Of a stretch of DNA of 64,000 bases, positions 1 to 64,000 are shown piece after piece. The stretch covers positions 123,743 to 187,742 of the forward strand of contig DAIMCS010000002.1 of assembly GCA_036726225.1 (NCBI GenBank). The letters are read 5' to 3'. The notes under the pieces are model-generated. The model saw only the letters and a program-made list of their open reading frames with translations. It was not told the DNA's origin and searched no databases. The translations under genes were made by a program, and so were the position numbers. Source of the stretch: Patescibacteria group bacterium. GTDB lineage: Bacteria > Patescibacteriota > Doudnabacteria > UBA920. How positions within the stretch are numbered: position 1 is the stretch's first letter; each line of letters starts with the position of its first letter.

Positions 1-233
1 AAAAGAATATTCTCCCACTGACTCTGCCCAATACCAAAATACTGGTAAATCTTTAGTGGCGCTTTCCACTTGCTGGCCGGTTGGCAGCACAGCCAAAAGG
101 TTAGTTGTGTACGGCGAGTTAATGCAGGTTGAAAAGTAATAAGTTCGCTTTGCCCTTGACAACAAGAGATAAAACCATTATAATTAAAAGTTAAAATCAT
201 TATCCATCTTATTTAAGCTTTAAACGAGTACTT

Positions 234-3200
234 ATGAACAAAATATTACAAGTGTTAAAACCTCAAGTTAGTTTACCAATTGCCCTGGCCATTTTAGTTG
301 GCTTAAGCGGCGTTTTTGTAATGTCGCCAAGGGCCTCCAGAATTGTAAAAGCCGAAAATTGTAACAATGCCCCTTCTGTAGCGACTTTAAACTTTTACCC
401 GGTTACCTGGGGAAACGTTGCGGGTGTTAACTGTTTGGATTTTGCTCCTATATCTATAAGAAACGTAAACAATCCTAATTACGCCCCGAGCGTTTCTGCC
501 CAGCCCGGAGAAGAAATGTATGTAAGTATTTACGTACACAATGGCGCCAGACAAGATGGCGACCCAAACCAAACCACAGCCCAAAATGTAAACGGGAGCA
601 TTTCGCTTTCCGGCAATACCATTTCCACAAGTTTTGCAGGTTCTAATACCAACACCAAAACTGGTGATGTCACTGTAGATATGCCTTCCGGTGCGACTTT
701 GGAAATTATTCCGGGTACAGAGGAATTTTTTGACTATCAATTTAGACCCATTTCCAAAAGTGTCAATTTAACTACTACCGGCGGGAGTTTTAATTTAGGT
801 GATATGCTCGCCTGTTTTGAATATTCCATTCAGCTTCGTTTTAAAGTAAAAGTTGTCGGGGCGGCTGCAGGCACAGGCAATATTGACGCGCAGACAAAAG
901 ACCAAAACTGCCCGGCCGGCAATTACAACGGCATTGTAAGCTGGAATGTTAGCGGCGGCGTTACCCAATCTGCCGTTTATGTCGATGATTTAAATGACAA
1001 CTTAGGCCCGCAATATTTTAGCGGTGAGCTTTGGGCTGAAAACAAAGCAATCTCTTTAATTCCAAACCATACTTTTGTTTTTACTCTCTATTCTGTTCAA
1101 AACGGAGTTGAAACTAAAATCTCTGAGGATTCCACCGGCGTTGTACCTGCGCTTAATTGCGGCGAGGATGCCACCGGAAATATTGATGTAGTCGTGCAGA
1201 GTCAAAACTGCCCGGCCGGCAATTACAACGGCATTGTAAGCTGGAATGTTAGCGGCGGCGTTACCCAATCTGCCGTTTATGTCGATGATTTAAATGACAA
1301 CTTAGGCCCGCAATATTTTAGCGGTGAGCTTTGGGCTGAAAACAAAGCAATCTCTTTAATTCCAAACCATACTTTTGTTTTTACTCTCTATTCTGTTCAA
1401 AACGGAGTTGAAACTAAAATCTCTGAGGATTCCACCGGCGTTGTACCTGCGCTTAATTGCGGCGAAGGCCCCACCACTTTAGTTTGTACGCCCCAAACGC
1501 AGACTGTAAATTCCGGAGCCCAGGCAAGTATTACTGCCAGCGGAGGCACTGCTCCATATTCATGGAAAGAAGGCGGCGTAGTAGTCAGCACACAGCCTAC
1601 CATTACCAGGACTTATACCAACCCTCTAACCTCTACTCAAACCAATACGCTTACTGTTTCAAGCTCAGACGGTCAAACTAAAACTTGTATTATATATGTA
1701 AATGGAGTTAGCGCTCCGCAAAGCGCCAGTATTGTTATAACTAAAGATGTCAGAAATATTACCCAAAACCAGTCTACTTTTGTGGATTCTACATCTGCCA
1801 AACAAAACGATACTTTAGAATACCGCATTGTGGTATCGGCAGGCAGCTCTGTGGCTTTAAACAACGTTGTTGTAACCGACACCTTTGCATCCGGCTTAAC
1901 TTATTTAAGCGGTTCTATTAGGGTAAACGGCCAGCCGCACAGCGCCGGGCTCTCCAGCGGGGGATTAACTTTCTCTTCTGTTAGCCAGGGTTCTCCGTTA
2001 ACTATTACTTACCAGGCCACAGTTAACGCCTCCAGCGGCACTATTGTAAATACCGCTAAGGCCACTGCTTCTAATTCAATCAATTTTCCTAGCGATACTG
2101 CAACTGTAAACGTAACTACGAATCCGGTTTCAGTTAATTGTACTGCTAATCCGACCGTTATTAATATAAACGGTTCAACTACTTTTTCCGCCTCAGGCGG
2201 CAATGGTTCTTATTCTTGGACTGTAACCGGCGGCAGTGTAACCAATTCAACTCAACAAAGCTTTAACTCAACTTTCAACACTGCGGGCACTTTTATAGCC
2301 ACTGTCTCCAGCGGCGGCAATTCCGCCACCTGTAACGTTGTTGTAAACAGCAACCCTAACAATTTAGTTTGTTATGCTAACCCATCTGTAATAAGCTCCG
2401 GTCAAAGCGTGACTTTTACTGCCTCAGGCGGCAGCGGATCTTATACTTGGCATGACAACGGCAACACTTATTTCGGCAGCTCTTACACACCTAACCCAAA
2501 TTACATTAACAACTCTACAGGGTCTATTACCCGCACCGTAACTGTAAACAGCGGCGGCCAAACCGTGCAATGCAGCGTTACTATAAACGGTATTAGCAAC
2601 CCGGGCCAGGCCATTTTGAACATTTCCAAAATGGTCAGGAATACAAACGGCGGCGCTTATCAAAATAGCGTGACCGTAAATACTAATGACACTGTCCAGT
2701 TTGAAATTGTTGTAACCAACAACGGCAGCCAGACAGCAAACAATGTCCGCGTAACTGACAACCTAACTAACGGGTTAAGCTTAGTGCCGGGCAGCGTAAC
2801 TGTTGACGGTTCATACGCTTCTGATTCCACTATCTATTCAGGAATGTATTTAGGCAACTTAGTCCCCGGCCAACAAAAACGAATTAATTTTCAGGCCAGA
2901 ATTAATTCCACCGGTTCTTCCAGCATCCAAAATGTTGCCGTAGCCAACTCCGACAATGCGGGCAGCGTACAAGCCAGCGCCTGGGTTTTTGTAAGCCAGG
3001 TTTCTGGAGGTAATGTAAACTTAAATTACAGCAAGCGCGCTTTCAACGAAACTAGAAATGCCGATGCTACCACTGTTACTGCGCAAAGAGAAGACTTTAT
3101 TACTTATACTTTAACTGTCAACAACAGCGGCAATACACCTGCAAATAATTTCGTCATTACTGACGACCTAAGTCAGGTTTTGCAATATGCTGATATGGTG

Positions 3201-3512
3201 GACAATGGCGGGGGTAGTTTAAACGGCAGTGTTATAAATTATCCGGGTATAACTGTTCCGGCCGGCGGTAGCGTATCGCGCAGCTTTAAAGTGAGAGTCA
3301 AGTTCTCGCTTGCCAGCAACCTTAGCTACACTATGACTAACACTTACGGCAATACCGTAACTGTCAGAATTAACACTCCGCAGGTTTTAGGCAACTTTGT
3401 TGCTCCTAAGACCGGTGCGGAAACTGCGGCTTTCAGTTTTGCAGGCATATTTACCGGCGCTGCAGCGCTTATTAGAAAAAGAAAGTATTTAATGAAGCTT
3501 ATCTTTACTTAA
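234..3512 (+). CDS. Large secreted cell-surface protein with DUF11-type 'conserved repeat domain' modules and Ig-like repeats; C-terminal sortase-like sorting signal
   Basis: N-terminal signal peptide (KPQVSLPIALAILVGLSGVFVMSP). Repeated modules of type VVTDTFASGLTYLSGS / VTDNLTNGLSLVPGSVTV typical of DUF11. The C-terminus is VAPKTGAE + hydrophobic stretch + RKRK, resembling an LPXTG-type cell-wall sorting signal. A terminator follows. Confidence 0.8.
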   Translation: MNKILQVLKPQVSLPIALAILVGLSGVFVMSPRASRIVKAENCNNAPSVATLNFYPVTWGNVAGVNCLDFAPISIRNVNNPNYAPSVSAQPGEEMYVSIYVHNGARQDGDPNQTTAQNVNGSISLSGNTISTSFAGSNTNTKTGDVTVDMPSGATLEIIPGTEEFFDYQFRPISKSVNLTTTGGSFNLGDMLACFEYSIQLRFKVKVVGAAAGTGNIDAQTKDQNCPAGNYNGIVSWNVSGGVTQSAVYVDDLNDNLGPQYFSGELWAENKAISLIPNHTFVFTLYSVQNGVETKISEDSTGVVPALNCGEDATGNIDVVVQSQNCPAGNYNGIVSWNVSGGVTQSAVYVDDLNDNLGPQYFSGELWAENKAISLIPNHTFVFTLYSVQNGVETKISEDSTGVVPALNCGEGPTTLVCTPQTQTVNSGAQASITASGGTAPYSWKEGGVVVSTQPTITRTYTNPLTSTQTNTLTVSSSDGQTKTCIIYVNGVSAPQSASIVITKDVRNITQNQSTFVDSTSAKQNDTLEYRIVVSAGSSVALNNVVVTDTFASGLTYLSGSIRVNGQPHSAGLSSGGLTFSSVSQGSPLTITYQATVNASSGTIVNTAKATASNSINFPSDTATVNVTTNPVSVNCTANPTVININGSTTFSASGGNGSYSWTVTGGSVTNSTQQSFNSTFNTAGTFIATVSSGGNSATCNVVVNSNPNNLVCYANPSVISSGQSVTFTASGGSGSYTWHDNGNTYFGSSYTPNPNYINNSTGSITRTVTVNSGGQTVQCSVTINGISNPGQAILNISKMVRNTNGGAYQNSVTVNTNDTVQFEIVVTNNGSQTANNVRVTDNLTNGLSLVPGSVTVDGSYASDSTIYSGMYLGNLVPGQQKRINFQARINSTGSSSIQNVAVANSDNAGSVQASAWVFVSQVSGGNVNLNYSKRAFNETRNADATTVTAQREDFITYTLTVNNSGNTPANNFVITDDLSQVLQYADMVDNGGGSLNGSVINYPGITVPAGGSVSRSFKVRVKFSLASNLSYTMTNTYGNTVTVRINTPQVLGNFVAPKTGAETAAFSFAGIFTGAAALIRKRKYLMKLIFT
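903..1465 (+). repeat. Perfect tandem duplication (2 x 300 bp period, 263 bp identical) inside the adhesin gene, in frame
   Basis: Positions 903-1165 are identical base-for-base to 1203-1465 (checked line by line). They encode NCPAGNYNGIVSWNVSGGVTQSAVYVDDLNDNLGPQYF...VVPALNCGE twice. Confidence 0.95.
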
Positions 3513-3525
3513 AAATAAAATTAAA

Positions 3526-3566
3526 AAAGCCCCGAATCCGCTATCTGGCAGACGGGGCTTTTTTAC
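3526..3566 (+). terminator. Rho-independent terminator after adhesin gene
   Basis: aaagccccg...cggggctttttt hairpin plus T-run. Confidence 0.7.
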
Positions 3567-4086
3567 TTGCGCAATTTCGGGGAAGTGCTATTATAAAAGT
3601 AAATCGGGCTTAAAATGCCCTACCAAACAGAGGTGGAAATGAAGGTAGCTCCGTACGGCCGAGAAAGAAATGACCGGAAAAAAGTTTTGTTGCTGAGTTT
3701 ATTGGTAACTTTTTGCCTACTGTTTACGGCCTGGCAACTTGCGCAAACTCGCGTATACAGAGAAAGACCAGGGGAGCAATTGCAACCACTGCCTTCCCCG
3801 CTGACGGTTCAATATGTTTGCGGGCAAAAAGGAGTTGTGTGCGTATGGGGGTAGCCCACTTAATCAAAAGGGGGGCCGTCGGTACAAACCTTCCGCCCCT
3901 TCCTCATCTTAACAAAACAAAAACCAACAGCTAGAAAGCTGTTTTTATTTTTACCAGCCAACCAATGACTAACCAATATCTTTTAGACCTAATTCATGAA
4001 GCAAACAACCGCGGCGGCGGTATGGTTTTAAATTTGGACGGACAGCCCCAAGTTGTCGTTTTGACTTTGGATCGGTATAATCAAAT

Positions 4087-5077
4087 TATGAATAAGGAAT
4101 CAATAAAAAATAAAGAATTAAAAGTGCTGGTCACCGGCGGAGCGGGGTATATTGGCGGGCATTTGGTGAAAGAATTGACAGAAGCAGGTTATCAGGTGGT
4201 GGTTTTAGATAATTTATCCAGCGGCAAAAGAGAAAATATTGACCCCAGGGCTGTTTTTATAGAAGGGGATTTGGCCGACACAAATTTGCTTAAAGATATT
4301 TTTGCGGCCAATAAATTTGACGCAGTTTTCCATATGGCTGCGAGCGTGGAAGTGGAAGAATCGGTCAAAGAGCCTCAAAAATATTTTGACAACAATGTCA
4401 GCAATACCAACAAGCTTTTAAACGCAATGGCAGAAGCCGGGTGTAAAAAGATTATTTATTCCTCCACAGCCGCGGTTTACGGCGAAAGCCAAAACCCCAT
4501 AACCGAAACTTCACCGCTGCACCCTTCCAGCCCTTATGGCGCAAGCAAACTTTTGGGCGAGCGGGCCATAAAATATTTTTGCGAAAATTTGGGTTTTTCC
4601 GCCGTTGTATTCCGTTATTTTAATGCCTGCGGTTTTAACCCAAAAGCTAAAATTTTGCCTACCCACCAGTCGCATTTAATTTACAATGTTATGCAAGTTG
4701 CTTTGGGGCGAAAATCTGCCCTGCAGGTTTTTGGCAACAGTTACAACACCCTGGACGGCACGGGGATTCGGGATTATGTGCATATTTTGGATATTGTCCA
4801 TCCTCATATTCTGGCTTTAAATAAGCTGGACGGAAATAAATTCGAAATTATAAATATTGGTACCGGCAAAGGCAGTAGTGTTGCACAAGTAATTAATACC
4901 GCGTCAGAAGTTTTAAACAAAATTATTCCCATGGAGATTGTGGGGAAAAGAGCAGGGGACTCTGCTATTACCGTAGCCGACAACGCTAAGCTTCGGAAAG
5001 ATTTAGGTTATGAACTCAAATATAGTGATTTAGAGAATATAATTAGGACTAGTTGGGAAGGCATGAAGAACATATAG
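4087..5077 (+). CDS. galE: UDP-glucose 4-epimerase (NAD-dependent epimerase/dehydratase); the ORF is open upstream to 3965 (alternative start)
   Basis: Rossmann motif VLVTGGAGYIGGH, YSSTAAVYG, and catalytic SPYGASK (YxxxK). A TATAAT at 4074-4079 lies 7 nt before the ATG at 4087. Confidence 0.85.
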
Positions 5078-5096
5078 ATTAGAAACAAATTCACTT

Positions 5097-5124
5097 AAAA
5101 CCCGTCTATAAGTAGGCGGGTTTT
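5097..5124 (+). terminator. Terminator after galE, followed by an extended -10 promoter (TGtTATAAT 5125-5133)
   Basis: aaaacccgtctataagtaggcgggtttt hairpin. Confidence 0.6.
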
Positions 5125-5208
5125 GTGTTATAATTTATCTGGGTTCGCGGAAAACGTGCGGAATTTAACGCCCAAAGTACGCGGAAACTAGATAATTAAC
5201 ACATTAAA

Positions 5209-5928
5209 ATGAACAAACTGTCAGTTGTTATCCCGGCTTACAACGAGGAGCATCGTATTGCTCAAACGCTTGCGTCAGTAAGCGAGTATTTAAAAAAACA
5301 GCCTTACGATTACGAAATTTTGGTAGTCAACGACGGTTCTAAAGACTCAACAGCAAAAGCCGTATTAAGCCTTGAGTCACAAATCCCGAATTTAAGGTTA
5401 ATTGATAACCGGGAAAACCACGGCAAAGGCTGGGTAACAAAACAGGGTATGCTTGCGGCAACCGGGGATGTCAGGTTGTTTATGGACGCTGACAATTCCA
5501 CTAAGGTTGATGAAGTAAGCAAAATGTTGCCGTTTTTTTCGCAAGGGAATGACATAGTTATTGGCTCCCGCAGAATTAAAGGCTCGGTCATTGCCATCCA
5601 CCAGCCATGGTTTAGGGATTTTTTAGGCGGCGTGTTCCGGTTTATTGTGCATACGTTGGTTCCGCTTAATGTAACGGATTCGCAGTGCGGTTTTAAGACT
5701 TTTTCGGGCAAAGCCGCGCAAACCGTTTTTAGCAGACAAACTGTTTTTCGCTGGGCGTTTGACGTTGAAATTTTAGCAATTGCCCGCAGGCATAAATTAA
5801 AAATAGCAGAAGTGCCCATAACCTGGGTCAATGACGCAGAAAGCCACGTAAAATTTTCAGGGGAAGTGAATATGCTTTTGGAAATTTTTAAAACCAGGTT
5901 AAATTTATGGGCAGGAAAGTATAAATGA
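5209..5928 (+). CDS. Family 2 glycosyltransferase (dolichyl/polyprenyl-phosphate sugar synthase-like)
   Basis: VVIPAYNEE...VVNDGSKD...DADNS motifs (GT-A DXD). Confidence 0.85.
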   Translation: MNKLSVVIPAYNEEHRIAQTLASVSEYLKKQPYDYEILVVNDGSKDSTAKAVLSLESQIPNLRLIDNRENHGKGWVTKQGMLAATGDVRLFMDADNSTKVDEVSKMLPFFSQGNDIVIGSRRIKGSVIAIHQPWFRDFLGGVFRFIVHTLVPLNVTDSQCGFKTFSGKAAQTVFSRQTVFRWAFDVEILAIARRHKLKIAEVPITWVNDAESHVKFSGEVNMLLEIFKTRLNLWAGKYK

Positions 5929-7799
5929 GAATAACGCTTTCAAAATTTAGTAAATTAAAAAAAACGATTGCCATTTTTATGGTACTCATTTTTGTTTTTA
6001 TTCCCGAATTTTTGCCCACCAAAGCGGCTTTAGCCGGACAGGAAGCCGGGGGAACTTATATTATCAAACTTAAAGACACTAAAGATTACAGCCGGCTGCT
6101 TTTGGTTTCGGACTCAATTAAAAGGCGCTTTATCCAAAGTAAAAACATCCAATTTCAAAATATCTACACTTTTAATTCCAACTTAAGCCTTGCGGGTTTA
6201 AAAAATTTTTTAGCCGGTACGTATGAATACATTGAGCCCCAAAAAGTTTTACAGGTTTCTGAAGTTTTTGTAAATGACCCGGGTTTTACCCTCCAGGAGC
6301 AAAACGTCGATAAGCAGTGGGGTCTGGTTAAGGCCGGCTTTTCCCAAGCCTGGGCAAAAACCGTGGGCAGCGATGCAAATGTTGTTGCAATTATAGACAC
6401 AGGCATAGACGGGACCCACGAAGATTTACAAACTACAAATTTTGTATCCGGTTTTAATTTTATTTCCAACCAACCGATTGCGGCCGGACCAAACAATAAT
6501 TCGGACGACAACGGCCACGGCACTTTGGTTGCCGGCGTCCTGGGCGCGGCAACCAATAACGGCATGGGAGTTGCGGGAACTAACTGGGAAATTTCCCTAA
6601 TGGCCCTTAAAGCTTTGGATAAAGAGGGTAAAGGCGATGTTTCTGGCGTGGCTGAGGCAATTGTCTGGGCAACCGACCACGGCGCCCAGTTTGTAAATTT
6701 GAGCTTAGGCGGCATAGGTTTTGGCCACGACACGACTTTAGCCAACTCTATTAATTACGCCTTTAATAAAAACGTACTTATTGTCGCTGCCGCCGGTAAT
6801 GACACGGCAACAACGGGCAGTAACCTGGACCAGACGCCTGTTTTTCCGGTTTGTGACGACAATAATTTTAATATGATAATCGGCGTGGCGGCAACGGACC
6901 ATAATGATTTAAAACCCGCCTTCTCTAATTACGGTAAAAATTGCATAGATGTAACCGCACCCGGCAAAAGAATTTTATCTACAATTAATTTCGACCCGCT
7001 ATCCCAAAAGCCTTCGCCAAATTCTTATGCTTACGCTTCGGGAACTTCTTTGGCCGTGCCTTTTGTTGTAGGACAGGCCGCGCTTATAAAAGCCCTGTAC
7101 CCGCAAGCCACCAACATACAAATCCGCGACCGGATAATCGGCACGGCAGACACTATAGATAATTTAAACCTTATCCAGTGCGCAGGGGGTTCTTGTAGGG
7201 GGCTGGTCGGCGCGGGCAGGATTAATGTGTTTAGAAGTTTGCAAACAGAAATCCCTCTAGATTTTATTGAATGGGATATTGTGAAGGTCAACGATTTAAG
7301 CGGGGTGGTTTACCAAATTGTTGGCGGCCAAAAGAGGCTCATCTCCTCCTTTGTTTATAACCAGCGTTTTGCCAATTCCGAGTTTAAGACCGCCAATTTC
7401 GACCAGCTTGCCAACTTTCCCGAAGGCCCGTATGTAACGCCTCAAGATGGTACTTTAGTTAAATATGATACCAGCCCGACTGTTTACATAATGGACAAAG
7501 GGCAAAAGTTGCCCATAACCGCGCAGGTGTTTTTTCAAAGGAAACTTAGCTTTGCTGACGTTCGCACTTTAAGCGTTTCTGAACTCGACTCCTGGGCAAA
7601 AGGGAATTTTTACCCGCCGGCGGAAGGCACGCTGCTGAAAGCCGCAAAAAGCAAAACCGTCTATTGGGTGGTGGGTCAGGTACTACACCCTATAAATAAT
7701 ACATTCTATGCCGACAAGGGGCTAAAGGTTTTTCCTCTCATAACTTTTTCTGACGCGGATATTGCGAGTTTCCCCAAAGGCGAAGCTTATATTAGATAG
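5925..7799 (+). CDS. Secreted subtilisin-like serine protease (peptidase S8) with C-terminal ~55-aa repeat modules
   Basis: Signal/TM at N-terminus. Catalytic triad motifs AIIDTGID (Asp), HGTLVAG (His) and GTSLAVPFV (Ser). Three C-terminal repeats of the type DGTLVK..TVY.V..GQK.PI. Confidence 0.9.
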   Translation: MRITLSKFSKLKKTIAIFMVLIFVFIPEFLPTKAALAGQEAGGTYIIKLKDTKDYSRLLLVSDSIKRRFIQSKNIQFQNIYTFNSNLSLAGLKNFLAGTYEYIEPQKVLQVSEVFVNDPGFTLQEQNVDKQWGLVKAGFSQAWAKTVGSDANVVAIIDTGIDGTHEDLQTTNFVSGFNFISNQPIAAGPNNNSDDNGHGTLVAGVLGAATNNGMGVAGTNWEISLMALKALDKEGKGDVSGVAEAIVWATDHGAQFVNLSLGGIGFGHDTTLANSINYAFNKNVLIVAAAGNDTATTGSNLDQTPVFPVCDDNNFNMIIGVAATDHNDLKPAFSNYGKNCIDVTAPGKRILSTINFDPLSQKPSPNSYAYASGTSLAVPFVVGQAALIKALYPQATNIQIRDRIIGTADTIDNLNLIQCAGGSCRGLVGAGRINVFRSLQTEIPLDFIEWDIVKVNDLSGVVYQIVGGQKRLISSFVYNQRFANSEFKTANFDQLANFPEGPYVTPQDGTLVKYDTSPTVYIMDKGQKLPITAQVFFQRKLSFADVRTLSVSELDSWAKGNFYPPAEGTLLKAAKSKTVYWVVGQVLHPINNTFYADKGLKVFPLITFSDADIASFPKGEAYIR

Positions 7800-7842
7800 G
7801 AGTTTTAAAATAGGAGGTACAAAAAGCATTAAGAAAAAAAAT

Positions 7843-9699
7843 ATGCTCAAAAGAAAAATTTTAAAATTTATAAGCGCCGTAATATTATTCAGCTTCCCGC
7901 TGGCCGCGTTGGCTATGCCGGTTGACCCAAATTTTAACCCGGCCAAACTCATTGACGACAAAGTTTTTTCCGACATTCAAACTTTTGGCGGTCCGGAAGG
8001 CGTGCAGAAATTTTTGGAAAGTAAAAATTCGGTTTTGGCAAACACCTCCGCGGATTTTTTGGTTAAGCTCAAAGAGCCGCAGGCTACCCAACTAAAAGAA
8101 GGCCTGGAAGACCCGCAGCCAAATTTAGGCAGGCTTAGGACAGCTGCGGAGCTTATTTGGGACGCCTCCAGGCAAAGCGGGCTTAACCCCCAGGTACTCC
8201 TGGTGACTTTAAACAAAGAGCAGGGGTTAATTACTTCTGCCGGGGATTTTTCCCAAAGCCAGCTGCAAAAAGCTTTAGACAGATCTATGGGTTTTGATTG
8301 TCCGGACGGCGGAGGCTGCGGTAGTTTGTTTCCGGGTTTTTATTATCAATTATTTGGGAATTTTGACTCCGAAGGCAACCGTTATTTAGGCGCGGCCAAA
8401 TCTTTAATGAAATCTTTTACCACAGACGGCGGGCGGGGACCGATTATTGACGGGCGTACCGCAAAGGTAGGCGAGACAATAGTCTTGGGCAACACTTTAG
8501 GCGGCTATGAAAATATTTTGCCTTCGCAGTCGGTGTGGCTGACCAATAATGCAACCGCCGCGCTTTACCGGTATACTCCGCATGTTTTTAACGGCAATTA
8601 CAATTTTTGGAAATTTTTCCAGGCGTGGTTTAAATATCCCAACGGCACGCTGCTTAAAATGGCGAGCTCCGGGGAAACATACATTATCCAAAACGGACTT
8701 AAAGCTTTTGTCCCGCAATTCGTGGCAGCTGCCAGAGGGCTTGATTTAAACAGCACCGTTATAATTTCGCCTACGGAATACGAAAGTTATGTAACAGACA
8801 AGCCGTTGGGGCCGGAAAATAACACCATTGTGCAGCTGCCGGGCCAAAACGAGAAATACGTATTTATAGACAACGTCAGGCACTTGGCGTCAGATTTGGT
8901 AATTAAGCAAAGAGGTTTGGATCCTAAAAAAGTTTTGAGCATTTTGCCGGACGAAGCCGCAATTTTTGAAGCCGGCAGTGTTTTGCCTCCCAAAGACGGC
9001 ACAGTTATCCGCGGCACAACTAACCAGGCAGTATTTTTGGTTAAAGACGGCAAAATTAAAATGTTCAGCGCTTACACATTTGCCCAAAATAAAATTACCA
9101 AAAAAGATATTATAACTGTTCCGGATTCCGAAATTGGCACTTATTCCCAAAGCGGTTTTGTAGCACCGCTCGACGGCAGCCTGGTTAAATCGGCAAACGA
9201 TAGCACAGTTTATTTAGTCCAAAGCTCACTTAAGCAGCCGCTGCTCGGCGAGATTTTCAAGAACCGCGGCTTAAGCTTTAAAAAAGTGGCAATAATTTCA
9301 TCTGACGAGTTAAATGCTCTGCCTATGGGCGGGTTGGCTACGCCTAAAGAGCTTACCTACTTTGCTGCCGATTCAAAGACCGGGCCTTTGTATATTTTTA
9401 AAGAAGGTTCAGTGCACAGCATCTCCAGTTTTGTTGCCAAACAACGCGGCATTACCCCGGATTATATATTTAGCACCAGCGCAATAAATTTTTGGATTGT
9501 GGGAATTCCCATCCCGCCTAAAGACAACACCATTGTAAAAGGCGATACTGACAATACAGTCTATCTTGTTTTAAAAGGCCAGTTAAGGCCTTTAACCTAC
9601 CAAGCTTTCACCAACCGAAAAATTACGTCCAAGAAAATTGTGAGTTTGCCACAGGCCGAAGTTGACGCTTACGCCAAAGGGGAGATAATCACCAAGTAG
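7843..9699 (+). CDS. Secreted hypothetical protein with six C-terminal ~55-aa repeats of the same family as the S8 protease tail (ORF open from 7762)
   Basis: Signal peptide MLKRKILKFISAVILFSFPLAALA. Repeats DGTVIRGTTNQAVFLVKDGKIKMFS / DGSLVKSANDSTVYLVQSSLKQPL / DNTIVKGDTDNTVYLVLKGQLRPL. Confidence 0.75.
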   Translation: MLKRKILKFISAVILFSFPLAALAMPVDPNFNPAKLIDDKVFSDIQTFGGPEGVQKFLESKNSVLANTSADFLVKLKEPQATQLKEGLEDPQPNLGRLRTAAELIWDASRQSGLNPQVLLVTLNKEQGLITSAGDFSQSQLQKALDRSMGFDCPDGGGCGSLFPGFYYQLFGNFDSEGNRYLGAAKSLMKSFTTDGGRGPIIDGRTAKVGETIVLGNTLGGYENILPSQSVWLTNNATAALYRYTPHVFNGNYNFWKFFQAWFKYPNGTLLKMASSGETYIIQNGLKAFVPQFVAAARGLDLNSTVIISPTEYESYVTDKPLGPENNTIVQLPGQNEKYVFIDNVRHLASDLVIKQRGLDPKKVLSILPDEAAIFEAGSVLPPKDGTVIRGTTNQAVFLVKDGKIKMFSAYTFAQNKITKKDIITVPDSEIGTYSQSGFVAPLDGSLVKSANDSTVYLVQSSLKQPLLGEIFKNRGLSFKKVAIISSDELNALPMGGLATPKELTYFAADSKTGPLYIFKEGSVHSISSFVAKQRGITPDYIFSTSAINFWIVGIPIPPKDNTIVKGDTDNTVYLVLKGQLRPLTYQAFTNRKITSKKIVSLPQAEVDAYAKGEIITK

Positions 9700-9711
9700 C
9701 CGCAAATGCAA

Positions 9712-9740
9712 AAAGCCTTGCTATAACCAAGGCTTTTTTG
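9712..9740 (+). terminator. Rho-independent terminator
   Basis: aaagccttgctataaccaaggcttttttg. Confidence 0.7.
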
Positions 9741-9772
9741 TTATATTTGTAAGCAGATTTGGGGAGGCAAAA

Positions 9773-10051
9773 ATGATTATCGAAGTTGCGTTATTCGGGT
9801 TCCGCAATGACGTTGATGCTGCAAGGGCCGCTCTTTTGGGGCTGATCCGTGAAAAACAGCCTTACTGGAAGATGGAACACAAAAGGCGGAAAGACGGAAC
9901 TAGCGGCTGGACAGAAGAAAACCCCTGCGTGCACTGGATTATTACTATTACAGAGGACTTGACTGTAGGGGAAGTCTTGAGGCAGATTGACGCTTTAAAT
10001 TTTGGTTTCGTTCTTGGCACCGATTGCCGCGCGTGCCAGAATAAAATCTAG
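9773..10051 (+). CDS. Small hypothetical protein (92 aa), GC-richer than its flanks, strong SD
   Basis: GGGGAGG RBS 6 nt upstream of the ATG. Followed by a GC hairpin plus T-run (10050-10078). Confidence 0.5.
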   Translation: MIIEVALFGFRNDVDAARAALLGLIREKQPYWKMEHKRRKDGTSGWTEENPCVHWIITITEDLTVGEVLRQIDALNFGFVLGTDCRACQNKI

Positions 10052-10103
10052 GCGAGCGCGGATGCTCGTCTTTTTTTATTGCAAATGTTAAAATAGGCTG
10101 AGT

Positions 10104-11546
10104 ATGAGTTTAAGCGTTTCAAAAAATATTTTTTGGTTAACAATCTCGCGTATAGCGGCTTTGGTTTTGCTGGCAATTGCATATTTTGCCCTGTTTAGGT
10201 ATTTAAAGCCTTACGGCTCGGGGCAATACCAGTTCGTGCTTTCCTATGTGCTGATTTTTGGCACCATAGTCGACTTTGGCATACAGCAGTTTATTACCAA
10301 AAAAATCAGCGAAGACCCCAAAAACGCCAAACAGTATTTTCAGGAATTTTTTTCCTTTGAAACTGTGGTGGCGCTGTCTTTGCTCCTCCTGTTAGTCGTT
10401 ATAGCTTACTTTAAGCATTACGAGGCCACGGTTTTTTATGCAATTGTCGCGGCGGGTTTAGGTATGGCCTTAAACGCTCTCTGCTATCCGTTTATGGCCG
10501 TGCTGGCAGCCTTTCAGGATATTAAAAAAGTTGCCCTTATAAATTTTTTAAATTCGGTGGTGAACTTCAGCATGATTTTTCTTGCCATTTTTTTCCATCG
10601 ATACATAGTATTTTTAGCCGCGACCACCGTAGTTTTTGGAATTTTGGATTTAATTCTTTACCGCGCGTTCGTAACAAAACATTTGCCCCGCCCGCAGGTA
10701 CTCAAAGCGGCTTTCAGTTTGGATTTCCGCCTCATAAAAAATATTATAAAACAGGGCTGGCCGTTTGCTGTGTTAGTCGGCTTTAGCGCCATTTACAATC
10801 GTATTGATGTGCTTATTATTACCACGTTACAGGGTTATCAGGAAACCGGGCTGTATACCGCTGCTTATAAAATTTTTGACCTGCTCGGGTTTTTCCCTGC
10901 CGCTGTTTCCTTTACGCTTTTCCCTTTTTTTGCAAGCCTCATTGCCCAAAAGGCCGTAAGTGAGGTAAAAGGGGCTTTAGAAAAATATTTGAGGTTAATG
11001 GTTATTGCCGCTTTGCCCATGGCTGTTGGCGGAACCATATTGGCCGCCAAATTAATAAACCTTATTGCCGGGCCGGGTTATGAAAACGCCGCCGGTGTGC
11101 TCGCCATACTTATTTGGGCGCCGGCCATACTTTTTATTTACATACCGGTAAACGCACTGGTCATTTCCCAGCTAACCAAAAAAGCCGTCATAATTACGGG
11201 CGCTAACGTTTTAGTCAATATTGTCGGCAACTTAATTTTAATTCCCATTTACGGCATTAAAGCCGCAGCGGTTATGACCGTGGTTTCAGAAAGCATCCAG
11301 GGCATTTTTTATTTTTATTTTGTAAGAAAAAATATTACACATTTCAATTTTTTTGGGTTGTTTCTAAAACCGCTTTTTGCTGCGGTGGCCATGGGTCTGG
11401 TGCTCTGGCCAATCCGCGGCCAGCAGCTGTTAGTTACATTGCCGGTCGGGGCAACAGTGTATTTTTTAATTTTAATGATTACGGGTTTTGTGAGTAAGTC
11501 AGATTTAAGTTTAGTTAAAGGTTTAATAAAATCACCTAATTCATGA
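10104..11546 (+). CDS. Polysaccharide biosynthesis flippase (Wzx / MOP superfamily)
   Basis: 480 aa, ~12-14 predicted TM helices; architecture and context match oligosaccharide flippases. Confidence 0.75.
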   Translation: MSLSVSKNIFWLTISRIAALVLLAIAYFALFRYLKPYGSGQYQFVLSYVLIFGTIVDFGIQQFITKKISEDPKNAKQYFQEFFSFETVVALSLLLLLVVIAYFKHYEATVFYAIVAAGLGMALNALCYPFMAVLAAFQDIKKVALINFLNSVVNFSMIFLAIFFHRYIVFLAATTVVFGILDLILYRAFVTKHLPRPQVLKAAFSLDFRLIKNIIKQGWPFAVLVGFSAIYNRIDVLIITTLQGYQETGLYTAAYKIFDLLGFFPAAVSFTLFPFFASLIAQKAVSEVKGALEKYLRLMVIAALPMAVGGTILAAKLINLIAGPGYENAAGVLAILIWAPAILFIYIPVNALVISQLTKKAVIITGANVLVNIVGNLILIPIYGIKAAAVMTVVSESIQGIFYFYFVRKNITHFNFFGLFLKPLFAAVAMGLVLWPIRGQQLLVTLPVGATVYFLILMITGFVSKSDLSLVKGLIKSPNS

Positions 11547-11974
11547 AAAAGAATTTGACCAGGATTATGGTGTTCGGCACTTTTGATATTTTGCACCCGG
11601 GGCATTTAAATTTTTTTTTGCAGGCAAGGGGCCTGGCAAAAAATCCTTATTTAATTGTTTCGGTGGCCAGGGATGTAAACGTGAAAAGAATTAAAGGCAG
11701 GCCAACGTTCCATAAAGAGAAAGTAAGGCTTAAGGAAATAAAAAAAATTAAGCTTGTGGATAAAGCGGTTTTAGGAGGACTAACAAATCACCTACCTCAC
11801 ATACTAAAAGAAAAGCCGGCTATTTTGGCAATAGGCTATGACCAGAATAATTATCTGAAAAATCTTAAATCCGATTTAAAAAGGCGCGGTTTGCAGGTTA
11901 AGGTTTTTAGGTTAAAAGCTTTTAAGCCTAAAATTTACAAAGGCAGCCTTTTACAAGGCAGGCGGTTATCATAA
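11543..11974 (+). CDS. Cytidylyltransferase-like nucleotidyltransferase (TagD/RfaE-domain-II family)
   Basis: HxGH motif FGTFDILHPGHLNFF at the N-terminus; size 143 aa; start overlaps the flippase stop. Confidence 0.7.
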   Translation: MKKNLTRIMVFGTFDILHPGHLNFFLQARGLAKNPYLIVSVARDVNVKRIKGRPTFHKEKVRLKEIKKIKLVDKAVLGGLTNHLPHILKEKPAILAIGYDQNNYLKNLKSDLKRRGLQVKVFRLKAFKPKIYKGSLLQGRRLS

Positions 11975-12024
11975 ACAGCTGTTTTGTGCTATAATATTGT
12001 AAATATACAAATCAACAAAAATAA

Positions 12025-12216
12025 ATGGCGCAAAACATAAAAGACATAAAATTCAACATCACCTTTTGGCAGATGTTCACAATAATAGTGGTTGCGGTTG
12101 TGTTGGGGGGCGTTATTTATAAGTTTTCATACGACAACGTGCTCCAAGATGACATTCATTCCATTTCGTTCCCGGTTCACAAAGGAGATGAAGCTAAAAC
12201 GCCGCTCAAAAGATAA
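12025..12216 (+). CDS. Small single-TM hypothetical protein (63 aa)
   Basis: Extended -10 (TGcTATAAT) upstream; one hydrophobic helix; no homology recognised. Confidence 0.3.
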   Translation: MAQNIKDIKFNITFWQMFTIIVVAVVLGGVIYKFSYDNVLQDDIHSISFPVHKGDEAKTPLKR

Positions 12217-12273
12217 ATTGTACCTATTTAAAGGCCGCCTACAATGGCGGCTTTATTTTGCTATAATCACTGT

Positions 12274-13356
12274 ATGACTATAGGTATTGAGGCTGAGAGG
12301 GCGAATAATCCGCTTAAAACAGGGGTGGAGCATTATGCAAAGCAGCTAATTTTGCATTTGGCAAAAATAGACAGCACAAACTCTTACATTTTGTATTTGC
12401 GCACTAAGCCCCAAGCATGGTTTTTAAGTTTACCTAAAAATTTTCGCATAAAAGTCATGCCTTTCCCCATATTTTGGACGCAAATTAGAATAAGTATAGA
12501 AATGTTGCTTAACCCGGTTGACGTGCTTTTTATTCCCGCTTCCGCGCTGCCTTTAATTCACCCAAAAAAATCGGTAGTAACTATTCATGACCTGGCCTGG
12601 CGGTATTTTCCCGGTTCTTTTACCTGGTTTATGAAAATTTTTTTACAGTGGTCAACGGGGTTTGCGGTTAAGCGGGCGTCGCAAATAATTGCGGTTTCAC
12701 AAAGTACCGGGCGGGATTTGGTAAAGTTTTATGGCATTGAGGAAAAAAAGATTGCCGTGGTGCATCACGGGTATGAAGAAAGTAGACAGCATACGGTAGA
12801 CAGTATGCAGACAGGCATGGATTTGCCGGAAAAATATGTTTTGTTTTTATCCACGCTGCAGCCGAGGAAAAATTTGGAAGGCTTAATTGATGCTTTTAAA
12901 TTACTTAAGCAGGAACATCCCGAACTGCCTCACAAGCTTGTTGTGGCAGGCAAACCCGGTTGGAAGTTTGAACCAATTTTACAAAAAATAGAAAAAAATA
13001 AAGATTTTGTAATTTATTTGGACCATGTTTCTGACGAAGACCGCTTAACCATTTTATCGAAAGCTGACCTTTTGGTATTGCCCAGTTTTTATGAAGGCTT
13101 TGGTATGCAGATTTTAGAAAGCTTTGCCTCAAATGTGCCTGTTGCGACATCTAATGTTTCCAGCATGCCCGAGGTGGCAGGGAACGCAGCAGTTTATTTT
13201 AACCCCCACAGTACAACCGAAATAAAGAATGCAATAAAATTAGTTTTGACAGATAAATCATTATGTGAAAATTTGAAGGAAAAAGGCAAAGACAGGTTGT
13301 CTCATTTTTCTTGGGAAAAATGCGCCACAGAGACTTTGGCAGTTCTTGCAAAATAA
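12274..13356 (+). CDS. Family 4 glycosyltransferase (GT-B); ORF open from 12244 but the promoter TGCTATAAT (12259-12267) lies inside that extension
   Basis: EX7E-type motif EGFGMQILESFASNVPVATSNVSSMPEVAG. The ATG at 12274 is 6 nt after the -10, so the mRNA is probably leaderless. Confidence 0.85.
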   Translation: MTIGIEAERANNPLKTGVEHYAKQLILHLAKIDSTNSYILYLRTKPQAWFLSLPKNFRIKVMPFPIFWTQIRISIEMLLNPVDVLFIPASALPLIHPKKSVVTIHDLAWRYFPGSFTWFMKIFLQWSTGFAVKRASQIIAVSQSTGRDLVKFYGIEEKKIAVVHHGYEESRQHTVDSMQTGMDLPEKYVLFLSTLQPRKNLEGLIDAFKLLKQEHPELPHKLVVAGKPGWKFEPILQKIEKNKDFVIYLDHVSDEDRLTILSKADLLVLPSFYEGFGMQILESFASNVPVATSNVSSMPEVAGNAAVYFNPHSTTEIKNAIKLVLTDKSLCENLKEKGKDRLSHFSWEKCATETLAVLAK

Positions 13357-13358
13357 TT

Positions 13359-14936
13359 ATGACGCAAGCTTTAATTGAAAAAATAAAAAATTTACCAAGG
13401 CTTAGGCTGCTAATAATTTTATTAGTTATTTGGCAGTATTTTTGCGTAGCCGGCATTGGGCTTTTGAATTGGCCACAGTATTTAATTTGGGTAAATTTGG
13501 GCTTGCTGTTGGGATTCATTTTAATTTGCCCGGTTTATGAGTCGCTATTGCTTTTAATTCTATCAATCCCTTTTTCTGTAGCTTTGCCTAACGCTTACTT
13601 TGACGCGCTCCCTATGTGGCGGATTTTGTACCTGGCTTTATTTATTGTTTGGTTAATAAAAGAGAAAAAATTTAAGTTTAAGGAAATCCATTTTTTACCT
13701 TGGGATAAATTTTTAGCCATTTTTGCGGCAATTGGGCTAACTGTTTCTTTAATTTTTGCGCCTTACAAAGCGCAGGCAATTAAAGAAGTGGTTTTTTGGC
13801 TGAATATTTATTTTTTTTATATTGTCTTAATCAATTCAGTGCGGGGCAAACAGCATATTTTTGAAATTATACGCTATGTGCTTTGGTCGCTGACAATAAT
13901 TGTTGCGCTCGGGTTTGCCCAGCTCTTCGGCACTTTTTTTACCAGTTTAGATACTTTTTGGGTTTTTTGGGCGGCTAATATTACCAAACTTTATTATGGG
14001 GCAGATTTTGCTTCAGTCTCACTTTATTCCAATTCTTGGTTTTCTTATGTGGGGGCAAGGGAGCTGCGGATGTTTTCTATAATGCCGGACTCGCAGTCTT
14101 TTGCCTACATTTCTCTTTTTGGCCTGGCGTTAGGCACCGCGCTCACGCATAGCGTATTTAAGCACGTTAGAAAGTGGCTGTGGTCGGGAATCCGCTTTAG
14201 CGGCATGGCAATTATCCTTTCCGGCACGCGCGCGGTGTGGGTGGGTATGATAGTCCCGTTCTTAGCCGTAGCCTGGGCATACAGAAGAAATTTTCAAAAG
14301 CATTTAGCGGAAAAATTTTTGTGGCCGTTTATTATTATTTTTGCGCTATTTGCAGTATCGCCGCTAATTAACAAGGGTTTGCATTTTTTACGCGTGGAAA
14401 GTTTTAAGGAAAATTTCTTAAGCCGCGCCGCGAGCATTTACGATTTAAACGACACTTCTAACAGGGGCAGAATTGCCATTTGGGAGCACAGTTCTTTTTT
14501 TGCGCTAACGCATCCTTTGGGCATGGGTTTTGGCAATTTTATGGTCTCGGTAGACGGTTTTGATGGCGACAAAACCTACAATGAAGCAGCCGGCCAAATA
14601 AACGAGCGTTATAATTTGCCGGCAAAATACGTTTCGGCGCACAGCTTGTATCTGCAAGTTTTAGTGGAAACCGGTATCCTGGGCTTTATAGTTTTTATGA
14701 TGTTTTGGGGCAGGGTGTGCTGGTATTTTTGGCGGTTTGTAAAACACTACCATAACAAACATGACTTTTTAATTTATTTTGTCGCCCAGGCGCTTATTAC
14801 CGTTTTGTGGGTTTTGGCTGCTTCGATTTTTGACATAACGCTTTTAAACGACAAAGTACTTATGTTTTTCCTGATTAACATTGGCCTTGCCGGACTTATA
14901 GTTAAAAGATACCAGGAGTATGAAGTTGAGGAGTAG
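13359..14936 (+). CDS. O-antigen ligase / Wzy-like polysaccharide polymerase family membrane protein (ORF open from 13311)
   Basis: Polytopic membrane protein with a large periplasmic loop, typical of the Wzy_C/O-antigen ligase fold, in a glycan gene block. Confidence 0.65.
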   Translation: MTQALIEKIKNLPRLRLLIILLVIWQYFCVAGIGLLNWPQYLIWVNLGLLLGFILICPVYESLLLLILSIPFSVALPNAYFDALPMWRILYLALFIVWLIKEKKFKFKEIHFLPWDKFLAIFAAIGLTVSLIFAPYKAQAIKEVVFWLNIYFFYIVLINSVRGKQHIFEIIRYVLWSLTIIVALGFAQLFGTFFTSLDTFWVFWAANITKLYYGADFASVSLYSNSWFSYVGARELRMFSIMPDSQSFAYISLFGLALGTALTHSVFKHVRKWLWSGIRFSGMAIILSGTRAVWVGMIVPFLAVAWAYRRNFQKHLAEKFLWPFIIIFALFAVSPLINKGLHFLRVESFKENFLSRAASIYDLNDTSNRGRIAIWEHSSFFALTHPLGMGFGNFMVSVDGFDGDKTYNEAAGQINERYNLPAKYVSAHSLYLQVLVETGILGFIVFMMFWGRVCWYFWRFVKHYHNKHDFLIYFVAQALITVLWVLAASIFDITLLNDKVLMFFLINIGLAGLIVKRYQEYEVEE

Positions 14937-14945
14937 TTAATTTAT

Positions 14946-16034
14946 ATGCCTAAAGTTACTGTTGTCCAGGTTATATATAATTCCAAAAAATATATTCAGC
15001 CCGTCTTTGAGGCCATTTTTAGGCAAACCTTTAAAGATTTTAACGTGGTGGCGGTAATTGCAGGAAATGCAGACGGCGGTAAAGAATTTTTGTCTGAAAA
15101 ATTTCCGCAAGTTGAAATTATAGATCCCGGCTACAATATTGGTTTTGCCAAAGGCCATAATTTGGTTTTTGAAAAATATCCATCTGATTTTTTTCAGCTC
15201 GTAAACCCCGATCTAATTATGGAACCCAATTATATTGAGGAAATTTTAAAAGCTTTTGAGGATCCAAAAGTTGGCGCGGCAACAGGCAAGTTGCTGCGTT
15301 ATGATTTTGAAAACAATCAGCCAACGAAAACCATCGATTCGACCGGAGTTTCCATAAGCAAATCCGGCCGCGCCAGGGACAGGGGACAGCATGAAATTGA
15401 TTATCATCAGTTTGACGATTTAACATCCGTTGATGCCGTTTCCGGCGCCGGCGCTATGTATAGGAGGGAAGCTCTTAAAGCAATAAAAACTCCAATATTG
15501 TCATCCCGACCGAGCCCGAGCGAAAGCGAGGGCGAGCGGAGGGATCTATTAAAAGATTCCTCGACTCGTCCCGATAAATCGGGACTCGCTCGGAATGACA
15601 GGGAATTTGAATTCTTCGACGAAGATTTTCATAGTTATTGGGAGGATGTCGATCTTAGTTGGCGCATGGCAAATGCAGGATGGAAAAATGTTTATGTTCC
15701 GTCCGCGGTTGGCTATCACGGCAGGGCATCAGGGTCATCTAAGGGCGGCTATAAAGACATTGGCGGATTTATACGGCATCATCGCAAGCTTAGCTCCTTT
15801 GTGCGCCAGTTGAATTACAAAAACCATATTTTTATGTACATAAAAAATTCTAAATGGTTTTACCCGCAGTTTTTTGTTCGTGAGTTTTTTATGCTAATCT
15901 ATATATTGGTTTTTGAAACCGGAACTTTAAAAGTTTTGCCGGGAATATTTGAATTATTGCCTAAGATGTGGCAGAAAAGAAAAAACATACAAAATAAAAT
16001 CCATTTCGAACGAAGTGAGAAATCTGTTTTGTGA
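14946..16034 (+). CDS. Family 2 glycosyltransferase carrying an in-frame 102-bp MITE-like insertion
   Basis: N-terminal GT-A fold (VTVVQVIYNSKKYIQPVFEAIFRQT...). The low-complexity insert SSRPSPSESEGERRDLLKDSSTRPDKSGLARNDR corresponds to a palindromic element. Confidence 0.8.
   Translation: MPKVTVVQVIYNSKKYIQPVFEAIFRQTFKDFNVVAVIAGNADGGKEFLSEKFPQVEIIDPGYNIGFAKGHNLVFEKYPSDFFQLVNPDLIMEPNYIEEILKAFEDPKVGAATGKLLRYDFENNQPTKTIDSTGVSISKSGRARDRGQHEIDYHQFDDLTSVDAVSGAGAMYRREALKAIKTPILSSRPSPSESEGERRDLLKDSSTRPDKSGLARNDREFEFFDEDFHSYWEDVDLSWRMANAGWKNVYVPSAVGYHGRASGSSKGGYKDIGGFIRHHRKLSSFVRQLNYKNHIFMYIKNSKWFYPQFFVREFFMLIYILVFETGTLKVLPGIFELLPKMWQKRKNIQNKIHFERSEKSVL
15499..15600. mobile_element. MITE-like element with terminal inverted repeats TGTCATCCCGAccGAGC / GCTCGctCGGAATGACA, inserted in frame (34 codons) in the GT2 gene
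   Basis: TIRs read directly; an internal hairpin gtcccgataaatcgggac. Related copies at 28493-28527 (5' half only) and 45540-45616 (TIR TGTCATTGCGA). Confidence 0.7.
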
Positions 16035-16050
16035 CAGATCTCTCGCTCCG

Positions 16051-16070
16051 CCTGCCTGCCGGCAGGCAGG
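16051..16070. repeat. 20-bp perfect palindrome CCTGCCTGCCGGCAGGCAGG (mini-element); other copies at 25816-25835 and 33451-33471
   Basis: Exact string recurs three times in the window. Confidence 0.9.
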
Positions 16071-16089
16071 CTCGAGATGGAAAAGAAAT

Positions 16090-16124
16090 GGCGTTATCCT
16101 GATCATACGGATCAGGATAACGCC
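16090..16124. terminator. Bidirectional terminator hairpin between convergent genes
   Basis: ggcgttatcctgatc-atac-ggatcaggataacgcc, a perfect 15-bp stem. Confidence 0.7.
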
Positions 16125-16141
16125 ATAAGAGCCCCGGCGGG

Positions 16142-16357
16142 CTAACCGGAAAGCACAGACACCTCTTCTCCTTCCGGAAATACTTCCACGGGCCTGCCTG
16201 TGTTGGAAAAAACCAGTCCGTTGGGGCCGACCGTATAGGCGTAGTTGCCTGGTCCGGTGCTGGCAAGTTTTGCGCCTTCCTGAAGCTCTTCAAATCCGCA
16301 GCCGCTTTGAAAGCCCACCTTACCATCTTTTTCAGTCAATGTAACGAAGCGCGCCAT
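16142..16357 (-). CDS. Small Gly-rich hypothetical protein (71 aa), GC-rich, strong SD
   Basis: AAGGAGG 7 nt upstream of the ATG on the minus strand; flanked by the palindrome and a terminator; no homology recognised. Confidence 0.5.
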   Translation of the reverse strand: MARFVTLTEKDGKVGFQSGCGFEELQEGAKLASTGPGNYAYTVGPNGLVFSNTGRPVEVFPEGEEVSVLSG

Positions 16358-16412
16358 GAGTGAACCTCCTTATATTAGAAGAAATATATAACCTAAGTTT
16401 GTTTAAGTCAAT

Positions 16413-17273
16413 ATGGATCTTTCAATAATAATTCTTTCATATAAATCCAAAGAGCACCTCCAGGTGCTTTTGCCGAGTGTTTTTAATTCGACCAAAAAAT
16501 ATTCGTACGAAGTAATAGTGGTAGATAACGATTCGGGCGACGGAACGGCAGAAGCCGTTGAAAGTTTACTTCCTTCTATCCCTAATTTGAGGCTAATACG
16601 AAACCAAAACACGGGCTTTGCGGCCGGAAATAATTTAGGGATAAAGCAGGCAAAAGGTAAATATATTTTGTTGCTTAACCCTGACACCAAAGTTGAGCGC
16701 GATACTTTTGAAACAATGCTGGATATGATGGAGAACCGGCCTGAAGTGGGGATGTCCGGCTGTAAAATAATAAAACCCGACGGTACTTTAGATTTAGCTT
16801 GCCGCCGCCGTTTCCCAAACCCGTGGAATAGTTTTAAAACTTTATTTTTAGGCAGCAGGAAAAATTATAATTATAGCGATGTTGATGAAAACCAAGAAAT
16901 GGAAGTCGACAGCGTAGTTGGAGCGTTTTTGCTTATCCGAAAATCTGTAATAGAAAGAATTGGCTTGCTGGACGAAAGTTTTTTTATGTACGGGGAAGAT
17001 TTAGACTGGGCTTACCGCTGCCAGCGTAACGGATTTAAAGTATGGTATTACCCAAAAACTTTTATTACCCACTATAAGGGCGCTTCGTCTGCCAAAGCGC
17101 CGTTTAAAGCTTTAAAGTGGTTCCACGACGCTATGTGGATTTTTTACAAAAAACATTATGCCCGAAAATATGTTTTCGCCTTTAACTGGCTGGTGTTTTT
17201 AGGAATATATTTTAGGCTTTTAGTTTTAACTTTGGTTAATTTTTTTAAAAAGAAGCCTGTTGTGAGCCGTTAA
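16413..17273 (+). CDS. Family 2 glycosyltransferase
   Basis: LSIIILSYKSKEHL...VVDNDSGDGT...NPDT GT-A motifs. Confidence 0.85.
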   Translation: MDLSIIILSYKSKEHLQVLLPSVFNSTKKYSYEVIVVDNDSGDGTAEAVESLLPSIPNLRLIRNQNTGFAAGNNLGIKQAKGKYILLLNPDTKVERDTFETMLDMMENRPEVGMSGCKIIKPDGTLDLACRRRFPNPWNSFKTLFLGSRKNYNYSDVDENQEMEVDSVVGAFLLIRKSVIERIGLLDESFFMYGEDLDWAYRCQRNGFKVWYYPKTFITHYKGASSAKAPFKALKWFHDAMWIFYKKHYARKYVFAFNWLVFLGIYFRLLVLTLVNFFKKKPVVSR

Positions 17274-17348
17274 TTTGGAATTTTGATATCAACATCTTTT
17301 CTGTTATAATAAATAAGCAAAATTAATAAAATCATATAACATAACATC

Positions 17349-18605
17349 ATGGAACCAGGAAATTTTAGTCCCACTCAACCTCCTAAACCGAATCACGGCT
17401 TTTACATTCGCGGCATTGCCGTGATTTTAATTTTAATCATTACTTATTTCCTCGGCTACCAAACCGGCCACAAGGGTTTTGTGTTTGAACCCAAATCTTT
17501 TCAGGTTATTAACCAAAAAGACCAGTCCGTCACAGTTGACTATAACTTACTCTGGGACGCTTTGGAGGTCATAAATAACAAATACATAGACAATCCGGTT
17601 GACCAGCAAAAAATACTATACGGCGCCGTCAGAGGCGCGCTCGATTCTTTGGGTGACCCATATACCGTATTTTTGCCGCCAAAGGAGCTGGAGAATTTTC
17701 AAACCCAGCTTAGGGGCAGTTTTGGAGGCATTGGCGCAGAGGTTGGTAAAAAAGATGGGAACATAGTAGTTGTTGCGCCGCTGTCTGAAAGTCCGGCAGA
17801 GCGGGCCGGCATTTTGGCGGGTGATTTTATTATTTCAGTCAACGGTGAGTCCACTGCAGGCTGGTCTGTGGAGCAGGCGGTGGAAAAAATTCGCGGAGAA
17901 AAGGGCACGGAAGTTACTTTAAATCTTTACAGGGAAGGCAAAGACAAGCCTTTTGAAGTAAAAATTGTGCGCGACACTATTGTAATTAAAAGCGTGAAGC
18001 TGGCTTATAAAGAGTCTGAAGTCAACGGGCTGAAAAAAACCGTGGCGGTTATAACTTTAAGCGAGTTTGGAGACGATACCAAAATTCTTTTTGACAAGGT
18101 CGTTAATGAAATTTTAACCAAAAATGTTTCGGGCATAGTTTTAGATGTCCGCAACAACCCGGGCGGTTATTTGCAGACAGCCGTTGACCTTGCTTCCGTG
18201 TGGGTAAATAAAGGCGAGATTGTGGTTTCCGAGGAACACAGTGACGGAACAAGCAAAAAATATAATGCGAGCGGGAGTAACAGGCTTTCCGGCATTAAGA
18301 CTGTAATTTTAATAAACGGCGGGTCAGCTTCGGCTTCGGAAATTTTGGCCGGTGCGCTGCATGACCACGGTATTTCTAAGCTCATTGGCGAGAAAAGCTT
18401 TGGCAAGGGCAGTGTGCAGGAATTGGTAGATTTATCCGGCGGTAGTGCGGTAAAGGTGACGGTTGCCAAGTGGATTACGCCCTCGGGAAAAAATTTGAAT
18501 AAAGAAGGACTGGTGCCGGATTTTGAAGTAAAGATAACAGAAGAAGACATAGCGGCAAAAAAAGACCCGCAAATGGACAAGGCGGTAGAGGAAGTAACTA
18601 AGTGA
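17349..18605 (+). CDS. ctpA: Carboxy-terminal processing protease (peptidase S41) with PDZ domain
   Basis: PDZ segment GGIGAEVGKKDGNIVVVAPLSESPAERAGILAGDFII. Catalytic Ser in GSASASEILAGAL and Lys in FGKGSVQ. Confidence 0.9.
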   Translation: MEPGNFSPTQPPKPNHGFYIRGIAVILILIITYFLGYQTGHKGFVFEPKSFQVINQKDQSVTVDYNLLWDALEVINNKYIDNPVDQQKILYGAVRGALDSLGDPYTVFLPPKELENFQTQLRGSFGGIGAEVGKKDGNIVVVAPLSESPAERAGILAGDFIISVNGESTAGWSVEQAVEKIRGEKGTEVTLNLYREGKDKPFEVKIVRDTIVIKSVKLAYKESEVNGLKKTVAVITLSEFGDDTKILFDKVVNEILTKNVSGIVLDVRNNPGGYLQTAVDLASVWVNKGEIVVSEEHSDGTSKKYNASGSNRLSGIKTVILINGGSASASEILAGALHDHGISKLIGEKSFGKGSVQELVDLSGGSAVKVTVAKWITPSGKNLNKEGLVPDFEVKITEEDIAAKKDPQMDKAVEEVTK

Positions 18606-18702
18606 TTGATCAAGATTTAAAAGAGTTAAATGATTGACATGATTAAGACGCAGGCTATTCTTGTCACTCTTGATCAATCTTGTCATTCATGTCAATTAAT
18701 TT
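18604..18702 (+). repeat. Intergenic repeat-family element (TTGATCAA / TTGACA-rich) directly abutting the alaS start codon
   Basis: Shares the motifs tgatcaagattt, gattgaca, cttgatcaatctt, catgtcaat with copies at 24748-24844, 25790-25907 and 31114-31196. Confidence 0.7.
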
Positions 18703-20502
18703 ATGCCAAAAATAACTGCTCAAGAACTTAGGGAAAAGTATTTAAATTTCTTTAAGTCTAAAAACCATACTATTATTCCTTCGGCGTCTTTGGTGCCGGG
18801 GTCAGAAACGTCCGCGCTTTTTACCATGGCCGGTATGTTCCCTTTAGTGCCCTATCTTTTGGGAGAAAAACATCCCGGGGGGAGCAGGGTTACCAATGTG
18901 CAAAAATGTATACGCACTATAGATATTGATGACGTAGGTGACAACACGCACGGAACTTTTTTTGAAATGATGGGCAATTGGAGCTTTGGTGATTATTTTA
19001 AAAAAGAAGCCATTGAGTGGAGCTTTGAATTTTTAACTAACAAAGAAACCGGTCTGGGTTTGCCTATTGAGCGATTGGGTTTTTCGGTTTTTGCCGGGGA
19101 TGGAGACGCGCCATTTGACGAAGAGTCGGAAAAGATTTGGCTGTCTTTAGGTGTTCCCAAAGAACGCATTGCGCGGCTTCCTAAAGAAGACAACTGGTGG
19201 ATAGCAGGGGAAACCGGCCCCTGTGGCCCCGACACCGAAATGTTTTACTGGATAGACGACGGCACTCCGGCGCCATCCAAGTTTGAAGGCAATGCTAAAG
19301 ACAAAAGATGGGTTGAAATTTGGAATGATGTCTTTATGCAGTACAACAAACTGCAGGACGGCAAACTCGTCCCGCTTCAAAACCCAAACGTAGACACGGG
19401 TATGGGTTTGGACAGGACTTTGGCGGTTTTAAACGGACAGACATCGGCTTACGATACAGAGCTATATAAAGGCATGTGGGAGGTTTTGGCCCTAGACCAG
19501 GACATTATGACTAACGATGAAGTCCGCAAGGGTAGAATTGTGCTGGACCATGTTCGAGCTTCTGTATTTATAGCAGGGGACGGGGTTGAGCCTTCCAACA
19601 AAGACCGCGGTTATGTTTTGCGAAGGTTACTTCGCCGAGCAATGGTTATGGGAAGGTTGCTGAACTTGAAGCACCATTGGCTTGAGGCTTTAGTTGGAAA
19701 AGTTGTGGCTGAATATTCAGAGGCGTATCCTGATTTAATGGATAAATCTGAAAATATTTTTGAAGTTTTAGACAAAGAAAAAAATAAATTTGAAGTCACT
19801 TTGGAAAAGGGGTTAAAAGAGTTAGGCAAATTGGTGCAATCCGACAGTCACGTAAAACAACATCCGTTAACCGGTAAGCACGCTTTTGATTTATACCAGA
19901 CTTATGGTTTCCCCTGGGAGCTTACAAAAGAAATGGGGGAGCAGTTTGGGCAAAAGATAGACAAGAAAGAATTTGAGGAGGAATTTAAAAAGCACCAGGA
20001 ATTGTCCAGGACTTCTTCTGCCGGTATGTTTAAAGGCGGACTGGTTGACTTGGAACCAAAAACCATAAGACATCACACTGCGCACCATCTTTTACTTGCG
20101 GCACTGCGGCAGGTTTTAGGCGACCATGTTTTCCAGCGCGGTTCCAATGTTTCGTCAGAAAGATTGAGAATAGATTTTTCGCATGGTGAAAAAATGACGC
20201 CCGAGCAAATTAAACAGGTGGAAGAAATTGTAAACCAAAAAATAGAAGAAGACCTAAAAGTTGAAAGAAAAGAAATGGCAAAAACCGAAGCGGAAAAATT
20301 AGGCGCGCTAGCAGAGTTTGGTGCTAAGTACGGTGATACGGTTAGTGTTTATTCAATTTACGAAAATGACGGCACGGCTTTTTCCCGTGAATTTTGCGGC
20401 GGCCCGCACGTGGAGCACACGGCAGTAATAGGTAAATTCAAAATTATAAAAGAGGAAGCATCCAGCGCAGGGGTGAGAAGAATTAAAGCAAGTGTAGAAT
20501 AA
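18703..20502 (+). CDS. alaS: Alanine--tRNA ligase, short form (catalytic and editing domains; no long C-terminal domain)
   Basis: Class II AlaRS N-terminus (FTMAGMFPLVPYLLG, FEMMGNWSFGDYFK). Editing-domain motifs HHTAHHLL and CGGPHV. Confidence 0.85.
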   Translation: MPKITAQELREKYLNFFKSKNHTIIPSASLVPGSETSALFTMAGMFPLVPYLLGEKHPGGSRVTNVQKCIRTIDIDDVGDNTHGTFFEMMGNWSFGDYFKKEAIEWSFEFLTNKETGLGLPIERLGFSVFAGDGDAPFDEESEKIWLSLGVPKERIARLPKEDNWWIAGETGPCGPDTEMFYWIDDGTPAPSKFEGNAKDKRWVEIWNDVFMQYNKLQDGKLVPLQNPNVDTGMGLDRTLAVLNGQTSAYDTELYKGMWEVLALDQDIMTNDEVRKGRIVLDHVRASVFIAGDGVEPSNKDRGYVLRRLLRRAMVMGRLLNLKHHWLEALVGKVVAEYSEAYPDLMDKSENIFEVLDKEKNKFEVTLEKGLKELGKLVQSDSHVKQHPLTGKHAFDLYQTYGFPWELTKEMGEQFGQKIDKKEFEEEFKKHQELSRTSSAGMFKGGLVDLEPKTIRHHTAHHLLLAALRQVLGDHVFQRGSNVSSERLRIDFSHGEKMTPEQIKQVEEIVNQKIEEDLKVERKEMAKTEAEKLGALAEFGAKYGDTVSVYSIYENDGTAFSREFCGGPHVEHTAVIGKFKIIKEEASSAGVRRIKASVE

Positions 20503-20510
20503 GGATAAAT

Positions 20511-21212
20511 ATGAGTGAAAGATTATCTATTGAACTCGAGCCAATATCTGGGCGAAAGCCTCATATAATTGAAATAAAAGAGGAGCAGCCAATAATGGGA
20601 CAGGGGCTTGAACCTAAAGTTAAAGTGAGAGCCGAGACTTCATTTGGTAAAAAAAGGTTATTTAGAAAGAGAAAAAGGAAAGAAGTCAATTTTGTTGAAA
20701 GAAAGTTAAATTCTCTGGATTCAGATGATTATATTGCTAAATGGAAACAGTTCAGCGAGGCTGGTTTACCCGTAGTGTCCACATTAAGAAAAAGCTCTAG
20801 AGATTCTTTATTTCAAACAGACCTAAAAAGTGATGGAACCGAATTGTATGGGAAAGCTTTTTGGTATCTAATTTATTCTAAGTCGGAATTTAGACTAAGA
20901 CCGGTCGATAAAATATTTTTAAACTTAACTGATACCAATAACTTTCAAAAAATTGCTGAAAAAGTATTCATGTATAAAGATTTAGCAGATAAAAATGGAA
21001 TTTTGCTCCCATACGATGACCCTTTTGAGTTAATAGTACATCCTGATGGGAAGTGGGATTTTGTAATAATAGATTTGAGATTTGGCGAGAAGTTAGAAGC
21101 AGGCAGTGGAGAAAGTCGGAGGAATGAAATAGTTGAAAAAAATTCGAGATTCGTTGGAAATTTTCTGGATCAGTTAAAATATATTAGGGTAGCTCTTTTA
21201 GAAAAAATATGA
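20511..21212 (+). CDS. Hypothetical protein (233 aa)
   Basis: Long ORF in operon arrangement with alaS and pgi; no motif recognised. Confidence 0.55.
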   Translation: MSERLSIELEPISGRKPHIIEIKEEQPIMGQGLEPKVKVRAETSFGKKRLFRKRKRKEVNFVERKLNSLDSDDYIAKWKQFSEAGLPVVSTLRKSSRDSLFQTDLKSDGTELYGKAFWYLIYSKSEFRLRPVDKIFLNLTDTNNFQKIAEKVFMYKDLADKNGILLPYDDPFELIVHPDGKWDFVIIDLRFGEKLEAGSGESRRNEIVEKNSRFVGNFLDQLKYIRVALLEKI

Positions 21213-22396
21213 AACTTGAATTTTACAATTGTCCTCAACCCGAAAATATGGATTCCCGCCTGCGCGGGAATGGGGTTTCGATTTTGCCTGAAGCGCCGGA
21301 GTTTTTAACGTACAAACCGGATTTTGAAGGTATGAAAAAGATTGCGGATGGCTATGCTAATTATCAAAACATCCTAATTCTTGCGCACGGAGGCAGCCTT
21401 ACATCTTTTTATGGTTTTTATAATGCATTCTTAGAGCAAACCAAGAAGAAGGTTTATTTTTTAAACACAGTTGACCCGGATTATATTTTTGAGCTCAAGC
21501 AAAAGCTTATGCCGACAAACACGGTTGTGGTTGCAATTAGCAAGTCAGGAGAAAACACAACCCAACTCGAAATGTTAATGCAGTTTTTAGACTACCCGCT
21601 CATTATAGTTACCGGTAAAAGCAGTCCGCTTAGGGCAGTGGGGGAAAAAATAGGCGCAAAAATTGTAACTCACCCCCCAATTGGCGGCCGCTATACCGGC
21701 TTTACCGAAGTTGCGTTGCTGCCGGCTGCTATGTGCGGTCTGGACGTGCGCGGGTTTGAGGAAGGCGCGAAAGAATTTTATAAATTCTACCAAAAAGACA
21801 ATTTAGCCTGGAAAGCCGCGTCGGTTTTGTACCAGCTGGAGCAAAAAGGTTATGTAGATGTGTTTATGCCTTTTTACACGCATTATCTATTTTTTATGAG
21901 CAATATAATTGTCCAGCTTTGCCATGAGTCGTTTGGAAAGGAGGGGAAAGGCCAGACCTATTTTGCCCACGAGGCGCCCGAGTCCCAGCACCATACCAAT
22001 CAGAGGTTCTTTGGCGGACCCAAAAATATTTGCGGATTTTTTATTGGCGTGGAAAATTTTAACCATCCAACCCAAAATAATTTTCCTCTAGGCACACATA
22101 GCGTACAGCTAAAAGGCCATTCCCTTTTTGACATAAATAAAATTCCGTTGGAAAAGGCTTTGGAGTTTGAGCTGCAAGGCACAATGGAGGACGCCCGTAT
22201 TTACGGCATTCCTTTAATTCGTCTTTCCGTAACCAGTTTTACTGCTTTTGAAATTGGCCAGTTTTTGGCTTTTTGGCAGCTGTTTGCTGTCTACTCATCT
22301 GTGCTAAGGGGAGTGGACCCTTTTGACCAGCCGCAGGTGGAAAACAGCAAGAACATTAGCTTTAATAAAAGGCTAGGATATAAGGGGCTGCTTTAA
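21209..22396 (+). CDS. pgi: Glucose-6-phosphate isomerase, short SIS-domain type
   Basis: SIS/PGI motif VVAISKSGENTTQLE; 395 aa. Confidence 0.7.
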   Translation: MKLEFYNCPQPENMDSRLRGNGVSILPEAPEFLTYKPDFEGMKKIADGYANYQNILILAHGGSLTSFYGFYNAFLEQTKKKVYFLNTVDPDYIFELKQKLMPTNTVVVAISKSGENTTQLEMLMQFLDYPLIIVTGKSSPLRAVGEKIGAKIVTHPPIGGRYTGFTEVALLPAAMCGLDVRGFEEGAKEFYKFYQKDNLAWKAASVLYQLEQKGYVDVFMPFYTHYLFFMSNIIVQLCHESFGKEGKGQTYFAHEAPESQHHTNQRFFGGPKNICGFFIGVENFNHPTQNNFPLGTHSVQLKGHSLFDINKIPLEKALEFELQGTMEDARIYGIPLIRLSVTSFTAFEIGQFLAFWQLFAVYSSVLRGVDPFDQPQVENSKNISFNKRLGYKGLL

Positions 22397-22406
22397 TGCT
22401 GGAATT

Positions 22407-22482
22407 CGTATAAGGTATTAGGTATAATGTATAAAGTATAAGGCATCAGACCCCCTTATACTTTATACGGCATACCTTATAC
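22407..22482. repeat. ~76-bp imperfect palindromic element; its left arm (30 nt) recurs in frame inside pepN at 46371-46400
   Basis: cgtataaggtattaggtataatgtataaagtataagg ... ccttatactttatacggcataccttatac. Confidence 0.8.
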
Positions 22483-22489
22483 TTTCTAA

Positions 22490-24181
22490 ATGACCATACC
22501 CAGCATTTACATAAACCTTGAGGACGATGTAAGCAAAATTGTCCAAAGAATAAACCGGGAGAGATCTCCCAGTCTTATTTTAGTTTGCCCAAAACGCTGT
22601 TTTTTGTTTTCCGACAGCATTAACCTGAAGCTTTTAAAAAAGCAGACAGATGCATTAGGCAAAGAAATTTTTGTGCTGACTATGGATGAAAAGGGCCAGG
22701 CTTACGCCCAGGAAGCCGGTTTTCAGTTAAAGTTTTTGCCGAAAATGAATGCCAATAAGGCGATTTCCGATATCCGCGTGGCTAAAAAATCCAGCCCTGA
22801 AGAGCAGGCGGAAGCAGCAAAAGTAGAAGGAGTGTTGGCAAGCACTGTAAAAGAAGTGCAAGAAGTTGTAAAAAGATTTGTGCCGGCTTCGGTTTTAAAG
22901 TCGGAAAATATGGAAGCTGACCAGGAACCCGTTACTCCAATATTGTCCGACACCTATTACCCCCAAGAGAGCCAGGCGGTTTTAAAAAAACCTGCCAAAA
23001 AATCCCATATTAATAAATTTATTATTGCAACAGTCACAGTCTCTTTAATTGTTATTTTACTTTTGGTATTTGTAATTTTGCCAAAAGCCACGGTAATTGT
23101 TTACGCTCGAAGCGAGCCGCTTACCCGGGATTTTTTGGAAATAAGTTTGAGCCCGAACGTTAAGGCAATAGATTACGCAAAACTTTCGTTGCCCGCAGAA
23201 AAAATAGAGACAGATGTTTTTGCATTAGACGATTTTCAAAGCCAGGGCAAAAAGCAAGTTGGCAACAGAGCAGCCGGAACAATAAAAATTTATAATTTTA
23301 CCAAGGTGCCCATTAATTTAAAAGCTTCTACTACGAGCTTTGTTTTAGGCGGCAAGATTTATAACCTGCTCTCGGACGTTTCGGGCCTTAAACCCACAAC
23401 TTATAAAAACGCCCAAACCAAGGAAGTCAACGAGGGTTCTTTGGGTGAGCCTTTCCAAATAATTGCCGCACAGGGAGGCGAAGATTATAATTTGCCTGCC
23501 GGCACGCGTTTGGAAATTACCAACGAAGTTTTTGGCAGCCAGCCGCAGCTTTTATACGCCAAAACTGAGAGCGAACTTACGGGGGGCACAACCCGTTATC
23601 TTTCTGTAATTTCCGCTGAAGACGAAGCAGAGGCAAAAGAAGCTTTGCTGGAATTATCTTTAAAGGAGTTTAGGTCCAAACTTGCCGCCGAAGGCAAAGT
23701 TTTAGCAGACAAAGCTTTTGCCACAGACAGTTTAGATTTTAAATTAAGCAATCCGGTCGGCACTGAAACCCCAAGTTTTGATGCGAGCATTAAAGCAAAG
23801 GTTTCGGGCTTGGTTTTTAAAGGCGAAGATTTAAAAAAATTAATTTTCGGCAGAATAGAAGAAACTTTAGCTTCCAATAAGACTTTGCGCGCAAAGAATC
23901 CTGACAAAACGGTTTACAGGATAAAAAGCTTAGATTTGAATAACCAGGTGGCAGTTATGGAAGCGCATTTTGAGGGCGAAGCGGTTTATAATTTAAATTT
24001 GCCTTACATTGCGCCTGAACTGGTGGGCAAAACCCAAAACGAAGTTTATGAAATACTTCGCTCCAAAGCGGAAATAGACAAGGTGGATATTATTTTAGCC
24101 CCCTCCTGGCAGAAAAATTTCCCGTATTTTGCTAAGCAAATTGAGGTAAAAGTGGCAACAGAGAATTTGGTTGGTAATTAA
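22490..24181 (+). CDS. Hypothetical bitopic membrane protein (563 aa)
   Basis: Single TM helix (FIIATVTVSLIVILLLVFVIL) between cytoplasmic and extracytoplasmic domains; no motif recognised. Confidence 0.55.
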   Translation: MTIPSIYINLEDDVSKIVQRINRERSPSLILVCPKRCFLFSDSINLKLLKKQTDALGKEIFVLTMDEKGQAYAQEAGFQLKFLPKMNANKAISDIRVAKKSSPEEQAEAAKVEGVLASTVKEVQEVVKRFVPASVLKSENMEADQEPVTPILSDTYYPQESQAVLKKPAKKSHINKFIIATVTVSLIVILLLVFVILPKATVIVYARSEPLTRDFLEISLSPNVKAIDYAKLSLPAEKIETDVFALDDFQSQGKKQVGNRAAGTIKIYNFTKVPINLKASTTSFVLGGKIYNLLSDVSGLKPTTYKNAQTKEVNEGSLGEPFQIIAAQGGEDYNLPAGTRLEITNEVFGSQPQLLYAKTESELTGGTTRYLSVISAEDEAEAKEALLELSLKEFRSKLAAEGKVLADKAFATDSLDFKLSNPVGTETPSFDASIKAKVSGLVFKGEDLKKLIFGRIEETLASNKTLRAKNPDKTVYRIKSLDLNNQVAVMEAHFEGEAVYNLNLPYIAPELVGKTQNEVYEILRSKAEIDKVDIILAPSWQKNFPYFAKQIEVKVATENLVGN

Positions 24182-24295
24182 GCTTTTATTTAAGCCAAGT
24201 TTTTGAATTGGCGATTTTTTGGTATTCTTATTGACATAAGCCGGGGGCTTATGTTAGAATAGCCAAGATAAAACATCTAAAATTTATTTAACAGT

Positions 24296-24550
24296 TTGTC
24301 AAACGGAATTCAAGACTTAGGGAAGTCTGGTACAAATAAAAAGGAAGTAATTGAACTCGAGGGTAAAGTCGTTGAGAATTTACCTAATGCTATTTTTCGT
24401 GTGCAATTAGACAGCGGACAAACGGTTATCGGCCACCTTGCCGGCAAAATGCGGGTGAATATGATTAAAGTTATGCCCGGAGACAGGGTGGTAATTGAAA
24501 TGACTCCTTACGATTTAAGCAAAGGACGCATTACTCGCAGAATGAGGTAG
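24296..24550 (+). CDS. infA: Translation initiation factor IF-1 (S1-like OB fold); start codon uncertain (TTG at 24296 or internal)
   Basis: [62 protein letters not shown] matches IF-1. Promoter TTGACA-N17-TAGAAT at about 24228-24258. Confidence 0.85.
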
Positions 24551-24630
24551 GACGGTTTAACCGCAAATAAGTATATAAGCCAGTAAACAACTTACTCACT
24601 TATTTACTTACTCACTTATTTACTTATTTT

Positions 24631-24744
24631 ATGAAAGTTAGAGCTTCAGTAAAACCTATGTGCAAGAAATGCAAAATCGTCAGACGGTTCGGACGCGTTT
24701 ATATTATTTGTTCCAATCCTAAACATAAGCAGCGACAAGGATAA
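24631..24744 (+). CDS. rpmJ: 50S ribosomal protein L36 (37 aa; not in ORF track because it is below the 60-aa cut-off)
   Basis: Translation [37 protein letters not shown], a textbook L36 with zinc-ribbon Cys/His. Confidence 0.9.
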
Positions 24745-24747
24745 TTA

Positions 24748-24844
24748 ATTGACCAAGATTAAGTAAGATTTAAAAGATTGAACAAGAATGTAATGGCAAT
24801 CATGTCAATCTTGGTCAATCCTGATCAATCATTTAAATTCACCT
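24748..24844 (+). repeat. Intergenic repeat-family element abutting the rpsM start (copy B)
   Basis: Nearly identical to 25790-25907 except for the 20-bp palindrome insertion in that copy. The 3' 45 nt (aatcatgtcaatcttggtcaatcctgatcaatcatttaaattca) are identical in both. Confidence 0.85.
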
Positions 24845-25234
24845 ATGGCTAGAATTGCCGGGATAAATCTTCCCAACGAAAAAAGAATAGAAGCAGCCTT
24901 GCCCTACATCTACGGTGTAGGTTTAAGTTTGTCAAAAAAAATTCTGGCGGAAACCAGCGTTGATCCTAATAAAAGAACAAAAGATTTATCTGAACCCGAA
25001 CTTAACAGAATTAGGGAATATATAGAAAAAAGCTTTAAGGTAGAAGGGGAATTGCGACAGCAAATTTTGCTCAACATAAAACGCCTTAAAGAAATTGGGT
25101 CTTACCGAGGGGTCAGGCACATTAAAGGCCTGCCGGTCAGAGGACAAAGAACCAAAACCAATTCCCGTACCCGAAGAGGTAACGTTAGAAAAACCGCAGG
25201 CTCGGGTAGAAAGAACGCGGCGGAAAAAACCTAG
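24845..25234 (+). CDS. rpsM: 30S ribosomal protein S13
   Basis: [26 protein letters not shown]... Confidence 0.92.
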
Positions 25235-25315
25235 CGCTTCCGGCGCAGTAAAAAGTGACAAGTTGAAAGTAAAAAGTACTTTTAACTTTACACTTTCAAC
25301 TTTTAACTATATTTT

Positions 25316-25786
25316 ATGGCTGAAGAAAATATTACAACCGAAGAGGTAACCCAAGAAACTCCGGCAACTGCCGAAGCTGTTTCTCCTGTGGTTGAGGCTT
25401 CTGCAAAAATTAAGTCCAAGAAAAAGAAAAGCAAAGCCAAAATTACCAAAGGCAAAATTTACATTAACTCCACTTATAACAACACAATTGTCAGCCTTAC
25501 AGATATGGTTGGAAATGTACTTGTTTGGAGCTCGGCCGGTAAAATTGGTTTTAAAGGTTCAAAGAAATCCACTCCGTACGCCGGACAAAGAACCATGGAA
25601 GACGTGCTTGCCAAACTTCGTGAACGCGGACTTTCGGAGCTCGATGTTTTAATTAAAGGTATTGGCTCAGGCAGAGAATCTGCTATTAGGGCGCTTCAAG
25701 GCAGCGGATTAAATATTTTGTCTATTAAAGACCAGACCCCAATTCCTCACGGTGGCGTAAGGCCAAAGAAACCGAGACGAGTGTAA
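25316..25786 (+). CDS. rpsK: 30S ribosomal protein S11 with Lys/Ala-rich N-terminal extension
   Basis: IYINSTYNNTIVSLTDMVGNVLVWSSAGKIGFKGSKKSTPYAGQ. Confidence 0.92.
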   Translation: MAEENITTEEVTQETPATAEAVSPVVEASAKIKSKKKKSKAKITKGKIYINSTYNNTIVSLTDMVGNVLVWSSAGKIGFKGSKKSTPYAGQRTMEDVLAKLRERGLSELDVLIKGIGSGRESAIRALQGSGLNILSIKDQTPIPHGGVRPKKPRRV

Positions 25787-25789
25787 GTT

Positions 25790-25907
25790 AATTGAACAAG
25801 ATTAAGTAAGATTTACCTGCCTGCCGGCAGGCAGGAATGATTGAACAAGAGTGTACAGACAATCATGTCAATCTTGGTCAATCCTGATCAATCATTTAAA
25901 TTCATTT
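25790..25907 (+). repeat. Intergenic repeat-family element abutting the rpsD start (copy C), carrying a nested CCTGCCTGCCGGCAGGCAGG palindrome at 25816-25835
   Basis: Alignment by eye to copy B shows a clean 20-bp insertion. Confidence 0.85.
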
Positions 25908-26516
25908 ATGCGTTATACAGGTCCAAAAGTAAAAAAAGCAAGACGCCTGGGGATGGCTTTTACCCCCAAAGACGTAAAAATCCTCCAAAAGAGGAATTTT
26001 GCGCCTGGCCAGCACGGCCAAAACCGCAGCCGTCTTTCTGAATACGGAACCCAGCTCAAAGAAAAGCAGAAAGCTAAAGTGGCTTATGGAATAATGGAAC
26101 GCCAGTTCGAAATTTATTTTAACAAAGCTTTAAAGCAAACGGGAGTTACCGGTGACAACTTGCTCAAACTTTTGGAGCACCGGTTAGATAACATTGTTTT
26201 CCGTTTAGGTTTTGCTGAAACCCGCGCCCAGGCCAGACAGTTAGTTAACCACGGTTTTTTTGAAGTTAACGGCAAGCGCGTAGACATCCCTTCTTTTTCT
26301 GTTAAAGTCGGTGACATTGTTTCCGTCAGGCCGGTTAAACAGAAGAAAGCTTATATTGAAAAGATTAAAGAGAAGTTAAAGAATTTTAAAACTTTAGACT
26401 GGCTGCAATTAAACCCCGGTGAATTTAAAGGTAAAATTGTAAGCAGCCCGGAAGTCGAATCTTTGGGCTCCGAAATTAACACTCAGCTTATTGTTGAGCA
26501 TTATAGTAGGACATAA
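25908..26516 (+). CDS. rpsD: 30S ribosomal protein S4 (ORF track starts at an upstream in-frame M inside the repeat; true start MRYTGPK)
   Basis: MRYTGPKVKKARRLG...LDNIVFRLGFAETRAQARQLVNHG. Confidence 0.9.
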   Translation: MRYTGPKVKKARRLGMAFTPKDVKILQKRNFAPGQHGQNRSRLSEYGTQLKEKQKAKVAYGIMERQFEIYFNKALKQTGVTGDNLLKLLEHRLDNIVFRLGFAETRAQARQLVNHGFFEVNGKRVDIPSFSVKVGDIVSVRPVKQKKAYIEKIKEKLKNFKTLDWLQLNPGEFKGKIVSSPEVESLGSEINTQLIVEHYSRT

Positions 26517-26646
26517 ATTCGAAGTAAGAAATTCGAAATCCGAAAAATACAGAATTTCAAAAATTTAAATATTTATACATTAGAATTTAATAAGTGTTTC
26601 GAATTTCGATATTCGAATTTCGATATTAATTTGGAGGTCAAATTTT

Positions 26647-27585
26647 ATGGAAGCTATACCACTGCCAAATCGCGTTAAAGTTAGCGACCTTGGCAACAAC
26701 AAATACAGTCTGGTACTTGAGCCGCTATACCCCGGCTACGGTGTTACTATTGGTAATGCCATGCGCAGAGTATTTCTTTCCTCTATGCCTGGCGCTGCCG
26801 TAACCGCTGTCAAAATAAAATTCGTTGACCACGAATTTTCCACCATCCCGAACGTGAAGGAAGATGTTATCCAAATAATTTTGAACTTAAAACAGTTAAG
26901 GGTAAAAAGTTTTAGCGCAGAGCCCGTTAAATTGAGCCTGAAAGTTAAAGGTGAAAAAGTTGTTACTGCTGCGGACATTAAAGAAACCGACCAGGTCCAG
27001 GTTATAAGCAAAGAGTTGCATATTGCCACTTTGGACAACAAAAATTCCGAATTAGATATGGAATTAACAATTGAACAGGGCAGGGGATATGTGCCGGTGG
27101 AAGCCAGGGAGAACCAAAAACAGGAAGTCGGAGTAATTGCCATAGATGCAATATACACCCCGGTAAAGTCCGTGCACTTCGATGTCTCCAATGTGCGTGT
27201 CGGGCAGTTAACTAACTTTGACAAGCTGGAAATAGTTTTGGAAACCGACGGTTCGCTTTCCGGCCAGGAAGCTATGGATATTTGCGCTCATATTTTGGTT
27301 GACCACTTTACTATGATGTTTGGCGGAGATTTTGCCAAAGTTGAAAGTCCGGTTGTGGAAATGCAGACTGCAGAAGCCGCTGAAGCTATGGAAGCAATGA
27401 GCGAGCCTGCGGGTGAAAATGAAATCCAGGCCTCCATTCTTTCAACCAGGGCAAAAAATGCATTGGTTAAAAATGGCATTACCACTATGGCCCAACTTTC
27501 GGCTTTAACAGATGACCAAATTTCCAACCTTAGCGGACTTGGTGAAAAGACCATTACAGAAATTAAGGATTTTTTGAAAAGATAA
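26647..27585 (+). CDS. rpoA: DNA-directed RNA polymerase subunit alpha
   Basis: LEPLYPGYGVTIGNAMRRVLLSS-type N-terminal domain; C-terminal domain with ...LSTRAKNAL...; GGAGG SD upstream. Confidence 0.92.
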   Translation: MEAIPLPNRVKVSDLGNNKYSLVLEPLYPGYGVTIGNAMRRVFLSSMPGAAVTAVKIKFVDHEFSTIPNVKEDVIQIILNLKQLRVKSFSAEPVKLSLKVKGEKVVTAADIKETDQVQVISKELHIATLDNKNSELDMELTIEQGRGYVPVEARENQKQEVGVIAIDAIYTPVKSVHFDVSNVRVGQLTNFDKLEIVLETDGSLSGQEAMDICAHILVDHFTMMFGGDFAKVESPVVEMQTAEAAEAMEAMSEPAGENEIQASILSTRAKNALVKNGITTMAQLSALTDDQISNLSGLGEKTITEIKDFLKR

Positions 27586-27666
27586 CAGATACACACTAAT
27601 TGAATCAGCGGATGAACACGGATCAGTGTTAATCCGTAAATATCAGCGTTTATTAGTTTTACTTAT

Positions 27667-28011
27667 ATGAGGCATCAAAAGAAGAAAAAAATTGGTAAGG
27701 GTATGGATCACCGCAGGAAGCTGCTTCGCACTTTGGCTTCTTCGCTTGTTTTGTATGAAAAAATCCAGACCAATTACGCCAACGGTAAAGCTGCTAAATC
27801 TTACGTTGAAAAAGCCATTACTATTTCTAAAGTTAACTCATTGCATAGCCGCAGGCTTTTGCTTTCTAAGCTTTCGCCCATGGCTGCAAAAAAAGCTCTG
27901 GAAGTTTTAGGGCCTAAATACCAAGAGCGAAAAGGTGGCTATACACGTTTAATTAAACTTAATAATCCCAAAGCGGGAGCTTCTAAGGTAATTTTAGAAT
28001 TAGTAGAATAA
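27667..28011 (+). CDS. rplQ: 50S ribosomal protein L17
   Basis: MRHQKKKKIGKGMDHRRKLLRTLASSL... Confidence 0.9.
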   Translation: MRHQKKKKIGKGMDHRRKLLRTLASSLVLYEKIQTNYANGKAAKSYVEKAITISKVNSLHSRRLLLSKLSPMAAKKALEVLGPKYQERKGGYTRLIKLNNPKAGASKVILELVE

Positions 28012-28063
28012 TAGATTCAGCGTGTTATCAGCTTACTAATCCGCGATAATTCAGCGATTTAAT

Positions 28064-28486
28064 ATGAAATCTCAAATCACTACATTAGCAAATAAAGTCA
28101 GCCGCAAATGGCATCAAGTAGATGTTTCTAAAGAGCCAATGGGCCGCGTGGCAACACATATTGCCAATCTTTTGCGTGGTAAGCATAAGAGAGATTTTAC
28201 CCCGCACGTGGATATGGGCGACTACGTTATTGCCATTAATGCCGGGCATTTAAAACTCACGGGGCGAAAAGTTGCGCAAAAAAAATATTACAGACATTCG
28301 GGATACTTAGGGGGAATTAAATCTACCGCTTTAAAAGATTTAATTATAAAAAACCCGGAAGACGTGCTTAAGCGAGCAGTATTTTCTATGATAGACGATT
28401 TGAAATTTAGGAAGCAAATTATGTCACGTTTAAAAATTGTTAAAGGCGACAAGCACGATTATAAAGTGACAAACAATAATTCATAA
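28064..28486 (+). CDS. rplM: 50S ribosomal protein L13
   Basis: WHQVDVSKEPMGRVATHIANLLRGKHKRDFTPHVDMGDYVIAINA. Confidence 0.9.
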   Translation: MKSQITTLANKVSRKWHQVDVSKEPMGRVATHIANLLRGKHKRDFTPHVDMGDYVIAINAGHLKLTGRKVAQKKYYRHSGYLGGIKSTALKDLIIKNPEDVLKRAVFSMIDDLKFRKQIMSRLKIVKGDKHDYKVTNNNS

Positions 28487-28540
28487 AATAGTTGTCATCC
28501 CGAGCGACCGAAGGGAGTCGAGGGATCTCATCCAAGCATT

Positions 28541-29122
28541 ATGGTAACCAAAACACCCACAACCTCCGCCAAAGGCGGATCCGCCTCTGGCGGAAAATCA
28601 ACAGCCATTAAAGCGCCTCGTAAGCCCAGAGGTGCTGCTAAACCTGTCAAAGCAAAAGAAGTCGAGGAAGTTAAAACTCACGCGACTGCTGTTCATCCGC
28701 ATCCTGTAGAGCATAAACCGGCTCATGCTGAAAAAGGCAGGTATATTTTTGCAACCGGACGCAGAAAAACCGCTATTGCTAACGTCAGACTTTTTGAAGG
28801 CAAAGGCGAACAGGTTGTAAATAAACTTCCGCTTAAAAATTATTTTAACTATTCTTTTTATTTCGACGAAGTCATAAGGCCTCTGGAAGTTACAGGTCTT
28901 GAAGGCAAATATCACTTTACTGCACACATAAATGGCGGCGGCCCGCACGCCCAAGCAACCGCTTTGCGCCACGGTATAAGCATCGCCTTAGGCAGCATTT
29001 CTCAGGAAGTTAGAAAAGTTTTAAAAAAGAACGGCTTTTTAACCCGCGACGACAGAAAGAAAGAACGTAAGAAACCGGGTTTGAAGCGTGCAAGACGTTC
29101 CCCACAGTGGGCCAAGCGTTAA
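28541..29122 (+). CDS. rpsI: 30S ribosomal protein S9 with ~60-aa K/A/P-rich N-terminal extension
   Basis: RYIFATGRRKTAIANVRL...GGGPHAQATALRHGISIAL...KRARRSPQWAKR. Confidence 0.9.
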   Translation: MVTKTPTTSAKGGSASGGKSTAIKAPRKPRGAAKPVKAKEVEEVKTHATAVHPHPVEHKPAHAEKGRYIFATGRRKTAIANVRLFEGKGEQVVNKLPLKNYFNYSFYFDEVIRPLEVTGLEGKYHFTAHINGGGPHAQATALRHGISIALGSISQEVRKVLKKNGFLTRDDRKKERKKPGLKRARRSPQWAKR

Positions 29123-29138
29123 TCATTGCAAATTTAAA

Positions 29139-29166
29139 AAGACCACACTTATGTGCGGTCTTTTTT
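29139..29166. terminator. Hairpin plus T-run between rpsI (+) and the 3' end of rnpB (-)
   Basis: agaccacacttatgtgcggtcttttttt. Confidence 0.6.
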
Positions 29167-29168
29167 AA

Positions 29169-29512
29169 TGCTTTAAGCAAACTCGTAAGCCGAATTCTGT
29201 TTCTAAATAATCATCTATCTGGTCACGTTATTGCTAACGTGATCAAGCAACCTACCTAATTTGGTCTTGCACTCAAGTAAGGATTTGGCCGTTTCACCTT
29301 TAATGTTTCCATCAAAGCTAATCTCTTGCGAGATCCTTGGCGTCTTTCGTACCAAGCGTCTCTGTTCGCACCTCTAGGATTACTCCCGACGGGAATTACC
29401 CGCTACCAGTTTTGATAACTCATATGAGGCTATCAAATAAGTGTTCGGACTTTCCTCCCCAACCGGCATCTTGCGATGCCAATTAAAGCGATTATTCGGT
29501 TTGCTTAAAGCC
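29169..29512 (-). ncRNA. rnpB: RNase P RNA, bacterial type A
   Basis: The minus-strand reading contains GGGGAGGAAAGTCCG (P4 / CR-I), AAAGGTGAAACGGCC (GGUGAAA region) and ACAGAATTCGGCTTACGAG (ACAGAAnCCGGCUUA, CR-V). The P1 stem is gctttaagcaaac / gtttgcttaaagc. Length ~344 nt. Confidence 0.85.
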
Positions 29513-29533
29513 TAAAAAGTTTAACAAAAATAG

Positions 29534-29656
29534 TTGTTTTTGTCAAGGGAAAATGGTATAATAACTACAGAAAATTTTTGAAACACTACAGATAACTACA
29601 GAAAAATAAGCCAGTTACTTCTGTAGTCATCTGTAGATTTTTTTAGCTTCTGTAGT
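29534..29656 (+). promoter_or_regulatory. Promoter (TTGTCA ... extended -10 TGgTATAAT) followed by an array of CTACAGA / TCTGTAG direct and inverted repeats upstream of the initiating glycosyltransferase
   Basis: ggtataataactacagaaaatttttgaaacactacagataactacagaaaaataagccagttacttctgtagtcatctgtagatttttttagcttctgtagtttATG: three CTACAGA then three TCTGTAG. Confidence 0.6.
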
Positions 29657-29658
29657 TT

Positions 29659-31113
29659 ATGAAAAAAACCGAGCTTATTTTTAACCTTATTTCAATTGGT
29701 TTTGACGCTGTTTTTCTGCTCCTGGCGGGGATCGCGTCTTTTTATTTGAGGCAGACGAATTTTGCCACCAGGATAGTCGGCCACCCTGTAAGTTACGATT
29801 TGCAATTTCAGCAATTTATTTCTTCGGCTTACTCCGTGCTTCCGGTTTTGCTTTTAATTTTCGCGGCTTTAGGGCTGTATAATTTAAAAGGTACCCGAAA
29901 GTTTTCTTCCGAAATTGGGAGAATTATGGTCGGCACTTCGCTTAGCTTGCTGCTCATTATTTTAATTTTCTTTTTTAACACCAATTTTTTTGAGGACATA
30001 TTCCCTTCCAGGTTTATAATTCTTGCTGCCTGGGCTTTGGGGACATTGTTTGTCATTTTTGGCAGAACGCTTTTAAAACAGCTGCAAGTGTTAACGTTTA
30101 AAAATAATATAGGTTTGCATAAGTTGGTAATTATAAACGGCGGTCCCGAGCTCGACGTTATTGAAAGTATTTTGAAAAAAAAGGAACATGGTTATGAAAT
30201 TACCGGCGAATTCGCTTTTTCTGAAAATATTTTTGAGCAGCTGGAAAAATTGTATGAAGAAGGCAGGGTGGATGAAATTTTACAGGGCAATTCCAACTTG
30301 AATGACTCTGCAAATTTAAAATTGGTGCAATTTGCGCGTGACAAAGGCTTAAAATTCAGCTTTGTGCCCAATTTGTTTGAGGTGCAAAGAAACATTATTG
30401 AAACTGACAATTTAGACGGTATTCCGCTTATCAGTTTAAAAAATACTCCATTGGACGGCTGGGGCAAAGTGGTAAAGAGAATTATGGATATTATTTTAAG
30501 CGCGGTATGTCTTATTGCTACGTCGCCAATATTTTTAATTGTTTCCGTTCTAATTAAGTTCGATTCGGCCGGTAAAGTTATTTATTCTGCCGTTCGCGGC
30601 GGGCGCGGCAAAAATTTTAAGTTTTACAAATTCAGGAGTATGTACAGCCATTTAAGCATTGGCGAGGACTACGGCGGCCGGCAGGCGGAACAACTTAGAG
30701 AGCAGCTTTGGGAAAAAAATGACCGTGGCGGCAAAGAAGGGCCGTTTTTAAAAATTAAAGACGACCCTCGTGTGACTAAAATTGGCCGTTTTTTGCGCAG
30801 GACCAAACTGGACGAAATCCCGCAGTTTTGGAACGTGTTTGTGGGGGATATGAGTATGGTGGGCCCCAGGGCGCACGTGTTAGATGAGGTCGACAGGTAC
30901 AGGAACCGCTACCCCAGAATGTTTAGCATTAAGCCCGGGACTTTTGGGCTTTCACAAATTGCGCAAATGAACTGGCCGGATTTGCCGTTTGAGGAAGAAA
31001 TTAGGCTGAACACTTTTTATATTGAGAACTGGTCGCTGTGGCTGGATGTAAAAATTTTAGCAAAAAGTTTTTGGCAGCTGTTTTTTGGAAAAAAGCCCAA
31101 GGCAAACTATTAG
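29659..31113 (+). CDS. Undecaprenyl-phosphate hexose-1-phosphate transferase (WbaP/WcaJ-like 'bacterial sugar transferase')
   Basis: N-terminal TM bundle plus C-terminal catalytic domain with IMDIILSAVCLIATSPIFLIV...KFRSM...KDDPRVTKIGRFLRRTKLDEIPQFWNVFVGDMSMVGPR. Confidence 0.85.
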   Translation: MKKTELIFNLISIGFDAVFLLLAGIASFYLRQTNFATRIVGHPVSYDLQFQQFISSAYSVLPVLLLIFAALGLYNLKGTRKFSSEIGRIMVGTSLSLLLIILIFFFNTNFFEDIFPSRFIILAAWALGTLFVIFGRTLLKQLQVLTFKNNIGLHKLVIINGGPELDVIESILKKKEHGYEITGEFAFSENIFEQLEKLYEEGRVDEILQGNSNLNDSANLKLVQFARDKGLKFSFVPNLFEVQRNIIETDNLDGIPLISLKNTPLDGWGKVVKRIMDIILSAVCLIATSPIFLIVSVLIKFDSAGKVIYSAVRGGRGKNFKFYKFRSMYSHLSIGEDYGGRQAEQLREQLWEKNDRGGKEGPFLKIKDDPRVTKIGRFLRRTKLDEIPQFWNVFVGDMSMVGPRAHVLDEVDRYRNRYPRMFSIKPGTFGLSQIAQMNWPDLPFEEEIRLNTFYIENWSLWLDVKILAKSFWQLFFGKKPKANY

Positions 31114-31196
31114 AGTGAACAAGATTGATCAAGATTGACAAGAATGTCATCTAAAATCATGTCAATCTTTTAAATCTTATTTATTCTTGGTCAATT
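31114..31196 (+). repeat. Intergenic repeat-family element abutting the GT4 start (copy D)
   Basis: agtgaacaagattgatcaagattgacaagaatgtcatctaaaatcatgtcaatctt...cttggtcaattATG. Confidence 0.7.
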
Positions 31197-32270
31197 ATGA
31201 GGATCGCATTAGCACATGATTCCCTTACTCAAATGGGCGGGGCGGAAAGAGTGGTAGATGCATTACACGAACTTTTTCCAAACGCGCCTGTTTTTACATT
31301 GGTCTTTGACCCAAAGTTTAAAGAAAAGTATAAAGATTGGGACATTCAAACTTCACCACTACAGTCGCTGTACTTGGTTTTAGGAAAACTGCAATATTGT
31401 TTGCCGCTAATCCCGTGGGCGGTGGACCAGCTAAACTTTAGCGGCTACGATTTAGTTATTTCCTCCAGCTCGGGTTTTGTAAAAAATATCCGTGTGCCAA
31501 AAAATTGTGTGCATATAAATTATTGTCACACCCCAACCAGATTTTTGTGGAGCGATAACGATTATGTCAAACAGGAAGTAAATTTTTTCCTAAGGCCTTT
31601 TGTAAAAGTTTTTTTATCTAAAATGCGGAAGTGGGATTTAATTGGCGCCAAAAGGGTAACGCATTTTATTGCCAATTCAAAAGAAGTCCAGGATAGAATC
31701 CAAAAATATTATCAGCGTACTAGTACGCTGATATACCCGTTTGTGGATTCAAAATTTTGGAATTCGACAACGCCTAAGGGCGATTACTTCTTACTTGCAG
31801 GCAGGCTACATCCCCATAAAAAAAATGACCTTATTGTGGAAGTTTTTAATGACCTAAATATCCCGCTCCACGTTGTGGGTACAGGGAGGCAAGAGGGTTA
31901 TTTGAAGTCGATTGCTAAGCAAAATATTAGCTTTTTGGGCAGAATAAGCGACGAAGCGCTTAGGGATGAGTATAGCGCTGCTTTAGGGTTTATTTACCCA
32001 CAAATTGAAGATTTTGGCCTTATGCCACTGGAAGCCGCCGGCTGCGGCACAGCCACACTGGCTTACGGTGAGGGCGGCGCTAAAGAGACTGTTCTGCCCG
32101 GGGTAACCGGGGAGCTGTTTGACTCTTACAATGAGGAGAAAATTAAGCAGATGGTTTTGTCTTGGGATGCAAAAAAATATCGAACGGATGACTTAAAAAA
32201 CCAGGCAGAGAAATTTAGTAAAGAAAAATTTAAAAGTGAAATGTTAAATTTTGTAAAATCCCATGTCTGA
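31197..32270 (+). CDS. Family 4 glycosyltransferase; contains the 22-bp palindrome ATCAGCGTACTAGTACGCTGAT at 31720-31741
   Basis: GT-B C-terminal motif LAGRLHPHKKNDL...EDFGLMPLEAAGCGTATLAYGEGGAKETV. Confidence 0.85.
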   Translation: MRIALAHDSLTQMGGAERVVDALHELFPNAPVFTLVFDPKFKEKYKDWDIQTSPLQSLYLVLGKLQYCLPLIPWAVDQLNFSGYDLVISSSSGFVKNIRVPKNCVHINYCHTPTRFLWSDNDYVKQEVNFFLRPFVKVFLSKMRKWDLIGAKRVTHFIANSKEVQDRIQKYYQRTSTLIYPFVDSKFWNSTTPKGDYFLLAGRLHPHKKNDLIVEVFNDLNIPLHVVGTGRQEGYLKSIAKQNISFLGRISDEALRDEYSAALGFIYPQIEDFGLMPLEAAGCGTATLAYGEGGAKETVLPGVTGELFDSYNEEKIKQMVLSWDAKKYRTDDLKNQAEKFSKEKFKSEMLNFVKSHV

Positions 32271-33417
32271 AAACATACCCCAAAAAGGCGGGCCTGCCTC
32301 CGGCAGAAAAATTGCTATTGATTTAAGGAGTCTGTCTTCAGGCCGGGTTTCGGGGGTGGAAAATTACTGTTTGAATCTGCTGGAGAGTATGCCGCCGCTG
32401 GATAATCGCAACCAATATACATTTTTTTACAACTCACTGCGCAGACGCAAACTGCCCGATTTTCATTTTGTTAATTCCACCGTCCGCCATAGTCATATCC
32501 CCAACAAAATTTTAAATTTGGCATTAAAGTTAAACCTTACCAAGCTGGAAAATTTTATAGGAGAAACAGATTGGATTTTTATGCCTAATTTAAACCAATT
32601 TTCAATATATCCCAAATCCAAACTTGCCGTAACTGTTCACGACCTTTCGCCGGTTATGGCACCTGAATTCTATAATGTAAAAAGGAGGCTGTGGCATAAA
32701 TTTTTAAACTATAAAAAAGCTTTGGAAAGGGCGGATATTATTTTTACCGTGTCGGAATATACAAAAAACGATCTTATAAAAATTTTTAGTGTTCCCGCCG
32801 AAAAAATTAAAGTTGTTTACCCGGGGGTAAGCCACAAAGCTTTTCATCCGAACCTGCCGGAAAATTATTTAAGGGAAGTTAGAAATTTGTACAGTTTGCC
32901 CGGAAAATTTATTTTATTTTTAAACACAGTTGAGCCCAGGAAAAATTTAGGCACACTCGTTAAAGCTTTTGAAAAATTGCAGGACTCGACTAATTTGGTC
33001 GTGGCCGGAAGGCTTGGATGGAAGTATCGGGCAGATTTTAAGTTAATAAATAACAGCAGGAAATTGAACAAAATAAAATATATTGGCTACGTACAAGAGC
33101 AACATAAGCCCGCGCTTATTAAACTTGCTTCTGCTTTGGTTTACCCTTCGTTTTATGAAGGTTTTGGTTTCCAGTTACTTGAAGCCATGGCTGTGGGTAC
33201 ACCTGTGGTTGCCAGTCAGTTAACTTCTATTCCCGAGGTTACGGGTGATGCAGCATTGCTAGTTAACCCTTATGATGAAAATAGTTTAGCTGAAGCTTTG
33301 AGCGAAGTTTTAAATAATGAGGGCTTGAGGCAGGCATTGGTCGCTAAGGGAATTAGGCGGGCACAGCATTTCAACTGGCAAAAAACCGCCACAGGGATAT
33401 TGGGAGGATTGAAATAA
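32263..33417 (+). CDS. Family 4 glycosyltransferase
   Basis: EGFGFQLLEAMAVGTPVVASQLTSIPEVTGDAALLVNP. Confidence 0.88.
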   Translation: MSENIPQKGGPASGRKIAIDLRSLSSGRVSGVENYCLNLLESMPPLDNRNQYTFFYNSLRRRKLPDFHFVNSTVRHSHIPNKILNLALKLNLTKLENFIGETDWIFMPNLNQFSIYPKSKLAVTVHDLSPVMAPEFYNVKRRLWHKFLNYKKALERADIIFTVSEYTKNDLIKIFSVPAEKIKVVYPGVSHKAFHPNLPENYLREVRNLYSLPGKFILFLNTVEPRKNLGTLVKAFEKLQDSTNLVVAGRLGWKYRADFKLINNSRKLNKIKYIGYVQEQHKPALIKLASALVYPSFYEGFGFQLLEAMAVGTPVVASQLTSIPEVTGDAALLVNPYDENSLAEALSEVLNNEGLRQALVAKGIRRAQHFNWQKTATGILGGLK

Positions 33418-33418
33418 T

Positions 33419-34603
33419 ATGAATAATTACACGCTCTCCAAAGGCCGGTCCCTGCCTGTCCGGCAGGCAGGCGCCTTCGGCAGAAAAATCGGCTTAGATT
33501 TAAGGCTATTTGGCACAGCTCACGGGGGCATTGGCAGGTACTGCGAACAGCTTTTCCCGCGGCTTTTAAAATTGGACAAAGCAAACCAATATTTTGCCTT
33601 TGTGAATTCCAAAATGCTTCACACAGGCGCTTTAAAAGCGCTGGAAAGTTTGAATAACTGCAAAATTGTGGAAACAAATGCCAGGCATTATTCTTTTGGC
33701 GAGCAGCTAAGCTTTTTAAGGCTGTTAAATAAATATAAATTGGATTTAGTCCATTTCCCGAATTTTAATATGCCGATTTTCTACAAACGCCCGTTTGTAG
33801 TTACTATCCATGACATGGTTCACCATAAAATTAGCGGTGCAAAAAAAAGTCATCTGCTGCATTTTTTAGCCTATAAAAAAGTAATTGAGACCGCGGGCAG
33901 GCAGTCAAAAAAAATTATCACAGTATCCCAGGCTTCCAAAAAAGACATAAGCAATTTTTTGCAAATTCCCAATGACAAAATCGAGGTAATTTACGAAGCC
34001 GCATCTTTAAGTCCCCAAATCCAGGCCGCAAAAGTTTTAGAAATAAAAAAGAGCTACCTTTTAAGCAGCCCGTATTTTTTGTTTGTCGGGGTATTGGAAC
34101 GCAAGAAAAATTTAATTAATTTAACCAGGGGGTTTGACTATTTTTTACAAAAATATAAATTGAAAATGGACCTGGTTTTGGTCGGAAAAAAAGATCCGCA
34201 CTACCCGGACATTAAGCATAAGGCTATGGACATTAAGCATAAAGACAACTTAGTTTTTGCAGACCAGGTGGATGATGAAGAATTGGCAGCTCTCTATAGC
34301 GGGGCTTATGCTTTTACCTCGGCTTCTTTACATGAAGGCTTTGGCTTGCCCGGGGTAGAGGCTTTGAGTTTTGGTTTGCCGCTGCTTGCTTCTAATATTG
34401 AAGTTTTTAATGAAATCTATGACAACGCTGCTATGTATTTTAACCCGCTTGACCCGGCCGATATAGCTGAAAAAATGAACCTGCTGGCAAGGGACAAACA
34501 ATTTTACGAACAAATGAGCAAGAAAAGTTTAGAAAGGGCTCAAAAGTTTGGCTGGGACGAGGCAGCTGCGGCCACTTTAGAAGTATACAAACAAATTTTA
34601 TGA
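33419..34603 (+). CDS. Family 4 glycosyltransferase with an in-frame palindrome insertion near the N-terminus
   Basis: EGFGLPGVEALSFGLPLLASNIEVFNEIY. The N-terminus aligns to the upstream paralog (GRKIaIDLR) except for the extra LPVRQAGA encoded by cctgcctgtccggcaggcagg. Confidence 0.88.
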   Translation: MNNYTLSKGRSLPVRQAGAFGRKIGLDLRLFGTAHGGIGRYCEQLFPRLLKLDKANQYFAFVNSKMLHTGALKALESLNNCKIVETNARHYSFGEQLSFLRLLNKYKLDLVHFPNFNMPIFYKRPFVVTIHDMVHHKISGAKKSHLLHFLAYKKVIETAGRQSKKIITVSQASKKDISNFLQIPNDKIEVIYEAASLSPQIQAAKVLEIKKSYLLSSPYFLFVGVLERKKNLINLTRGFDYFLQKYKLKMDLVLVGKKDPHYPDIKHKAMDIKHKDNLVFADQVDDEELAALYSGAYAFTSASLHEGFGLPGVEALSFGLPLLASNIEVFNEIYDNAAMYFNPLDPADIAEKMNLLARDKQFYEQMSKKSLERAQKFGWDEAAAATLEVYKQIL

Positions 34604-35694
34604 AGATATTACTTGTGGGCGGCGGAAGCGGCGGGCCGGTTGCACCGCTATTGGCCGTTGCCCGGGCAATAAAAAAGAATCATCAAAAAACCGACTTTTT
34701 ACTGGTGGGGGGCAAGAGTGGCCCCGAAAAACTTATGGCGCAAAATGCGGGGCTTGCTTTTGAAGCTATTAATGCAGGCAAACTAAGGCGCTATTTTTCC
34801 CTTAAAAATTTTGGCTCACCCTTTTTAACTTTAGCCGGTTTTATCCAAAGCCTGAAAATTTTAAAAAAGTTTAAGCCTGACTGCGTTTTTGGCACGGGCA
34901 GCTTTATTCAAGTCCCCATGGTTTGGGCTGCGGGGCTTTTAAACATTCCGGTAGTCTTACACCAGCAGGATGTCGCACCGAGTCTGGCAAACAGGTTATG
35001 CCAGCTTATGGCAAAAAAAATTACGGTCAGCTTTGAGTCCAGCTTAAAGGATTTTGCTTCATCTTTAGGTGTTTTTTACAAGAAAAATCAGGATAAAGTT
35101 ATTTTAACCGGCAATCCCTTTAGGGAAGAACTAAAAGAAGGCAGCAGGCAACAGGGACTTAAGATTTTTAATCTAAAAAGCGATTTGCCGACTTTGCTGG
35201 TTTTAGGAGGCGGCACCGGGGCAGAGTTTATTAACGAATTAATAAAAGGATGTCTACCGAAGCTTTCTAAAAGCGTGCAAATTATCCACTCAACCGGTGC
35301 GGGCAAACAGACTTTGGAAGAGAGCGAGAATTACCACCCTTTTGAGTTTATAAAAGATATGGGAGAGGCTTATGCTGTAGCTGATATTGTTTTGGCCAGG
35401 GCAGGACTTTCCACCTTAGCTGAATTGTCAAACCTTAAGAAAGTAAGTATAATAATCCCCATACCGCAAAGCCACCAGGAAATAAATGCGCTGTATTTGG
35501 CGCACACCCAGGCAGCCATTACGCTTAACCAAAACCGCACAACCCCAAACGGCTTTACCGCACTTATTAGGAAATTATTGTTTGCTCACGATTTTTTGGA
35601 AGTGCTTAAAGAGAATATTGAAAAAGTAATGCCCCATAATTCCGGCGAGATGATTGCGGAGATAATTGTGAAGGAATCATTAAAAGATGGATAA
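34600..35694 (+). CDS. murG: GT28 family glycosyltransferase, MurG-like
   Basis: MKILLVGGGSGGPVAPLLAVARAI N-terminal glycine loop; C-terminal GGGTGAEFINELI. It sits between the GT4 cluster and murC/murB, so the substrate (lipid I or another acceptor) is not certain. Confidence 0.65.
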   Translation: MKILLVGGGSGGPVAPLLAVARAIKKNHQKTDFLLVGGKSGPEKLMAQNAGLAFEAINAGKLRRYFSLKNFGSPFLTLAGFIQSLKILKKFKPDCVFGTGSFIQVPMVWAAGLLNIPVVLHQQDVAPSLANRLCQLMAKKITVSFESSLKDFASSLGVFYKKNQDKVILTGNPFREELKEGSRQQGLKIFNLKSDLPTLLVLGGGTGAEFINELIKGCLPKLSKSVQIIHSTGAGKQTLEESENYHPFEFIKDMGEAYAVADIVLARAGLSTLAELSNLKKVSIIIPIPQSHQEINALYLAHTQAAITLNQNRTTPNGFTALIRKLLFAHDFLEVLKENIEKVMPHNSGEMIAEIIVKESLKDG

Positions 35695-36679
35695 TTTAAA
35701 CAGACCAAAATTGGGTTTGGCTTTAAGCGGCGCGGCTGCAAGGTCAGTTTTCTACATAGGTTTTTTGGAAGTCCTGCAGGAAAACCAAATCCACATAGAT
35801 TACATTTCCGCCAACTCCGGCGCGTGCATAGTGGCCGCGGCTTTTGCCTGCGGGACACTTTCCGAGCTAAAAGAAAAAGCACTTTCTATGGATAAAGAGT
35901 TTTTATTTTCCATAATCCAAAGAAGCAAAGACAAGGGCGGCCTTTACAGTATGGATAAAGTGGAGGAGGCTTTCCAAAAATACACCAAAGGTATGAATTT
36001 TGAGCAGGTCAGGCCGCTAATGGGTTTTACCTGCACTAATATTAACAGCGGCGAGGAAATTATTTTAACTATGGGCGACATTGCTAAAGCCATTTCGGCT
36101 TCCTGCGCGCTACCCGGAATTTTTAAACCTGTGCGCTGGGGACAGTGGGACTTGGTAGACGGCGGTTTGGTAAGCATAGTGCCGGGCCACGCTGCCAGGA
36201 CAGCGGGCTGTGACGCGGTTATTGGCATTTATGTTTCGCCAAAAGAGCGGGTGTTTAACAATTTTGAAATCGCTATTAAAAAGACTGTGAATTTTTTTTA
36301 CAGGCTCTTCGGTTTTCACGGGGCAAGGCGTATGTTTAGGAGTTTTATGAGCGTTTTAGAAAAAAATAAATATTTTAGTTACTTTTATGACCTGGAAGAA
36401 GCAGAGCCAAAAACCTCCGGGATGTTTGAAATTTTAGGCAAGGCCATGGACATTGCCATAAAAGCCCAAAATAAACAGCACTTGCTGCCGCCAAATTTTG
36501 ATTGTGATTTTATAATAAGGCCCACTCTGCCCACGGAATCGGCGTTTAAACGTCTTTCTTATTTGTACTTGGCAGATTTTAGCGGTTCAAAGCGGCTTTA
36601 TGAGTTTGGCCGGCAAACCGCAACCAGCAGTTTGCCCAGGATAAAAAATTTGCTTTTAGAAAAATCTAAAGAACTTTAA
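35687..36679 (+). CDS. Patatin-like phospholipase family protein with non-canonical nucleophile motif
   Basis: LALSGAAARSVFYIGFLEVL (oxyanion-region analogue), DGGLVSIVP (Asp of dyad). The canonical GxSxG is replaced by SANSGAC. Confidence 0.55.
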   Translation: MDNLNRPKLGLALSGAAARSVFYIGFLEVLQENQIHIDYISANSGACIVAAAFACGTLSELKEKALSMDKEFLFSIIQRSKDKGGLYSMDKVEEAFQKYTKGMNFEQVRPLMGFTCTNINSGEEIILTMGDIAKAISASCALPGIFKPVRWGQWDLVDGGLVSIVPGHAARTAGCDAVIGIYVSPKERVFNNFEIAIKKTVNFFYRLFGFHGARRMFRSFMSVLEKNKYFSYFYDLEEAEPKTSGMFEILGKAMDIAIKAQNKQHLLPPNFDCDFIIRPTLPTESAFKRLSYLYLADFSGSKRLYEFGRQTATSSLPRIKNLLLEKSKEL

Positions 36680-36683
36680 ATGT

Positions 36684-38135
36684 ATGCTGGAAACCGACCT
36701 GGAAAATATACTTTCAAAAGACGCCGCTAAAATTTATTTTGTCGGCATTGGCGGCATTGCTATGTCGGCCGCGGCAAACATTGCCGCTTCTTTTGGCTAT
36801 GAAATACAAGGTTCGGACAGCAAAGAAATTTACTCGCCTGCCAAGGACGTATTGGATGATTCTAAAATAAGTTATTTTAAAAGTTATTCCGAAGAAAACG
36901 TAAAAAATAGCAACGCAGATTTATTTGTGCTTTCTGCCGGGGAAGATTTAAACAATCCGGAAGTTAAATATATAGAAAAAAATAAATTACCTCACTTAGG
37001 CTTTCCCGAACTCATTTATTTTTTAACCAGGGATAAGCTAAGAGTGGTGGCCACGGGTACCCACGGCAAATCTACCACTACCGGCCTGCTCGGGCATATT
37101 TTTAAAAATCTAGACGACAGCTCCTTTATGGCCGGCGCTGTGCTGCAGAATTATTCCAGCAACTTTCATTTGGGCGTGGGCAACTATTTTGTCATTGAAG
37201 GCGACGAGTACAAGTCCGAATACGACGACCCCACGCCCAAATTCCATTATTACAAGGCTGACATTTTAGTTTTAACCAATTTGGAATATGACCACCCGGA
37301 CCTCTTCCCAAACTTTAAAGCCCTGGAAGATGAATTCCGCCACCTTATTGCCAATATGCCGCAAGACGGTCTAATTGTTTATAATGCCGACGATGTTAAT
37401 TTAAGCCGCCTGGTGCACGAGTCCAACGTCAGCAGCGCAAGTTATGGCATTGACAATGAGGCGGATTTTAGGGCAGAGCAAATTCAGTACGGGGAAGAGT
37501 TTACGACTATTGAAGTAATAAATAAATTTTCAAAAAATATTTCCAGCAAACTTTTGGGGCAAACTGAACAGTACAAAATTCAGCTGCCCGGAAAAATAAA
37601 CGTCTACAACGCGCTCGCGGCCATTGCGACGCTTCGTTCCTTAGGGTTTGCCCAGGACCAAATTGCCCTGGATTTACTTATTTATAAAGGCGTTAAAAGG
37701 CGTTTTGAAATTGTGGCAGTCAAAAAGGGGATTACAATTGTGGACGATTACGCCCATCACCCAACCGCAGTCAGGGAAACCCTTAACGCCGCGCGTTTAA
37801 AATTTCCAAAGTCAAAAATTTGGGCAATTTTTGAGCCACATACTTTTAGCCGCACAGAGGCAACATTGGAAGATTTAACCAAAAGCTTTGAAGGGGCCGA
37901 TGAAGTCTTAATTTCAGATATTTACCCGGCAAGAGAAAAGAAAACTAAGTCGTCAGTAACATCAGAACAAGTGGTGGAAGCGGTTAAACAAAACGCAAAA
38001 AATGCCAGGCTCATTCACAACAAAAAAGAAGCTTTGGAAATTTTGAAAAATGAAGTTAAGCCGGGCGAAGCCGTAATTATAATGGCCGTGGGCGATTTTA
38101 ACCGTTTGGCTTACGATTTAAAGGATATATTATAG
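36684..38135 (+). CDS. murC: UDP-N-acetylmuramate--L-alanine ligase
   Basis: KIYFVGIGGIAMSAAANIA, VATGTHGKSTTTGLL. Confidence 0.9.
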   Translation: MLETDLENILSKDAAKIYFVGIGGIAMSAAANIAASFGYEIQGSDSKEIYSPAKDVLDDSKISYFKSYSEENVKNSNADLFVLSAGEDLNNPEVKYIEKNKLPHLGFPELIYFLTRDKLRVVATGTHGKSTTTGLLGHIFKNLDDSSFMAGAVLQNYSSNFHLGVGNYFVIEGDEYKSEYDDPTPKFHYYKADILVLTNLEYDHPDLFPNFKALEDEFRHLIANMPQDGLIVYNADDVNLSRLVHESNVSSASYGIDNEADFRAEQIQYGEEFTTIEVINKFSKNISSKLLGQTEQYKIQLPGKINVYNALAAIATLRSLGFAQDQIALDLLIYKGVKRRFEIVAVKKGITIVDDYAHHPTAVRETLNAARLKFPKSKIWAIFEPHTFSRTEATLEDLTKSFEGADEVLISDIYPAREKKTKSSVTSEQVVEAVKQNAKNARLIHNKKEALEILKNEVKPGEAVIIMAVGDFNRLAYDLKDIL

Positions 38136-38136
38136 A

Positions 38137-39252
38137 ATGAAAATCCAGGAAAACGTTTTGCTAGCTCCATACACCACTTTTAAAATCGGCGGGCCGGCGA
38201 AGTTTTTTTGCATTGTAAACGACCAGTTCGATGCGCTTTCGGCCTATGACTTTGCGGACAAAAATCGGCTTAAAACCTTAGTTTTGGGCGGCGGAAGCAA
38301 TGTGTTAATTAGTGACAAAGGTTTTGACGGGCTTGTTTTAAAGGTGGAGAACAAGGGCATTGAAATTTTGTTTCAAAATGAAAATTTTGTAACCTTAAAA
38401 GTTGCTTCCGGTGAAAATTGGGATGAAGTTGTAAAATTTGCGGTAAAAAATAACTGGTGGGGGATTGAAAATCTTTCCCACATTCCCGGCTCCAGCGGGG
38501 CCATTGCCGTACAAAATGTTGGCGCTTACGGACAGGAAGCTAAAAATGTAATTGAATCGGTTGTGGTTTTTAACAAAGCCACTCACGAAATACAAAATTT
38601 GCAAACTCAAGATTGCCACTTTGCTTACCGCTCCAGTATTTTTAACGCCAGCCGCAAAGGTAATTTTATTATTTTTTATATTGTTTTTAAATTGTCCAAG
38701 ATGGCAAAACCTATTTTGTCTTACCGTGATCTGAAAAAGTACTTTCAGCTTTCAGAAACCCTCTCTGCCCCGGCTGTGCCGGGGCATCTCCCCCAAAAGG
38801 GGGAGAATAATAATGTATTATCGCTTGAAAAAATTCGCGAGGCGATAATCTATATACGTGACAAAAAATTCCCCTTTCCCACAGAGGCAAAAAAAGGGAA
38901 TGCCGGGTCATTTTTTAAGAATCCTGTTTTAAGTAAAGAACAATATAACGTGCTTAAAGAAACTCTTGATGTAAATTTTGGCACTCAAAAAGTTGCGGAG
39001 CTGGAAACAAAGCAATTTGTGGAAGAGGAAAAAATTAAAGTTCCGGCCGCTTTTTTAATAGACCTTTGCGGCTTAAAAGATCTGCAAGTCGGAGGCGCAG
39101 CAATTAACGCAAACCAGCCTTTGGTAATTGTAAATGAAAGCGGCACTGCGAGCGCACAAGACGTGCTTAGTTTGGCAAACAGGGTAAAAGCAGAGGTTAA
39201 AAATAAAACCGGTATTGAACTAATGTTTGAACCGGAGTTGATTGGTTTTTAA
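38137..39252 (+). CDS. murB: UDP-N-acetylenolpyruvoylglucosamine reductase carrying an in-frame twin-hairpin insertion
   Basis: FAD-binding N-terminus TTFKIGGPAKFFCIV...LVLGGGSNVLISDKGFDG. Insert ...APAVPGHLPQKGENNNV... at 38767-38815. Confidence 0.88.
   Translation: MKIQENVLLAPYTTFKIGGPAKFFCIVNDQFDALSAYDFADKNRLKTLVLGGGSNVLISDKGFDGLVLKVENKGIEILFQNENFVTLKVASGENWDEVVKFAVKNNWWGIENLSHIPGSSGAIAVQNVGAYGQEAKNVIESVVVFNKATHEIQNLQTQDCHFAYRSSIFNASRKGNFIIFYIVFKLSKMAKPILSYRDLKKYFQLSETLSAPAVPGHLPQKGENNNVLSLEKIREAIIYIRDKKFPFPTEAKKGNAGSFFKNPVLSKEQYNVLKETLDVNFGTQKVAELETKQFVEEEKIKVPAAFLIDLCGLKDLQVGGAAINANQPLVIVNESGTASAQDVLSLANRVKAEVKNKTGIELMFEPELIGF
38767..38815. repeat. Twin-hairpin mini-element (gccccggctgtgccggggc + tctcccccaaaagggggaga + ATAATAATG) in frame inside murB
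   Basis: Same architecture at 49744-49795 (upstream of secD) and single G5/C5 hairpins at 46849-46869 (in pepN) and 52264-52291 (secF terminator). Confidence 0.75.
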
Positions 39253-39406
39253 AAATTTGGTATAGTTTAAATGTGCAAAGAACAAAAATAATGAAAGCGC
39301 TAATAATTTTTGCAATTCTATTAATCCTAAGTTTTATAATATTTGTTTTGTATCAGCTGACTGTCGTTGGAGATTCATTTCTTAAAGGTTCTCAATTTTA
39401 GATAAT

Positions 39407-39727
39407 ATGAACATAAACATCAAAGCGACAAACACTACATTAACTCCGTCTATTAGGGGCTTTATTGAAGAAAAACTGGAAAGCTTGGCAAAATTTATTA
39501 AAGAAGAAGACAAAATCCGCGTAGAAATAGAAGTGGACAAAAAACGCACTGGTGAGGCTCGTTTTAGGGCGGAAATAGACATTCAACCCCGCGGGCATTA
39601 CGCAGAGGCAAGGGGAGTGGATGAATACGCGGCAATAGATTTAGTTTTGCCAAAAATTAAAGAGCAGCTAACCCGAAAAAAGGACAAGGAAGTCAGCCTA
39701 AGAAGGAGAAGAACAAAGCTTAGGTAA
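39407..39727 (+). CDS. hpf: Ribosome hibernation promoting factor / ribosome-associated inhibitor A
   Basis: [35 protein letters not shown]...VEIEVD...[26 protein letters not shown]. Confidence 0.85.
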
Positions 39728-39743
39728 TAAGGGATAATTTACT

Positions 39744-39772
39744 TGACAAAGCCAGTTTTAGGATATAAAATA
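39744..39772 (+). promoter_or_regulatory. Canonical sigma70-type promoter TTGACA-N17-TAAAAT at the left edge of the GC-rich islet
   Basis: ttacTTGACAaagccagttttaggataTAAAAT. Confidence 0.55.
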
Positions 39773-39785
39773 ATTTTAGTGAAAA

Positions 39786-39935
39786 AAATACTCAAAATTT
39801 CTAATGGGATTGGTTTTTGGTTTTATTTTACTCCGGCAGTTGAGCCCGGAAATTTTGAGTTGATTACCAAGTAGTTTTGTAAAATAATCGACTTTAAATC
39901 TCCGGCCTCAACGAGGCCGGTTTTGTTTTTTGCAG
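39786..39935 (+). ncRNA. Candidate structured leader or small RNA (promoter to intrinsic terminator, ~150 nt) upstream of the strong-SD Cys-rich ORF
   Basis: Long-range complementarity actcaaaatttc / gaaattttgagt. Terminal hairpin ccggcctcaacgaggccgg plus T7 at 39902-39933. The RBS of the next ORF lies 40 nt downstream. Confidence 0.35.
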
Positions 39936-39986
39936 TTTTCCAAATCGCTGTGTGGATGTGAGCAAAACAAGCAAGGAGGATTGATT

Positions 39987-40259
39987 ATGGCTAACCCGTT
40001 CGATTGGCATGGAACAAGCCGCGATATGTGCGGACAAGTTTGTTATATCTTTGAAGTCAAAAACCTGTCGGGACTTCGGAAGAAAAAAAGAAGGCGTAAG
40101 CCCGCGACTTACCTCATTAAAGCCAGGACCGAAATTGGCACGAATATAAAGTTTTACTGTCGGCTTACAGCTGGCCAATGGAAAGTCTGGAGAGTTCCTA
40201 GAGGGATGCCAAACCCAAAACGGCAAGTATCTCGTGTTTCCTTTGGTGACAGCCGTTGA
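39987..40259 (+). CDS. Small basic Cys-containing hypothetical protein (90 aa)
   Basis: AGGAGG 8 nt upstream of the ATG; perfect terminator hairpin agcaggaagcgaatttacattcgcttcctgc at 40268-40298; GC and codon use differ from the surrounding genes. Confidence 0.55.
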   Translation: MANPFDWHGTSRDMCGQVCYIFEVKNLSGLRKKKRRRKPATYLIKARTEIGTNIKFYCRLTAGQWKVWRVPRGMPNPKRQVSRVSFGDSR

Positions 40260-40409
40260 AAGTGCCTAGCAGGAAGCGAATTTACATTCGCTTCCTGCGT
40301 CACAATACTAATTACTTTTTTATGAGAACAATAAACTCAAAATTATATATTTCCATTTGGTGGGTTTTGCAATTCCCGCAAAGCCGTCTTTAAGCGTGTT
40401 TAGTTACAA

Positions 40410-40446
40410 AAACATCCCGACGGCCGTCGGGATGTTTTTGTTTTGG
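40410..40446. terminator. Terminator hairpin, followed by a 15-bp palindrome GATTGTCAAACAATC (40455-40469, -35/operator-like)
   Basis: aaaacatcccgacggccgtcgggatgtttttgtttt. Confidence 0.65.
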
Positions 40447-40506
40447 CTTTTGATTGTCAAACAATCGAGAGCCAGCACAAAAGCTGGAGAAGGCAGGAGG
40501 AATATT

Positions 40507-40878
40507 ATGTCAGAGGAGATCGTCCGTTGGTGTTTTGTTCAGTTGGTATATGAGCGTTTTGTAAGACAGTTAATGGATGCCGAGGAAGAAGAAAGATTTA
40601 CAATCCATCTTTCCAGGTGTGCTTTATGCCGAAATGCCGTGGAGCAGACAGATGAGGAGCTGGCGCAAGCCAAGCTTGAAGCCGGAGAAAAAAAAGTACG
40701 CTTGCTCATTCGGCAAATTGGCAGAACGAAACACAACATGAGGAAAGTTCGCGCAATCAACGGTAAAAGGGTCTTAAAAAACAACGAAGCTAGAGAGCGA
40801 CAGATTAAAATAATGGAAGGACAACTGCTTGAAGCGGAGGCAAATATTTTTGCTTTGAGATGTAAGTATTTGCCATGA
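40507..40878 (+). CDS. Hypothetical coiled-coil protein (123 aa; ORF track start 40357 lies inside a terminator, so the AGGAGG-served ATG at 40507 is used)
   Basis: ggcAGGAGGaatattATG; terminator aagacagg...ccctgtcttatttttt after the stop. Confidence 0.55.
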   Translation: MSEEIVRWCFVQLVYERFVRQLMDAEEEERFTIHLSRCALCRNAVEQTDEELAQAKLEAGEKKVRLLIRQIGRTKHNMRKVRAINGKRVLKNNEARERQIKIMEGQLLEAEANIFALRCKYLP

Positions 40879-40910
40879 TCTCAACTAATAAGACAGGATT
40901 TGTCCCTGTC

Positions 40911-41204
40911 TTATTTTTTGTAATATTTTTTCCAAATAGTATTAAAGCCGCCGTTTTTGTTAAGCAGTTCTTTCACGCCTCTGTTTATGGTTGCCACTCC
41001 TACTTTTAGGCGTTTGGCAATTTCGCGATGGGGGATTTTTGCTTTAAGCATTTTAACTATTTGCCAGCGTACCGCCATTTCAGAATATTCTGCATGCGAA
41101 AGCAGATCGAACAAAAATTCGCGTAAAAGTTTTTTATCCCGCTCTTTTGAAATTTTACCAATAAGCTCCTCCAGCTCTACTCCGTATTCGTGTTTATACT
41201 TCAT
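40911..41204 (-). CDS. TrpR-like YerC/YecD family DNA-binding protein
   Basis: 97 aa, ...EMAVRWQIVKMLKAKIPHREIAKRLKVGVATINRGVKEL... helix-turn-helix typical of YerC/YecD. Confidence 0.65.
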   Translation of the reverse strand: MKYKHEYGVELEELIGKISKERDKKLLREFLFDLLSHAEYSEMAVRWQIVKMLKAKIPHREIAKRLKVGVATINRGVKELLNKNGGFNTIWKKYYKK

Positions 41205-41217
41205 TTTGTATTGCGTG

Positions 41218-41322
41218 TTAGCGTACTAGTACAGTAGCACGCAGCAGGGTTTTATTTCAAGCTGTGGATAAAAATTATTAAAATAAATAAAATTCGATGT
41301 TTCAGCGTACTAGTACGCTATT
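41218..41322. promoter_or_regulatory. Divergent control region with two copies of the palindromic core AGCGTACTAGTAC(GCT)
   Basis: gttAGCGTACTAGTACagtagcacgc (41218-41243) and ttCAGCGTACTAGTACGCTattgac (41303-41327). A perfect 22-bp version lies inside the GT4 gene at 31720-31741. Confidence 0.5.
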
Positions 41323-41394
41323 GACTAAAGGAATTGGTTCAATGTACGCTAAGTGAAGTTCGTGCAAAAAAATACACCAGTAAGGAGGAAGTAA

Positions 41395-41604
41395 GTGACG
41401 CAGGAAGCTGCTCGTTTGGATACTTGCCCTCAAGGAACATCTTTTTGCTATTGGATGGAACAAAAATCCAGGAGCGTTGAAGGCTCGGTGATTGTGTTTT
41501 GTTCCACCTGTGACAAGGCCAGATGCAAAGAATGCTGGAAACCGGCGGTCCAAGTTGAGGGAACTGACAAATACCGGTGTCCGGACTTATGTAAGGCAAG
41601 CTAG
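41395..41604 (+). CDS. Small Cys-rich (8 Cys) hypothetical protein, GTG start
   Basis: AAGGAGG 7 nt upstream; CxxxxxxC...CxxC...CxxC...CxxxC pattern; two terminator hairpins downstream (41618-41640; 41655-41712). Confidence 0.5.
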   Translation: MTQEAARLDTCPQGTSFCYWMEQKSRSVEGSVIVFCSTCDKARCKECWKPAVQVEGTDKYRCPDLCKAS

Positions 41605-41726
41605 CGGCAAAATCGCCCGGGCTGAGAGCAATCTCAGCCTGTCTTTTATTTGAAAATAAAAATAACCGTGAACGGAATGCAAGCAGTTGGCTGCTCTTTT
41701 CCGTTCACGGTTTTTGCTTTTGGGCT

Positions 41727-41953
41727 TTAGGGTTTTGCTTTCCTGATGGGAGCCAGGAGGAACTTTATGTCGGTCTCCTCGCCCTCAATTTTGTAGCGCT
41801 TGGCTTGTTTAGTCCGGAGACTTGTAATGGCCACACCTTTTTTGTAAAACTGTGCCGCCTTGCCGGTCTTTAGGTCGTGCCTTGTAAATTTTGATCCGCC
41901 TTTGATCAAAACCCGTGTGGCTATCGATGAGGTCACTAGCCGTTCAATTACCA
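41727..41953 (-). CDS. Small basic hypothetical protein (75 aa; strong-SD start MVIERL)
   Basis: gaAGGAGGGct ATG on the minus strand; the ORF-track N-terminal extension lacks an RBS. Confidence 0.5.
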
Positions 41954-42088
41954 TAGCCCTCCTTCTTAAGTTTGGGAACACAATGATGCTAACTTTACCA
42001 TAGGTACTTTTAGTTGTAAATAAAAAAACCGCCTTAAGCGGGAAGAACAGGGACGCAAGAGGGGTGCCTCTTGCGTCCCTTACATGGT

Positions 42089-42292
42089 TTAGGCTTCAAC
42101 TAAGCATTCCCAGCGTTTTGGGCCCGAAATTTTGTATATCCAATTGCAATCGGACCATACTGCTGTGAGAAATCGTCCGTCGGCAAGTACTACCGAACCT
42201 TCTGTGTTCTGGGCCCCTTTTAGGGTCTCCTGGGTAACGCCCGCAATTTCCAGGGCTTGGAATCGTTTAATCCAGGTCGAATCGTCGTCCAT
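42089..42292 (-). CDS. Small hypothetical protein (67 aa)
   Basis: ORF with downstream terminator hairpin gggacgcaagaggggtgcctcttgcgtccc (42043-42072); weak RBS. Confidence 0.35.
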   Translation of the reverse strand: MDDDSTWIKRFQALEIAGVTQETLKGAQNTEGSVVLADGRFLTAVWSDCNWIYKISGPKRWECLVEA

Positions 42293-42474
42293 AATTACCT
42301 CGTGGGATTGGGGTTATGTGGTGTTTCGTCGCCTTAGCTATGGCATCCTCCTTCAAAGCGCACTCTACCAAAAATTGCCTTTTTAGGCAAGGTTTTAAGC
42401 TTTTCAGGCAGGGCTTTTTTTGTTATAATCAAACAGTTATCCAGTACTGCCTATAGACTATTTACTACTAATTT

Positions 42475-45198
42475 ATGTCTTTTTTAAGCAATTTATTTAG
42501 CGGACAAAAGAACCCTTTGGACAGGTTTTCCAAAGAGCTTTTGGAAGTTAACAGTTACAGGGAAGAAGTGGAAAAGCTCACACAGGAGCAAATGAGAAAA
42601 GAAGTGACAAGTTACAAGTCACAAGTAACAAGTTTAGAAACTGACAAAGAGATTTTTTTAAAGCTTCAGCAAATTGCTCCCAGGGTTTTTGCCCTAATCC
42701 GCGAAGCCGCAAAAAGGTCCATTGGCCAGTTCCATTACGACGTCCAGCTCGCCGGCGGTTTTGTTTTGTCCAGCGGGAAAATTGCTGAAATGAAAACCGG
42801 AGAAGGAAAAACTCTAACTGCGACTTTGCCGCTCGGGCTTTTTGCGCTTGCAGGCAAAGGCGCGCATTTGGTCACAGTAAACGACTATTTAGCCAGGTGG
42901 CAAGCCTCTCTTATGGGCCCGGTTTTCCATTATCTTGGACTTTCTACTTCATCCATTCAGCACGAAGCCTCGTTTTTGTACGACTCAAGCTACCAGCCAG
43001 AACAGGAAGAAATTACCAAGCTCGAAGGCGAGACCCAGGGTTTGGTAATGGATGTAAAACATATGCGGCCGGTTAAACGCAAAGAAGCCTACGCCGCGGA
43101 TATAACTTACGGCACCAACAACGAATATGGCTTTGACTATTTGCGCGACAATATGGCGCAAAACGTTTCGCAAATAGTTCAGCGCGAATTGTTTTTTGCA
43201 ATTGTCGACGAAGTTGACTCTATTTTAATAGATGAAGCGCGTACCCCTCTTATCATTAGCATGCCGGACGCAGAGCCAACCAGCAAGTATTACGATTTTG
43301 CCAAATTAGTTGAGCGGTTAGACGAAAGCACAGACTATATAGTTGACGAAAAGCACAAATCAGCATCGCTGACCGATGCGGGCATTAATAAAATTGAAAG
43401 CATTTTAAAAGTGCCGAACATTTACGACACTTCCAAAGGCGTTACTACCATCCACCATATTGAACAGGCTTTAAGGGCCAGGACTTTGTTTAAAAAAGAC
43501 AGGGACTATGTGGTGCGTGAAGGCGAAATTATTATTGTAGACGAATTTACCGGGCGTTTAATGTTTGGCCGCAGGTATTCAGAAGGACTGCACCAGGCAA
43601 TTGAGGCAAAAGAAAACGTAAAAATCCAGCAGGAAAGCAAAACCCTTGCCACCATAACCTTCCAAAATTTATTTAGGCTTTACAAAAAACTTTCGGGTAT
43701 GACCGGAACGGCCAAAACCGAGGAAGAGGAGTTCTTTAAAATTTATCAGCTTACAGTTGAGCAAATCCCAACCCATAGGCCAATGGTAAGGGCAGACGGC
43801 GCGGATATGATTTATAAAACTGAGGAAGCCAAGTTTAAAGCTATTGCAAAAGAAGTAAAAGAACGCCACAAAAAAGGCCAGCCGGTTTTAATTGGTACGG
43901 TAAGCATTGCCAAAAACGAAATGCTGGCAGAAGTTTTAAAGAGCGAAGGGCTGACTTTTGAAATTTTAAACGCTAAAAACCACGAACGTGAGGCGCATAT
44001 TATTTCCCAGGCCGGCCGCTTGGGGCAAATTACTTTGGCCACTAACATTGCCGGTCGCGGTGTGGACATTTTGCTCGGCGGCAACCCCATAGACCAGCAG
44101 GAGGCCAAAGCTGTGCGAGATGCGGGTGGTCTGCACATTTTGGGCACGGAGCGCCACGAATCGCGCCGTATAGACAACCAGCTTCGCGGGCGCGCCGGCC
44201 GTCAGGGTGACCCGGGGTCTTCGCAGTTTTTTGTTTCTATGGAAGATGACCTTATGCGCCTTTTTGGCGGCGAGCGGATGAAGTCCTTAATGACCACTTT
44301 GGGCCTGCCGGACGACCAGCCAATTGAAGCAAAATTGGTTTCGCGGTCTATTGAGTCTGCGCAAAAGAAAATTGAAGGCTTAAACTTTGACACCAGAAAA
44401 CACGTGCTTGAATTTGACGACGTATTAAACCACCAGCGCAACGTAATTTACAAAAGGCGCCGCGCGTTTTTGGCAGACACAGAAGAAAGCAAACAGGGGG
44501 ATTTGAAAAAAGAAATTTTGGAAATGGTGGAAAAGGAAATTGGGGAGCTGGTGACAACTAATTTAAATGCGTTAGACGAACTTGGCAATAAAAAAGAGGA
44601 CTGGGATAATTTGTTTAAAACTGCAAACAGCATAATTCCTGTTGATCAGAATCTTATTGCTAAAATAAAAGAAGAAGCAAAAAATGCGGCAGACAGGGAA
44701 TTTGCAGTTGCCGATGTGCTATATAAAGCAGCGGCTGATTTTTGGGAAAAGAAAGAGCAGGAAATGGGCAGGGAGGTTTTTGAAGGCGCGCAACGGTTTG
44801 TGGCTTTGCAGTCTTTAGACAACCTTTGGATGGAGCATTTGGACACTATGGACCATTTGCGCGACTCGGTAAGGCTCCGCGGCTATGGCCAAAGGGATCC
44901 GCTTGTTGAGTACAAAAAAGAAGGGCATTTAATGTTCCAGCGTTTGACCGCAGAAATAAACAAGCAAATTGTCTTTACTATTTTCCACATAAGTGTCCAA
45001 GCCAAGCCACAGCAACAGGTCCAGCCAATGAATTTGAATTTATCGAGTCAATCAGCGAATCAGTCAATCAGCGAATCAGCTGATAAAAGTGTGGGCAGAA
45101 ACGAGCCTTGCCCCTGCGGCAGCGGGAAGAAATGGAAAAAATGCGGGATGATAAATTCCCAAGAACATCAAACGAATATATCTAAAACTAATCACTAA
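42475..45198 (+). CDS. secA: Preprotein translocase ATPase SecA
   Basis: DVQLAGGFVL, MKTGEGKTLTATLP (Walker A), DEVDSILIDEARTPLIIS; C-terminal zinc motif CPCGSGKKWKKCG. Confidence 0.95.
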   Translation: MSFLSNLFSGQKNPLDRFSKELLEVNSYREEVEKLTQEQMRKEVTSYKSQVTSLETDKEIFLKLQQIAPRVFALIREAAKRSIGQFHYDVQLAGGFVLSSGKIAEMKTGEGKTLTATLPLGLFALAGKGAHLVTVNDYLARWQASLMGPVFHYLGLSTSSIQHEASFLYDSSYQPEQEEITKLEGETQGLVMDVKHMRPVKRKEAYAADITYGTNNEYGFDYLRDNMAQNVSQIVQRELFFAIVDEVDSILIDEARTPLIISMPDAEPTSKYYDFAKLVERLDESTDYIVDEKHKSASLTDAGINKIESILKVPNIYDTSKGVTTIHHIEQALRARTLFKKDRDYVVREGEIIIVDEFTGRLMFGRRYSEGLHQAIEAKENVKIQQESKTLATITFQNLFRLYKKLSGMTGTAKTEEEEFFKIYQLTVEQIPTHRPMVRADGADMIYKTEEAKFKAIAKEVKERHKKGQPVLIGTVSIAKNEMLAEVLKSEGLTFEILNAKNHEREAHIISQAGRLGQITLATNIAGRGVDILLGGNPIDQQEAKAVRDAGGLHILGTERHESRRIDNQLRGRAGRQGDPGSSQFFVSMEDDLMRLFGGERMKSLMTTLGLPDDQPIEAKLVSRSIESAQKKIEGLNFDTRKHVLEFDDVLNHQRNVIYKRRRAFLADTEESKQGDLKKEILEMVEKEIGELVTTNLNALDELGNKKEDWDNLFKTANSIIPVDQNLIAKIKEEAKNAADREFAVADVLYKAAADFWEKKEQEMGREVFEGAQRFVALQSLDNLWMEHLDTMDHLRDSVRLRGYGQRDPLVEYKKEGHLMFQRLTAEINKQIVFTIFHISVQAKPQQQVQPMNLNLSSQSANQSISESADKSVGRNEPCPCGSGKKWKKCGMINSQEHQTNISKTNH

Positions 45199-45223
45199 CA
45201 ACTAATTACTATTCACTAACCCT

Positions 45224-45532
45224 ATGCCCAACGATTTCGTAAAAAAAGAACCCACAAAAAACGAAAAAATGCTCCAGGAATTGGCTATGGCCCAGTACCA
45301 AATGGAAAGGGGACTTTGGTCCACTTCTACTTTAGTTATGGTTTTGTCCATACTCACCAAACAAAAACCCGAAGATGTGGCTGACTTAATGGTCAACGGC
45401 GACGAAAAAATAAAAGAGTTCAGCAACAAAGTTAATGAAGTTGTAAGGAAGCTGGAAGCAGAAAAACATCCGGAAAAACACGGCCAGAGTCACGAAGGCC
45501 ACAACCACAGTGATCATAATCACGAACACTAA
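45224..45532 (+). CDS. Small hypothetical protein with His-rich C-terminus (HEGHNHSDHNHEH)
   Basis: ORF only; possible metal-binding tail. Confidence 0.4.
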   Translation: MPNDFVKKEPTKNEKMLQELAMAQYQMERGLWSTSTLVMVLSILTKQKPEDVADLMVNGDEKIKEFSNKVNEVVRKLEAEKHPEKHGQSHEGHNHSDHNHEH

Positions 45533-45539
45533 GAACAAA

Positions 45540-45616
45540 TGTCATTGCGATCCGCCAAAGGCGGAGAAGCAATCCAAAATAAGATTGCTTCGTCGCTATC
45601 GCTCCTCGCAATGACA
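45540..45616. mobile_element. 77-bp MITE-like element with perfect 11-bp TIRs TGTCATTGCGA / TCGCAATGACA and an internal hairpin
   Basis: Read directly; the TIR is related to TGTCATCCCGA of the 15499 element. Confidence 0.75.
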
Positions 45617-45623
45617 GAAATGT

Positions 45624-46166
45624 ATGCTTAAATTTATTACCGGAAATAAAGGTAAATTTAAAGAAATAGAAAAGTCTTTCCTGCCGTTAAAGTTAAAGCA
45701 GGAGAATATTGATTTGGAGGAAATTCAAGAAATAGACGTCGGTAAAATTATAAGACACAAAGTTCAGCAGGCTTTAAAACATCATGAAGCTAATTTTTTT
45801 GTGGAAGACACGAGTTTGTATTACGAGGCTTTAAAAAACAAATTGCCGGGGCCGTTAATAAAATGGTTTTTAGACGCACTCAAGCCCAAGGGTTTGTATG
45901 AAATGGCAAAAAAGCTCGGAAATACCAAGGTTGAACTTAAAAGCGTGGTGGCTTATGTGGACCAAAAAAAGAAGGTCCATTTTTTTGAAGCATCAACTAA
46001 GGGCATATTGGTAAAGCCAATAGGGACTAACGGTTTTGGACTCGATCCGATTTTTAAACCTTCAGGGTATCAAAAGACTTTAGCGCAAATGTCAGTTTTC
46101 GAGAGGCCAAAGTTTAGCCCTCGCGCAAAAGCAGTCGCAAAGCTTAAAAAATTTCTGTTACAATAA
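45624..46166 (+). CDS. rdgB: Non-canonical purine NTP pyrophosphatase (Ham1/RdgB family)
   Basis: FITGNKGKFKEIE and FFVEDTSL motifs. Confidence 0.8.
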   Translation: MLKFITGNKGKFKEIEKSFLPLKLKQENIDLEEIQEIDVGKIIRHKVQQALKHHEANFFVEDTSLYYEALKNKLPGPLIKWFLDALKPKGLYEMAKKLGNTKVELKSVVAYVDQKKKVHFFEASTKGILVKPIGTNGFGLDPIFKPSGYQKTLAQMSVFERPKFSPRAKAVAKLKKFLLQ

Positions 46167-46198
46167 AGTAAGGTAATCGTTATAGCAATATATTAGAT

Positions 46199-48790
46199 AT
46201 GAAAAATGTTAGATTGCCAGCTTACATAAAACCCGAACGTTACCAAATTTTAATGAAACCTAATTTGGAGGGTTTTACTTTTGATGGTGAGGAAACAATA
46301 TATTTGAGGCTGGATAAATCAACACGCGAAATAGTTTTGCATGCAAAGGAATTAAAAATAGCTGAGGCATCGTATAAGGTATTAGGTATAACGTATAAAG
46401 GGAAGGTTTCTTATGATGTTAAAGCTGAAACGGCAGCATTTGCTTTCCCAAAATCCCTACCTAGAGGGAAAGGGGAATTAAAACTTTCTTTCAAAGGAAT
46501 TTTAAACGACCAAATGCGCGGGTTTTACCGGAGCCGCTACACCCACGAGGGCAAAGAAAAGCATATGGCCACAACGCAGTTTGAAGCCACAGATGCCCGC
46601 AGAGCTTTTCCTTGTTTTGATGAGCCGGCACAAAAAGCGATTTTTGACGTAACTTTAATGGTGCCAAAGGGACTGACGGCCATCTCTAACACCATTGAAA
46701 CATCAATAGCCGAGCATGAAAGCGGTTACCAGGTTGTAAAATTTGCGCCTACGCCCAAAATGTCCACCTATCTTTTGGCATTTATAGTGGGGGATTTTGA
46801 ATTTATAGAAGGCTGGGCCAAACCATCCAAAATTTCACCCCCACCTAACCTCCCCCCTCAAGGGGGAGGAAAAAATAAAGGAACCTTAGTACGTGTATTC
46901 GTAACTCCGGGGAAAAAGCACCAGGCAAAATTTGCGTTGGGCACGGCCATTAAAATGCTTGAGTTTTATAATAAATATTTTGACATCCCATATCCTTTGC
47001 CGGTTTTGGATTTAATTGCAATTCCAGATTTTTCCCACGGCGCTATGGAAAATTGGGGCGCGGTAACTTACCGCGAATCTGCCCTCTTGGTTGACACTAA
47101 ATTATCATCCGCTGCTAACAAGCAATGGGTGGCTTTGGTTATTGCCCACGAGCTGGCCCACCAATGGTTTGGTAATTTGGTAACCATGGAATGGTGGACC
47201 CATTTGTGGCTTAACGAAGGGTTTGCATCTTATATAGAATATTTGGCAGTTGACCATCTTTTTCCTAAATGGGACATTTGGACGCAGTTTGCCGCGCACG
47301 ATTTAAACCCGGCCTTAGAACTCGATTCGCTAAAGCACACCCATCCTATAGAGGTGGAAGTCCGCCACCCCGACGAGATTGGTGAAATTTTTGACGAAAT
47401 TAGCTACAGCAAAGGCTCAAGTGTTATTCGTATGCTGGCCGGTTACTTGGGTAAAACAGATTTTCGTGACGGCCTGCGTTATTATTTAAAAAAACATTCC
47501 TACAAAAATGCTTCCACTATAGATTTGTGGGAAGCTTTTGAAAAAGTGTCGAAAAAACCCGTCAGCGCGCTTATGCAAAATTGGACAGGCAAAGGCGGAT
47601 ACCCGGTAGTAAAAATTATTCAAAAACCGAAAAGTTTGCAATTTACCCAAAGCAGGTTTTTTTCTTCGCCCGTTTCCAAAAAGCAGGTAGGGGACAAAAC
47701 CGTTTGGCAGGTACCGGTGTCAGTTACGGGTGACGGGGTAGGGGTGACGGGTTATTTGATGGAAAAAAAATCTATGAGCATACCCAAACCAAAAGGGGAG
47801 TGGGTAAAAGTTAATTTTGGCGAAACAGGATTTTTTAGGGTTAATTACCCCTCTCAAATGCTTGCTGAGTTTAAACCGGCAATTAAATCTAAAAAATTGC
47901 CCTCAATTGACCGGTTGGGAATTATTAGAGACGCGTTTGCGCTTTCTGAAGCCGGAGATTTGCCGGCAGCCCGGGCGCTGGCTTTAACGAATGCTTATAT
48001 AACAGAAAACGATTATACAGTCTGGTTGCAGCTGGCTTCGTCTTTGGCGGACATAAAAATGCTCATTTTTGGCCAAAAGTATTATTTTTTATTTGAAAAT
48101 TACGCGCGCACTGTTTTTGAAAATGTAGGTAAAAAAGTCGGCTGGAAGGTAAAAGCAGGGGAAGGCCATACCGAGGCTTTGCTTAGAAGCTTGGTTTTGC
48201 ATCAGCTTGCTTCTTATAACCACGCGCCAACAATAAAAAAAGGTTTGCAAATTTATAAATCCAAGAATATTTCGGCAGATATAAAGAGCGTAGTTTACCA
48301 GATTGCGGCCCAGCAGGGAGGCGCAAAAGAACATCAAAAATTTATTCAAAGTTACAAAACAGAAAGCCTAAGTGAGGAGAAAAACCGAATTGGCCGCGCT
48401 TTGGGACAATTTACAAACCCGGGTCTTTTGAAAAAAAGTTTGCAGTTTGCCTTGTCCAAAGAAGTTAGGATCCAGGATACAGCCGGAATTTTTATGTCAG
48501 TCTGGAATAACCCGCAAGGAAGGCAAATAGCCTGGCAGTTTACCAAAAAGAGTTGGGGAGATTTGCTTAAGAGGTATCCATCGTCGGGGCATATGTTGTC
48601 TCGGTTCATAAAACCCGCAGGCAATTTTGTTTCTGCAAAAGATGCAAAAGACGTAGGCGCGTTTTTTAAAAAGCATAAAGCGCCGGGCGCCAAAAGGGCG
48701 GTTGAGCAGGTTTTAGAAAAAATTTACAGCCAGGACGCCTGGTTTTTGCGCGACGGCAAGCATATAGAAAATTGGTTGAAAAGTTTATGA
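46199..48790 (+). CDS. pepN: Aminopeptidase N (M1 family metallopeptidase) carrying two in-frame mini-element insertions
   Basis: GAMENWG exopeptidase motif; HELAHQWFGNLVTMEWWTHLWLNEGFA (HEXXH-18-E). Insertions at 46371-46400 and 46849-46869. Confidence 0.9.
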   Translation: MKNVRLPAYIKPERYQILMKPNLEGFTFDGEETIYLRLDKSTREIVLHAKELKIAEASYKVLGITYKGKVSYDVKAETAAFAFPKSLPRGKGELKLSFKGILNDQMRGFYRSRYTHEGKEKHMATTQFEATDARRAFPCFDEPAQKAIFDVTLMVPKGLTAISNTIETSIAEHESGYQVVKFAPTPKMSTYLLAFIVGDFEFIEGWAKPSKISPPPNLPPQGGGKNKGTLVRVFVTPGKKHQAKFALGTAIKMLEFYNKYFDIPYPLPVLDLIAIPDFSHGAMENWGAVTYRESALLVDTKLSSAANKQWVALVIAHELAHQWFGNLVTMEWWTHLWLNEGFASYIEYLAVDHLFPKWDIWTQFAAHDLNPALELDSLKHTHPIEVEVRHPDEIGEIFDEISYSKGSSVIRMLAGYLGKTDFRDGLRYYLKKHSYKNASTIDLWEAFEKVSKKPVSALMQNWTGKGGYPVVKIIQKPKSLQFTQSRFFSSPVSKKQVGDKTVWQVPVSVTGDGVGVTGYLMEKKSMSIPKPKGEWVKVNFGETGFFRVNYPSQMLAEFKPAIKSKKLPSIDRLGIIRDAFALSEAGDLPAARALALTNAYITENDYTVWLQLASSLADIKMLIFGQKYYFLFENYARTVFENVGKKVGWKVKAGEGHTEALLRSLVLHQLASYNHAPTIKKGLQIYKSKNISADIKSVVYQIAAQQGGAKEHQKFIQSYKTESLSEEKNRIGRALGQFTNPGLLKKSLQFALSKEVRIQDTAGIFMSVWNNPQGRQIAWQFTKKSWGDLLKRYPSSGHMLSRFIKPAGNFVSAKDAKDVGAFFKKHKAPGAKRAVEQVLEKIYSQDAWFLRDGKHIENWLKSL

Positions 48791-49401
48791 AGTTAGGAAT
48801 ATTCATTTTTATTTTGGCAATAGTCATCCCCGGAAAGCTTTTGGCGCAGGGGAGCCTTGAACCGTTAAGCATTGCACAACAAAAAACCATTGATTCCGAC
48901 AGCGACGGATTAAGCGATTATTACGAAATTTATGTTTACCATACTTCCATTAGCAACCCTGATACTGACCATGACGGTTTTTTAGACGGAGGCGAAGTAC
49001 AATTCGCTTTTGACCCTAACAAAAACGGGAATGACAAATTACAAAAAGAAATTGTAGTCACACTCGCTGACCAGAGTTTAAGTTATAAGCTGGGGGATTA
49101 CATTGTTGGTACTTTTAAAATTTCCAGCGGCAAAAAATATTTTTCCACACCATTGGGAGAGTTTTCGGTTTTGAAAAAAAGGCCGATTGTGGATTATGTA
49201 GGTCTTGGGTATAGCTATCCTAAAACCAAATGGAACTTAATGTTTAGGCCGGGCAGAGTGGGGAACTTTTATATTCACGGGGCATATTGGCACAACAATT
49301 TTGGCACGCCCATGAGCCATGGGTGTGTAAACGTTTCTTACGCTAATATGGAAGCGCTCTATAATTGGGCGGAAGTTGGCACAAAAGTCGTCATAAAATA
49401 A
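48772..49401 (+). CDS. L,D-transpeptidase (YkuD fold) with N-terminal signal peptide and Asp-rich Ca-binding-like segment
   Basis: Catalytic motif SHGCVNVS near the C-terminus; DSDSDGLSDYYE...DTDHDGFLDGGE. Confidence 0.8.
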   Translation: MVEKFMKLGIFIFILAIVIPGKLLAQGSLEPLSIAQQKTIDSDSDGLSDYYEIYVYHTSISNPDTDHDGFLDGGEVQFAFDPNKNGNDKLQKEIVVTLADQSLSYKLGDYIVGTFKISSGKKYFSTPLGEFSVLKKRPIVDYVGLGYSYPKTKWNLMFRPGRVGNFYIHGAYWHNNFGTPMSHGCVNVSYANMEALYNWAEVGTKVVIK

Positions 49402-49459
49402 AATATGGCAATTAGCAGCTTGGTCTGGTAAAATACTAGTATCTTGATGGGAGGGCGGT

Positions 49460-49615
49460 ATGCTAACAGATCCTGTTTGCGGTATGGGAGTCAGTGATGA
49501 AACAATGTTTAATTCGGTCCACGAAGGCTCGACGTACTTTTTTTGCTCTCAAGACTGTATGGATGAGTTTGAGCAAAACCCGGAGGAATATGAAACTGAA
49601 TCTGGCCACAAATGA
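49460..49615 (+). CDS. Unannotated 51-aa YHS/TRASH-type metal-binding domain protein (below ORF-track cut-off)
   Basis: Translation MLTDPVCGMGVSDETMFNSVHEGSTYFFCSQDCMDEFEQNPEEYETESGHK shows the DPVCGM...Y.FCS..C...F YHS signature. GGGAGGGCGG SD upstream and a terminator (49627-49667) downstream. Confidence 0.7.
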   Translation: MLTDPVCGMGVSDETMFNSVHEGSTYFFCSQDCMDEFEQNPEEYETESGHK

Positions 49616-49743
49616 GGCAGCCGTAAGCGGGAAGCAGCGTTTAGCTGCTTCCCGCACTTTCTTTTTTAAGCATTGCCAAAACCGCTGGTTTTGCTATAAT
49701 ATGCCAAGTATAAATCTGAGCTGTAAACATCGACCCCCTCATC

Positions 49744-49795
49744 TGTCCTGCCAAAGGCAGGACATCTTCTCCCGCTAGGGGAGAAGATAATAATG
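49744..49795 (+). repeat. Twin-hairpin mini-element (tgtcctgccaaaggcaggaca + cttctcccgctaggggagaag + ATAATAATG); its terminal ATG is the annotated secD start
   Basis: Same architecture as 38767-38815 in murB. Confidence 0.75.
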
Positions 49796-51319
49796 AATGC
49801 TATGCATCCAAAACTTAAGATATTTCTGCCGCTATTTGCCATTTTAATTATTACCGCAGCGGCTGTCTGGATAAACCTGCCGCAAGGTTCAAAAATCAAC
49901 TTAACCAAGCTTAAAATCCCTTACAATAAGGAGTTTAGGGTGCGTTTAGGTTTGGACTTGCAGGGCGGTAGCCGTTTGGTTTACCAGGCCGACTTTAAAG
50001 ATATAAAATCGGAAGACCAGGCAGACGCGCTTAACGCCATTCGCGACACAGTTGAGCGCAGGGTTAACAGTTTTGGTGTCAGCGAACCACAAGTGGTGGT
50101 AACCGGCACGGACAGAATTATTGTTGAGCTTCCCGGCATAAAAGATATTAATGAGGCAATAAACCAAATTGGTCAAACACCGTTTTTGGAATTTAAACTG
50201 GCAAACCCAAATCCCACTTCGGCGTCTTTGGATGAGTCGGGCCAGGCAGTTATTAATTCAGATGACCAGTGGATCGCAACCGGACTTTCGGGCAAGCAGC
50301 TTTCCAAAGCAACTGTAGATTTCCAGCAGGGAGCAGGCATAAGCAGCCAGGTGGTAGTGCGCCTGCAATTTAACGACGAAGGTAAAAAACTTTTTTCCGA
50401 AATTACATCGGCTAATATTGGTAAACAAATTGCCATATTTTTAGACGGCCAAATACTTTCGGCCCCCACCGTGCAAACCGCAATTACTGACGGCGTGGCG
50501 ATTATTAGCGGCAACTTTAAAATTGAGGATGCCAAAGAATTAGCAACGCGCTTAAACAGCGGCGCTTTGCCGGTGCCCATTAAACTTATTTCGCAAGAAA
50601 CCGTGGGCGCAACTTTGGGCAAGGAATCGGTCCAGAAATCCGTGGCCGCGGGGCTTATTGGTTTGGTAATGATAGTGCTGTTTATGCTAATTTATTACCG
50701 TCTGCCCGGGCTGCTTGCCGCCATAGCTTTGCTTATTTACGCCGTTGTTTCGTTTGCCGTCTTTAAGATCGGCATATCATTTACCGCTGTGGTTTTAGTC
50801 GGCTTGTTTTTCTTTTTAGGTTTAACCGTAAGCACGTGGTTTGGCGGCCTGGCCCTGTTAAGTTATATTGGGTTGATATTTTTAGGGGGGCTTTCCCCGG
50901 TGACTCTGACTCTAGCCGGCATTGCAGGTTTCATTTTGTCCATTGGTATGGCAGTAGACGCCAACATTTTAATTTTTGAAAGGTTAAAAGAAGAAATTCG
51001 CGCCGGTAAAGAAATCCACAAAGCAGTGGATGACGGTTTTGCCAGGGCATGGCTCTCCATCCGCGACTCTAACGTGTCCAGCCTTATTACCACCGCAATT
51101 TTATATGTTTTCGGCACCCCGAGCATAAAAGGTTTTGCAGTTACCTTGGGAGTCGGTATTTTAATTTCTATGTTTACAGCAATTACAGTCACCCGCACGT
51201 TTTTGAAAATTTTTGTGGGCAACACAATTTTAAGCCATCCTTGGCTGTTTGGAGTAGGTAGAGTAAAATCTAACAGCCAAGATCCAAATACCAATCAATC
51301 TCCAAATATTAATATTTAA
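49793..51319 (+). CDS. secD: Protein translocase subunit SecD
   Basis: Large periplasmic domain plus C-terminal 6-TM region; immediately upstream of secF. Confidence 0.9.
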   Translation: MNAMHPKLKIFLPLFAILIITAAAVWINLPQGSKINLTKLKIPYNKEFRVRLGLDLQGGSRLVYQADFKDIKSEDQADALNAIRDTVERRVNSFGVSEPQVVVTGTDRIIVELPGIKDINEAINQIGQTPFLEFKLANPNPTSASLDESGQAVINSDDQWIATGLSGKQLSKATVDFQQGAGISSQVVVRLQFNDEGKKLFSEITSANIGKQIAIFLDGQILSAPTVQTAITDGVAIISGNFKIEDAKELATRLNSGALPVPIKLISQETVGATLGKESVQKSVAAGLIGLVMIVLFMLIYYRLPGLLAAIALLIYAVVSFAVFKIGISFTAVVLVGLFFFLGLTVSTWFGGLALLSYIGLIFLGGLSPVTLTLAGIAGFILSIGMAVDANILIFERLKEEIRAGKEIHKAVDDGFARAWLSIRDSNVSSLITTAILYVFGTPSIKGFAVTLGVGILISMFTAITVTRTFLKIFVGNTILSHPWLFGVGRVKSNSQDPNTNQSPNINI

Positions 51320-51370
51320 AATTTTTATCTTGTTTGGTTTTTGTGATTTGATATTTGTTACTTACTAAAT

Positions 51371-52264
51371 ATGTTCAACACTTTAAAATACTACAAACTT
51401 TGGTTTATTATTTCCGGCCTAATTTTGCTTTTTGGTATTGTCTCTCTTTCGGTCTACGGTCTTAAGTTAGGCATAGATTTTACCGGCGGAACTGAAATTC
51501 AGCTCCAATTTAACAACCAGGTGGATATAGGCAAAGTCAGGGAGGCTGCCACTTCCCAAAACATAGGCCACTTCCAAATCCAAACCACCGGCGAAAATGG
51601 GCTTATAATAAAAACCCCGCCTATTGAAAAAGAACAACACGACAAACTGCTTGAAGAAATAAAAAAACAGGCCGGCGATTTTTCCGAGATCCATTATGAC
51701 TCCATTGGCCCGCTTATTGGCAGTGAGTTGAAAAAAAATGCCTTTTTGCAATTATTGTTTGTGTCTTTAGGTATTATTTTTTACATTGGTTATGCTTTCC
51801 GCAAAGTAAGCAAGCCCGTGACTTCCTGGCGCTTTGGCGGAGCGGCAATTATTGCGCTTTTCCACGACTTACTTTTTGTGCTCGGCGTCTTTTCCCTCCT
51901 GGGCCACTATAAGGGCGTGGAAATTGACAGTTTATTTGTGACCGCTATGTTAACCGTGTTGGGTTTTTCAGTTCATGACACAATTGTTGTCTTTGACCGA
52001 ATTCGAGAAAATTTAAGGGTTTACCCGGGACAGGGGATAGAGTTTGTGGTCAACCATAGTATTGCCCAGACTTTAGTCAGGTCACTAAATACTTCACTCA
52101 CAGTTTTGTTCGTGTTATTTAGCTTACTATTGTTTGGCGGAGAAACCATAAGATATTTTGTCCTGGCGTTGTTTATAGGTATTATAGTCGGAACTTATTC
52201 ATCGATATTCATAGCCAGTCCGGTTTTAGTACTTTGGCAAAAATGGAAAACCAGGCAGTTGTAA
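51371..52264 (+). CDS. secF: Protein translocase subunit SecF
   Basis: LGIDFTGGTEIQ motif; 6 TM. Confidence 0.9.
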   Translation: MFNTLKYYKLWFIISGLILLFGIVSLSVYGLKLGIDFTGGTEIQLQFNNQVDIGKVREAATSQNIGHFQIQTTGENGLIIKTPPIEKEQHDKLLEEIKKQAGDFSEIHYDSIGPLIGSELKKNAFLQLLFVSLGIIFYIGYAFRKVSKPVTSWRFGGAAIIALFHDLLFVLGVFSLLGHYKGVEIDSLFVTAMLTVLGFSVHDTIVVFDRIRENLRVYPGQGIEFVVNHSIAQTLVRSLNTSLTVLFVLFSLLLFGGETIRYFVLALFIGIIVGTYSSIFIASPVLVLWQKWKTRQL

Positions 52265-52291
52265 AAACCCCCTAAAAATAGGGGGTTTTTT
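52264..52291 (+). terminator. Terminator hairpin aaaaccccctaaaaatagggggtttttt after secF
   Basis: G5/C5 stem plus T-run, followed by taataat. Confidence 0.75.
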
Positions 52292-52444
52292 AATAATCAG
52301 AAATCAGGCGCAGGGACTATTTACAAAACTCCTTTTAAATAAGACATTATTCGCCCATTTAATTGACAATAATTATAATTTTGTGCTATACTATGGGAAA
52401 TTAATTTTTTCACTTAATTTCCTTTTTCCAGCTTTTTAAATTTT

Positions 52445-53530
52445 ATGGGCATCCTCGACACCATTATTCATACCAAACAAACCGAAAGTTTAAGCCAATT
52501 TAGCCCGTCTGACGTGGTTAAAGAGGTTTTGGAATTGCTTAAAGAGCGTGACAGGAAAATTTTAATAAACCGTTACGGCCTTGAAGGCGGAGAAATAAAA
52601 ACTTTGGCTTCCATTGGCCAGGAGCATAATTTAACCCGCGAACGCGTAAGGCAAATTGAAAAAGATTTAATTAAGAATTTAAAGAAAACCAGTTTGCAAA
52701 AAAAGACATTTGCAGACGCTAAAGATTTTTTGCTGAACATTATTACTGAACACGGCAGGATTATAGCCGAAGAAAGCCTGCTTTTGCATTTGAGCATAAA
52801 AGAGCAAAAAGAACGCAATGCGCTTATTTTTATTTTGCATTTAATTGAAGAGTTGGACCATTTTATCCACCAAAACTATAAAAAGTCCTGGGTGAACGTG
52901 CTTTTTAAAGAAGATTTATTGCACAGTTTTTCCGACGAAAGCAAGAAAGTTTTAGGTGACCAAAATAAGCCCTTGCCGGCGGACGAGTTTTTGGAACATT
53001 TTAAGCAAACCCAGTTTTACCAGGAGCACAAAGAAGACTTAACTGACAAAATTGTTTTAAATTATTTGGAATTGACCGTCCACATACAAAAAAATGTGTT
53101 TGGCCATTGGGGACTTTCTTTATGGAAAGAAGTTAAGCCCAAAGACGTTGGTGACAAAGCTTATTTGGTCATGAAGCACCATAAGCAGCCCGAACATTAC
53201 GCCCAAATTACCGAAATGATTAACAAAGCCAAGTTTGACGCGCGTCCCGCTTACAAAGAAACTGTGCATAATGAACTTATTAAAGATCCGCGTTTTATTT
53301 TAATTGGCCGCGGCATTTACGCCCTTTCTGAATGGGGCTACAAACCCGGCGTAGTTGCCGACGTAATTGCTGAAATTTTAAAGCATTCCGGCCAGCCCGT
53401 GCCAAAAGACAAAATTATTGAAGAGGTATTAAAACGCCGAATGGTGAAAAAGAACACCATATTAGTCGGCCTTTCCAACAAAAAGCTGTTTAAAAAGGTA
53501 GGTAAAAACGCTTACGCATTAGTGGCCTAA
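52445..53530 (+). CDS. Sigma-70 region-4-like HTH domain protein with large uncharacterised C-terminal domain
   Basis: ILINRYGLEGGEIKTLASIGQEHNLTRERVRQIEKDLIKNLKK resembles the sigma factor region 4 HTH; no regions 2 or 3 recognisable. Confidence 0.55.
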   Translation: MGILDTIIHTKQTESLSQFSPSDVVKEVLELLKERDRKILINRYGLEGGEIKTLASIGQEHNLTRERVRQIEKDLIKNLKKTSLQKKTFADAKDFLLNIITEHGRIIAEESLLLHLSIKEQKERNALIFILHLIEELDHFIHQNYKKSWVNVLFKEDLLHSFSDESKKVLGDQNKPLPADEFLEHFKQTQFYQEHKEDLTDKIVLNYLELTVHIQKNVFGHWGLSLWKEVKPKDVGDKAYLVMKHHKQPEHYAQITEMINKAKFDARPAYKETVHNELIKDPRFILIGRGIYALSEWGYKPGVVADVIAEILKHSGQPVPKDKIIEEVLKRRMVKKNTILVGLSNKKLFKKVGKNAYALVA

Positions 53531-53641
53531 GTCCGCTGAATTAACGCGGATAGGAACGCCGAAGAATCGCGGAAAAAATTTTCAGCGTGTGATCAGCGTC
53601 CTCATCAGCGACTCATCTGCGGTATCAGAAATAAAAACGAA

Positions 53642-54994
53642 ATGGAAGTAATAAAAGACATTTTCCCAAATTTTTTTGAAATTTTCCACCTAGCCTTCAG
53701 GTTTATGTTTGAGTATTACGGGTGGGTGCTTTTTGTTATTGGCTTTTTTGTAATGTTCAAACATGAGTACGTGGAAGAAATCCAGGGGCAATTTGTAAGG
53801 AGCACGGAGTGGGTTTTTTTGCAGATTTTAGTGCCTAAGGAAAACAAAACCAGCACACTGGCGGTGGAAAATATTTTCGCGCAAATGCATGTTTTGCATA
53901 GGGGCTTGACCTTCCAGGAAAAATATACAGAAGGCAAATTCCAGCTTTGGTATTCCCTGGAAATTGCGTCTTTTGGCGGCAAGGTTTCTTTTATTATCCG
54001 CACGCCCAAAAAATCGCAGCATTTAGTGGAATCGGCTTTTTATTCCCAATATCCAAACGCGGAAATCCACGAAATTTCCGATTATATGGAAAATTTTAAT
54101 TTAAGCCCGTATGACGATAATACCGAATACGACTTTTTTGGGACTGAATGGAAAACCACCGAAGACAGCGTCATCCCGATTAAAACTTATAAAGATTTTG
54201 AGCATCCATCGGCCGAGGAAAAAATTATTGACCCGCTGACTAATTTAATTGAAACCATGGAACGGGTAAAACCCCATGAGTTTTTAGCGCTGCAAATTTT
54301 AACCCAGCCTATTCAAAACAATGAATGGGAAGACAAGGCAAAAAATAAAATTAAGGAGCTGACAGGGGAAGAAATGGAGCATGGTTTTAGTTTTTTGGGT
54401 TTGCTTATGAAACCTTTTGACTGGTTTGCTAAGTTTAGTTATAAAGAGTTGTTCCAAAGCCATGCGCATGAAAATCCGAATGCCAACAAACCCAGGAACA
54501 ACTGGCTAAATATGACAGAAGCGGAAAAGAAACGTGTTACTTTAATTGAGGAAAAAATTAACAAACCTTGCTATAACTCAAAAATTAGACTCTTGTATAT
54601 TGCGCCTAAGAACGATTTTGACAAAGGCAGGCGTTTTGAATTAATAGGCGCTTTAAGGCATTTAAGCCCCGGAGGCGGATCGGGCACGCATAACACCCTT
54701 AAAGCCGATATGAGTATTTGGACAAAAGTTGACCCGTATTTTTCGCCCGCGCTGGAGGGTCCGGTTATCCAAAGTATGACCAAGTCCAGGAAGTATTGGT
54801 TTTTAAGAGGCTATAAAGCTCGCAGTATGTATGTGGGTTCGCCAAAATTTTTATTGAGCGTAGAAGAGATTGCCACGCTTTTCCATTTTCCAATTACGCC
54901 CGAAGGCGGTATGACGCCGGCAAATGTGGGGACCGTGGCCAGTAAAACTTCGCGTCCGCCGGCAAACTTGCCTGTTGGGGATATAAACCAGTAA
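53642..54994 (+). CDS. Hypothetical protein with N-terminal TM anchor (450 aa)
   Basis: YYGWVLFVIGFFVMF helix; 38 nt upstream of the VirD4/TraD-like ATPase gene, same strand. Confidence 0.55.
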   Translation: MEVIKDIFPNFFEIFHLAFRFMFEYYGWVLFVIGFFVMFKHEYVEEIQGQFVRSTEWVFLQILVPKENKTSTLAVENIFAQMHVLHRGLTFQEKYTEGKFQLWYSLEIASFGGKVSFIIRTPKKSQHLVESAFYSQYPNAEIHEISDYMENFNLSPYDDNTEYDFFGTEWKTTEDSVIPIKTYKDFEHPSAEEKIIDPLTNLIETMERVKPHEFLALQILTQPIQNNEWEDKAKNKIKELTGEEMEHGFSFLGLLMKPFDWFAKFSYKELFQSHAHENPNANKPRNNWLNMTEAEKKRVTLIEEKINKPCYNSKIRLLYIAPKNDFDKGRRFELIGALRHLSPGGGSGTHNTLKADMSIWTKVDPYFSPALEGPVIQSMTKSRKYWFLRGYKARSMYVGSPKFLLSVEEIATLFHFPITPEGGMTPANVGTVASKTSRPPANLPVGDINQ

Positions 54995-55032
54995 TTCCCA
55001 CCAATATCTACTTTTAGTATAGGCAATAAATT

Positions 55033-56925
55033 ATGAGCAACGAACAAGATAAAATTACAGTGTTTGCCAAAACCAACTTCAGGAGCCATGAGGTGCCTTT
55101 TGGCATTAAGACAGACGACAGGCGGAGGCATATGTACTTAATTGGTAAGACCGGCATGGGCAAGACTACGCTTATGGAAAATATGGTTATTCAGGATATA
55201 CGAAACGGGCACGGGGTTGCGTTTTTAGACCCGCACGGCGACAGCATCCAGAGAATTTTAAATTGCGTGCCTGCCAACAGGGTAAACGACGTAATTTATT
55301 TCAACCCCGCAGACCTTGACCATCCTTTGGCTTTTAATATTTTGGAATCGGTCGACCCGCGTTACAAGCATTTGGTGGCCAGCGGGCTTATGGGGGTGTT
55401 TACCAAAATTTGGGCCAACTTGTGGTCAGCCAGAATGGAATATATTTTAAACAACACCATTTTAGCGCTGCTTGATAGCCCGGGCAACACGCTTTTGGGA
55501 ATAACCAGAATGTATGTGGACAAAAAATACCGCAAGAAAATTGTCGACAATGTAAAAGACCCGATGGTCAGGACTTTTTGGACAGACGAGTTTGCAAATT
55601 ACAACGAAAAGTACAGGACAGAAGCCATTGCCCCAATTCAAAATAAGGTCGGGCAGTTTTTGTCTTCGGGAATTATCCGTAATATTGTGGGCCAGCCGCG
55701 CTCAACCATAGATTTGCGGGAAGTTATGGACCAGCAGAAAATTTTAATAATGGATTTGTCCAAAGGCAAAGTCGGTGAGGACAACAGCGCGCTTTTGGGG
55801 GCTATGTTGGTCACTAAAATCCAGCTCGCGGCTATGTCGCGCACGGATATTGAGGAGAAAGACAGGAAAGATTTTTACCTTTATGTGGACGAGTTCCAGA
55901 ATTTTGCCACAGACAGTTTTGCGACAATCTTGAGTGAAGCCAGAAAGTACAGGCTGAATTTAATTGTCGGCCACCAGTACATTGGCCAGCTCGTCCAGGA
56001 AAAAAATACTAAGGTGCGGGATGCAATTTTTGGCAACGTCGGCACGTTAGTGGTGTTTAGAATTGGCGCAGAGGACGCGGAGTTTTTGGTTAAGGAGTTT
56101 GAGCCGGTCTTTACAGAGATAGACATTGTGAATTTGCCTAAGTACCATATACTTTTAAAGTTAATGATCAACGGCGTTGCGTCCGATCCGTTTTCTGCAA
56201 TTACTATGTCGCCTAACCCTAATTACCAGACTGACAATGCCGACAAAGTCATAAAAGTTTCGCGTGAGCGCTACGCAAACCCGGTGGCGGAAGTGGAAGA
56301 AAAAATTTCCCGCTGGATGGGCGCCGAGTACCATCAGGAAGCTGCTATTGTAATTGGCACTGAAGGTGAGACTAAGGAATTGCCTAAAGAACAGAATATT
56401 ACCATTCAACAGCCTAAAATGGTGCAAATCCAACAGCCGGCGGGAGATACGGTAATTGAACAGGTTTTAGAAAAGACGGCTGTCCGCGAGGAAAATGACT
56501 TCGTTGATGAGCCGCATACAGCGCCAAAAGCAGAAGTCCTGCCACCGCCACCGGCTCCGCCTGTACAAACCGCGCATCATTTTAAGCCGCGCGAAGAAAG
56601 GCATCAGCCAAGGCAGGAACACAAACCACACCCGCCCAGGCACAAAGAACCGCCTCACTTTTCCCATAAACCACAATTTAGCAAGCATCACACAAACCCT
56701 AAAAGCCAGTTCCCTCAAAAAAAAGAAAACCCTATTTGGGACAAAGTGCTGGGTTTCCAAAAGGAAAAGATTCAGGAGTCCAAACAAAAGTCCCAAAATA
56801 TTGTCAGCCAAATTGAGTCTATTTCTTTAGAGCCTCCGGCCGCGGCCCAGAGCCAGGCCTCAAAAGCGCCTGTGCCGTCGGTGGACAGAAAAGTATTACG
56901 GCCGGGGGAGTCACAATCTTTATAA
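55033..56925 (+). CDS. VirD4/TraD/TraG-family (type IV coupling protein-like) P-loop ATPase with P/H/K-rich low-complexity tail
   Basis: Walker A LIGKTGMGKTTL followed by AFLDPHGD (cf. the TraD ...VDPNGD motif). Walker B YVDEFQNF. C-terminal PPPPAPPVQTAHHFKPREERHQPRQEHKPHPPRHK. Confidence 0.55.
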   Translation: MSNEQDKITVFAKTNFRSHEVPFGIKTDDRRRHMYLIGKTGMGKTTLMENMVIQDIRNGHGVAFLDPHGDSIQRILNCVPANRVNDVIYFNPADLDHPLAFNILESVDPRYKHLVASGLMGVFTKIWANLWSARMEYILNNTILALLDSPGNTLLGITRMYVDKKYRKKIVDNVKDPMVRTFWTDEFANYNEKYRTEAIAPIQNKVGQFLSSGIIRNIVGQPRSTIDLREVMDQQKILIMDLSKGKVGEDNSALLGAMLVTKIQLAAMSRTDIEEKDRKDFYLYVDEFQNFATDSFATILSEARKYRLNLIVGHQYIGQLVQEKNTKVRDAIFGNVGTLVVFRIGAEDAEFLVKEFEPVFTEIDIVNLPKYHILLKLMINGVASDPFSAITMSPNPNYQTDNADKVIKVSRERYANPVAEVEEKISRWMGAEYHQEAAIVIGTEGETKELPKEQNITIQQPKMVQIQQPAGDTVIEQVLEKTAVREENDFVDEPHTAPKAEVLPPPPAPPVQTAHHFKPREERHQPRQEHKPHPPRHKEPPHFSHKPQFSKHHTNPKSQFPQKKENPIWDKVLGFQKEKIQESKQKSQNIVSQIESISLEPPAAAQSQASKAPVPSVDRKVLRPGESQSL

Positions 56926-56933
56926 CTGCAAAT

Positions 56934-56969
56934 AAAAATTCCCCAAAGGCAATGCCTTTGGGGAATTTT
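56934..56969. terminator. Bidirectional terminator between the ATPase gene and trxA
   Basis: aaaaattccccaaaggcaatgcctttggggaatttt. Confidence 0.75.
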
Positions 56970-56976
56970 AGCAGGG

Positions 56977-57297
56977 TTATAAATGTTTTTTTATTTCCGC
57001 TTCCACTGTAGCCTTTGGCGCGGCGCCAATTAGTTCGCCCACTACCTTGCCGCCTTTATAGAATTTTAAGGTGGGGATGCTCATAACATTGTACCGCATA
57101 GCCAAATTGTTGTTTTCGTCTACATTTACTTTGCCCACTTTGAGCTTACCGGAGTAATCGTTGGCCAGCTCTTCTACAATTGGCCCTAAAACCTTGCATG
57201 GACCGCACCAAATTGCCCAAAAATCCACCATTACGGGCAATTCCGAGGTTAAAACCTCTTTGTCAAAATTTTTTTCATCTAAAGTAATTTGCGCCAT
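56977..57297 (-). CDS. trxA: Thioredoxin (start taken at MAQITLDE; ORF open further upstream to 57423)
   Basis: WCGPCK active site; ...VMVDFWAIWCGPCKVLGPIVEELA...MSIPTLKFYKGG. Confidence 0.85.
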   Translation of the reverse strand: MAQITLDEKNFDKEVLTSELPVMVDFWAIWCGPCKVLGPIVEELANDYSGKLKVGKVNVDENNNLAMRYNVMSIPTLKFYKGGKVVGELIGAAPKATVEAEIKKHL

Positions 57298-57416
57298 ATA
57301 GTGTGACTGATAATTAATAACAGTTAATTGCTGCTTAACTATATTATCCACAACTAAAAGCTTTGTCAATGAGTTATACTTTAAATAAGCATAACAGCAG
57401 AAATTAATTAAAAAAA

Positions 57417-58379
57417 TTGGCAATTAAAACAAAAATTTTCAAAATCCTTCCGTTCTGGCTTGCTGCCGTTATAGTAGTCACCGCTCTTCAGTTAGGGGTT
57501 GCTTTGCAGTTAAAAGGCAATAACCCAATATCCGGGGCCACAGAGGAAGCACAACCGAAAGTTTTGGGGGTAAGCACACAAATTAGAGGCGAGCCGGAAG
57601 AGGTAGGGGATTTATTAGTAGAGAAAATTAGCGAACCAAATGTTGAGGAAGTTAACGCGAAAAGTTTTTTAGTTTTTGATCTTGCCGGCGGGCAGGTGCT
57701 TTTGGCAAAAAACAGCAAAATTAGGCTGGGCATAGCCAGCCTGACTAAATTGATGACTGCGTTAGTTGCCTACGAACACGGGGATTTAAACAAAAGTTTT
57801 ATTGTTGAGGGCAAAGATACGTCTAACATAAATCCGGTGCTGGATTTAGCCGCAGGAGACGAGGTTTTGGCCTTAGATATTTTTAATGCCATGTTGGTTG
57901 GCTCGAGTAACGATGCCGCCTTAGCGCTTTCTAATTTCGTTGCTACATCTACCGGACAAAATTTTGTCGATCTTATGAACGCGGAAGCAAAAACTTTGGG
58001 TATGAACAGCTCCCACTTTTCCAACGCCCTGGGCTTTGACAGCTACTATAATTATTCTACGGCTGAAGATTTAAAAATCCTCATTTCCAAAACTCAAAAG
58101 CTGGCTGCTTTCAGCAATTTGGGCAGGCGCAATTCTTACGAGTTTTTGGGTAAATTTAGACTAAGATACTTTGCTCCCGCCACCAACAAACTCATCCAAG
58201 CCAACTCCGATATGTCGGCAATAAAAACCGGATACACGGCCGGTTCTTTAGGAGCAATGGCCACTAAACTACAAGTAGGCAACAGGGACATTGTAATTTT
58301 AGTTCTGGGCAGTAAAGACAGGGAAGGGGATACGCTGAAGTTAAAAGACGCGATTTCTAAAAGTTTTAAATTTCAATAG
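57417..58379 (+). CDS. D-alanyl-D-alanine carboxypeptidase (peptidase S11, low-MW PBP), TTG start
   Basis: SxxK (ASLTKLM), SxN (GSSND), KTG (AIKTGYT) motifs. Confidence 0.8.
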   Translation: MAIKTKIFKILPFWLAAVIVVTALQLGVALQLKGNNPISGATEEAQPKVLGVSTQIRGEPEEVGDLLVEKISEPNVEEVNAKSFLVFDLAGGQVLLAKNSKIRLGIASLTKLMTALVAYEHGDLNKSFIVEGKDTSNINPVLDLAAGDEVLALDIFNAMLVGSSNDAALALSNFVATSTGQNFVDLMNAEAKTLGMNSSHFSNALGFDSYYNYSTAEDLKILISKTQKLAAFSNLGRRNSYEFLGKFRLRYFAPATNKLIQANSDMSAIKTGYTAGSLGAMATKLQVGNRDIVILVLGSKDREGDTLKLKDAISKSFKFQ

Positions 58380-58427
58380 ACAAATTTAAAAAGCACTCGC
58401 AACATCCATGAAAAACGCGGGTGCTTT

Positions 58428-58721
58428 TTATTGTTGGAACGGGAGTCTTACTGCTGTGATGAGCACGACTAAGAATAGTAAGACACACAGTATAGCCAAA
58501 ACTACAAAGGCAGTTAACAAAACGAGATGCCAAAGTATTCCCGGGCCTTGACTCTGATTGTGCTCAATGGCCTCCAGTAATAAATAAAATATGGAGACGC
58601 CAACTATTACTATAACCTGGGTCAAAAATTCCTTTGAGGCTTCGTCATCTGCAGTAAAAAAAGCAAATATCAGGCTTCCAACCACCATGAGCAAAATTAT
58701 GACCCTTGTTCCTCTGTCCAT
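58428..58721 (-). CDS. Small three-TM hypothetical membrane protein
   Basis: ORF with three hydrophobic helices; no motif recognised. Confidence 0.4.
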   Translation of the reverse strand: MDRGTRVIILLMVVGSLIFAFFTADDEASKEFLTQVIVIVGVSIFYLLLEAIEHNQSQGPGILWHLVLLTAFVVLAILCVLLFLVVLITAVRLPFQQ

Positions 58722-58915
58722 TGAGTCCCCCTTTTGTTTTGAGCATCAGAATATAGGTAAATAGGCACTTAGTCAAGGTTTTAAAAAACCTGATTTTATG
58801 GTATAATTTTACTATGGAATCCGTTAGAAGTTGTTATTTTTAACGGCCCAATACAGTTATCGGATTTTTTACTGAATTCATAAGACTTATAAGTATAATT
58901 AAATTTTTAAACGGG

Positions 58916-59953
58916 ATGGAATACTCGGTTTTGACTAAAATTTTTACCTTAACTTCCCTTGCTTTTATTTTTGCCCTGGCCGTCACTCCGCTTTTAAGCA
59001 ATTTCCTCCACAAAAACAAATTAGGCAAACAAATACGTAACGACGGTTCAACTCCGCTCTTTTCCAAAATGCATAAATCCAAAGCCGGCACTCCCACAAT
59101 GGGCGGGATTTTAGTCTGGGGCACGCTTTTGATTATAATGGGGATTTTTTGGTTTTTAAACCGGGTTTTAAATATTGAACAGTTTGGATTTTTAGATTTT
59201 TACTCCAGAAAAGAAACCTTGCTGCCCTTAGGCGCGCTTTTGGGAGCTTCCATTGTGGGCGCTATAGATGACTGGCTCGACATCCGCCAGCTTGGGCATA
59301 AAGGCAGGGGACTGCGCTTTCGTTTTAAGTTTATGCTTTACACGCTGGTTGCAACCATTGGGGCATGGTGGTTTTATTTCAAGCTCGAATTTTCTGCAGT
59401 CCACGTGCCGTTTGTGGGCGCGGTTGACCTGGGTATGTGGTTTATCCCGTTTTTTATTCTGGCCGTTGTCGCTGCCAGCTTTGCGGTTAATGAAACCGAC
59501 GGGCTGGACGGGCTTGCTGCCGGAAGTTTAATGATTGCTTTTTTTGCTTACGGGCTCATTGCTTTTTTGCAGGGGAAAAATGACCTCGCATCATTTATTG
59601 GGGTAATCTGCGGAGGGCTGCTTGCGTTTTTATGGTTTAACGTCCATCCGGCCAAATTTTTTATGGGTGATACCGGCTCAATGGGTCTTGGTGTTTTACT
59701 GGCTGTGGTGGCTTTTTTAACCAATTCCATTTTTTTGCTCGGTCTTATAGGTTTTGTATTTATGGCAGAGGCCGCATCTTTTTTATTACAATTGCTGTGG
59801 CGCAAGGCATTCCATAAAAAATTGTTCCTTTCCGCCCCGCTACACCACCATTTAGAGGCCTTGGGCTGGCCCGAAGCCAAAGTGACAATGCGGTTTTGGA
59901 TAATCGCAGCCGTTACGAGTATTGTAGGCGTAATAATTTATTTTTTGGGATAA
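58916..59953 (+). CDS. mraY: Phospho-N-acetylmuramoyl-pentapeptide transferase
   Basis: NETDGLDGLA and MGDTGSMGLG motifs; extended -10 TGgTATAAT at 58797-58808. Confidence 0.9.
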   Translation: MEYSVLTKIFTLTSLAFIFALAVTPLLSNFLHKNKLGKQIRNDGSTPLFSKMHKSKAGTPTMGGILVWGTLLIIMGIFWFLNRVLNIEQFGFLDFYSRKETLLPLGALLGASIVGAIDDWLDIRQLGHKGRGLRFRFKFMLYTLVATIGAWWFYFKLEFSAVHVPFVGAVDLGMWFIPFFILAVVAASFAVNETDGLDGLAAGSLMIAFFAYGLIAFLQGKNDLASFIGVICGGLLAFLWFNVHPAKFFMGDTGSMGLGVLLAVVAFLTNSIFLLGLIGFVFMAEAASFLLQLLWRKAFHKKLFLSAPLHHHLEALGWPEAKVTMRFWIIAAVTSIVGVIIYFLG

Positions 59954-61519
59954 ATGTATTCTTTATTAATAAAAAATGCAAGCGTAATTGACGGGACGGG
60001 GTCGCCCGCACAAATAATGGACGTTGCGGTCCAGGGCGACCAAATTGTAAATGTTGCGCCGAAAATAAATTCCCAGGCACAAACCACTGTAGATGCTTCC
60101 GGCAAAATTTTAGCCCCGGGATTTATAGATTTGCAAAACCACAGCGATAGCTACTGGCAAATTTTCGACAACCCGTCTTTGGAGAGCTTAATTTCGCAGG
60201 GTTTTACCACCATCCTGCTGGGCAACTGCGGAGCCAGCTTAGCGCCCCTCCTTTCCCGCGAGGCCCTTTTGGCAATGCAAAAATGGCACAACTTAGAGGG
60301 CGTTAATGTTAACTGGCAAACTTTTTCAGAGTTTATGGAAGAGCTTGCTAAAAAGCGTTTTGCCTGCAACGTTGGCAGCTTAGTGGGTTACGCGACCTTG
60401 AGGCGTGCAATTGTTGGTGACCAAATTCGCGGGCTTGAGAAGGGCGAAACCGATAGTTTAAAAATGGCGCTGGAAGAAAGTATGGATGCGGGGGCGTTTG
60501 GGCTGTCCAGCGGGCTTTCATATGCCCATGAGATTATTATTTCCGAACTTGAGCTTTTTGAAGCCGCCAAAATTGTTAAAAGTAAAAACGGTATGTTTGC
60601 CATTCACTTAAGGAGCGAAGGCACAGAAGTAGTGGAAGCCGTGGATGAAGCTTTAGAAATTGCCAAGAGGACAGAAAGCAATGTAAGAATTTCGCATTTA
60701 AAAGCGCGCAATGAAGCAAACTGGGAAAAACTCCCCGAAATGCTTAACTTAATTGATACCGCGTACCACCAGGGCGTCAACATTCATTTTGACCTCTACC
60801 CTTACGAAATTATGTGGCAGCCGCTTTACAGTTATTTGCCGAAATGGGCAATTGAGGGTGGTAGGCAATTAATGATTAAGCATTTTTCAGATTCAGTCCA
60901 AAAAAATAAAATCCTTTTGTATTTGAATAATTCCGGAATAAAATTTGCGGACGTTAAAGTCGCATCTACGGCCAATAAATTAAATTTTACAGGCAAAACT
61001 ATTGGGCAAATTGCAAAAAATTTGGAATGTAGCTCTGAACAGGCAGTTTTGCATTTAATACAAAACGGCGGGTCGGAGATTATGGTGTTTGAAAATAATT
61101 TAAATATGGCGCAAGTTGAGCAGCTTTTGTCCCATCCCCTGTCATTTATTGCTACAGACGGGGCGGGGTTTAGCCAAACCGGCCAAGCGGGCCTGGTACA
61201 CCCGCGCTCTTTTGGTACAGCCGCAAAATTTTTAAACTGGGCAATTACAAAAAAGACTTTAGACTTGCCCCAGGCAATAAAAAAATTAACTGGCGGCCCG
61301 GCTAAAAAAATGGGGCTAAAAAAGCGGGGAGAAATTAAAATAGGTAATTTTGCTGACCTGGTTATTTTTGATGCCGGCAAAATTCAAGACAAAGCCACTT
61401 ACGAAAACCCCTACCAGTTCAGCGAAGGCGTGGAGTATGTTTTTGTAAACGGAAAAGCTGCAGTGGCGGAAGGAAAATTAACAGGGCAGCTCACAGGCTA
61501 TGCTTTAAGGAAAAGTTAA
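59954..61519 (+). CDS. Metal-dependent amidohydrolase of the D-aminoacylase / N-acyl-D-amino-acid deacylase type
   Basis: GFIDLQNHSD metal-binding start of the amidohydrolase fold; 521 aa; inserted between mraY and murD. Confidence 0.65.
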   Translation: MYSLLIKNASVIDGTGSPAQIMDVAVQGDQIVNVAPKINSQAQTTVDASGKILAPGFIDLQNHSDSYWQIFDNPSLESLISQGFTTILLGNCGASLAPLLSREALLAMQKWHNLEGVNVNWQTFSEFMEELAKKRFACNVGSLVGYATLRRAIVGDQIRGLEKGETDSLKMALEESMDAGAFGLSSGLSYAHEIIISELELFEAAKIVKSKNGMFAIHLRSEGTEVVEAVDEALEIAKRTESNVRISHLKARNEANWEKLPEMLNLIDTAYHQGVNIHFDLYPYEIMWQPLYSYLPKWAIEGGRQLMIKHFSDSVQKNKILLYLNNSGIKFADVKVASTANKLNFTGKTIGQIAKNLECSSEQAVLHLIQNGGSEIMVFENNLNMAQVEQLLSHPLSFIATDGAGFSQTGQAGLVHPRSFGTAAKFLNWAITKKTLDLPQAIKKLTGGPAKKMGLKKRGEIKIGNFADLVIFDAGKIQDKATYENPYQFSEGVEYVFVNGKAAVAEGKLTGQLTGYALRKS

Positions 61520-61528
61520 TGACCTAAA

Positions 61529-62866
61529 ATGGGAATAAAAGATTTAAATAACAGAAAAGTAGCGGTTTTGGGGTTTGGTTTAGAAGGTAAAGCCGTTATA
61601 CGATACTTAACCAAGCACGGACTTCAGCCCGTGCTGTTTGATCAAAAGCCGCTTAATGATTGGAGTGAGGAAGACCAAAAAGAATTAGAGTTGCTTTCTG
61701 TGGAATCGGTTTTGGGTTCTAATTGCTTTGAAAAATTAAAAGATTTTGAAATTGCTTTTAGAAGTCCGGGGATAAAGTTGTTACAAGTTATAAGTGACAA
61801 GTTGCAAGTGACAAGCCAGACCAAATTCTTTTTTGAAAATTGCCCTTCCAAAATTATTGGCGTTACCGGTACTAAAGGCAAAGGCACAACCTGCGCGCTA
61901 ATTTTTGAAATGCTGAAGGCTGATAAAAAATCGGCGCATCTAACGGGCAATATTGGCAAAGTCCAGCCTTTGGAAATTTTAGACGACTTAAAACCCGAAG
62001 ATTGGATTGTTTATGAGCTTTCTAGTTTTCAGCTCCAGGATCTTAGCCAAAGCCCTTATGTGGGTGTTGTGCTTATGGTAACGTCTGAACATTTAGATTA
62101 TCACACAGGCCACGGCGAGTACCTGGAGGCTAAGTCAGCAATTACTAAATTCCAAAACGCGGAAGATTTTGCAGTTATAAATGCGGATTTTGAAAATTCA
62201 AAAAAAATTGGCGAATTGTCAAAAGGCAAAAAGTTATATTTTAGCAGAAAATCGGACGCGGACTGTTTTGTAAAGGACGGGAAAATAATTGCCCCCAAAT
62301 TTGGTTTTGAATTTAAAATTACAAATTTGCAACTGCGCGGCGAACATAATTTAGAGAATGTTTGCGCTGCAGTTTTAGCTGCTAATTCGGCCCGGTGCTC
62401 GGCTTTGGCAATTGAGTCAGCTATTAAAGGTTTTAAGGGCCTTGAGCATCGTTTGGAGTTTGTAACGGAAAAAAACGGAATTAAATTCTACAACGATTCT
62501 TTTTCCACGACTCCGGAAACCGCAATTGCCGCAATTAAATCTTTTAGTGAGCCGCTAATTGTTATTTTGGGAGGTTCTTCTAAGAATTCTAATTTTAATG
62601 AGTTGGGCAAAGTTATAAACACATCTAAAAATATTAAAACGCTAATTTTAGTCGGCCAGGAGGCACAAAAAATTAAACAATCCCTGGATAGCTCAAGCCT
62701 TAAATTAATGGAGGGCGCAAAAAATATGGTTGAGATTTTTAATCAAATTACGTCTGTGGCTAAACCGGGTGACGTAGTTTTACTTAGCCCCGCCTGTGCT
62801 TCGTTTGGTATGTTTAAAAATTATAAAGACAGGGGAGAACAGTTTAAAAAGCAGGCAGGGGACTAA
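61529..62866 (+). CDS. murD: UDP-N-acetylmuramoylalanine--D-glutamate ligase
   Basis: VTGTKGKGTT P-loop; Mur ligase middle and C-terminal domains. Confidence 0.88.
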   Translation: MGIKDLNNRKVAVLGFGLEGKAVIRYLTKHGLQPVLFDQKPLNDWSEEDQKELELLSVESVLGSNCFEKLKDFEIAFRSPGIKLLQVISDKLQVTSQTKFFFENCPSKIIGVTGTKGKGTTCALIFEMLKADKKSAHLTGNIGKVQPLEILDDLKPEDWIVYELSSFQLQDLSQSPYVGVVLMVTSEHLDYHTGHGEYLEAKSAITKFQNAEDFAVINADFENSKKIGELSKGKKLYFSRKSDADCFVKDGKIIAPKFGFEFKITNLQLRGEHNLENVCAAVLAANSARCSALAIESAIKGFKGLEHRLEFVTEKNGIKFYNDSFSTTPETAIAAIKSFSEPLIVILGGSSKNSNFNELGKVINTSKNIKTLILVGQEAQKIKQSLDSSSLKLMEGAKNMVEIFNQITSVAKPGDVVLLSPACASFGMFKNYKDRGEQFKKQAGD

Positions 62867-62888
62867 AAGTTAGGGATTAGCTTGACCT

Positions 62889-63995
62889 ATGTCAATAAGA
62901 AAATCAAATTCCACATTAGACTTTTCGTTGTTAGCCATAGTCTTAGGGCTGCTTTCTTACGGGCTTGTGGTGCTATATTCGGCATCTACCGTAGATTCTT
63001 TTGCAAACTTTGGCAACACCAACTACTATATTGTCCACCAGCTCCTTTACGGCGCGGGGGTGGGGCTTATTGCTATGTATATTTGTTCCAGGATAGATTA
63101 CCATGTTTGGCAAAAGTACTTGCCGCTTTTAATTTTTGCCTCCCTGTTTTTGCTTTTTTTGGTAAAAATTCCAGGACTGGGGTTTGCTTCCGGCGGGGCG
63201 GAGAGGTGGATCCATGTTGGTTTTTTTACTTTTCAGCCCGCAGAGCTGGCTAAGCTGGTTATAATTTTTTACGTGGCCTCATGGGTGGACAGAAAACGCG
63301 GAGAACTAAACGATTTTTATTTTGGTCTGCTTCCTTCGCTTATTATTATTAGTTTATTCGCGGCCCTCATTTTATGGCAGCCGGATTTCGGCACTATGTT
63401 AGTGTTACTGCTTGTGGCTTTTTGTATGCTTTTTGCAGCCGGTATCCCGTGGAAATATTTTTTTTACTGCGGCGTTGTCGGCTTTTTGGCGCTTTACGCT
63501 TTTGTAAAATTTGAGCCTTACAGGGCCAGAAGGCTTACTACTTTTTTCAATCCTGCCCTAGACCCTAAAGGCATTGGTTACCAAATTAACCAGGCACTTT
63601 TGGCAATTGGTTCAGGCGGGGCCTGGGGTTTTGGCTATGGGCTGTCCCGCCAAAAACATGACTATCTGCCCGAGGTTATGAATGACTCTATTTTTGCTGT
63701 TTTTGCCGAAGAGCTCGGCTTTTTTAGGGTGAGCGCCGCGGTGTTGCTATTTACCGCCTTTGCGTACAAGGGATACAAAGTGGCAGTACGGGCGCCCGAC
63801 ACTTTTGGCAAAATGGTCGCGCTGGGAATTACCTGCTGGGTCACTGTACAGACTTTAATTAACATTGGGGCTATAATCAACCTGCTCCCCTTAACGGGCA
63901 TCCCGCTGCCTTTTTTTTCTTACGGCGGAACGGCAATGATTGCCAACCTGGCGGCCGTAGGCATACTGCTAAATATTTCCCGCCACGGGCGTTAG
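62889..63995 (+). CDS. ftsW: SEDS family cell-division/elongation glycosyltransferase (FtsW/RodA)
   Basis: 10-TM protein with the PEx/ExxFAEELG-like segment (FAVFAEELGF) and PFFSYGGTAM; located after murD. Confidence 0.85.
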   Translation: MSIRKSNSTLDFSLLAIVLGLLSYGLVVLYSASTVDSFANFGNTNYYIVHQLLYGAGVGLIAMYICSRIDYHVWQKYLPLLIFASLFLLFLVKIPGLGFASGGAERWIHVGFFTFQPAELAKLVIIFYVASWVDRKRGELNDFYFGLLPSLIIISLFAALILWQPDFGTMLVLLLVAFCMLFAAGIPWKYFFYCGVVGFLALYAFVKFEPYRARRLTTFFNPALDPKGIGYQINQALLAIGSGGAWGFGYGLSRQKHDYLPEVMNDSIFAVFAEELGFFRVSAAVLLFTAFAYKGYKVAVRAPDTFGKMVALGITCWVTVQTLINIGAIINLLPLTGIPLPFFSYGGTAMIANLAAVGILLNISRHGR

Positions 63996-64000
63996 TTTAA

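Follow-up and report, generated by a model that had tools for sequence, protein, structure and literature searches.

An adhesin gene with an internal repeat

The window, by which we mean the whole 64-kb stretch of DNA analyzed here, contains near its start a gene for a surface protein of the fibrillar-adhesin type, the features of which are collected in Table 1. The encoded protein of 1092 aa matches the Pfam family DUF11/CLIPPER in three stretches (E 1e-22; best stretch at aa 811–908), DUF7507/DUF7619 at aa 942–986 and, weakly, PKD at aa 635–692. A further match was obtained for TIGR01451 (E 3.4e-25). The three PKD-like modules of the stalk share 65–78% nucleotide identity over a conserved core of 51 nt. 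The N-terminus of the protein is a hydrophobic signal or transmembrane segment, the PKTGA(D/E)T tail is common to most of the homologues, and where the locus is recovered more completely, the gene directly upstream of the adhesin gene encodes a sortase (L001, 8602–9906). As judged from these sequence features, the gene product is best explained as a putative sortase-anchored fibrillar adhesin of Doudnabacteria-like Patescibacteria. The SecA protein encoded in the window shares 71–78% identity with proteins assigned to Candidatus Doudnabacteria, which places the organism in the Patescibacteria/CPR.

Table 1 Coordinates of the surface-protein gene, its upstream site and its parts in the window.
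Feature	Position	Strand	Basis
Promoter-like site TTGACA-17-TATAAT	156..184	+	12/12 sigma-70 consensus positions, ~50 nt before the ATG at 234; consensus match only
Surface-protein (fibrillar-adhesin-type) gene, 1092 aa, holding the repeat	234..3512	+	ORF; DUF11/CLIPPER and TIGR01451 matches
N-terminal ~175-aa domain, putative tip/adhesive domain	345..869 (aa 38–212)	+	Unmatched in Pfam and NCBIfam
Module 1, first beta-strand (TGNIDAQTKD), not part of the perfect repeat	870..902	+	Inside strand E4–15 of the AF2 model; in register with 1170–1202, diverged
Perfect repeat copy 1, core of FN3-like module 1	903..1165	+	263/263 identical to 1203–1465
Unique 37-nt spacer: inter-module linker and first beta-strand of module 2 (DATGNIDVVVQS)	1166..1202	+	17/37 identical to 866–902
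Perfect repeat copy 2, core of FN3-like module 2	1203..1465	+	263/263 identical to 903–1165
Remaining stalk: three diverged PKD-like modules and DUF11/CLIPPER-type domains	1466..3404	+	Repeat family and Pfam
C-terminal sorting signal: PKTG motif, hydrophobic stretch, RKRK tail	3405..3509	+	Read from the translation

Among 150 representative homologous proteins, the N-terminal domain of ~175 aa gave 236 domain matches, 104 of them N-terminal and 44 at the extreme C-terminus. Its AlphaFold (AF2) model reached a pLDDT of 93.7, and the predicted fold resembles the Ig-type domains of Gram-positive adhesins and pilins. The same domain occurs as five tandem copies at the C-terminus of a WD40-repeat protein of 2336 aa (P0003).

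Behind this domain, the gene carries two copies of a 263-nt sequence which are identical at every position and spaced 300 nt from start to start. Tandem Repeats Finder reported an array at 903–1465 with a period of 300, 1.9 copies, 100% matches, no indels and a score of 1126. The pair is the sole long direct repeat of the window, and a 42-mer taken from it occurs twice exactly, where 100 shuffles of the sequence gave an expectation of zero; the repeat is far beyond chance. It lies in frame within the ORF, with the period corresponding to 100 codons. According to the ORF list, no minus-strand ORF of at least 80 aa overlaps the array, and an element on that strand was rejected on this ground. 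The initial annotation of this DNA had described a perfect 263-bp tandem repeat with a 300-bp period in an adhesin gene, and the base-by-base comparison, Tandem Repeats Finder and the in-frame ORF all bear this out. Its further statement that two identical modules of ~100 aa are present holds for the cores (263/263) but not for the 37 nt ahead of each core, which match at 17/37 positions.

These two 37-nt segments encode AGTGNIDAQTKD in module 1 and DATGNIDVVVQS in module 2, and the spacer, beginning with GGATGCCACCGG, directly joins the end of repeat copy 1 in the two-copy window. Over their first 16 nt, both segments encode the same TGNID peptide with three synonymous third-position changes (ACA/ACC, GGC/GGA and GAC/GAT), so that the conserved codons differ at 3/5 synonymous sites between the modules. 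The following 14 nt are unrelated (AQTKD versus VVVQS). Compared with the sequences flanking the array, the 37-nt junction is identical at 17/37 positions to the upstream flank and at 11/37 to the downstream flank.

A family of FN3-like modules

The 100-aa module matched no Pfam family at E ≤ 0.1. The AF2 model of a single module showed a pLDDT of 95.1, with the segment outside the perfect core forming the first beta-strand (E4–15), and the best fold matches of this model were FN3 domains, not CnaA-type domains. Based on the model, we are confident that the module is predicted to adopt an FN3-like fold and that it belongs to an unannotated family. It differs from FN3 domains in sharing only 7–18% sequence identity with them, in giving no match to PF00041 at E ≤ 0.1, and in having a near-terminal pair of cysteines atypical of FN3, of which the C-terminal one is invariant and the N-terminal one mostly conserved. 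An assignment of the module to DUF11/CLIPPER (PF01345) was rejected, given the absence of a Pfam match and the fold similarity to FN3; DUF11 is found elsewhere in the gene (aa 811–908 and others). Consequently, the earlier description as a DUF11 adhesin gene applies to the ORF as a whole and does not extend to the duplicated module. The DUF11 domain itself was recently given the name CLIPPER, and fibrillar adhesins are described as using it as a CnaA-like domain of their stalks (PMC12617251). With the adhesins of that type, the window gene shares three stretches above the Pfam threshold and the order of signal, tip, stalk and sorting signal, whereas its duplicated module is not a CLIPPER domain.

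In the 150 representative homologues, the module is present in 1–5 copies after the N-terminal domain. For eight proteins (P0089, P0066, P0027, P0119, P0011, P0006, P0025 and the window protein), the modules within one protein are 81–100% identical, while the nearest module in another protein is only 41–75% identical. This difference indicates that amplification or homogenization of the modules is recurrent and lineage-specific. Two relatives were inspected at the DNA level. In the first (L024, 1090–1695, from NCBI assembly GCA_041658405.1, encoding homologue P0006), the same module type is duplicated in tandem with a period of 306 nt and 98% nucleotide identity; there are ~5 differences in the module coding sequence, all of them synonymous, and the 2.5-kb contig ends inside the gene. 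The second (L025) shows the mosaic pattern of the window: its first strands have diverged, and its cores are nearly identical apart from an intervening diverged patch. The DNA of these relatives shows what would be the two expected modes, namely clean young duplication (L024) and mosaic (L025).

Such a pattern resembles the concerted evolution of intragenic repeats described for streptococcal alpha C/Rib and staphylococcal repeat proteins, in which identity within a protein also greatly exceeds identity between species and mosaic tracts occur. In distinction from those cases, gene conversion in the window gene is read from the sequence pattern only. Besides that, a homologue of 2348 aa (P0007) contains a block of ~290 aa repeated at least five times at near-identity. 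This block consists of two PKD-like modules and a 'DFTL(T/V)TDNNFCVGQ...' domain, so that the protein family also includes a Periscope-like array of far greater size.

One-copy and two-copy forms among assemblies

Using an exhaustive HMMER search, we found a protein of 992 aa (P0002) that is shorter than the window protein by exactly 100 aa, carries a single module and is otherwise identical in sequence. This one-copy allele is present unbroken on at least eight contigs from five or more samples, including JGI 3300009609 and 3300011416 and the ENA MEGAHIT k141 assemblies ERZ27267632, ERZ27267673 and ERZ27267613. The contigs of the three ENA assemblies span 29–202 kb, with that of ERZ27267613 measuring 202,045 bp. 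In five fetched loci (L001–L004 and L013), the one-copy DNA is 100.000% identical to the window on either side of the missing 300 bp. Altogether, 34,008 bases of the window were matched at 100% by other assemblies, including a second region from the far end of the window, and the copy-number difference is the only change across those 34 kb. Repeat number therefore differs between near-identical genomes (992 aa versus 1092 aa, flanks 100% identical), as represented by short-read assemblies; all one-copy records are short-read metagenome assemblies. The two-copy product of 1092 aa is known from one record only, at NCBI, on the 202,313-bp contig of the window itself. Between the window and the fetched same-strain assemblies, we found point differences only at 8338 and 8352 (L018) and at 58584 (L012), representing slight SNP-level microdiversity in the samples JGI 3300011434 and SRR6448454.

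One way to read this imbalance is that the strain truly has one copy and that the two-copy path of the window is a wrong or chimeric traversal, with a loop contributed by a minor or other strain. The one-copy contigs, from several samples and otherwise identical in sequence, would fit this reading, as would the single NCBI contig with the two-copy protein, the recovery of the spacer nowhere else and the one copy on an ENA contig nearly as long as that of the window. However, the spacer, which is absent from the one-copy allele, is evolved coding sequence; since it is in frame, homologous to the first strand of module 1 and bordered by the repeat on both sides, two modules or more must be present in some genome. 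For this reason, the suggestion that spanning reads with a single copy would reduce the repeat to a mis-assembly is too simple.

The failure to recover the spacer elsewhere carries little weight, as the searched collections were subsets or lacked very short contigs. A 29-mer of the spacer had no exact match in the GTDB representatives, a set without this strain, and none in a subset collection of JGI metagenome contigs, where a 30-mer from the repeat start found one locus only. This subset is incomplete, because contigs of 3300009609 and 3300011416 contain the repeat-start 30-mer and yet were not reported there. Similarly, ten predicted translations of spacer unitigs (k = 31–176) had no exact match in the protein collection, from which very short products are probably absent, and ten truncated N-terminal products predicted from upstream contigs were likewise without a match, such cut products probably being absent as well. 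In a word-index protein search, the junction peptide gave no match and aa 1–423 found P0001 only; the index evidently lacks P0002 and the window's own protein (P0151), although exact look-up shows both to be in the collection, so that negative results of this search are uninformative for the gene. Independent support for the spacer is thus indirect and comes from the forks in the assembly graphs.

More information on the copy number came from the places where other assemblies break. Break sites were located via contigs carrying the downstream epimerase gene (3965–5077), with coordinates determined by BLAST. At least five other same-strain assemblies break k or k-1 nt before the 3' end of the repeat, with k = 31, 103, 123 and 141. 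For example, Logan contigs built with k=31 (SRR6448456 and SRR6448376; 2–3 runs) begin at 1436, which is 30 nt (k-1) before the repeat end, and the ENA MEGAHIT k141 contig ERZ27267734 begins at 1325, 141 nt before it. Among the JGI contigs, two have their first base at 1343 and 1363, at distances of 123 and 103 nt from the end of the repeat, and for a third one the distance is 176 nt. A clean fork was seen on the 3' side only; on the upstream side, the single contig available (L023) stops within the repeat after 210 nt, a length that matches no k value.

In a de Bruijn calculation with these four values of k, the two-copy sequence forks within positions 1–4000 at the repeat boundaries only, whereas the one-copy sequence shows no forks at all. 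The observed breaks match this prediction and thus point to the repeat being followed by two different sequences, whereas breaks would not be expected from a population with one copy alone. As at least five independent assemblies fork at the 3' boundary at four k values, we consider the wrong-traversal reading unlikely. Unitig assemblers such as MEGAHIT break at a two-copy repeat longer than k if the loop has normal coverage, and would run through it only if the spacer path lay below roughly 20% of the local depth. With MEGAHIT k141, the one-copy form was assembled through in three samples and broken in a fourth, and the JGI assemblies are split into two that run through and three that break, the latter being 3300011441, 3300012173 and 3300011434. 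Since the same assembler produced both outcomes across samples, the difference lies in the reads.

This observation also bears on the converse reading, in which two copies or more are present in all populations, and the one-copy contigs result from collapse during assembly, without any biological variation. Tandem repeats longer than k are classic sites of collapse, and the short-read origin of every one-copy record would fit this reading. But in that case MEGAHIT should break at the repeat, as it does in ERZ27267734, and ERZ27267613, ERZ27267632 and ERZ27267673 nevertheless run through. On this argument, which depends on the graph cleaning expected of MEGAHIT, a uniform collapse seems quite unlikely.

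From the assembly sequences, we conclude that alleles with one copy and with two or more copies appear both to exist in an otherwise clonal population, in proportions that differ among samples. The expectation that the repeat is an assembly trouble-spot with copy-number differences was supported in both respects, with one copy on the unbroken contigs and breaks at the repeat boundary in the others. If the window itself stems from short-read graph assembly, its two copies would be identical by construction, and neither 'perfect' nor 'exactly two' would then be guaranteed. Moreover, the same sample may have given both the 202,045-bp contig with one copy and the 202,313-bp contig with two copies via different assemblers. 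In practical terms, short-read assemblies are untrustworthy for copy number in this adhesin gene, and gene catalogues hold both forms as separate proteins.

History of the repeat and comparison with known systems

The initial annotation had taken the zero divergence of the two copies as the sign of a very recent event, and a simple tandem duplication of a 300-bp unit, too young for substitutions to have accumulated, would indeed explain the lack of any difference in 263 nt. The same family provides a clean young whole-unit case in L024, and the existing one-copy alleles could in principle be the parent form. However, a fresh 300-bp duplication would give 300 identical bases and a junction built from the flanks. 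Here, the junction agrees with neither flank, and it nonetheless codes in frame for a homologous strand with synonymous changes. This indicates that the arrangement is old and that the spacer diverged long ago from the homologous first strand of module 1. Furthermore, no differences in 87 codons beside a spacer identical at 17/37 positions cannot both be explained by a uniform history of divergence. Taken together, we regard a recent simple duplication as very unlikely.

We favor instead, with a probability of roughly 0.6, an old array of two modules with recently homogenized cores, from which the one-copy allele arose as a deletion product and which results in size variation of the surface protein. 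In such a scenario, the two-module arrangement would be old enough for the first strands to have diverged to near saturation, while the remaining 263 nt of each module would recently have been made identical by non-reciprocal recombination between the copies. Gene conversion is thus the homogenizing step that we infer from the sequence pattern. Perfect direct repeats of 263 bp, 37 bp apart, would in turn lend themselves to recombination or replication slippage, and each of these processes could remove or add exactly one unit of 300 nt (100 aa) in frame. The one-copy allele, consisting of the upstream flank, one repeat and the downstream flank, would correspond to the product of a deletion. Recombination of identical cores yields precisely this one-copy form, and the spacer cannot arise again from an allele with one copy, so that the change in copy number probably proceeded in the direction from two to one. 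The outcome would be a surface protein shorter or longer by one domain of roughly 4 nm, without on/off switching, and the length change may be of adaptive value.

The earlier proposal of recombinational expansion and contraction, causing size or phase variation of a surface antigen, is consequently supported in its first part by the one-copy and two-copy forms and contradicted in its second part by the unit of 100 codons. Phase variation was rejected because a 300-nt unit keeps the reading frame and both alleles are full-length ORFs. Another candidate was the template and variable repeat pair of a DGR. In such pairs, the repeats differ mainly at the adenine positions of the template, and a reverse transcriptase is encoded nearby. 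With zero mismatches between the two 263-nt copies, this candidate was rejected as well.

The nearest known counterpart is found in the Periscope Proteins, in which long and highly identical DNA repeats encode folded domains, and intragenic recombination alters the length of the stalk and thereby the projection of the N-terminal domain (PMC8201768). Examples include the G5-E domains of SasG/Aap, Rib, SHIRT (Sgo_0707), Esp and CdrA (Whelan et al. 2021, PMC8201768). The window gene is similar to them in encoding a surface protein that has a putative functional domain at its N-terminus and an anchor at its C-terminus, as seen from its signal, its PKTG/RKRK tail and the upstream sortase, and the N-terminal domain is predicted to have an adhesin/pilin-type Ig fold. 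Tandem folded domains of high identity are likewise found, with cores identical at 263/263 positions and a module model at pLDDT 95.1, although there are only two units with 37 nt per unit diverged. Repeat number also differs between close relatives, both in the alleles of 992 aa and 1092 aa and in the k-dependent contig breaks, so that unit number varies between otherwise near-identical genomes here as it does there, and intragenic recombination is the proposed mechanism in both.

The differences are equally clear. Periscope Proteins reach more than 40 units, compared with two in the window gene, and they are known from cultured pathogens, whereas the window gene belongs to an uncultivated, ultra-small member of the Patescibacteria and has an unannotated FN3-like module. 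In addition, the identity between its units stops short of the whole unit, with the first strand diverged, and the system is known here from sequence and single-domain models. Considering both sides, the best reading of the locus is Periscope-type size variation by recombination between repeats, not phase variation. As such, the length variation of this surface protein seems to be genuine, though of an ordinary kind.

All cultivated Patescibacteria are attached to other microbes, and how they recognize and hold their hosts is largely obscure (PMC11623550). A sortase-anchored adhesin in which one 100-residue stalk module is the sole difference in 34 kb of otherwise identical sequence would offer a concrete case of surface-length variation for this group, which can be tested with existing reads. 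Two domain families without annotation also emerged from our analysis, namely the FN3-like module and the tip domain of ~175 aa. It is a tentative thought that, across the Patescibacteria, the FN3-like module may serve as a fast-evolving spacer behind a conserved adhesin-type tip domain, the copies of the module being repeatedly homogenized and gained or lost. In the present Doudnabacteria population, one-copy and two-copy forms would then coexist and shift in frequency between samples, with the remainder of the genome staying identical, and recombination would tune in situ how far the host-binding tip of an episymbiont projects.

Two further features were observed elsewhere in the window. A direct repeat of 75 nt with 91% identity is located at 24773–24847 and 25836–25910, and each copy sits immediately upstream of a ribosomal-protein gene and overlaps its beginning, the genes being S13-like (24845) and S4-like (25851); this repeat may be a duplicated leader or autoregulatory site. 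On the minus strand, a bacterial RNase P RNA of class A was identified at 29170–29507 (122 bits), which is the only Rfam match at the gathering threshold in the window.

What the first reader, a model, noticed from the sequence alone, without database searches (positions are those of the whole stretch)
3390..3512. Sortase-type sorting signal with non-canonical APKTG motif on the 1092-aa adhesin
The C-terminus reads VAPKTGAE, then ~17 hydrophobic residues, then RKRK. This is the tripartite architecture of LPXTG substrates but with A at position 1. It may define the substrate motif of this lineage's sortase.
Basis: partly seen in the sequence, partly recalled or inferred. Interest (0 to 1): 0.5.

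Follow-up and report, generated by a model that had tools for sequence, protein, structure and literature searches.

The report
Sortase anchor signal reading APKTG
The large surface protein ends in a sortase anchoring signal that reads FVAPKTG instead of the textbook LPXTG, its probable sortase gene lies directly upstream, and the same pairing recurs across a whole group of uncultivated ultra-small bacteria, pointing to a natural sortase with an unusual specificity.

Summary

**The signal.** ORF 234..3512 (1092 aa) ends in FV-APKTG-AE, then 17 hydrophobic residues, then RKRK.

**The sortase.** It lies immediately upstream. Window 2..139 encodes its last 45 codons, including the catalytic Cys and Arg. 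The full 434-aa gene was recovered from identical metagenome contigs.

**Sortase classification.** It is a bona fide sortase by Pfam, by the His/Cys/Arg triad and by predicted fold. It falls far below the cut-offs of all class A-F models. It belongs to a large subfamily of 400-550 aa enzymes from Patescibacteria (Candidatus Doudnabacteria).

**Conserved pairing.** In all 21 related sortase loci with enough downstream DNA, a large adhesin with the same signal follows.

**Motif conservation.** A signal-only profile search of 1.84 billion proteins, together with the adhesin homologues, gave 108 distinct tails. Position 1 is Ala in 106 and never Leu. The signal also occurs on unrelated proteins with no Pfam domain.

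**Two extras.** The tail after the basic patch is conserved. About a third of the sortases carry an APxTG copy in their own linker.

**Verdict.** This is a new variant of a known kind. Cleavage itself is untested.

The parts
2..139 (+). 3' end of the sortase gene: its last 45 codons plus the stop (KEYSPTDSAQYQNTGKSLVALSTCWPVGSTAKRLVVYGELMQVEK*). It contains the catalytic Cys (LSTCWP) and Arg (AKRLVV). The first 389 codons lie outside the window.
   Evidence: Translation. Identical over 300 of 300 aligned bases to L001, where the full 434-aa ORF is called as PF04203 Sortase. Cys413 and Arg422 are invariant in 54 and 70 homologues.
156..184 (+). Promoter-like site (TTGACA, 17 nt, TATAAT) in the 94-nt gap between the sortase stop and the adhesin start.
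   Evidence: 12 of 12 consensus matches, the only perfect site in window 1..4000. This is a consensus match only; function is not shown.
234..3512 (+). Gene for the 1092-aa surface adhesin, with DUF11/CLIPPER and PKD-like Ig-fold repeats. It is the predicted sortase substrate.
   Evidence: ORF. Pfam DUF11 at 81 bits, with sub-threshold PKD and DUF7507 matches. TIGR01451 at 87.8 bits. Homologues P0001-P0022.
234..356 (+). N-terminal export signal: residues 1-41, with a basic n-region, the hydrophobic stretch LPIALAILVGLSGVFVM and then ...IVKA/EN.
   Evidence: Strongest hydrophobic 17-mers of the protein are at residues 11-16. The cleavage site is read by eye and was not predicted with a tool.
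3021..3389 (+). Last Ig-like (DUF11/DUF7507-type) domain, ending ...NTYGNTVTVRINTPQVLGN. It accompanies the signal in most carriers.
   Evidence: Sub-threshold DUF7507 and DUF7619 matches at residues 942-986. 89 of 108 signal-bearing tails are preceded by N[TSVP][YF]GN. In L016 a 217-aa protein consists of this domain plus the signal only. The domain's start coordinate is approximate.
3396..3416 (+). Extended recognition motif F-V-A-P-K-T-G. The pentapeptide APKTG is 3402..3416. The predicted scissile bond lies between T (3411..3413) and G (3414..3416).
   Evidence: Logo of 108 distinct tails: position -2 is F 81 / Y 11, position -1 is V 60 / I 23 / T 14, position 1 is A 106 / P 2, position 3 is K 74 / T 15 / P 6 / R 4 / V 3. 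P, T and G are invariant in the unfiltered alignment. The cleavage position is inferred from known sortase chemistry.
3423..3473 (+). Hydrophobic membrane-spanning segment TAAFSFAGIFTGAAALI (17 aa) with a conserved F-[AS]-G-[LI] core.
   Evidence: Hydrophobicity peak at residue 1064. F15 is nearly invariant in alignment A4. There are 19-21 residues between the motif's G and the basic cluster in all 108 tails.
3474..3485 (+). Basic stop-transfer patch RKRK.
3486..3509 (+). Extra conserved C-terminal tail YLMKLIFT (consensus x-L-[LM]-K-L-I-F-T). To my knowledge it is not part of the classical LPXTG signal.
   Evidence: Consensus ...RKRKxLxKLIFx in 19 homologues. The distance from the first basic residue to the C-terminus is 8-19 aa, most often 12. 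Tail type differs between sortase clades.
3522..3565 (+). Intrinsic-terminator-like hairpin followed by a T run, just after the adhesin stop.
   Evidence: RNA fold of -22.6 kcal/mol with z = -3.9 against shuffles. Sequence.

Best explanation
The C-terminus of the 1092-aa adhesin is a sortase-type cell-wall sorting signal whose recognition motif is [FY]-[VIT]-A-P-x-T-G, here FVAPKTG, rather than LPXTG. Its cognate enzyme is the sortase encoded immediately upstream.

**Proposed sequence of events** (every step below is inferred; cleavage has not been shown)
1. The precursor is exported through Sec by its N-terminal signal.
2. The hydrophobic segment and the RKRK patch hold the C-terminus in the membrane, with the YLMKLIFT tail in the cytoplasm.
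3. The sortase is membrane-anchored with its N-terminus inside: a cytoplasmic region of about 85 aa, one membrane-spanning helix, a helical linker domain, and the catalytic domain outside.
4. The sortase attacks the T-G bond with Cys413 and forms a thioacyl intermediate.
5. That intermediate is resolved by an amine of the peptidoglycan precursor lipid II. The isopeptide-stabilised (CLIPPER) stalk ends up covalently attached to the cell wall.

**Shown**
- The signal's anatomy.
- The sortase's identity and its catalytic residues.
- The conserved gene adjacency.
- The near-invariance of Ala at position 1.
- The presence of peptidoglycan genes.

**Inferred**
- Cleavage at the T-G bond.
- The nature of the acceptor.
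- Any role for the conserved membrane-spanning segment and tail.
For: **Signal anatomy**
-.
- TIGR01167 scores 19.5 bits against a cut-off of 15.9 on the isolated C-terminus.

**Adjacent sortase**
- Window 2..139 is the end of a 434-aa sortase.
- It scores 75 bits on PF04203 and 46.4 bits on TIGR01076, whose cut-off is 39.35.
- His341, Cys413 and Arg422 are invariant in 54-70 homologues.
- The AF2 model of homologue P0052 matches solved sortases at E about 1e-12, with rmsd 2.3-3 A over about 145 residues.

**Conserved pairing**
- The order sortase then adhesin is found in L001, L005 and L006.
- It is found in 7 of 7 genome loci (the seventh, L015, was missed by the pattern and is counted because it is the same contig as L006, whose adhesin P0019 ends ITAPKTG).
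- It is found in 14 of 14 metagenome loci with a sortase at least 39% identical and at least about 4-5 kb of downstream DNA.

**Motif conservation**
- 108 distinct tails have A at position 1 in 106 cases and never L.
- The same [FY]VAPxTG signal occurs on 115-464 aa proteins; the six of these scanned against Pfam have no domain. The signal is therefore portable and not merely the end of one protein family.

**Independent link between enzyme family and motif**
- 36 of 110 sortase homologues carry xPxTG in their own linker, with A at position 1 in 26. Shuffles give 3.9 +/- 2.0.

**Acceptor available**
- MurG, MurC-like ligase, MurB, MurD, MraY, FtsW, a YkuD L,D-transpeptidase and an S11 carboxypeptidase are all encoded in the window.
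Against: - There is no biochemical evidence of cleavage or wall linkage for any member.
- On the full-length protein TIGR01167 is below its cut-off (13.6 against 15.9 bits).
- The sortase fits none of the class A-F models (scores 23-51 bits against cut-offs of 140-166), so its specificity cannot be borrowed from a characterised class.
- Some substrates are not next to a sortase: L007 and L017-L019.
- Only about 74 kb of this genome was visible. A second sortase or canonical LPXTG proteins elsewhere cannot be excluded.
- The profile search was built from APxTG sequences, so it is somewhat biased towards Ala at position 1.
Confidence: 0.75

Rival explanations
1. The adjacent sortase is a dedicated polymerising enzyme, like class C sortases. 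It would join adhesin subunits, or the adhesin to a small base subunit, through a Thr-Lys isopeptide bond into a fibre, rather than attach monomers directly to peptidoglycan.
For: - The sortase sits next to its substrate, as pilus sortases do.
- The best class-specific matches are class C, both in NCBIfam (51 bits) and in PDB (8t28).
- L016 encodes a second, 217-aa protein that is just the terminal domain plus an APKTG signal, reminiscent of a minor or basal pilin.
- A motif in the sortase linker occupies the position of the class C lid.
Against: - The class C model is far below its cut-off (51 against 160 bits).
- The fold search ranks class A and class C sortases equally.
- There is no DP[WFY] lid motif in the sortase sequence (read).
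- There is no YPK pilin motif in the adhesin.
- The window's locus has only one substrate gene.
- The same signal occurs on unrelated proteins far from any sortase, as expected for a housekeeping enzyme.
Confidence: 0.12
2. The C-terminus is simply an uncleaved membrane anchor, a stop-transfer helix followed by a basic patch. The APKTG resemblance to a sortase motif would have no function.
For: - No cleavage data exist.
- The membrane-spanning segment and tail are unusually well conserved. That conservation could reflect a function within the membrane.
Against: - P, T and G are invariant and A nearly so across 108 tails from proteins that are otherwise less than 50% identical, including unrelated passengers.
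- The spacing of 19-21 residues to the basic patch is fixed.
- A sortase gene is adjacent in 21 of 21 informative loci.
Confidence: 0.06
3. The signal is processed by a different C-terminal sorting system of exosortase, archaeosortase or rhombosortase type. These systems also use a motif, a membrane-spanning segment and a basic tail.
For: The tripartite architecture is shared by those systems (established knowledge). The extended conserved tail is atypical for LPXTG signals.
Against: - No such enzyme is annotated in any of the flanks that carry Pfam gene tables, namely L001-L007 and L017-L019.
- The NCBIfam scan of the tail gave only the LPXTG_anchor model.
- The invariant P..TG is the sortase signature.
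- The co-located enzyme is a sortase.
Confidence: 0.02

Closest known systems
Classical LPXTG cell-wall sorting signal with class A housekeeping sortase (Staphylococcus aureus SrtA; TIGR01167)
   Same: - Tripartite C-terminal signal: a pentapeptide with P at position 2, T at 4 and G at 5, a hydrophobic segment, and a basic patch.
- N-terminal export signal.
- A membrane-anchored Cys transpeptidase with a His/Cys/Arg triad and the sortase beta-barrel fold.
   Different: - Position 1 is Ala in 106 of 108 tails and never Leu.
- Conservation extends two residues upstream ([FY][VIT]).
- The membrane-spanning segment has a conserved F-[AS]-G-L core.
- A conserved tail of about 8-12 residues follows the basic patch.
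- The enzyme is 400-550 aa, with a cytoplasmic N-terminal region of about 85 aa and a helical linker domain of about 110 aa.
- It fails all class A-F models.
Clostridioides difficile SrtB and its (S/P)PXTG substrates (motif recalled from my own knowledge; PMC4155245 seen only as an abstract)
   Same: A natural sortase system in which position 1 of the pentapeptide is a small, non-leucine residue while P, T and G are kept.
   Different: - Different residue (Ser or Pro rather than Ala).
- A class B-type enzyme from Firmicutes of ordinary length.
- No conserved tail after the basic patch is known.
Class E sortases with LAXTG signals (Streptomyces, Corynebacterium; PMC5148588, title and abstract)
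   Same: A lineage-wide housekeeping sortase whose motif differs from LPXTG by one alanine.
   Different: There the Ala replaces Pro at position 2. Here Pro is invariant and the Ala replaces Leu at position 1. The class E model scores only 36.7 bits against a cut-off of 160.
Class C pilus sortases with their lid and adjacent pilin genes
   Same: - The sortase gene lies next to its substrate gene.
- Class C gives the best, though weak, class-level sequence match.
- A segment N-terminal to the catalytic barrel that could occupy the active site.
   Different: - No DP[WFY] lid.
- No YPK pilin motif.
- Scores far below the cut-off.
- The candidate lid is a copy of the substrate motif itself. It is present in only about a third of homologues and is absent from the window's enzyme.
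Laboratory-evolved S. aureus SrtA variants F40 and F1-21, which accept APXTG (PMC9126251)
   Same: The same target motif: APKTG and APATG peptides are ligated by these mutants.
   Different: These are engineered beta6/beta7-loop mutants with low activity. In the papers found by my searches, APXTG appears only in connection with engineered enzymes. Here a natural enzyme family appears to be dedicated to it.

Membership tests
Sortase-dependent cell-wall sorting signal (LPXTG type, TIGR01167) | Pentapeptide L-P-x-T-G about 30-40 residues from the C-terminus | tested here: not met
   P, T and G are present and invariant, but position 1 is Ala (APKTG, 3402..3416). Across 108 tails it is A in 106, P in 2 and L in 0. 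This is a variant, not the canonical motif.
Sortase-dependent cell-wall sorting signal (LPXTG type, TIGR01167) | Hydrophobic segment followed by positively charged residues at the C-terminus | tested here: met
   A 17-aa hydrophobic stretch followed by RKRK. Spacing is 19-21 aa in all 108 tails. Eight extra residues follow the basic patch.
Sortase-dependent cell-wall sorting signal (LPXTG type, TIGR01167) | Score at or above the curated cut-off of the family model | tested here: inconclusive
   19.5 bits on the isolated last 80 aa (cut-off 15.9), but 13.6 bits on the full protein.
Sortase-dependent cell-wall sorting signal (LPXTG type, TIGR01167) | N-terminal secretion signal on the same protein | tested here: met
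   The strongest hydrophobic segment is at residues 11-31, after a basic N-terminus. No dedicated signal-peptide predictor was available.
Sortase-dependent cell-wall sorting signal (LPXTG type, TIGR01167) | A sortase encoded in the same genome | tested here: met
   The adjacent upstream gene is a sortase. The adjacency is conserved in 21 of 21 informative related loci.
Sortase-dependent cell-wall sorting signal (LPXTG type, TIGR01167) | Cleavage between T and G and amide linkage to peptidoglycan | not testable with these tools
   This needs biochemistry. Only the availability of peptidoglycan and lipid II synthesis genes was shown.
Sortase superfamily (PF04203 / TIGR01076) | Family model above its cut-off | tested here: met
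   PF04203 scores 75 bits (cut-off 26.6). TIGR01076 scores 46.4 bits (cut-off 39.35).
Sortase superfamily (PF04203 / TIGR01076) | Catalytic His, Cys (TLxTC-type motif) and Arg | tested here: met
   His341 (YISGHSSNY), Cys413 (ALSTCWP, with the first T replaced by A) and Arg422 (AKRLVV) are invariant in 54 and 70 homologues. The Cys and Arg lie inside the window.
Sortase superfamily (PF04203 / TIGR01076) | Eight-stranded beta-barrel sortase fold and an N-terminal membrane anchor | tested here: met
   In the AF2 model of homologue P0052 the catalytic domain has block-mean pLDDT of about 67-97, mostly above 83. Foldseek matches solved sortases at E about 1e-12. A hydrophobic 19-mer lies at residues 86-104.
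Sortase classes A-F (NCBIfam class models) | Score at or above the class-specific cut-off | tested here: not met
   Class C: 51 against 160 bits. Class D: 49 against 165 bits. SrtD: 48.6 against 140 bits. Class E: 36.7 against 160 bits. Class F: 22.8 against 166 bits. No class A or class B model matched. The fold search does not favour one class either.
Class C (pilus-assembly) sortase system | Lid with DP[WFY] in the sortase, and a pilin motif (YPK) with a nucleophilic Lys in the substrate | tested here: not met
   The only DP in the sortase is in TDPDA (sequence). There is no [FYW]PK in the adhesin.

The most novel reading that the evidence does not exclude
These enzymes would be a separate, Patescibacteria-specific sortase class with natural [FY][VIT]APxTG specificity, in which substrate choice is not made by the pentapeptide alone.

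- The substrate has a conserved membrane-spanning core (F-A-G-L) and a cytoplasmic tail (xLLKLIFT).
- These would be read by the sortase's own conserved membrane-spanning helix and by its cytoplasmic N-terminal domain of about 85 aa, which starts with KKYPV.
- The tail type changes together with the sortase clade and with the presence of that N-terminal region.
- In about a third of the enzymes, an APxTG copy 20-28 residues before the catalytic barrel would act as a pseudo-substrate lid or a self-processing site.
Probability: 0.2. Interest if true: 0.75.

Novelty: new variant of a known kind. Interest (0 to 1): 0.55.

Why it matters
**Surface biology of uncultivated bacteria.** Sortases are reported in more than half of the genomes of CPR (candidate phyla radiation, i.e. 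Patescibacteria) bacteria (PMC6744442). My literature searches found no description of their substrates or motif. Standard LPXTG-based predictors would therefore miss the surface proteins of these ultra-small bacteria, which are thought to live attached to other microbes, and those proteins are the ones most likely to mediate attachment. The logo [FY]-[VIT]-A-P-x-T-G-[AVS], with about 20 hydrophobic residues, a basic patch and a tail, gives a direct way to list them.

**Protein engineering.** APXTG-accepting sortases have so far been obtained only by directed evolution of S. aureus SrtA. They are used, for example, to modify the native APATG site of histone H3 (PMC9126251). A natural enzyme family dedicated to APxTG could provide an orthogonal and possibly more active ligase.

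**Sortase regulation.** The substrate-like motif inside many of the sortases, and the conserved cytoplasmic tail, raise testable questions about how sortases are regulated and how they select substrates.

Tried and rejected
1. **First sortase scan missed the gene.** My scan for TLxTC-type motifs covered ORFs of at least 100 aa inside the window and found nothing. The gene runs off the window's left edge and its motif is ALSTC. It appeared only when flanking DNA was fetched.
2. **Exact look-ups failed.** The 1092-aa protein and the identical P0001 are not on record. The 992-aa variant P0002 worked.
3. **Word-index search with the signal alignment A2.** One attempt failed on a parameter limit. 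The second returned only two short fragments. I suspect, but did not test, that the word index does not reach a short motif at the end of long proteins. The exhaustive representative search solved this.
4. **False positives.** That search also returned about 15 hits from ISIHAPRTGSD repeats. These are internal and multi-copy, with no membrane-spanning stretch, and were discarded.
5. **Class assignment failed.** Neither the NCBIfam class models nor the PDB sequence and fold searches placed the sortase in one class.
6. **Pseudo-substrate docking not supported by AF2.** The segment of P0052 carrying its own APKTG has pLDDT below 50. The lid idea therefore rests on sequence statistics alone.
7. 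**Pilus reading not supported.** There is no YPK motif and no DP[WFY] lid.
8. **No organism names.** The cluster-member look-up gave none. The taxonomic placement (Patescibacteria, Candidatus Doudnabacteria) rests on source names of homologues and locus titles.
9. **Literature.** Searches for APKTG, APXTG and for sortase together with CPR, Patescibacteria or Saccharibacteria found no description of this natural motif.
Full report
**1. The observation**

ORF 234..3512 (+) encodes a 1092-aa protein ending ...GNFVAPKTGAETAAFSFAGIFTGAAALIRKRKYLMKLIFT.

| Feature | Window coordinates |
|---|---|
| APKTG | 3402..3416 |
| 17-residue hydrophobic stretch | 3423..3473 |
| RKRK | 3474..3485 |

- The protein carries DUF11 (recently renamed CLIPPER, an isopeptide-bonded stalk domain of fibrillar adhesins, PMC12617251). 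It also has sub-threshold PKD-like matches.
- It has exactly two hydrophobic segments: an N-terminal export signal and the C-terminal one.
- Among 115 six-frame ORFs of at least 80 aa in the window, a relaxed motif pattern flagged this ORF and one 81-aa antisense ORF. The latter's tail has no xPxTG, and I treat it as spurious.
- The isolated C-terminus passes the LPXTG_anchor model (19.5 bits, cut-off 15.9). The full protein does not (13.6 bits).

**2. Where the sortase is**

My first scan of the window found no sortase. That was an artefact, because the gene runs off the left edge.

- A 99%-identical variant of the adhesin (P0002, 992 aa) is on record on eight metagenome contigs. Four of them were fetched with 10-kb flanks (L001-L004), and each shows a 434-aa gene hitting PF04203 that ends 94 nt before the adhesin start.
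- Window 1..300 is identical to L001.
- Window 2..139 translates to the last 45 residues of that sortase, KEYSPTDSAQYQNTGKSLVALSTCWPVGSTAKRLVVYGELMQVEK. These include the catalytic Cys and Arg.
- Between the two genes lies a perfect TTGACA-17-TATAAT site at 156..184.
- After the adhesin there is a strong hairpin followed by a T run at 3522..3565 (-22.6 kcal/mol, z = -3.9).
- The adhesin therefore looks like its own transcription unit placed directly behind the sortase.

**3. What kind of sortase**

- It passes Pfam Sortase (75 bits) and the generic TIGR01076 model (46.4 bits, cut-off 39.35).
- It is far below every class model: C 51/160, D 49/165, E 37/160, F 23/166 bits.
- The best PDB sequence hits are class C and other sortases at E 1e-7 or weaker.
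- **Architecture**:
  - a cytoplasmic N-terminal region of about 85 aa with a conserved start (KKYPV);
  - one membrane-spanning helix (residues 86-104);
  - a conserved linker domain containing DxDNSGNGLxN;
  - a variable low-complexity stretch;
  - the catalytic domain (about 285-434), with His341, Cys413 (ALSTCWP) and Arg422 invariant in 54-70 homologues.
- **AF2 model of homologue P0052**:
  - a confident beta-barrel;
  - a confident helical linker domain (pLDDT about 90).
- The barrel matches class C and class A sortases equally (E about 1e-12 to 1e-10, rmsd 2.3-3 A over about 145 residues).
- **Family size:** 404 hits at E no greater than 1e-5. The best 120 are all 396-547 aa and 44-61% identical. 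Where named, they are called sortase of Candidatus Doudnabacteria or Patescibacteria.

**4. Is the pairing conserved?**

*From the substrate side.* Homologues P0006 (Doudnabacteria GCA_016218585.1) and P0019 (35% identical, GCA_021811585.1) have the same gene order: CAP protein (minus strand), sortase, an optional unknown gene of about 440 aa, then the adhesin, then GT2 and an S8 peptidase, with an epimerase before GT2 in L005 but not L006. P0018's locus has no sortase within 8 kb.

*From the sortase side.*
- A scan of GTDB species genomes gave 9 loci. All 7 with enough downstream DNA carry an adhesin ending in APKTG, APRTG or APATG. L015, which the pattern missed, is the same contig as L006, where the adhesin P0019 ends ITAPKTG.
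- A metagenome scan gave 59 loci. All 14 with a sortase at least 39% identical and about 4-5 kb of downstream DNA carry a large same-strand protein ending [FYIT][VIT]AP[KT]TG, then a membrane-spanning stretch, a basic patch and a tail.
- More distant sortases (29-35% identical, with NLSTCWP or LTTCWP motifs) mostly lack such a neighbour.

**5. Is APxTG the lineage's motif?**

- The 19 full-length homologues that carry the signal, chosen without any motif filter, show invariant P, T and G, and Ala in 18 (Pro in one).
- A 39-position profile of the signal alone was searched against 1.84 billion representative proteins. It gave 112 hits at E no greater than 1e-3.
- About 97 of these are genuine C-terminal signals. 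About 15 are junk from ISIHAPRTGSD repeats.

Logo from 108 distinct tails, pooled from these hits and the adhesin homologues:

| Position | Residues |
|---|---|
| -2 | F 81, Y 11 |
| -1 | V 60, I 23, T 14 |
| 1 | A 106, P 2 |
| 3 | K 74, T 15, P 6, R 4, V 3 |
| +1 | A 72, V 18, S 14 |

- There are 19-21 residues from the motif's G to the basic cluster.
- There are 8-19 residues (most often 12) from the first basic residue to the C-terminus.
- **Caveats.** My extraction pattern required P at position 2 and TG at positions 4-5. The profile favours Ala. However, a one-position change costs only a few bits within a 35-70 bit range, and no LPxTG variant appeared.
- **Passenger proteins:**
  - 89 tails follow the adhesin's terminal NTYGN domain.
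  - 12 sit on 115-464 aa proteins with Ser/Thr-rich linkers. The six of these scanned against Pfam (353-464 aa) have no domain.
  - Two of these (P0230, P0248) were looked up, and their genes are not near a sortase.
- The signal is therefore portable, as expected for a general sorting signal.

**6. Mechanism**

The best-supported reading is ordinary sortase chemistry with a changed recognition motif.

1. Sec export.
2. Retention by the membrane-spanning stretch and RKRK.
3. Attack of the T-G bond by Cys413.
4. Transfer of the adhesin to a lipid II amine.

The window itself encodes MurG, MurC-like ligase, MurB, MurD, MraY, FtsW, an L,D-transpeptidase and a D-Ala-D-Ala carboxypeptidase, so the acceptor pathway exists. 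Cleavage, the acceptor and the roles of the conserved membrane-spanning core and tail are all inferred.

*Polymerising, class C-like reading.* It is kept as the main rival because of the gene adjacency and the small base-like protein in L016. However, there is no YPK pilin motif, no DP[WFY] lid and no class C score.

**7. Two unexpected features**

*Conserved tail.* The tail after the basic patch is conserved and clade-specific.
- The types seen are KLIFT/LILN, ELIW[DS], and PKVRIE/PKIKLQ-type tails.
- The KLIFT type mostly accompanies sortases that align from residue 1.
- The PKVRIE type mostly accompanies sortases that align only from about residue 50-83 (L049/L051 are an exception).
- This is compatible with cytoplasmic recognition by the sortase N-terminus, but also with plain shared ancestry.

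*Motif inside the sortases.*
- 36 of 110 sortase homologues carry xPxTG 15-32 (mostly 20-28) residues before the catalytic barrel. Examples are P0052 (YVAPKTGAD) and P0044 (AVAPKTGAD).
- Position 1 is A in 26 and S in 7. Position +1 is A in 24.
- Shuffled linkers give 3.9 +/- 2.0, with a maximum of 11 in 500 shuffles.
- This independently ties the enzyme family to the motif. It suggests a pseudo-substrate lid or a self-processing site.
- AF2 does not order this segment.
- The window's own sortase lacks it.

**8. Comparison with what is known, and novelty**

- Sortase motif variants are well known: LAXTG for class E, NPQTN for class B, LPNTA for class D, and (S/P)PXTG in C. difficile. The last four motifs are recalled from my own knowledge.
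- Sortases are known to be widespread in CPR bacteria (PMC6744442).
- In the searchable literature, APXTG appears only as the target of laboratory-evolved S. aureus SrtA mutants (PMC9126251 and others).
- NCBIfam has no dedicated model for this tail.

I therefore rate this a new variant of a known kind: an ordinary mechanism with a new natural specificity and an unclassified long sortase subfamily. It has practical value for predicting the surface proteomes of Patescibacteria and as a possible natural orthogonal ligase. Interest is 0.55.

Noticed in passing
Related proteins P0033-P0135 (sortase homologues); not in the window's own sortase: 36 of 110 homologous sortases contain a copy of the substrate motif (mostly APxTGA) in their own linker, 15-32 (mostly 20-28) residues before the catalytic domain. 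Shuffled linkers give 3.9 +/- 2.0. It could be a pseudo-substrate lid or a self-cleavage site. AF2 gives this segment low confidence.
   Followed up: partly
window 903..1465: A perfect 300-bp tandem duplication (1.9 copies, 100% identity) inside the adhesin gene gives two identical 100-aa repeats. The otherwise 99%-identical variant P0002 from JGI and ENA contigs has one copy (992 aa). This is either repeat-number variation between populations or an assembly difference.
   Followed up: partly
window 3486..3509 and tails in L012, L013, L035, L041, L049, L050, L058: The stretch after the basic patch is conserved within clades but differs between them (KLIFT/LILN, ELIW[DS], PKVRIE/PKIKLQ). It mostly tracks whether the neighbouring sortase shares the N-terminal cytoplasmic region. 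It could be co-evolution or simply phylogeny.
   Followed up: partly
window 3965..11546 and L001, L005, L006, L022, L032, L041, L046, L049, L058: The gene order around the pair is conserved: CAP-domain protein (minus strand, outside the window), sortase, adhesin, NAD-epimerase, GT2 glycosyltransferase, S8 subtilase, and a repeat protein of about 620-650 aa with no Pfam hit. Where flanks reach far enough (L001, L005, L006) a polysaccharide flippase follows. It looks like a surface-structure module. Whether the adhesin is glycosylated or processed by the subtilase is unknown.
   Followed up: no
L005 6350..7711, L006 6473..7786, L016 4282..5709, L042 11587..13065, L050 3633..5453, L055 11280..13100, L058 11199..12386: Many relatives have an extra gene between the sortase and the adhesin. 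It encodes a 395-606 aa protein. The translated ones (L005, L006, L016) show an N-terminal hydrophobic signal, a C-terminal membrane-spanning stretch and a Gly/Pro-rich end; those with gene tables (L005, L006) have no Pfam hit. None has an xPxTG signal. The gene is absent from the window's genome.
   Followed up: no
L016 8932..9585; L063 17408..18988 and 19106..20521: L016 encodes a 217-aa protein made only of the adhesin's terminal domain plus YRAPKTG, a membrane-spanning stretch and RRQ, right after the adhesin gene. L063, which has a distant sortase (34% identity), has two proteins ending TYIAPKSG and TYVAPATG. So Ser can replace Thr at position 4 in remote relatives.
   Followed up: no
window 48772..49401 and sortase residues about 157-175 (L001): The YkuD L,D-transpeptidase carries DSDSDGLSDYYE and DTDHDGFLDGGE motifs. 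These resemble the invariant DxDNSGNGLxNxxK motif of the sortase linker domain. They look like calcium-binding repeats of thrombospondin-3 or dockerin type (from memory, not tested) shared by exported cell-wall enzymes of this organism.
   Followed up: no
window 29170..29507 (-): Bacterial RNase P RNA class A at 122 bits (gathering score 100). It is the only Rfam family at gathering score in the window. ARAGORN found no tRNA or tmRNA genes in 64 kb.
   Followed up: no
window about 39900..42470: About 2.5 kb of low coding density between the ribosome-associated factor gene and secA. It holds only short ORFs, including a 97-aa ORF at 40911..41204 (-) that looks to me like a helix-turn-helix regulator (not tested), and no Rfam hit.
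   Followed up: no
Representative-library hits P0201, P0202, P0211, P0222, P0226, P0227, P0233 and others: The signal profile also picked up proteins made of repeated ...ISIHAPRTGSD...FNPRSPHGERL...FQSTLPARGAT... units. I take these to be translated repetitive DNA, which I did not test. They are unrelated to sortase signals and are a trap for motif-based searches.
   Followed up: no

What the first reader, a model, noticed from the sequence alone, without database searches (positions are those of the whole stretch)
5925..9699. Shared ~55-aa repeat module (nine copies) on the tails of an S8 protease and the adjacent secreted protein
The pattern DG(T/S)L(V/I)K....TVY.V..GQK.P(I/L)....F...G..F..V..VS..EL recurs three times in the protease and six times in the neighbour. 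I do not recognise it as SLH, CWB2, LysM or SH3b. It is a plausible cell-envelope anchoring or ligand-binding repeat specific to this lineage. The two genes probably form a functional pair.
Basis: seen in the sequence. Interest (0 to 1): 0.55.

Follow-up and report, generated by a model that had tools for sequence, protein, structure and literature searches.

The report
EccB-type wall-targeting repeats on two hydrolases
Two neighbouring secreted enzymes of a Patescibacteria genome, a subtilisin-like protease and a lysozyme-like glycosidase, carry three and six copies of a 59-residue mini-domain that is not lineage-specific: it belongs to a large, mostly unannotated family related to the repeats of the type VII secretion protein EccB and shaped like phage cell-wall-binding domains, so it most likely tethers both enzymes to the cell wall.

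Summary
There are nine copies of a 59-aa repeat, three at the C-terminus of the S8 protease (5925-7799) and six at the C-terminus of the next gene (true start 7843, end 9699). Profiles built from one protein find the other at E 2e-28 and 1e-34, and nothing else in the window matches.

The repeat is not SLH, CWB2, LysM or SH3b, and the window's copies match no Pfam family. It is also not lineage-specific. An exhaustive profile search finds 2353 protein clusters with 2-16 copies. In a sample of 61, they are fused mainly to peptidoglycan hydrolase domains (SpoIID 16, Amidase_2 15, plus glucosaminidase, CHAP, M23) and to S8 proteases (9).

AlphaFold models (pLDDT 87 and 90) give each repeat a β-β-β-α-β-α fold. 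The best PDB matches are EccB1/3/5 of type VII secretion, then the phage wall-binding domains LysIME-EF1 CBD, PlyCB and Lys170 CBD. The family consensus passes Pfam's EccB threshold on EccB repeat 2.

Best reading: a shared multivalent wall-targeting module. Binding itself is inferred, not shown.

The parts
5209..5928 (+). GT2 glycosyltransferase gene, first gene of the putative three-gene unit. Its stop codon (TGA 5926-5928) overlaps the protease start codon (ATG 5925-5927).
   Evidence: Pfam Glycos_transf_2 E=3e-31. ATGA overlap read. The same GT2-S8 order is seen in L001, L003, L004 and L005.
5925..7799 (+). Protein 1: secreted S8 (subtilisin-like) serine protease, 624 aa. It has an N-terminal signal-like segment (aa 1-37), a probable propeptide, the catalytic domain and three C-terminal repeats.
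   Evidence: Pfam Peptidase_S8 E=1.5e-46. Catalytic motifs D158 (IIDTGID), H198 (GHGT) and S375 (SGTS) are present. An exact copy is on public contigs (P0273). The signal peptide and propeptide are inferred from the sequence only.
6378..7151 (+). S8 catalytic domain of protein 1 (aa 152-409).
   Evidence: The best NCBIfam match is mycosin TIGR03921 at 172 bits, below its cutoff of 278.75, so this is not a mycosin.
7260..7436 (+). Protein 1 repeat 1 (aa 446-504), the most divergent copy.
   Evidence: Predicted β-β-β-α-β-α fold.
7437..7613 (+). Protein 1 repeat 2 (aa 505-563).
   Evidence: i-E 1e-16 against an HMM built only from protein 2. Model.
7614..7796 (+). Protein 1 repeat 3 (aa 564-624).
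   Evidence: i-E 4e-8 against an HMM built only from protein 2. Model.
7843..9699 (+). Protein 2: secreted 618-aa protein with a signal-like N-terminus (MLKRKILKFISAVILFSFPLAALA), a lysozyme-like (GH73-like) domain and six C-terminal repeats.
   Evidence: Start codon read. More than 850 full-length homologs at 55-73% identity, all named hypothetical. AF2 model with pLDDT 87.
7930..8631 (+). N-terminal lysozyme-like domain of protein 2. The candidate catalytic Glu is E126 (GAG at 8218-8220) in the invariant motif NKEQGL.
8632..8808 (+). Protein 2 repeat 1.
8809..8985 (+). Protein 2 repeat 2.
8986..9162 (+). Protein 2 repeat 3.
9163..9339 (+). Protein 2 repeat 4.
9340..9513 (+). Protein 2 repeat 5 (58 aa; lacks the DG(T/S)L motif).
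9514..9696 (+). Protein 2 repeat 6.
5096..5125 (+). Terminator-like hairpin upstream of the GT2 gene, a possible boundary of the transcription unit.
   Evidence: consensus scan only.
9710..9738 (+). Terminator-like hairpin immediately after protein 2. None was found between GT2, protein 1 and protein 2.
   Evidence: consensus scan only.

Best explanation
Each 59-aa unit is a small independent domain with a four-stranded β-sheet and two helices in the order β-β-β-α-β-α. It is of the same kind as the four repeat domains of the type VII secretion protein EccB, and it shares its fold with the phage endolysin wall-binding domains PlyCB, LysIME-EF1 CBD and Lys170 CBD. In these two proteins the units are strung in tandem (three and six copies) behind a catalytic domain. 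I propose they act as a multivalent targeting module that holds the secreted S8 protease and the GH73-like glycosidase on the cell wall, bound either to peptidoglycan or to a wall-linked glycopolymer. Because both enzymes carry the same module, they would go to the same place. They appear to be made from one GT2-S8-glycosidase transcription unit inside a surface-polysaccharide cluster. The glycosidase is most likely a housekeeping autolysin for wall remodelling or daughter-cell separation, like LytB. The protease is most likely a wall-associated protease that processes or turns over wall proteins, possibly including its partner. Shown here: the repeat, its fold, its relation to EccB, the fusion partners, and the conservation of the gene pair. 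Inferred: wall binding, the ligand, and the division of labour between the two enzymes.
For: 1. Repeat reality. Cross-validated HMMs give E=2e-28 and 1e-34.
2. Fold. AF2 models have pLDDT 87.2 (protein 2) and 89.8 with pTM 0.78 (protein 1 tail), and all nine units are β-β-β-α-β-α. EccB repeats are described as 'a 4 stranded β sheet and two α helices' (PMC4769845). [quoted passage not shown]
4. Sequence link. A profile of 112 diverse repeats finds EccB1 (E=0.0033) and EccB3 (E=0.0082) across a whole repeat. Family members P0191 and P0126 hit Pfam EccB PF05108 at profile positions about 183-249, which is EccB repeat 2, with E=9e-17 and 4e-10. The family consensus scores 31.3 bits there against a cutoff of 27.
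5. Fusion partners. Of 61 diverse repeat-bearing proteins, 16 have SpoIID, 15 Amidase_2, 2 Glucosaminidase, 1 CHAP, 1 M23 and 9 Peptidase_S8. This is the partner set expected of a wall-binding module.
6. Protein 2's own catalytic domain is lysozyme-like or GH73-like.
7. Charge. The repeat tails are basic (pI 8.0 and 9.2) and the catalytic parts acidic (5.1 and 5.3).
8. Gene pair. The S8 gene lies directly upstream on the same strand in 58 of 70 genomes. The GT2 and S8 genes overlap by ATGA. No terminator-like site lies inside the unit.
9. Stability. Copy number is fixed at 3 in 119 of 120 protease homologs and at 6 in 115 of 120 protein 2 homologs, and copies are position-specific. Identity across genomes is 55-73%. 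This points to a conserved housekeeping role.
10. Ligand precedent. PlyCB binds the polyrhamnose backbone of a wall polysaccharide (bioRxiv 10.1101/2021.03.19.436156).
Confidence: 0.6

Rival explanations
1. The repeats are a structural stalk or a protein-protein interaction scaffold, as in EccB. They would form a rigid rod that spaces the catalytic domains away from the membrane or S-layer, or that assembles the two enzymes into a complex, without binding any wall polymer.
For: In EccB the repeats pack against each other and against a core domain to form an elongated, continuous hydrophobic structure, and a structural role has been proposed (PMC4769845). The three-repeat tail model has pTM 0.78, which suggests defined packing between repeats. 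Some family members are giant multi-domain surface proteins with PKD, Ig-like or PA14 domains.
Against: The dominant fusion partners are peptidoglycan hydrolase domains (35 domain hits among the 61 sampled proteins), which typically carry wall-binding modules rather than spacers. The nearest non-EccB structures are experimentally studied wall-binding domains. The tails are basic. A spacer would not be expected to keep position-specific sequence conservation in every copy, although this argument is weak.
Confidence: 0.2
2. The pair is a host-directed weapon of an episymbiotic Patescibacterium. The repeats would recognise the wall of the host bacterium, and the protease and glycosidase would breach it for attachment or nutrient uptake.
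For: The contigs belong to Patescibacteria (Doudnabacteria and relatives), many of which are thought to live as epibionts (background stated in the abstract of PMC12102498). The fold relatives PlyCB and the Lys170 and LysIME-EF1 CBDs act from outside on foreign walls (PMC7098653).
Against: Both proteins are highly conserved (55-73% identity over their full length, with fixed copy number) across hundreds of genomes. The genes sit in a biosynthetic envelope cluster next to a flippase, Wzy and glycosyltransferases. Both features fit housekeeping genes better than fast-evolving, host-specific weapons. The same repeat occurs on SpoIID/LytB proteins of free-living Actinomycetota.
Confidence: 0.1
3. 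The genes are remnants or parts of a type VII-like secretion apparatus, combining a mycosin-like protease with an EccB-like protein.
For: The best NCBIfam hit of the protease is mycosin, and the repeats are of EccB type.
Against: The mycosin score of 172 is far below the cutoff of 278.75. Neither protein has the EccB architecture, since there is no N-terminal membrane anchor followed by a core β-sheet domain flanked by two repeats on each side. The conserved neighbours are an epimerase, GT2, flippase, cytidylyltransferase, GT4 and Wzy, not EccC, EccD or WXG100 genes. The remainder of the window, beyond about 13.4 kb, was not scanned for T7SS genes.
Confidence: 0.03
4. The repeats are blades of a β-propeller or another classical repeat (NHL/'Pizza', hemopexin, Kelch), or one of SLH, CWB2, LysM or SH3b.
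For: Profile searches of PDB sequences list designed 'Pizza' propellers at E down to 5e-8. Hemopexin folds appear low in the Foldseek list.
Against: No single 'Pizza' stretch passes threshold (i-E above 400). The score is a sum of short matches of about 20 residues to the 'tVYv.d.g' strand. The period is 59 rather than 42. The models contain two helices per unit. The hemopexin hits have E>=0.014 and probability <=0.14. No Pfam hit to any classical wall-binding repeat was found.
Confidence: 0.02

Closest known systems
Repeat domains R1-R4 of EccB (type VII/ESX secretion core component; Pfam PF05108; PDB 4KK7, 3X3M, 5CYU, 6SGY, 7NPS)
   Same: Same size (about 52-59 aa) and same elements, a four-stranded sheet plus two helices. 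EccB gives the top structural matches for both models. There is family-level sequence similarity to R1 and to R2. Both are extracytoplasmic. A proline-rich segment follows each unit.
   Different: EccB has exactly four repeats wrapped around a central β-sheet core, behind an N-terminal transmembrane helix, and it is encoded in ESX loci. Here there are 3-16 uninterrupted tandem copies at the C-terminus of secreted enzymes, with no core domain, no membrane anchor and no T7SS neighbours. The window's own copies do not reach any Pfam threshold.
PlyCB (wall-binding subunit of streptococcal phage endolysin PlyC, PDB 4F87) and the Lys170 / LysIME-EF1 enterococcal phage endolysin CBDs (PDB 7D55, 6IST)
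   Different: The phage domains reach multivalency by non-covalent ring assembly of single domains (PMC7098653), whereas this family uses tandem repeats within one chain. No sequence similarity was detected. The ligand is known only for PlyCB, which binds polyrhamnose (bioRxiv 10.1101/2021.03.19.436156).
LytB of Streptococcus pneumoniae (GH73 endo-β-N-acetylglucosaminidase with choline-binding repeats; PDB 7PJ3)
   Different: By my recollection LytB's repeats are choline-binding repeats and lie N-terminal to the catalytic domain; this was not checked here. Protein 2 has no Pfam Glucosaminidase hit and no sequence-level PDB hit.
Wall-associated subtilases such as Bacillus subtilis WprA and lactococcal PrtP (from my own knowledge, not tested here)
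   Same: These are S8 proteases retained at the Gram-positive cell wall, where they process or degrade wall proteins and autolysins.
   Different: They are retained by a different mechanism (for PrtP, an LPXTG anchor) and they carry no EccB-type repeats.
Pfam DUF7454 (PF24253)
   Same: The profile is 59 positions long. A few protein 2 orthologs give partial hits of 23.6-27.3 bits spanning the junction of repeats 2 and 3.
   Different: Only profile positions 17-50 match. All but one of these hits lie below the 27-bit cutoff. There is no hit from the window proteins or from the family consensus. It is not demonstrably the same domain.

Membership tests
EccB-type repeat domain (repeats within Pfam PF05108 T7SS_ESX1_EccB) | Domain of about 55 aa with a four-stranded β-sheet and two α-helices (PMC4769845). 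| tested here: met
   All nine units are predicted as β-β-β-α-β-α with pLDDT of about 90.
EccB-type repeat domain (repeats within Pfam PF05108 T7SS_ESX1_EccB) | Closest solved structures are EccB proteins. | tested here: met
EccB-type repeat domain (repeats within Pfam PF05108 T7SS_ESX1_EccB) | Sequence match to the EccB profile or to EccB sequences. | tested here: inconclusive
   The window's own repeats and tails give no PF05108 hit, with single repeats and tails scanned at E<=10 and the two full proteins at E<=1. At family level, the 112-repeat profile finds EccB1 at E=0.0033 and EccB3 at E=0.0082. The family consensus scores 31.3 bits against a cutoff of 27. Members P0191 and P0126 hit at E=9e-17 and 4e-10.
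EccB protein (T7SS core component) | N-terminal transmembrane helix, a central β-sheet core flanked by 2+2 repeats, and an ESX/T7SS gene neighbourhood. | tested here: not met
   The architecture is signal peptide, then enzyme, then tandem repeats. The neighbours are glycopolymer biosynthesis genes.
PlyCB / Lys170-type phage cell-wall-binding domain | Shared fold. | tested here: inconclusive
PlyCB / Lys170-type phage cell-wall-binding domain | Binding to a cell-wall polymer, and ring oligomerisation. | not testable with these tools
   This needs biochemistry. Only indirect support is available: fusion partners and basic pI.
Classical wall-binding repeats (CW_binding_2, SLH, LysM, SH3b, choline-binding, GW) | Match to the corresponding Pfam model. 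| tested here: not met
   No such hit for the full proteins, the tails, the nine single repeats or the 112 family repeats.
Peptidase S8 (subtilase), protein 1 | Pfam PF00082 match above threshold and an Asp/His/Ser triad. | tested here: met
   159.5 bits against a cutoff of 21.8. D158, H198 and S375 lie in their canonical motifs.
Mycosin (TIGR03921), protein 1 | Score above the curated cutoff. | tested here: not met
   172.4 bits against a cutoff of 278.75.
GH73 glucosaminidase / lysozyme-like superfamily, protein 2 N-terminal domain | Lysozyme-like fold. | tested here: met
GH73 glucosaminidase / lysozyme-like superfamily, protein 2 N-terminal domain | Sequence match (Pfam PF01832), and a catalytic Glu in the equivalent position. 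| tested here: inconclusive
   There is no Pfam or PDB sequence hit. An invariant Glu (E126, in NKEQGL) lies within a helix at CDS residues 116-127, two residues before its C-terminal end. Residue-level superposition on LytB was not available.
Pfam DUF7454 (PF24253) | Score above the gathering cutoff of 27 bits. | tested here: not met
   The window proteins give no hit. Orthologs score 23.6-27.3 bits, partial matches only.

The most novel reading that the evidence does not exclude
The EccB-type repeat is a large and so far unnamed family of bacterial cell-wall (or wall-glycopolymer) binding modules. The four repeats of EccB and the phage PlyCB/Lys170-type wall-binding domains would be specialised offshoots of it. 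If so, the fusion pattern seen here would be the first comparative evidence that EccB anchors type VII secretion machines to the wall. The conserved GT2-S8-glycosidase operon of Doudnabacteria-like Patescibacteria would then be a dedicated envelope-remodelling device whose repeats read the glycopolymer made by the surrounding cluster.
Probability: 0.3. Interest if true: 0.65.

Novelty: new variant of a known kind. Interest (0 to 1): 0.42.

Why it matters
First, it annotates two conserved genes of Patescibacteria. One of them has more than 850 homologs that are all named 'hypothetical'. One is now a wall-targeted protease and the other a wall-targeted lysozyme-like glycosidase.

Second, it defines a repeat family of at least 2353 protein clusters that has no dedicated Pfam model. 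Family members reach Pfam only through the whole-protein EccB model, and the window's copies do not reach it at all. A dedicated model would improve annotation of secreted hydrolases in Patescibacteria, Actinomycetota and other groups.

Third, the repeated fusion of this domain to SpoIID, amidase, CHAP, M23 and glucosaminidase domains is independent support for an idea raised in 2016 and never tested: that EccB repeats bind the cell wall. It also offers small soluble proteins on which to test that idea.

Fourth, such modules are candidate targeting domains for engineered lysins.

Tried and rejected
- The word-indexed homolog search with the 9-repeat profile found only 3 short fragments. The exhaustive search was needed.
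- The 9-repeat profile against PDB sequences gave only spurious summed 'Pizza' propeller hits. With the broader 112-repeat profile these persist, but no single stretch passes threshold, while EccB1 and EccB3 appear with a full-length stretch.
- The whole protein 2 profile against PDB sequences gave nothing.
- The bridge protein P0191, searched as a single sequence against the PDB, gave only CHAP hits and no EccB.
- DUF7454 was a lead from the precomputed annotations. It was rejected as the identity of the repeat because the family consensus and the window tails do not hit it.
- A T7SS reading was rejected on architecture and neighbourhood.
- DNA-level tandem duplication or an assembly artefact was rejected.
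- Literature searches for 'DUF7454' and for 'EccB-like' plus peptidoglycan returned no papers. A search for Patescibacteria wall-binding repeats returned nothing relevant.
- hhalign against an EccB repeat alignment was not run, because no EccB sequences could be obtained.
Full report
**1. Observation**

ORF listing shows two co-directional genes. Protein 1 spans 5925-7799 (624 aa). Pfam places a Peptidase_S8 domain at aa 152-409 with E=1.5e-46. The catalytic motifs D158, H198 and S375 are present.

Protein 2 was listed from TTG 7762. Reading the DNA together with the N-termini of 53 homologs (consensus MxKxK) puts its start at ATG 7843. That gives 618 aa, ending at 9699. Both proteins begin with a positively charged stretch followed by a hydrophobic stretch, typical of a signal peptide. 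This is inferred from the sequence only.

The motif DG(T/S)L(V/I)K...VY...G.K recurs at a strict 59-aa period, three times in protein 1 and six times in protein 2. Copies are only 10-42% identical to each other.

The repeat is nonetheless highly significant:
- An HMM built from protein 2's copies alone finds protein 1 at E=2.3e-28.
- An HMM built from protein 1's copies alone finds protein 2 at E=9.7e-35.
- No other six-frame ORF of the window scores better than E=0.03.
- Tandem Repeats Finder sees no 177-nt DNA repeat.
- Each copy scores highest against the same-position copy of an ortholog.

The arrays are therefore ancient and position-specific, not recent duplications. Three corrections apply: the unit is 59 aa, protein 2 starts at 7843, and the genes do not overlap.

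**2. Known repeat families**

The two proteins were scanned against Pfam at E<=1. Their isolated tails and the nine single repeats were scanned at E<=10. No SLH, CW_binding_2, LysM, SH3b, choline-binding or other repeat family was hit. NCBIfam adds nothing for the repeats.

**3. Distribution**

An exhaustive HMMER search with the nine-repeat profile against 1.84 billion cluster representatives found many proteins:
- 2353 at E<=1e-3
- 701 at E<=1e-10
- 62 at E<=1e-30

These carry 2-16 copies and reach 3254 aa in length. Sixty-one diverse members were scanned against Pfam. The co-occurring domains were:

| Domain | Proteins (of 61) |
|---|---|
| SpoIID | 16 |
| Amidase_2 | 15 |
| Peptidase_S8 | 9 |
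| Glucosaminidase | 2 |
| T7SS_ESX1_EccB | 2 |
| CHAP | 1 |
| Peptidase_M23 | 1 |

PKD, Ig-like, PA14 and CAP domains also appeared in a few proteins each.

Named members include SpoIID/LytB proteins of Actinomycetota and proteins of Candidatus Wirthbacteria. The repeat is therefore not lineage-specific. Its partners are overwhelmingly peptidoglycan hydrolases.

**4. Fold**

An AlphaFold2 model of protein 2, built with 53 homologs, has mean pLDDT 87.2. A model of the protein 1 tail, built with 24 homolog tails, has pLDDT 89.8 and pTM 0.78. All nine units are β-β-β-α-β-α.

Structure searches gave consistent results:
- **Foldseek against the PDB:** the top 11 hits are only EccB1, EccB3 and EccB5 (E 2.3e-7 to 3.1e-4). 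Global TM-scores are low because the relative orientation of successive domains differs.

**5. Sequence link to EccB**

Four results connect the family to EccB at the sequence level:
- A profile of 112 diverse repeats (alignment A4) finds EccB1 (E=0.0033) and EccB3 (E=0.0082) with one stretch covering profile positions 5-57 (EccB1) and 2-57 (EccB3) of 58.
- Family member P0191 (CHAP plus repeats) hits Pfam PF05108 at profile positions 183-247 with E=8.8e-17. EccB1 repeat 2 spans residues 185-241 (PMC4769845).
- P0126 does likewise, with E=4e-10.
- The family consensus scores 31.3 bits there, against a cutoff of 27.

The window's own copies are too divergent to reach Pfam. I conclude that the unit is an EccB-type repeat. 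The proteins are not EccB: they have no membrane anchor, no core domain and no ESX neighbours.

**6. The rest of protein 2**

The Glu of the motif NKEQGL is invariant in all 54 sequences. It is E126 in CDS numbering, codon GAG 8218-8220, and sits near the C-terminal end of a helix. It is a plausible catalytic acid, but this is an inference.

**7. Gene context and pairing**

Neighbouring genes were annotated with Pfam:
- Upstream are a DUF11/PKD surface protein, an NAD-dependent epimerase and a GT2 glycosyltransferase.
- Downstream are a Wzx-type flippase, a cytidylyltransferase and a GT4 glycosyltransferase.

The GT2 stop overlaps the protease start (ATGA). Protein 2 follows 43 nt after the protease stop. 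Terminator-like hairpins occur only before GT2 (5096-5125) and directly after protein 2 (9710-9738). This suggests a single GT2-S8-glycosidase transcription unit.

The order epimerase, GT2, S8, protein 2, flippase, cytidylyltransferase, GT4 (followed by Wzy where the locus reaches that far: L001 and L005) is kept in four of five contigs inspected. Among species-representative genomes, 291 encode a protein 2 relative. Of the 70 best loci with enough upstream DNA, 58 have the S8 gene immediately upstream on the same strand.

The 12 loci without it include five named Gammaproteobacteria and two Uhrbacteria. One of them (L056) is the contig of P0119, an 8-repeat protein of 732 aa.

Copy number is stable. 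It is 3 in 119 of 120 protease homologs. It is 6 in 115 of 120 protein 2 homologs, and 8 in the other five.

**8. Mechanism**

The best-supported reading is that the tandem units form a multivalent wall-targeting module shared by both enzymes.

Support:
- the fold relatives
- the fusion partners
- protein 2's own lysozyme-like domain
- basic tails (pI 8.0 and 9.2) against acidic catalytic parts (5.1 and 5.3)
- the envelope-biogenesis neighbourhood

The phage relatives achieve multivalency by assembling single domains into rings. These proteins achieve it by covalent repetition.

The ligand could be peptidoglycan or a wall-linked polysaccharide. PlyCB binds polyrhamnose (bioRxiv 10.1101/2021.03.19.436156), and the locus lies inside a glycopolymer cluster. 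High conservation argues for a housekeeping autolysin and wall-protease pair rather than a host-directed weapon. Binding, ligand and the relation between the two enzymes are all inferred.

The rival readings are scored in the report sections: a structural stalk or interaction scaffold as in EccB, a host-directed lysin pair, a T7SS remnant, and a β-propeller or classical repeat.

**9. Novelty**

The fold and its presence in EccB are known. Wall binding by EccB remains a hypothesis (PMC4769845, PMC6986878). I found no Pfam model and no paper describing this tandem-repeat family on hydrolases.

I rate it a new variant of a known kind, with moderate interest. It annotates a large 'hypothetical' family. 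It also supplies comparative support and convenient test proteins for the EccB wall-anchoring idea.

Noticed in passing
window 234-3512 (+): A 1092-aa surface protein with DUF11/CLIPPER and PKD domains. It contains two almost identical internal segments of about 110 aa ('GNID...QNCPAGNYNGIVSWNVSGG...ALNCGE'). Its C-terminus resembles a sortase sorting signal: 'APKTGAE', then a hydrophobic stretch, then 'RKRK'. Orthologous giant proteins sit in the same position in L001 and L004.
   Followed up: partly
window 3965-5077 (+): The NAD-dependent epimerase has an N-terminal extension of about 50 aa before the Pfam Epimerase domain starts at aa 54. Orthologs of 384-399 aa suggest the extension is conserved. 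Its function is unknown.
   Followed up: no
window 5925-5928 and 7796-7824: The GT2 stop and the protease start overlap (ATGA). The spacer between the protease and protein 2 contains a 14-nt direct repeat, ATAGGAGGTACAAA, in about 2.1 imperfect copies (80% matches), carrying a GGAGG (7813-7817) that lies 25 nt before the ATG at 7843.
   Followed up: partly
L002 6001-8199; proteins P0107, P0112, P0114, P0119, P0122: A subgroup of protein 2 relatives has eight repeats instead of six (727-733 aa). In the two loci inspected (L002 and L056, both P0119) it stands alone, without the S8, GT2 and flippase neighbours.
   Followed up: partly
L003 7143-8540 (-) and L004 7024-8463 (-); window 9773-10051 (+): In two related genomes an SLT-like gene of about 470 aa lies on the opposite strand between protein 2 and the flippase. 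At that position the window has only a 92-aa ORF with no Pfam hit.
   Followed up: no
proteins P0126, P0138, P0157, P0182, P0396: The same repeat occurs in giant proteins (1423 aa with 14-16 copies; 3254 aa). It also occurs with CAP, M23+LGFP and PA14 domains, so its partners go beyond peptidoglycan hydrolases.
   Followed up: partly
loci L007-L085: Many contigs carrying close protein 2 relatives are titled 'uncultured Candidatus Saccharibacteria', 'Gammaproteobacteria', 'Acutalibacteraceae' or 'Binatia'. Others with the same gene order are titled Doudnabacteria or Patescibacteria. The former look like automatic mislabels.
   Followed up: no
orthologs P0006, P0009, P0117: These give weak partial hits (23.6-27.3 bits) to Pfam DUF7454. 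Its profile is also 59 positions long, but it aligns out of register, across a repeat junction. The relation to the repeat is unresolved, since the family consensus does not hit it.
   Followed up: partly
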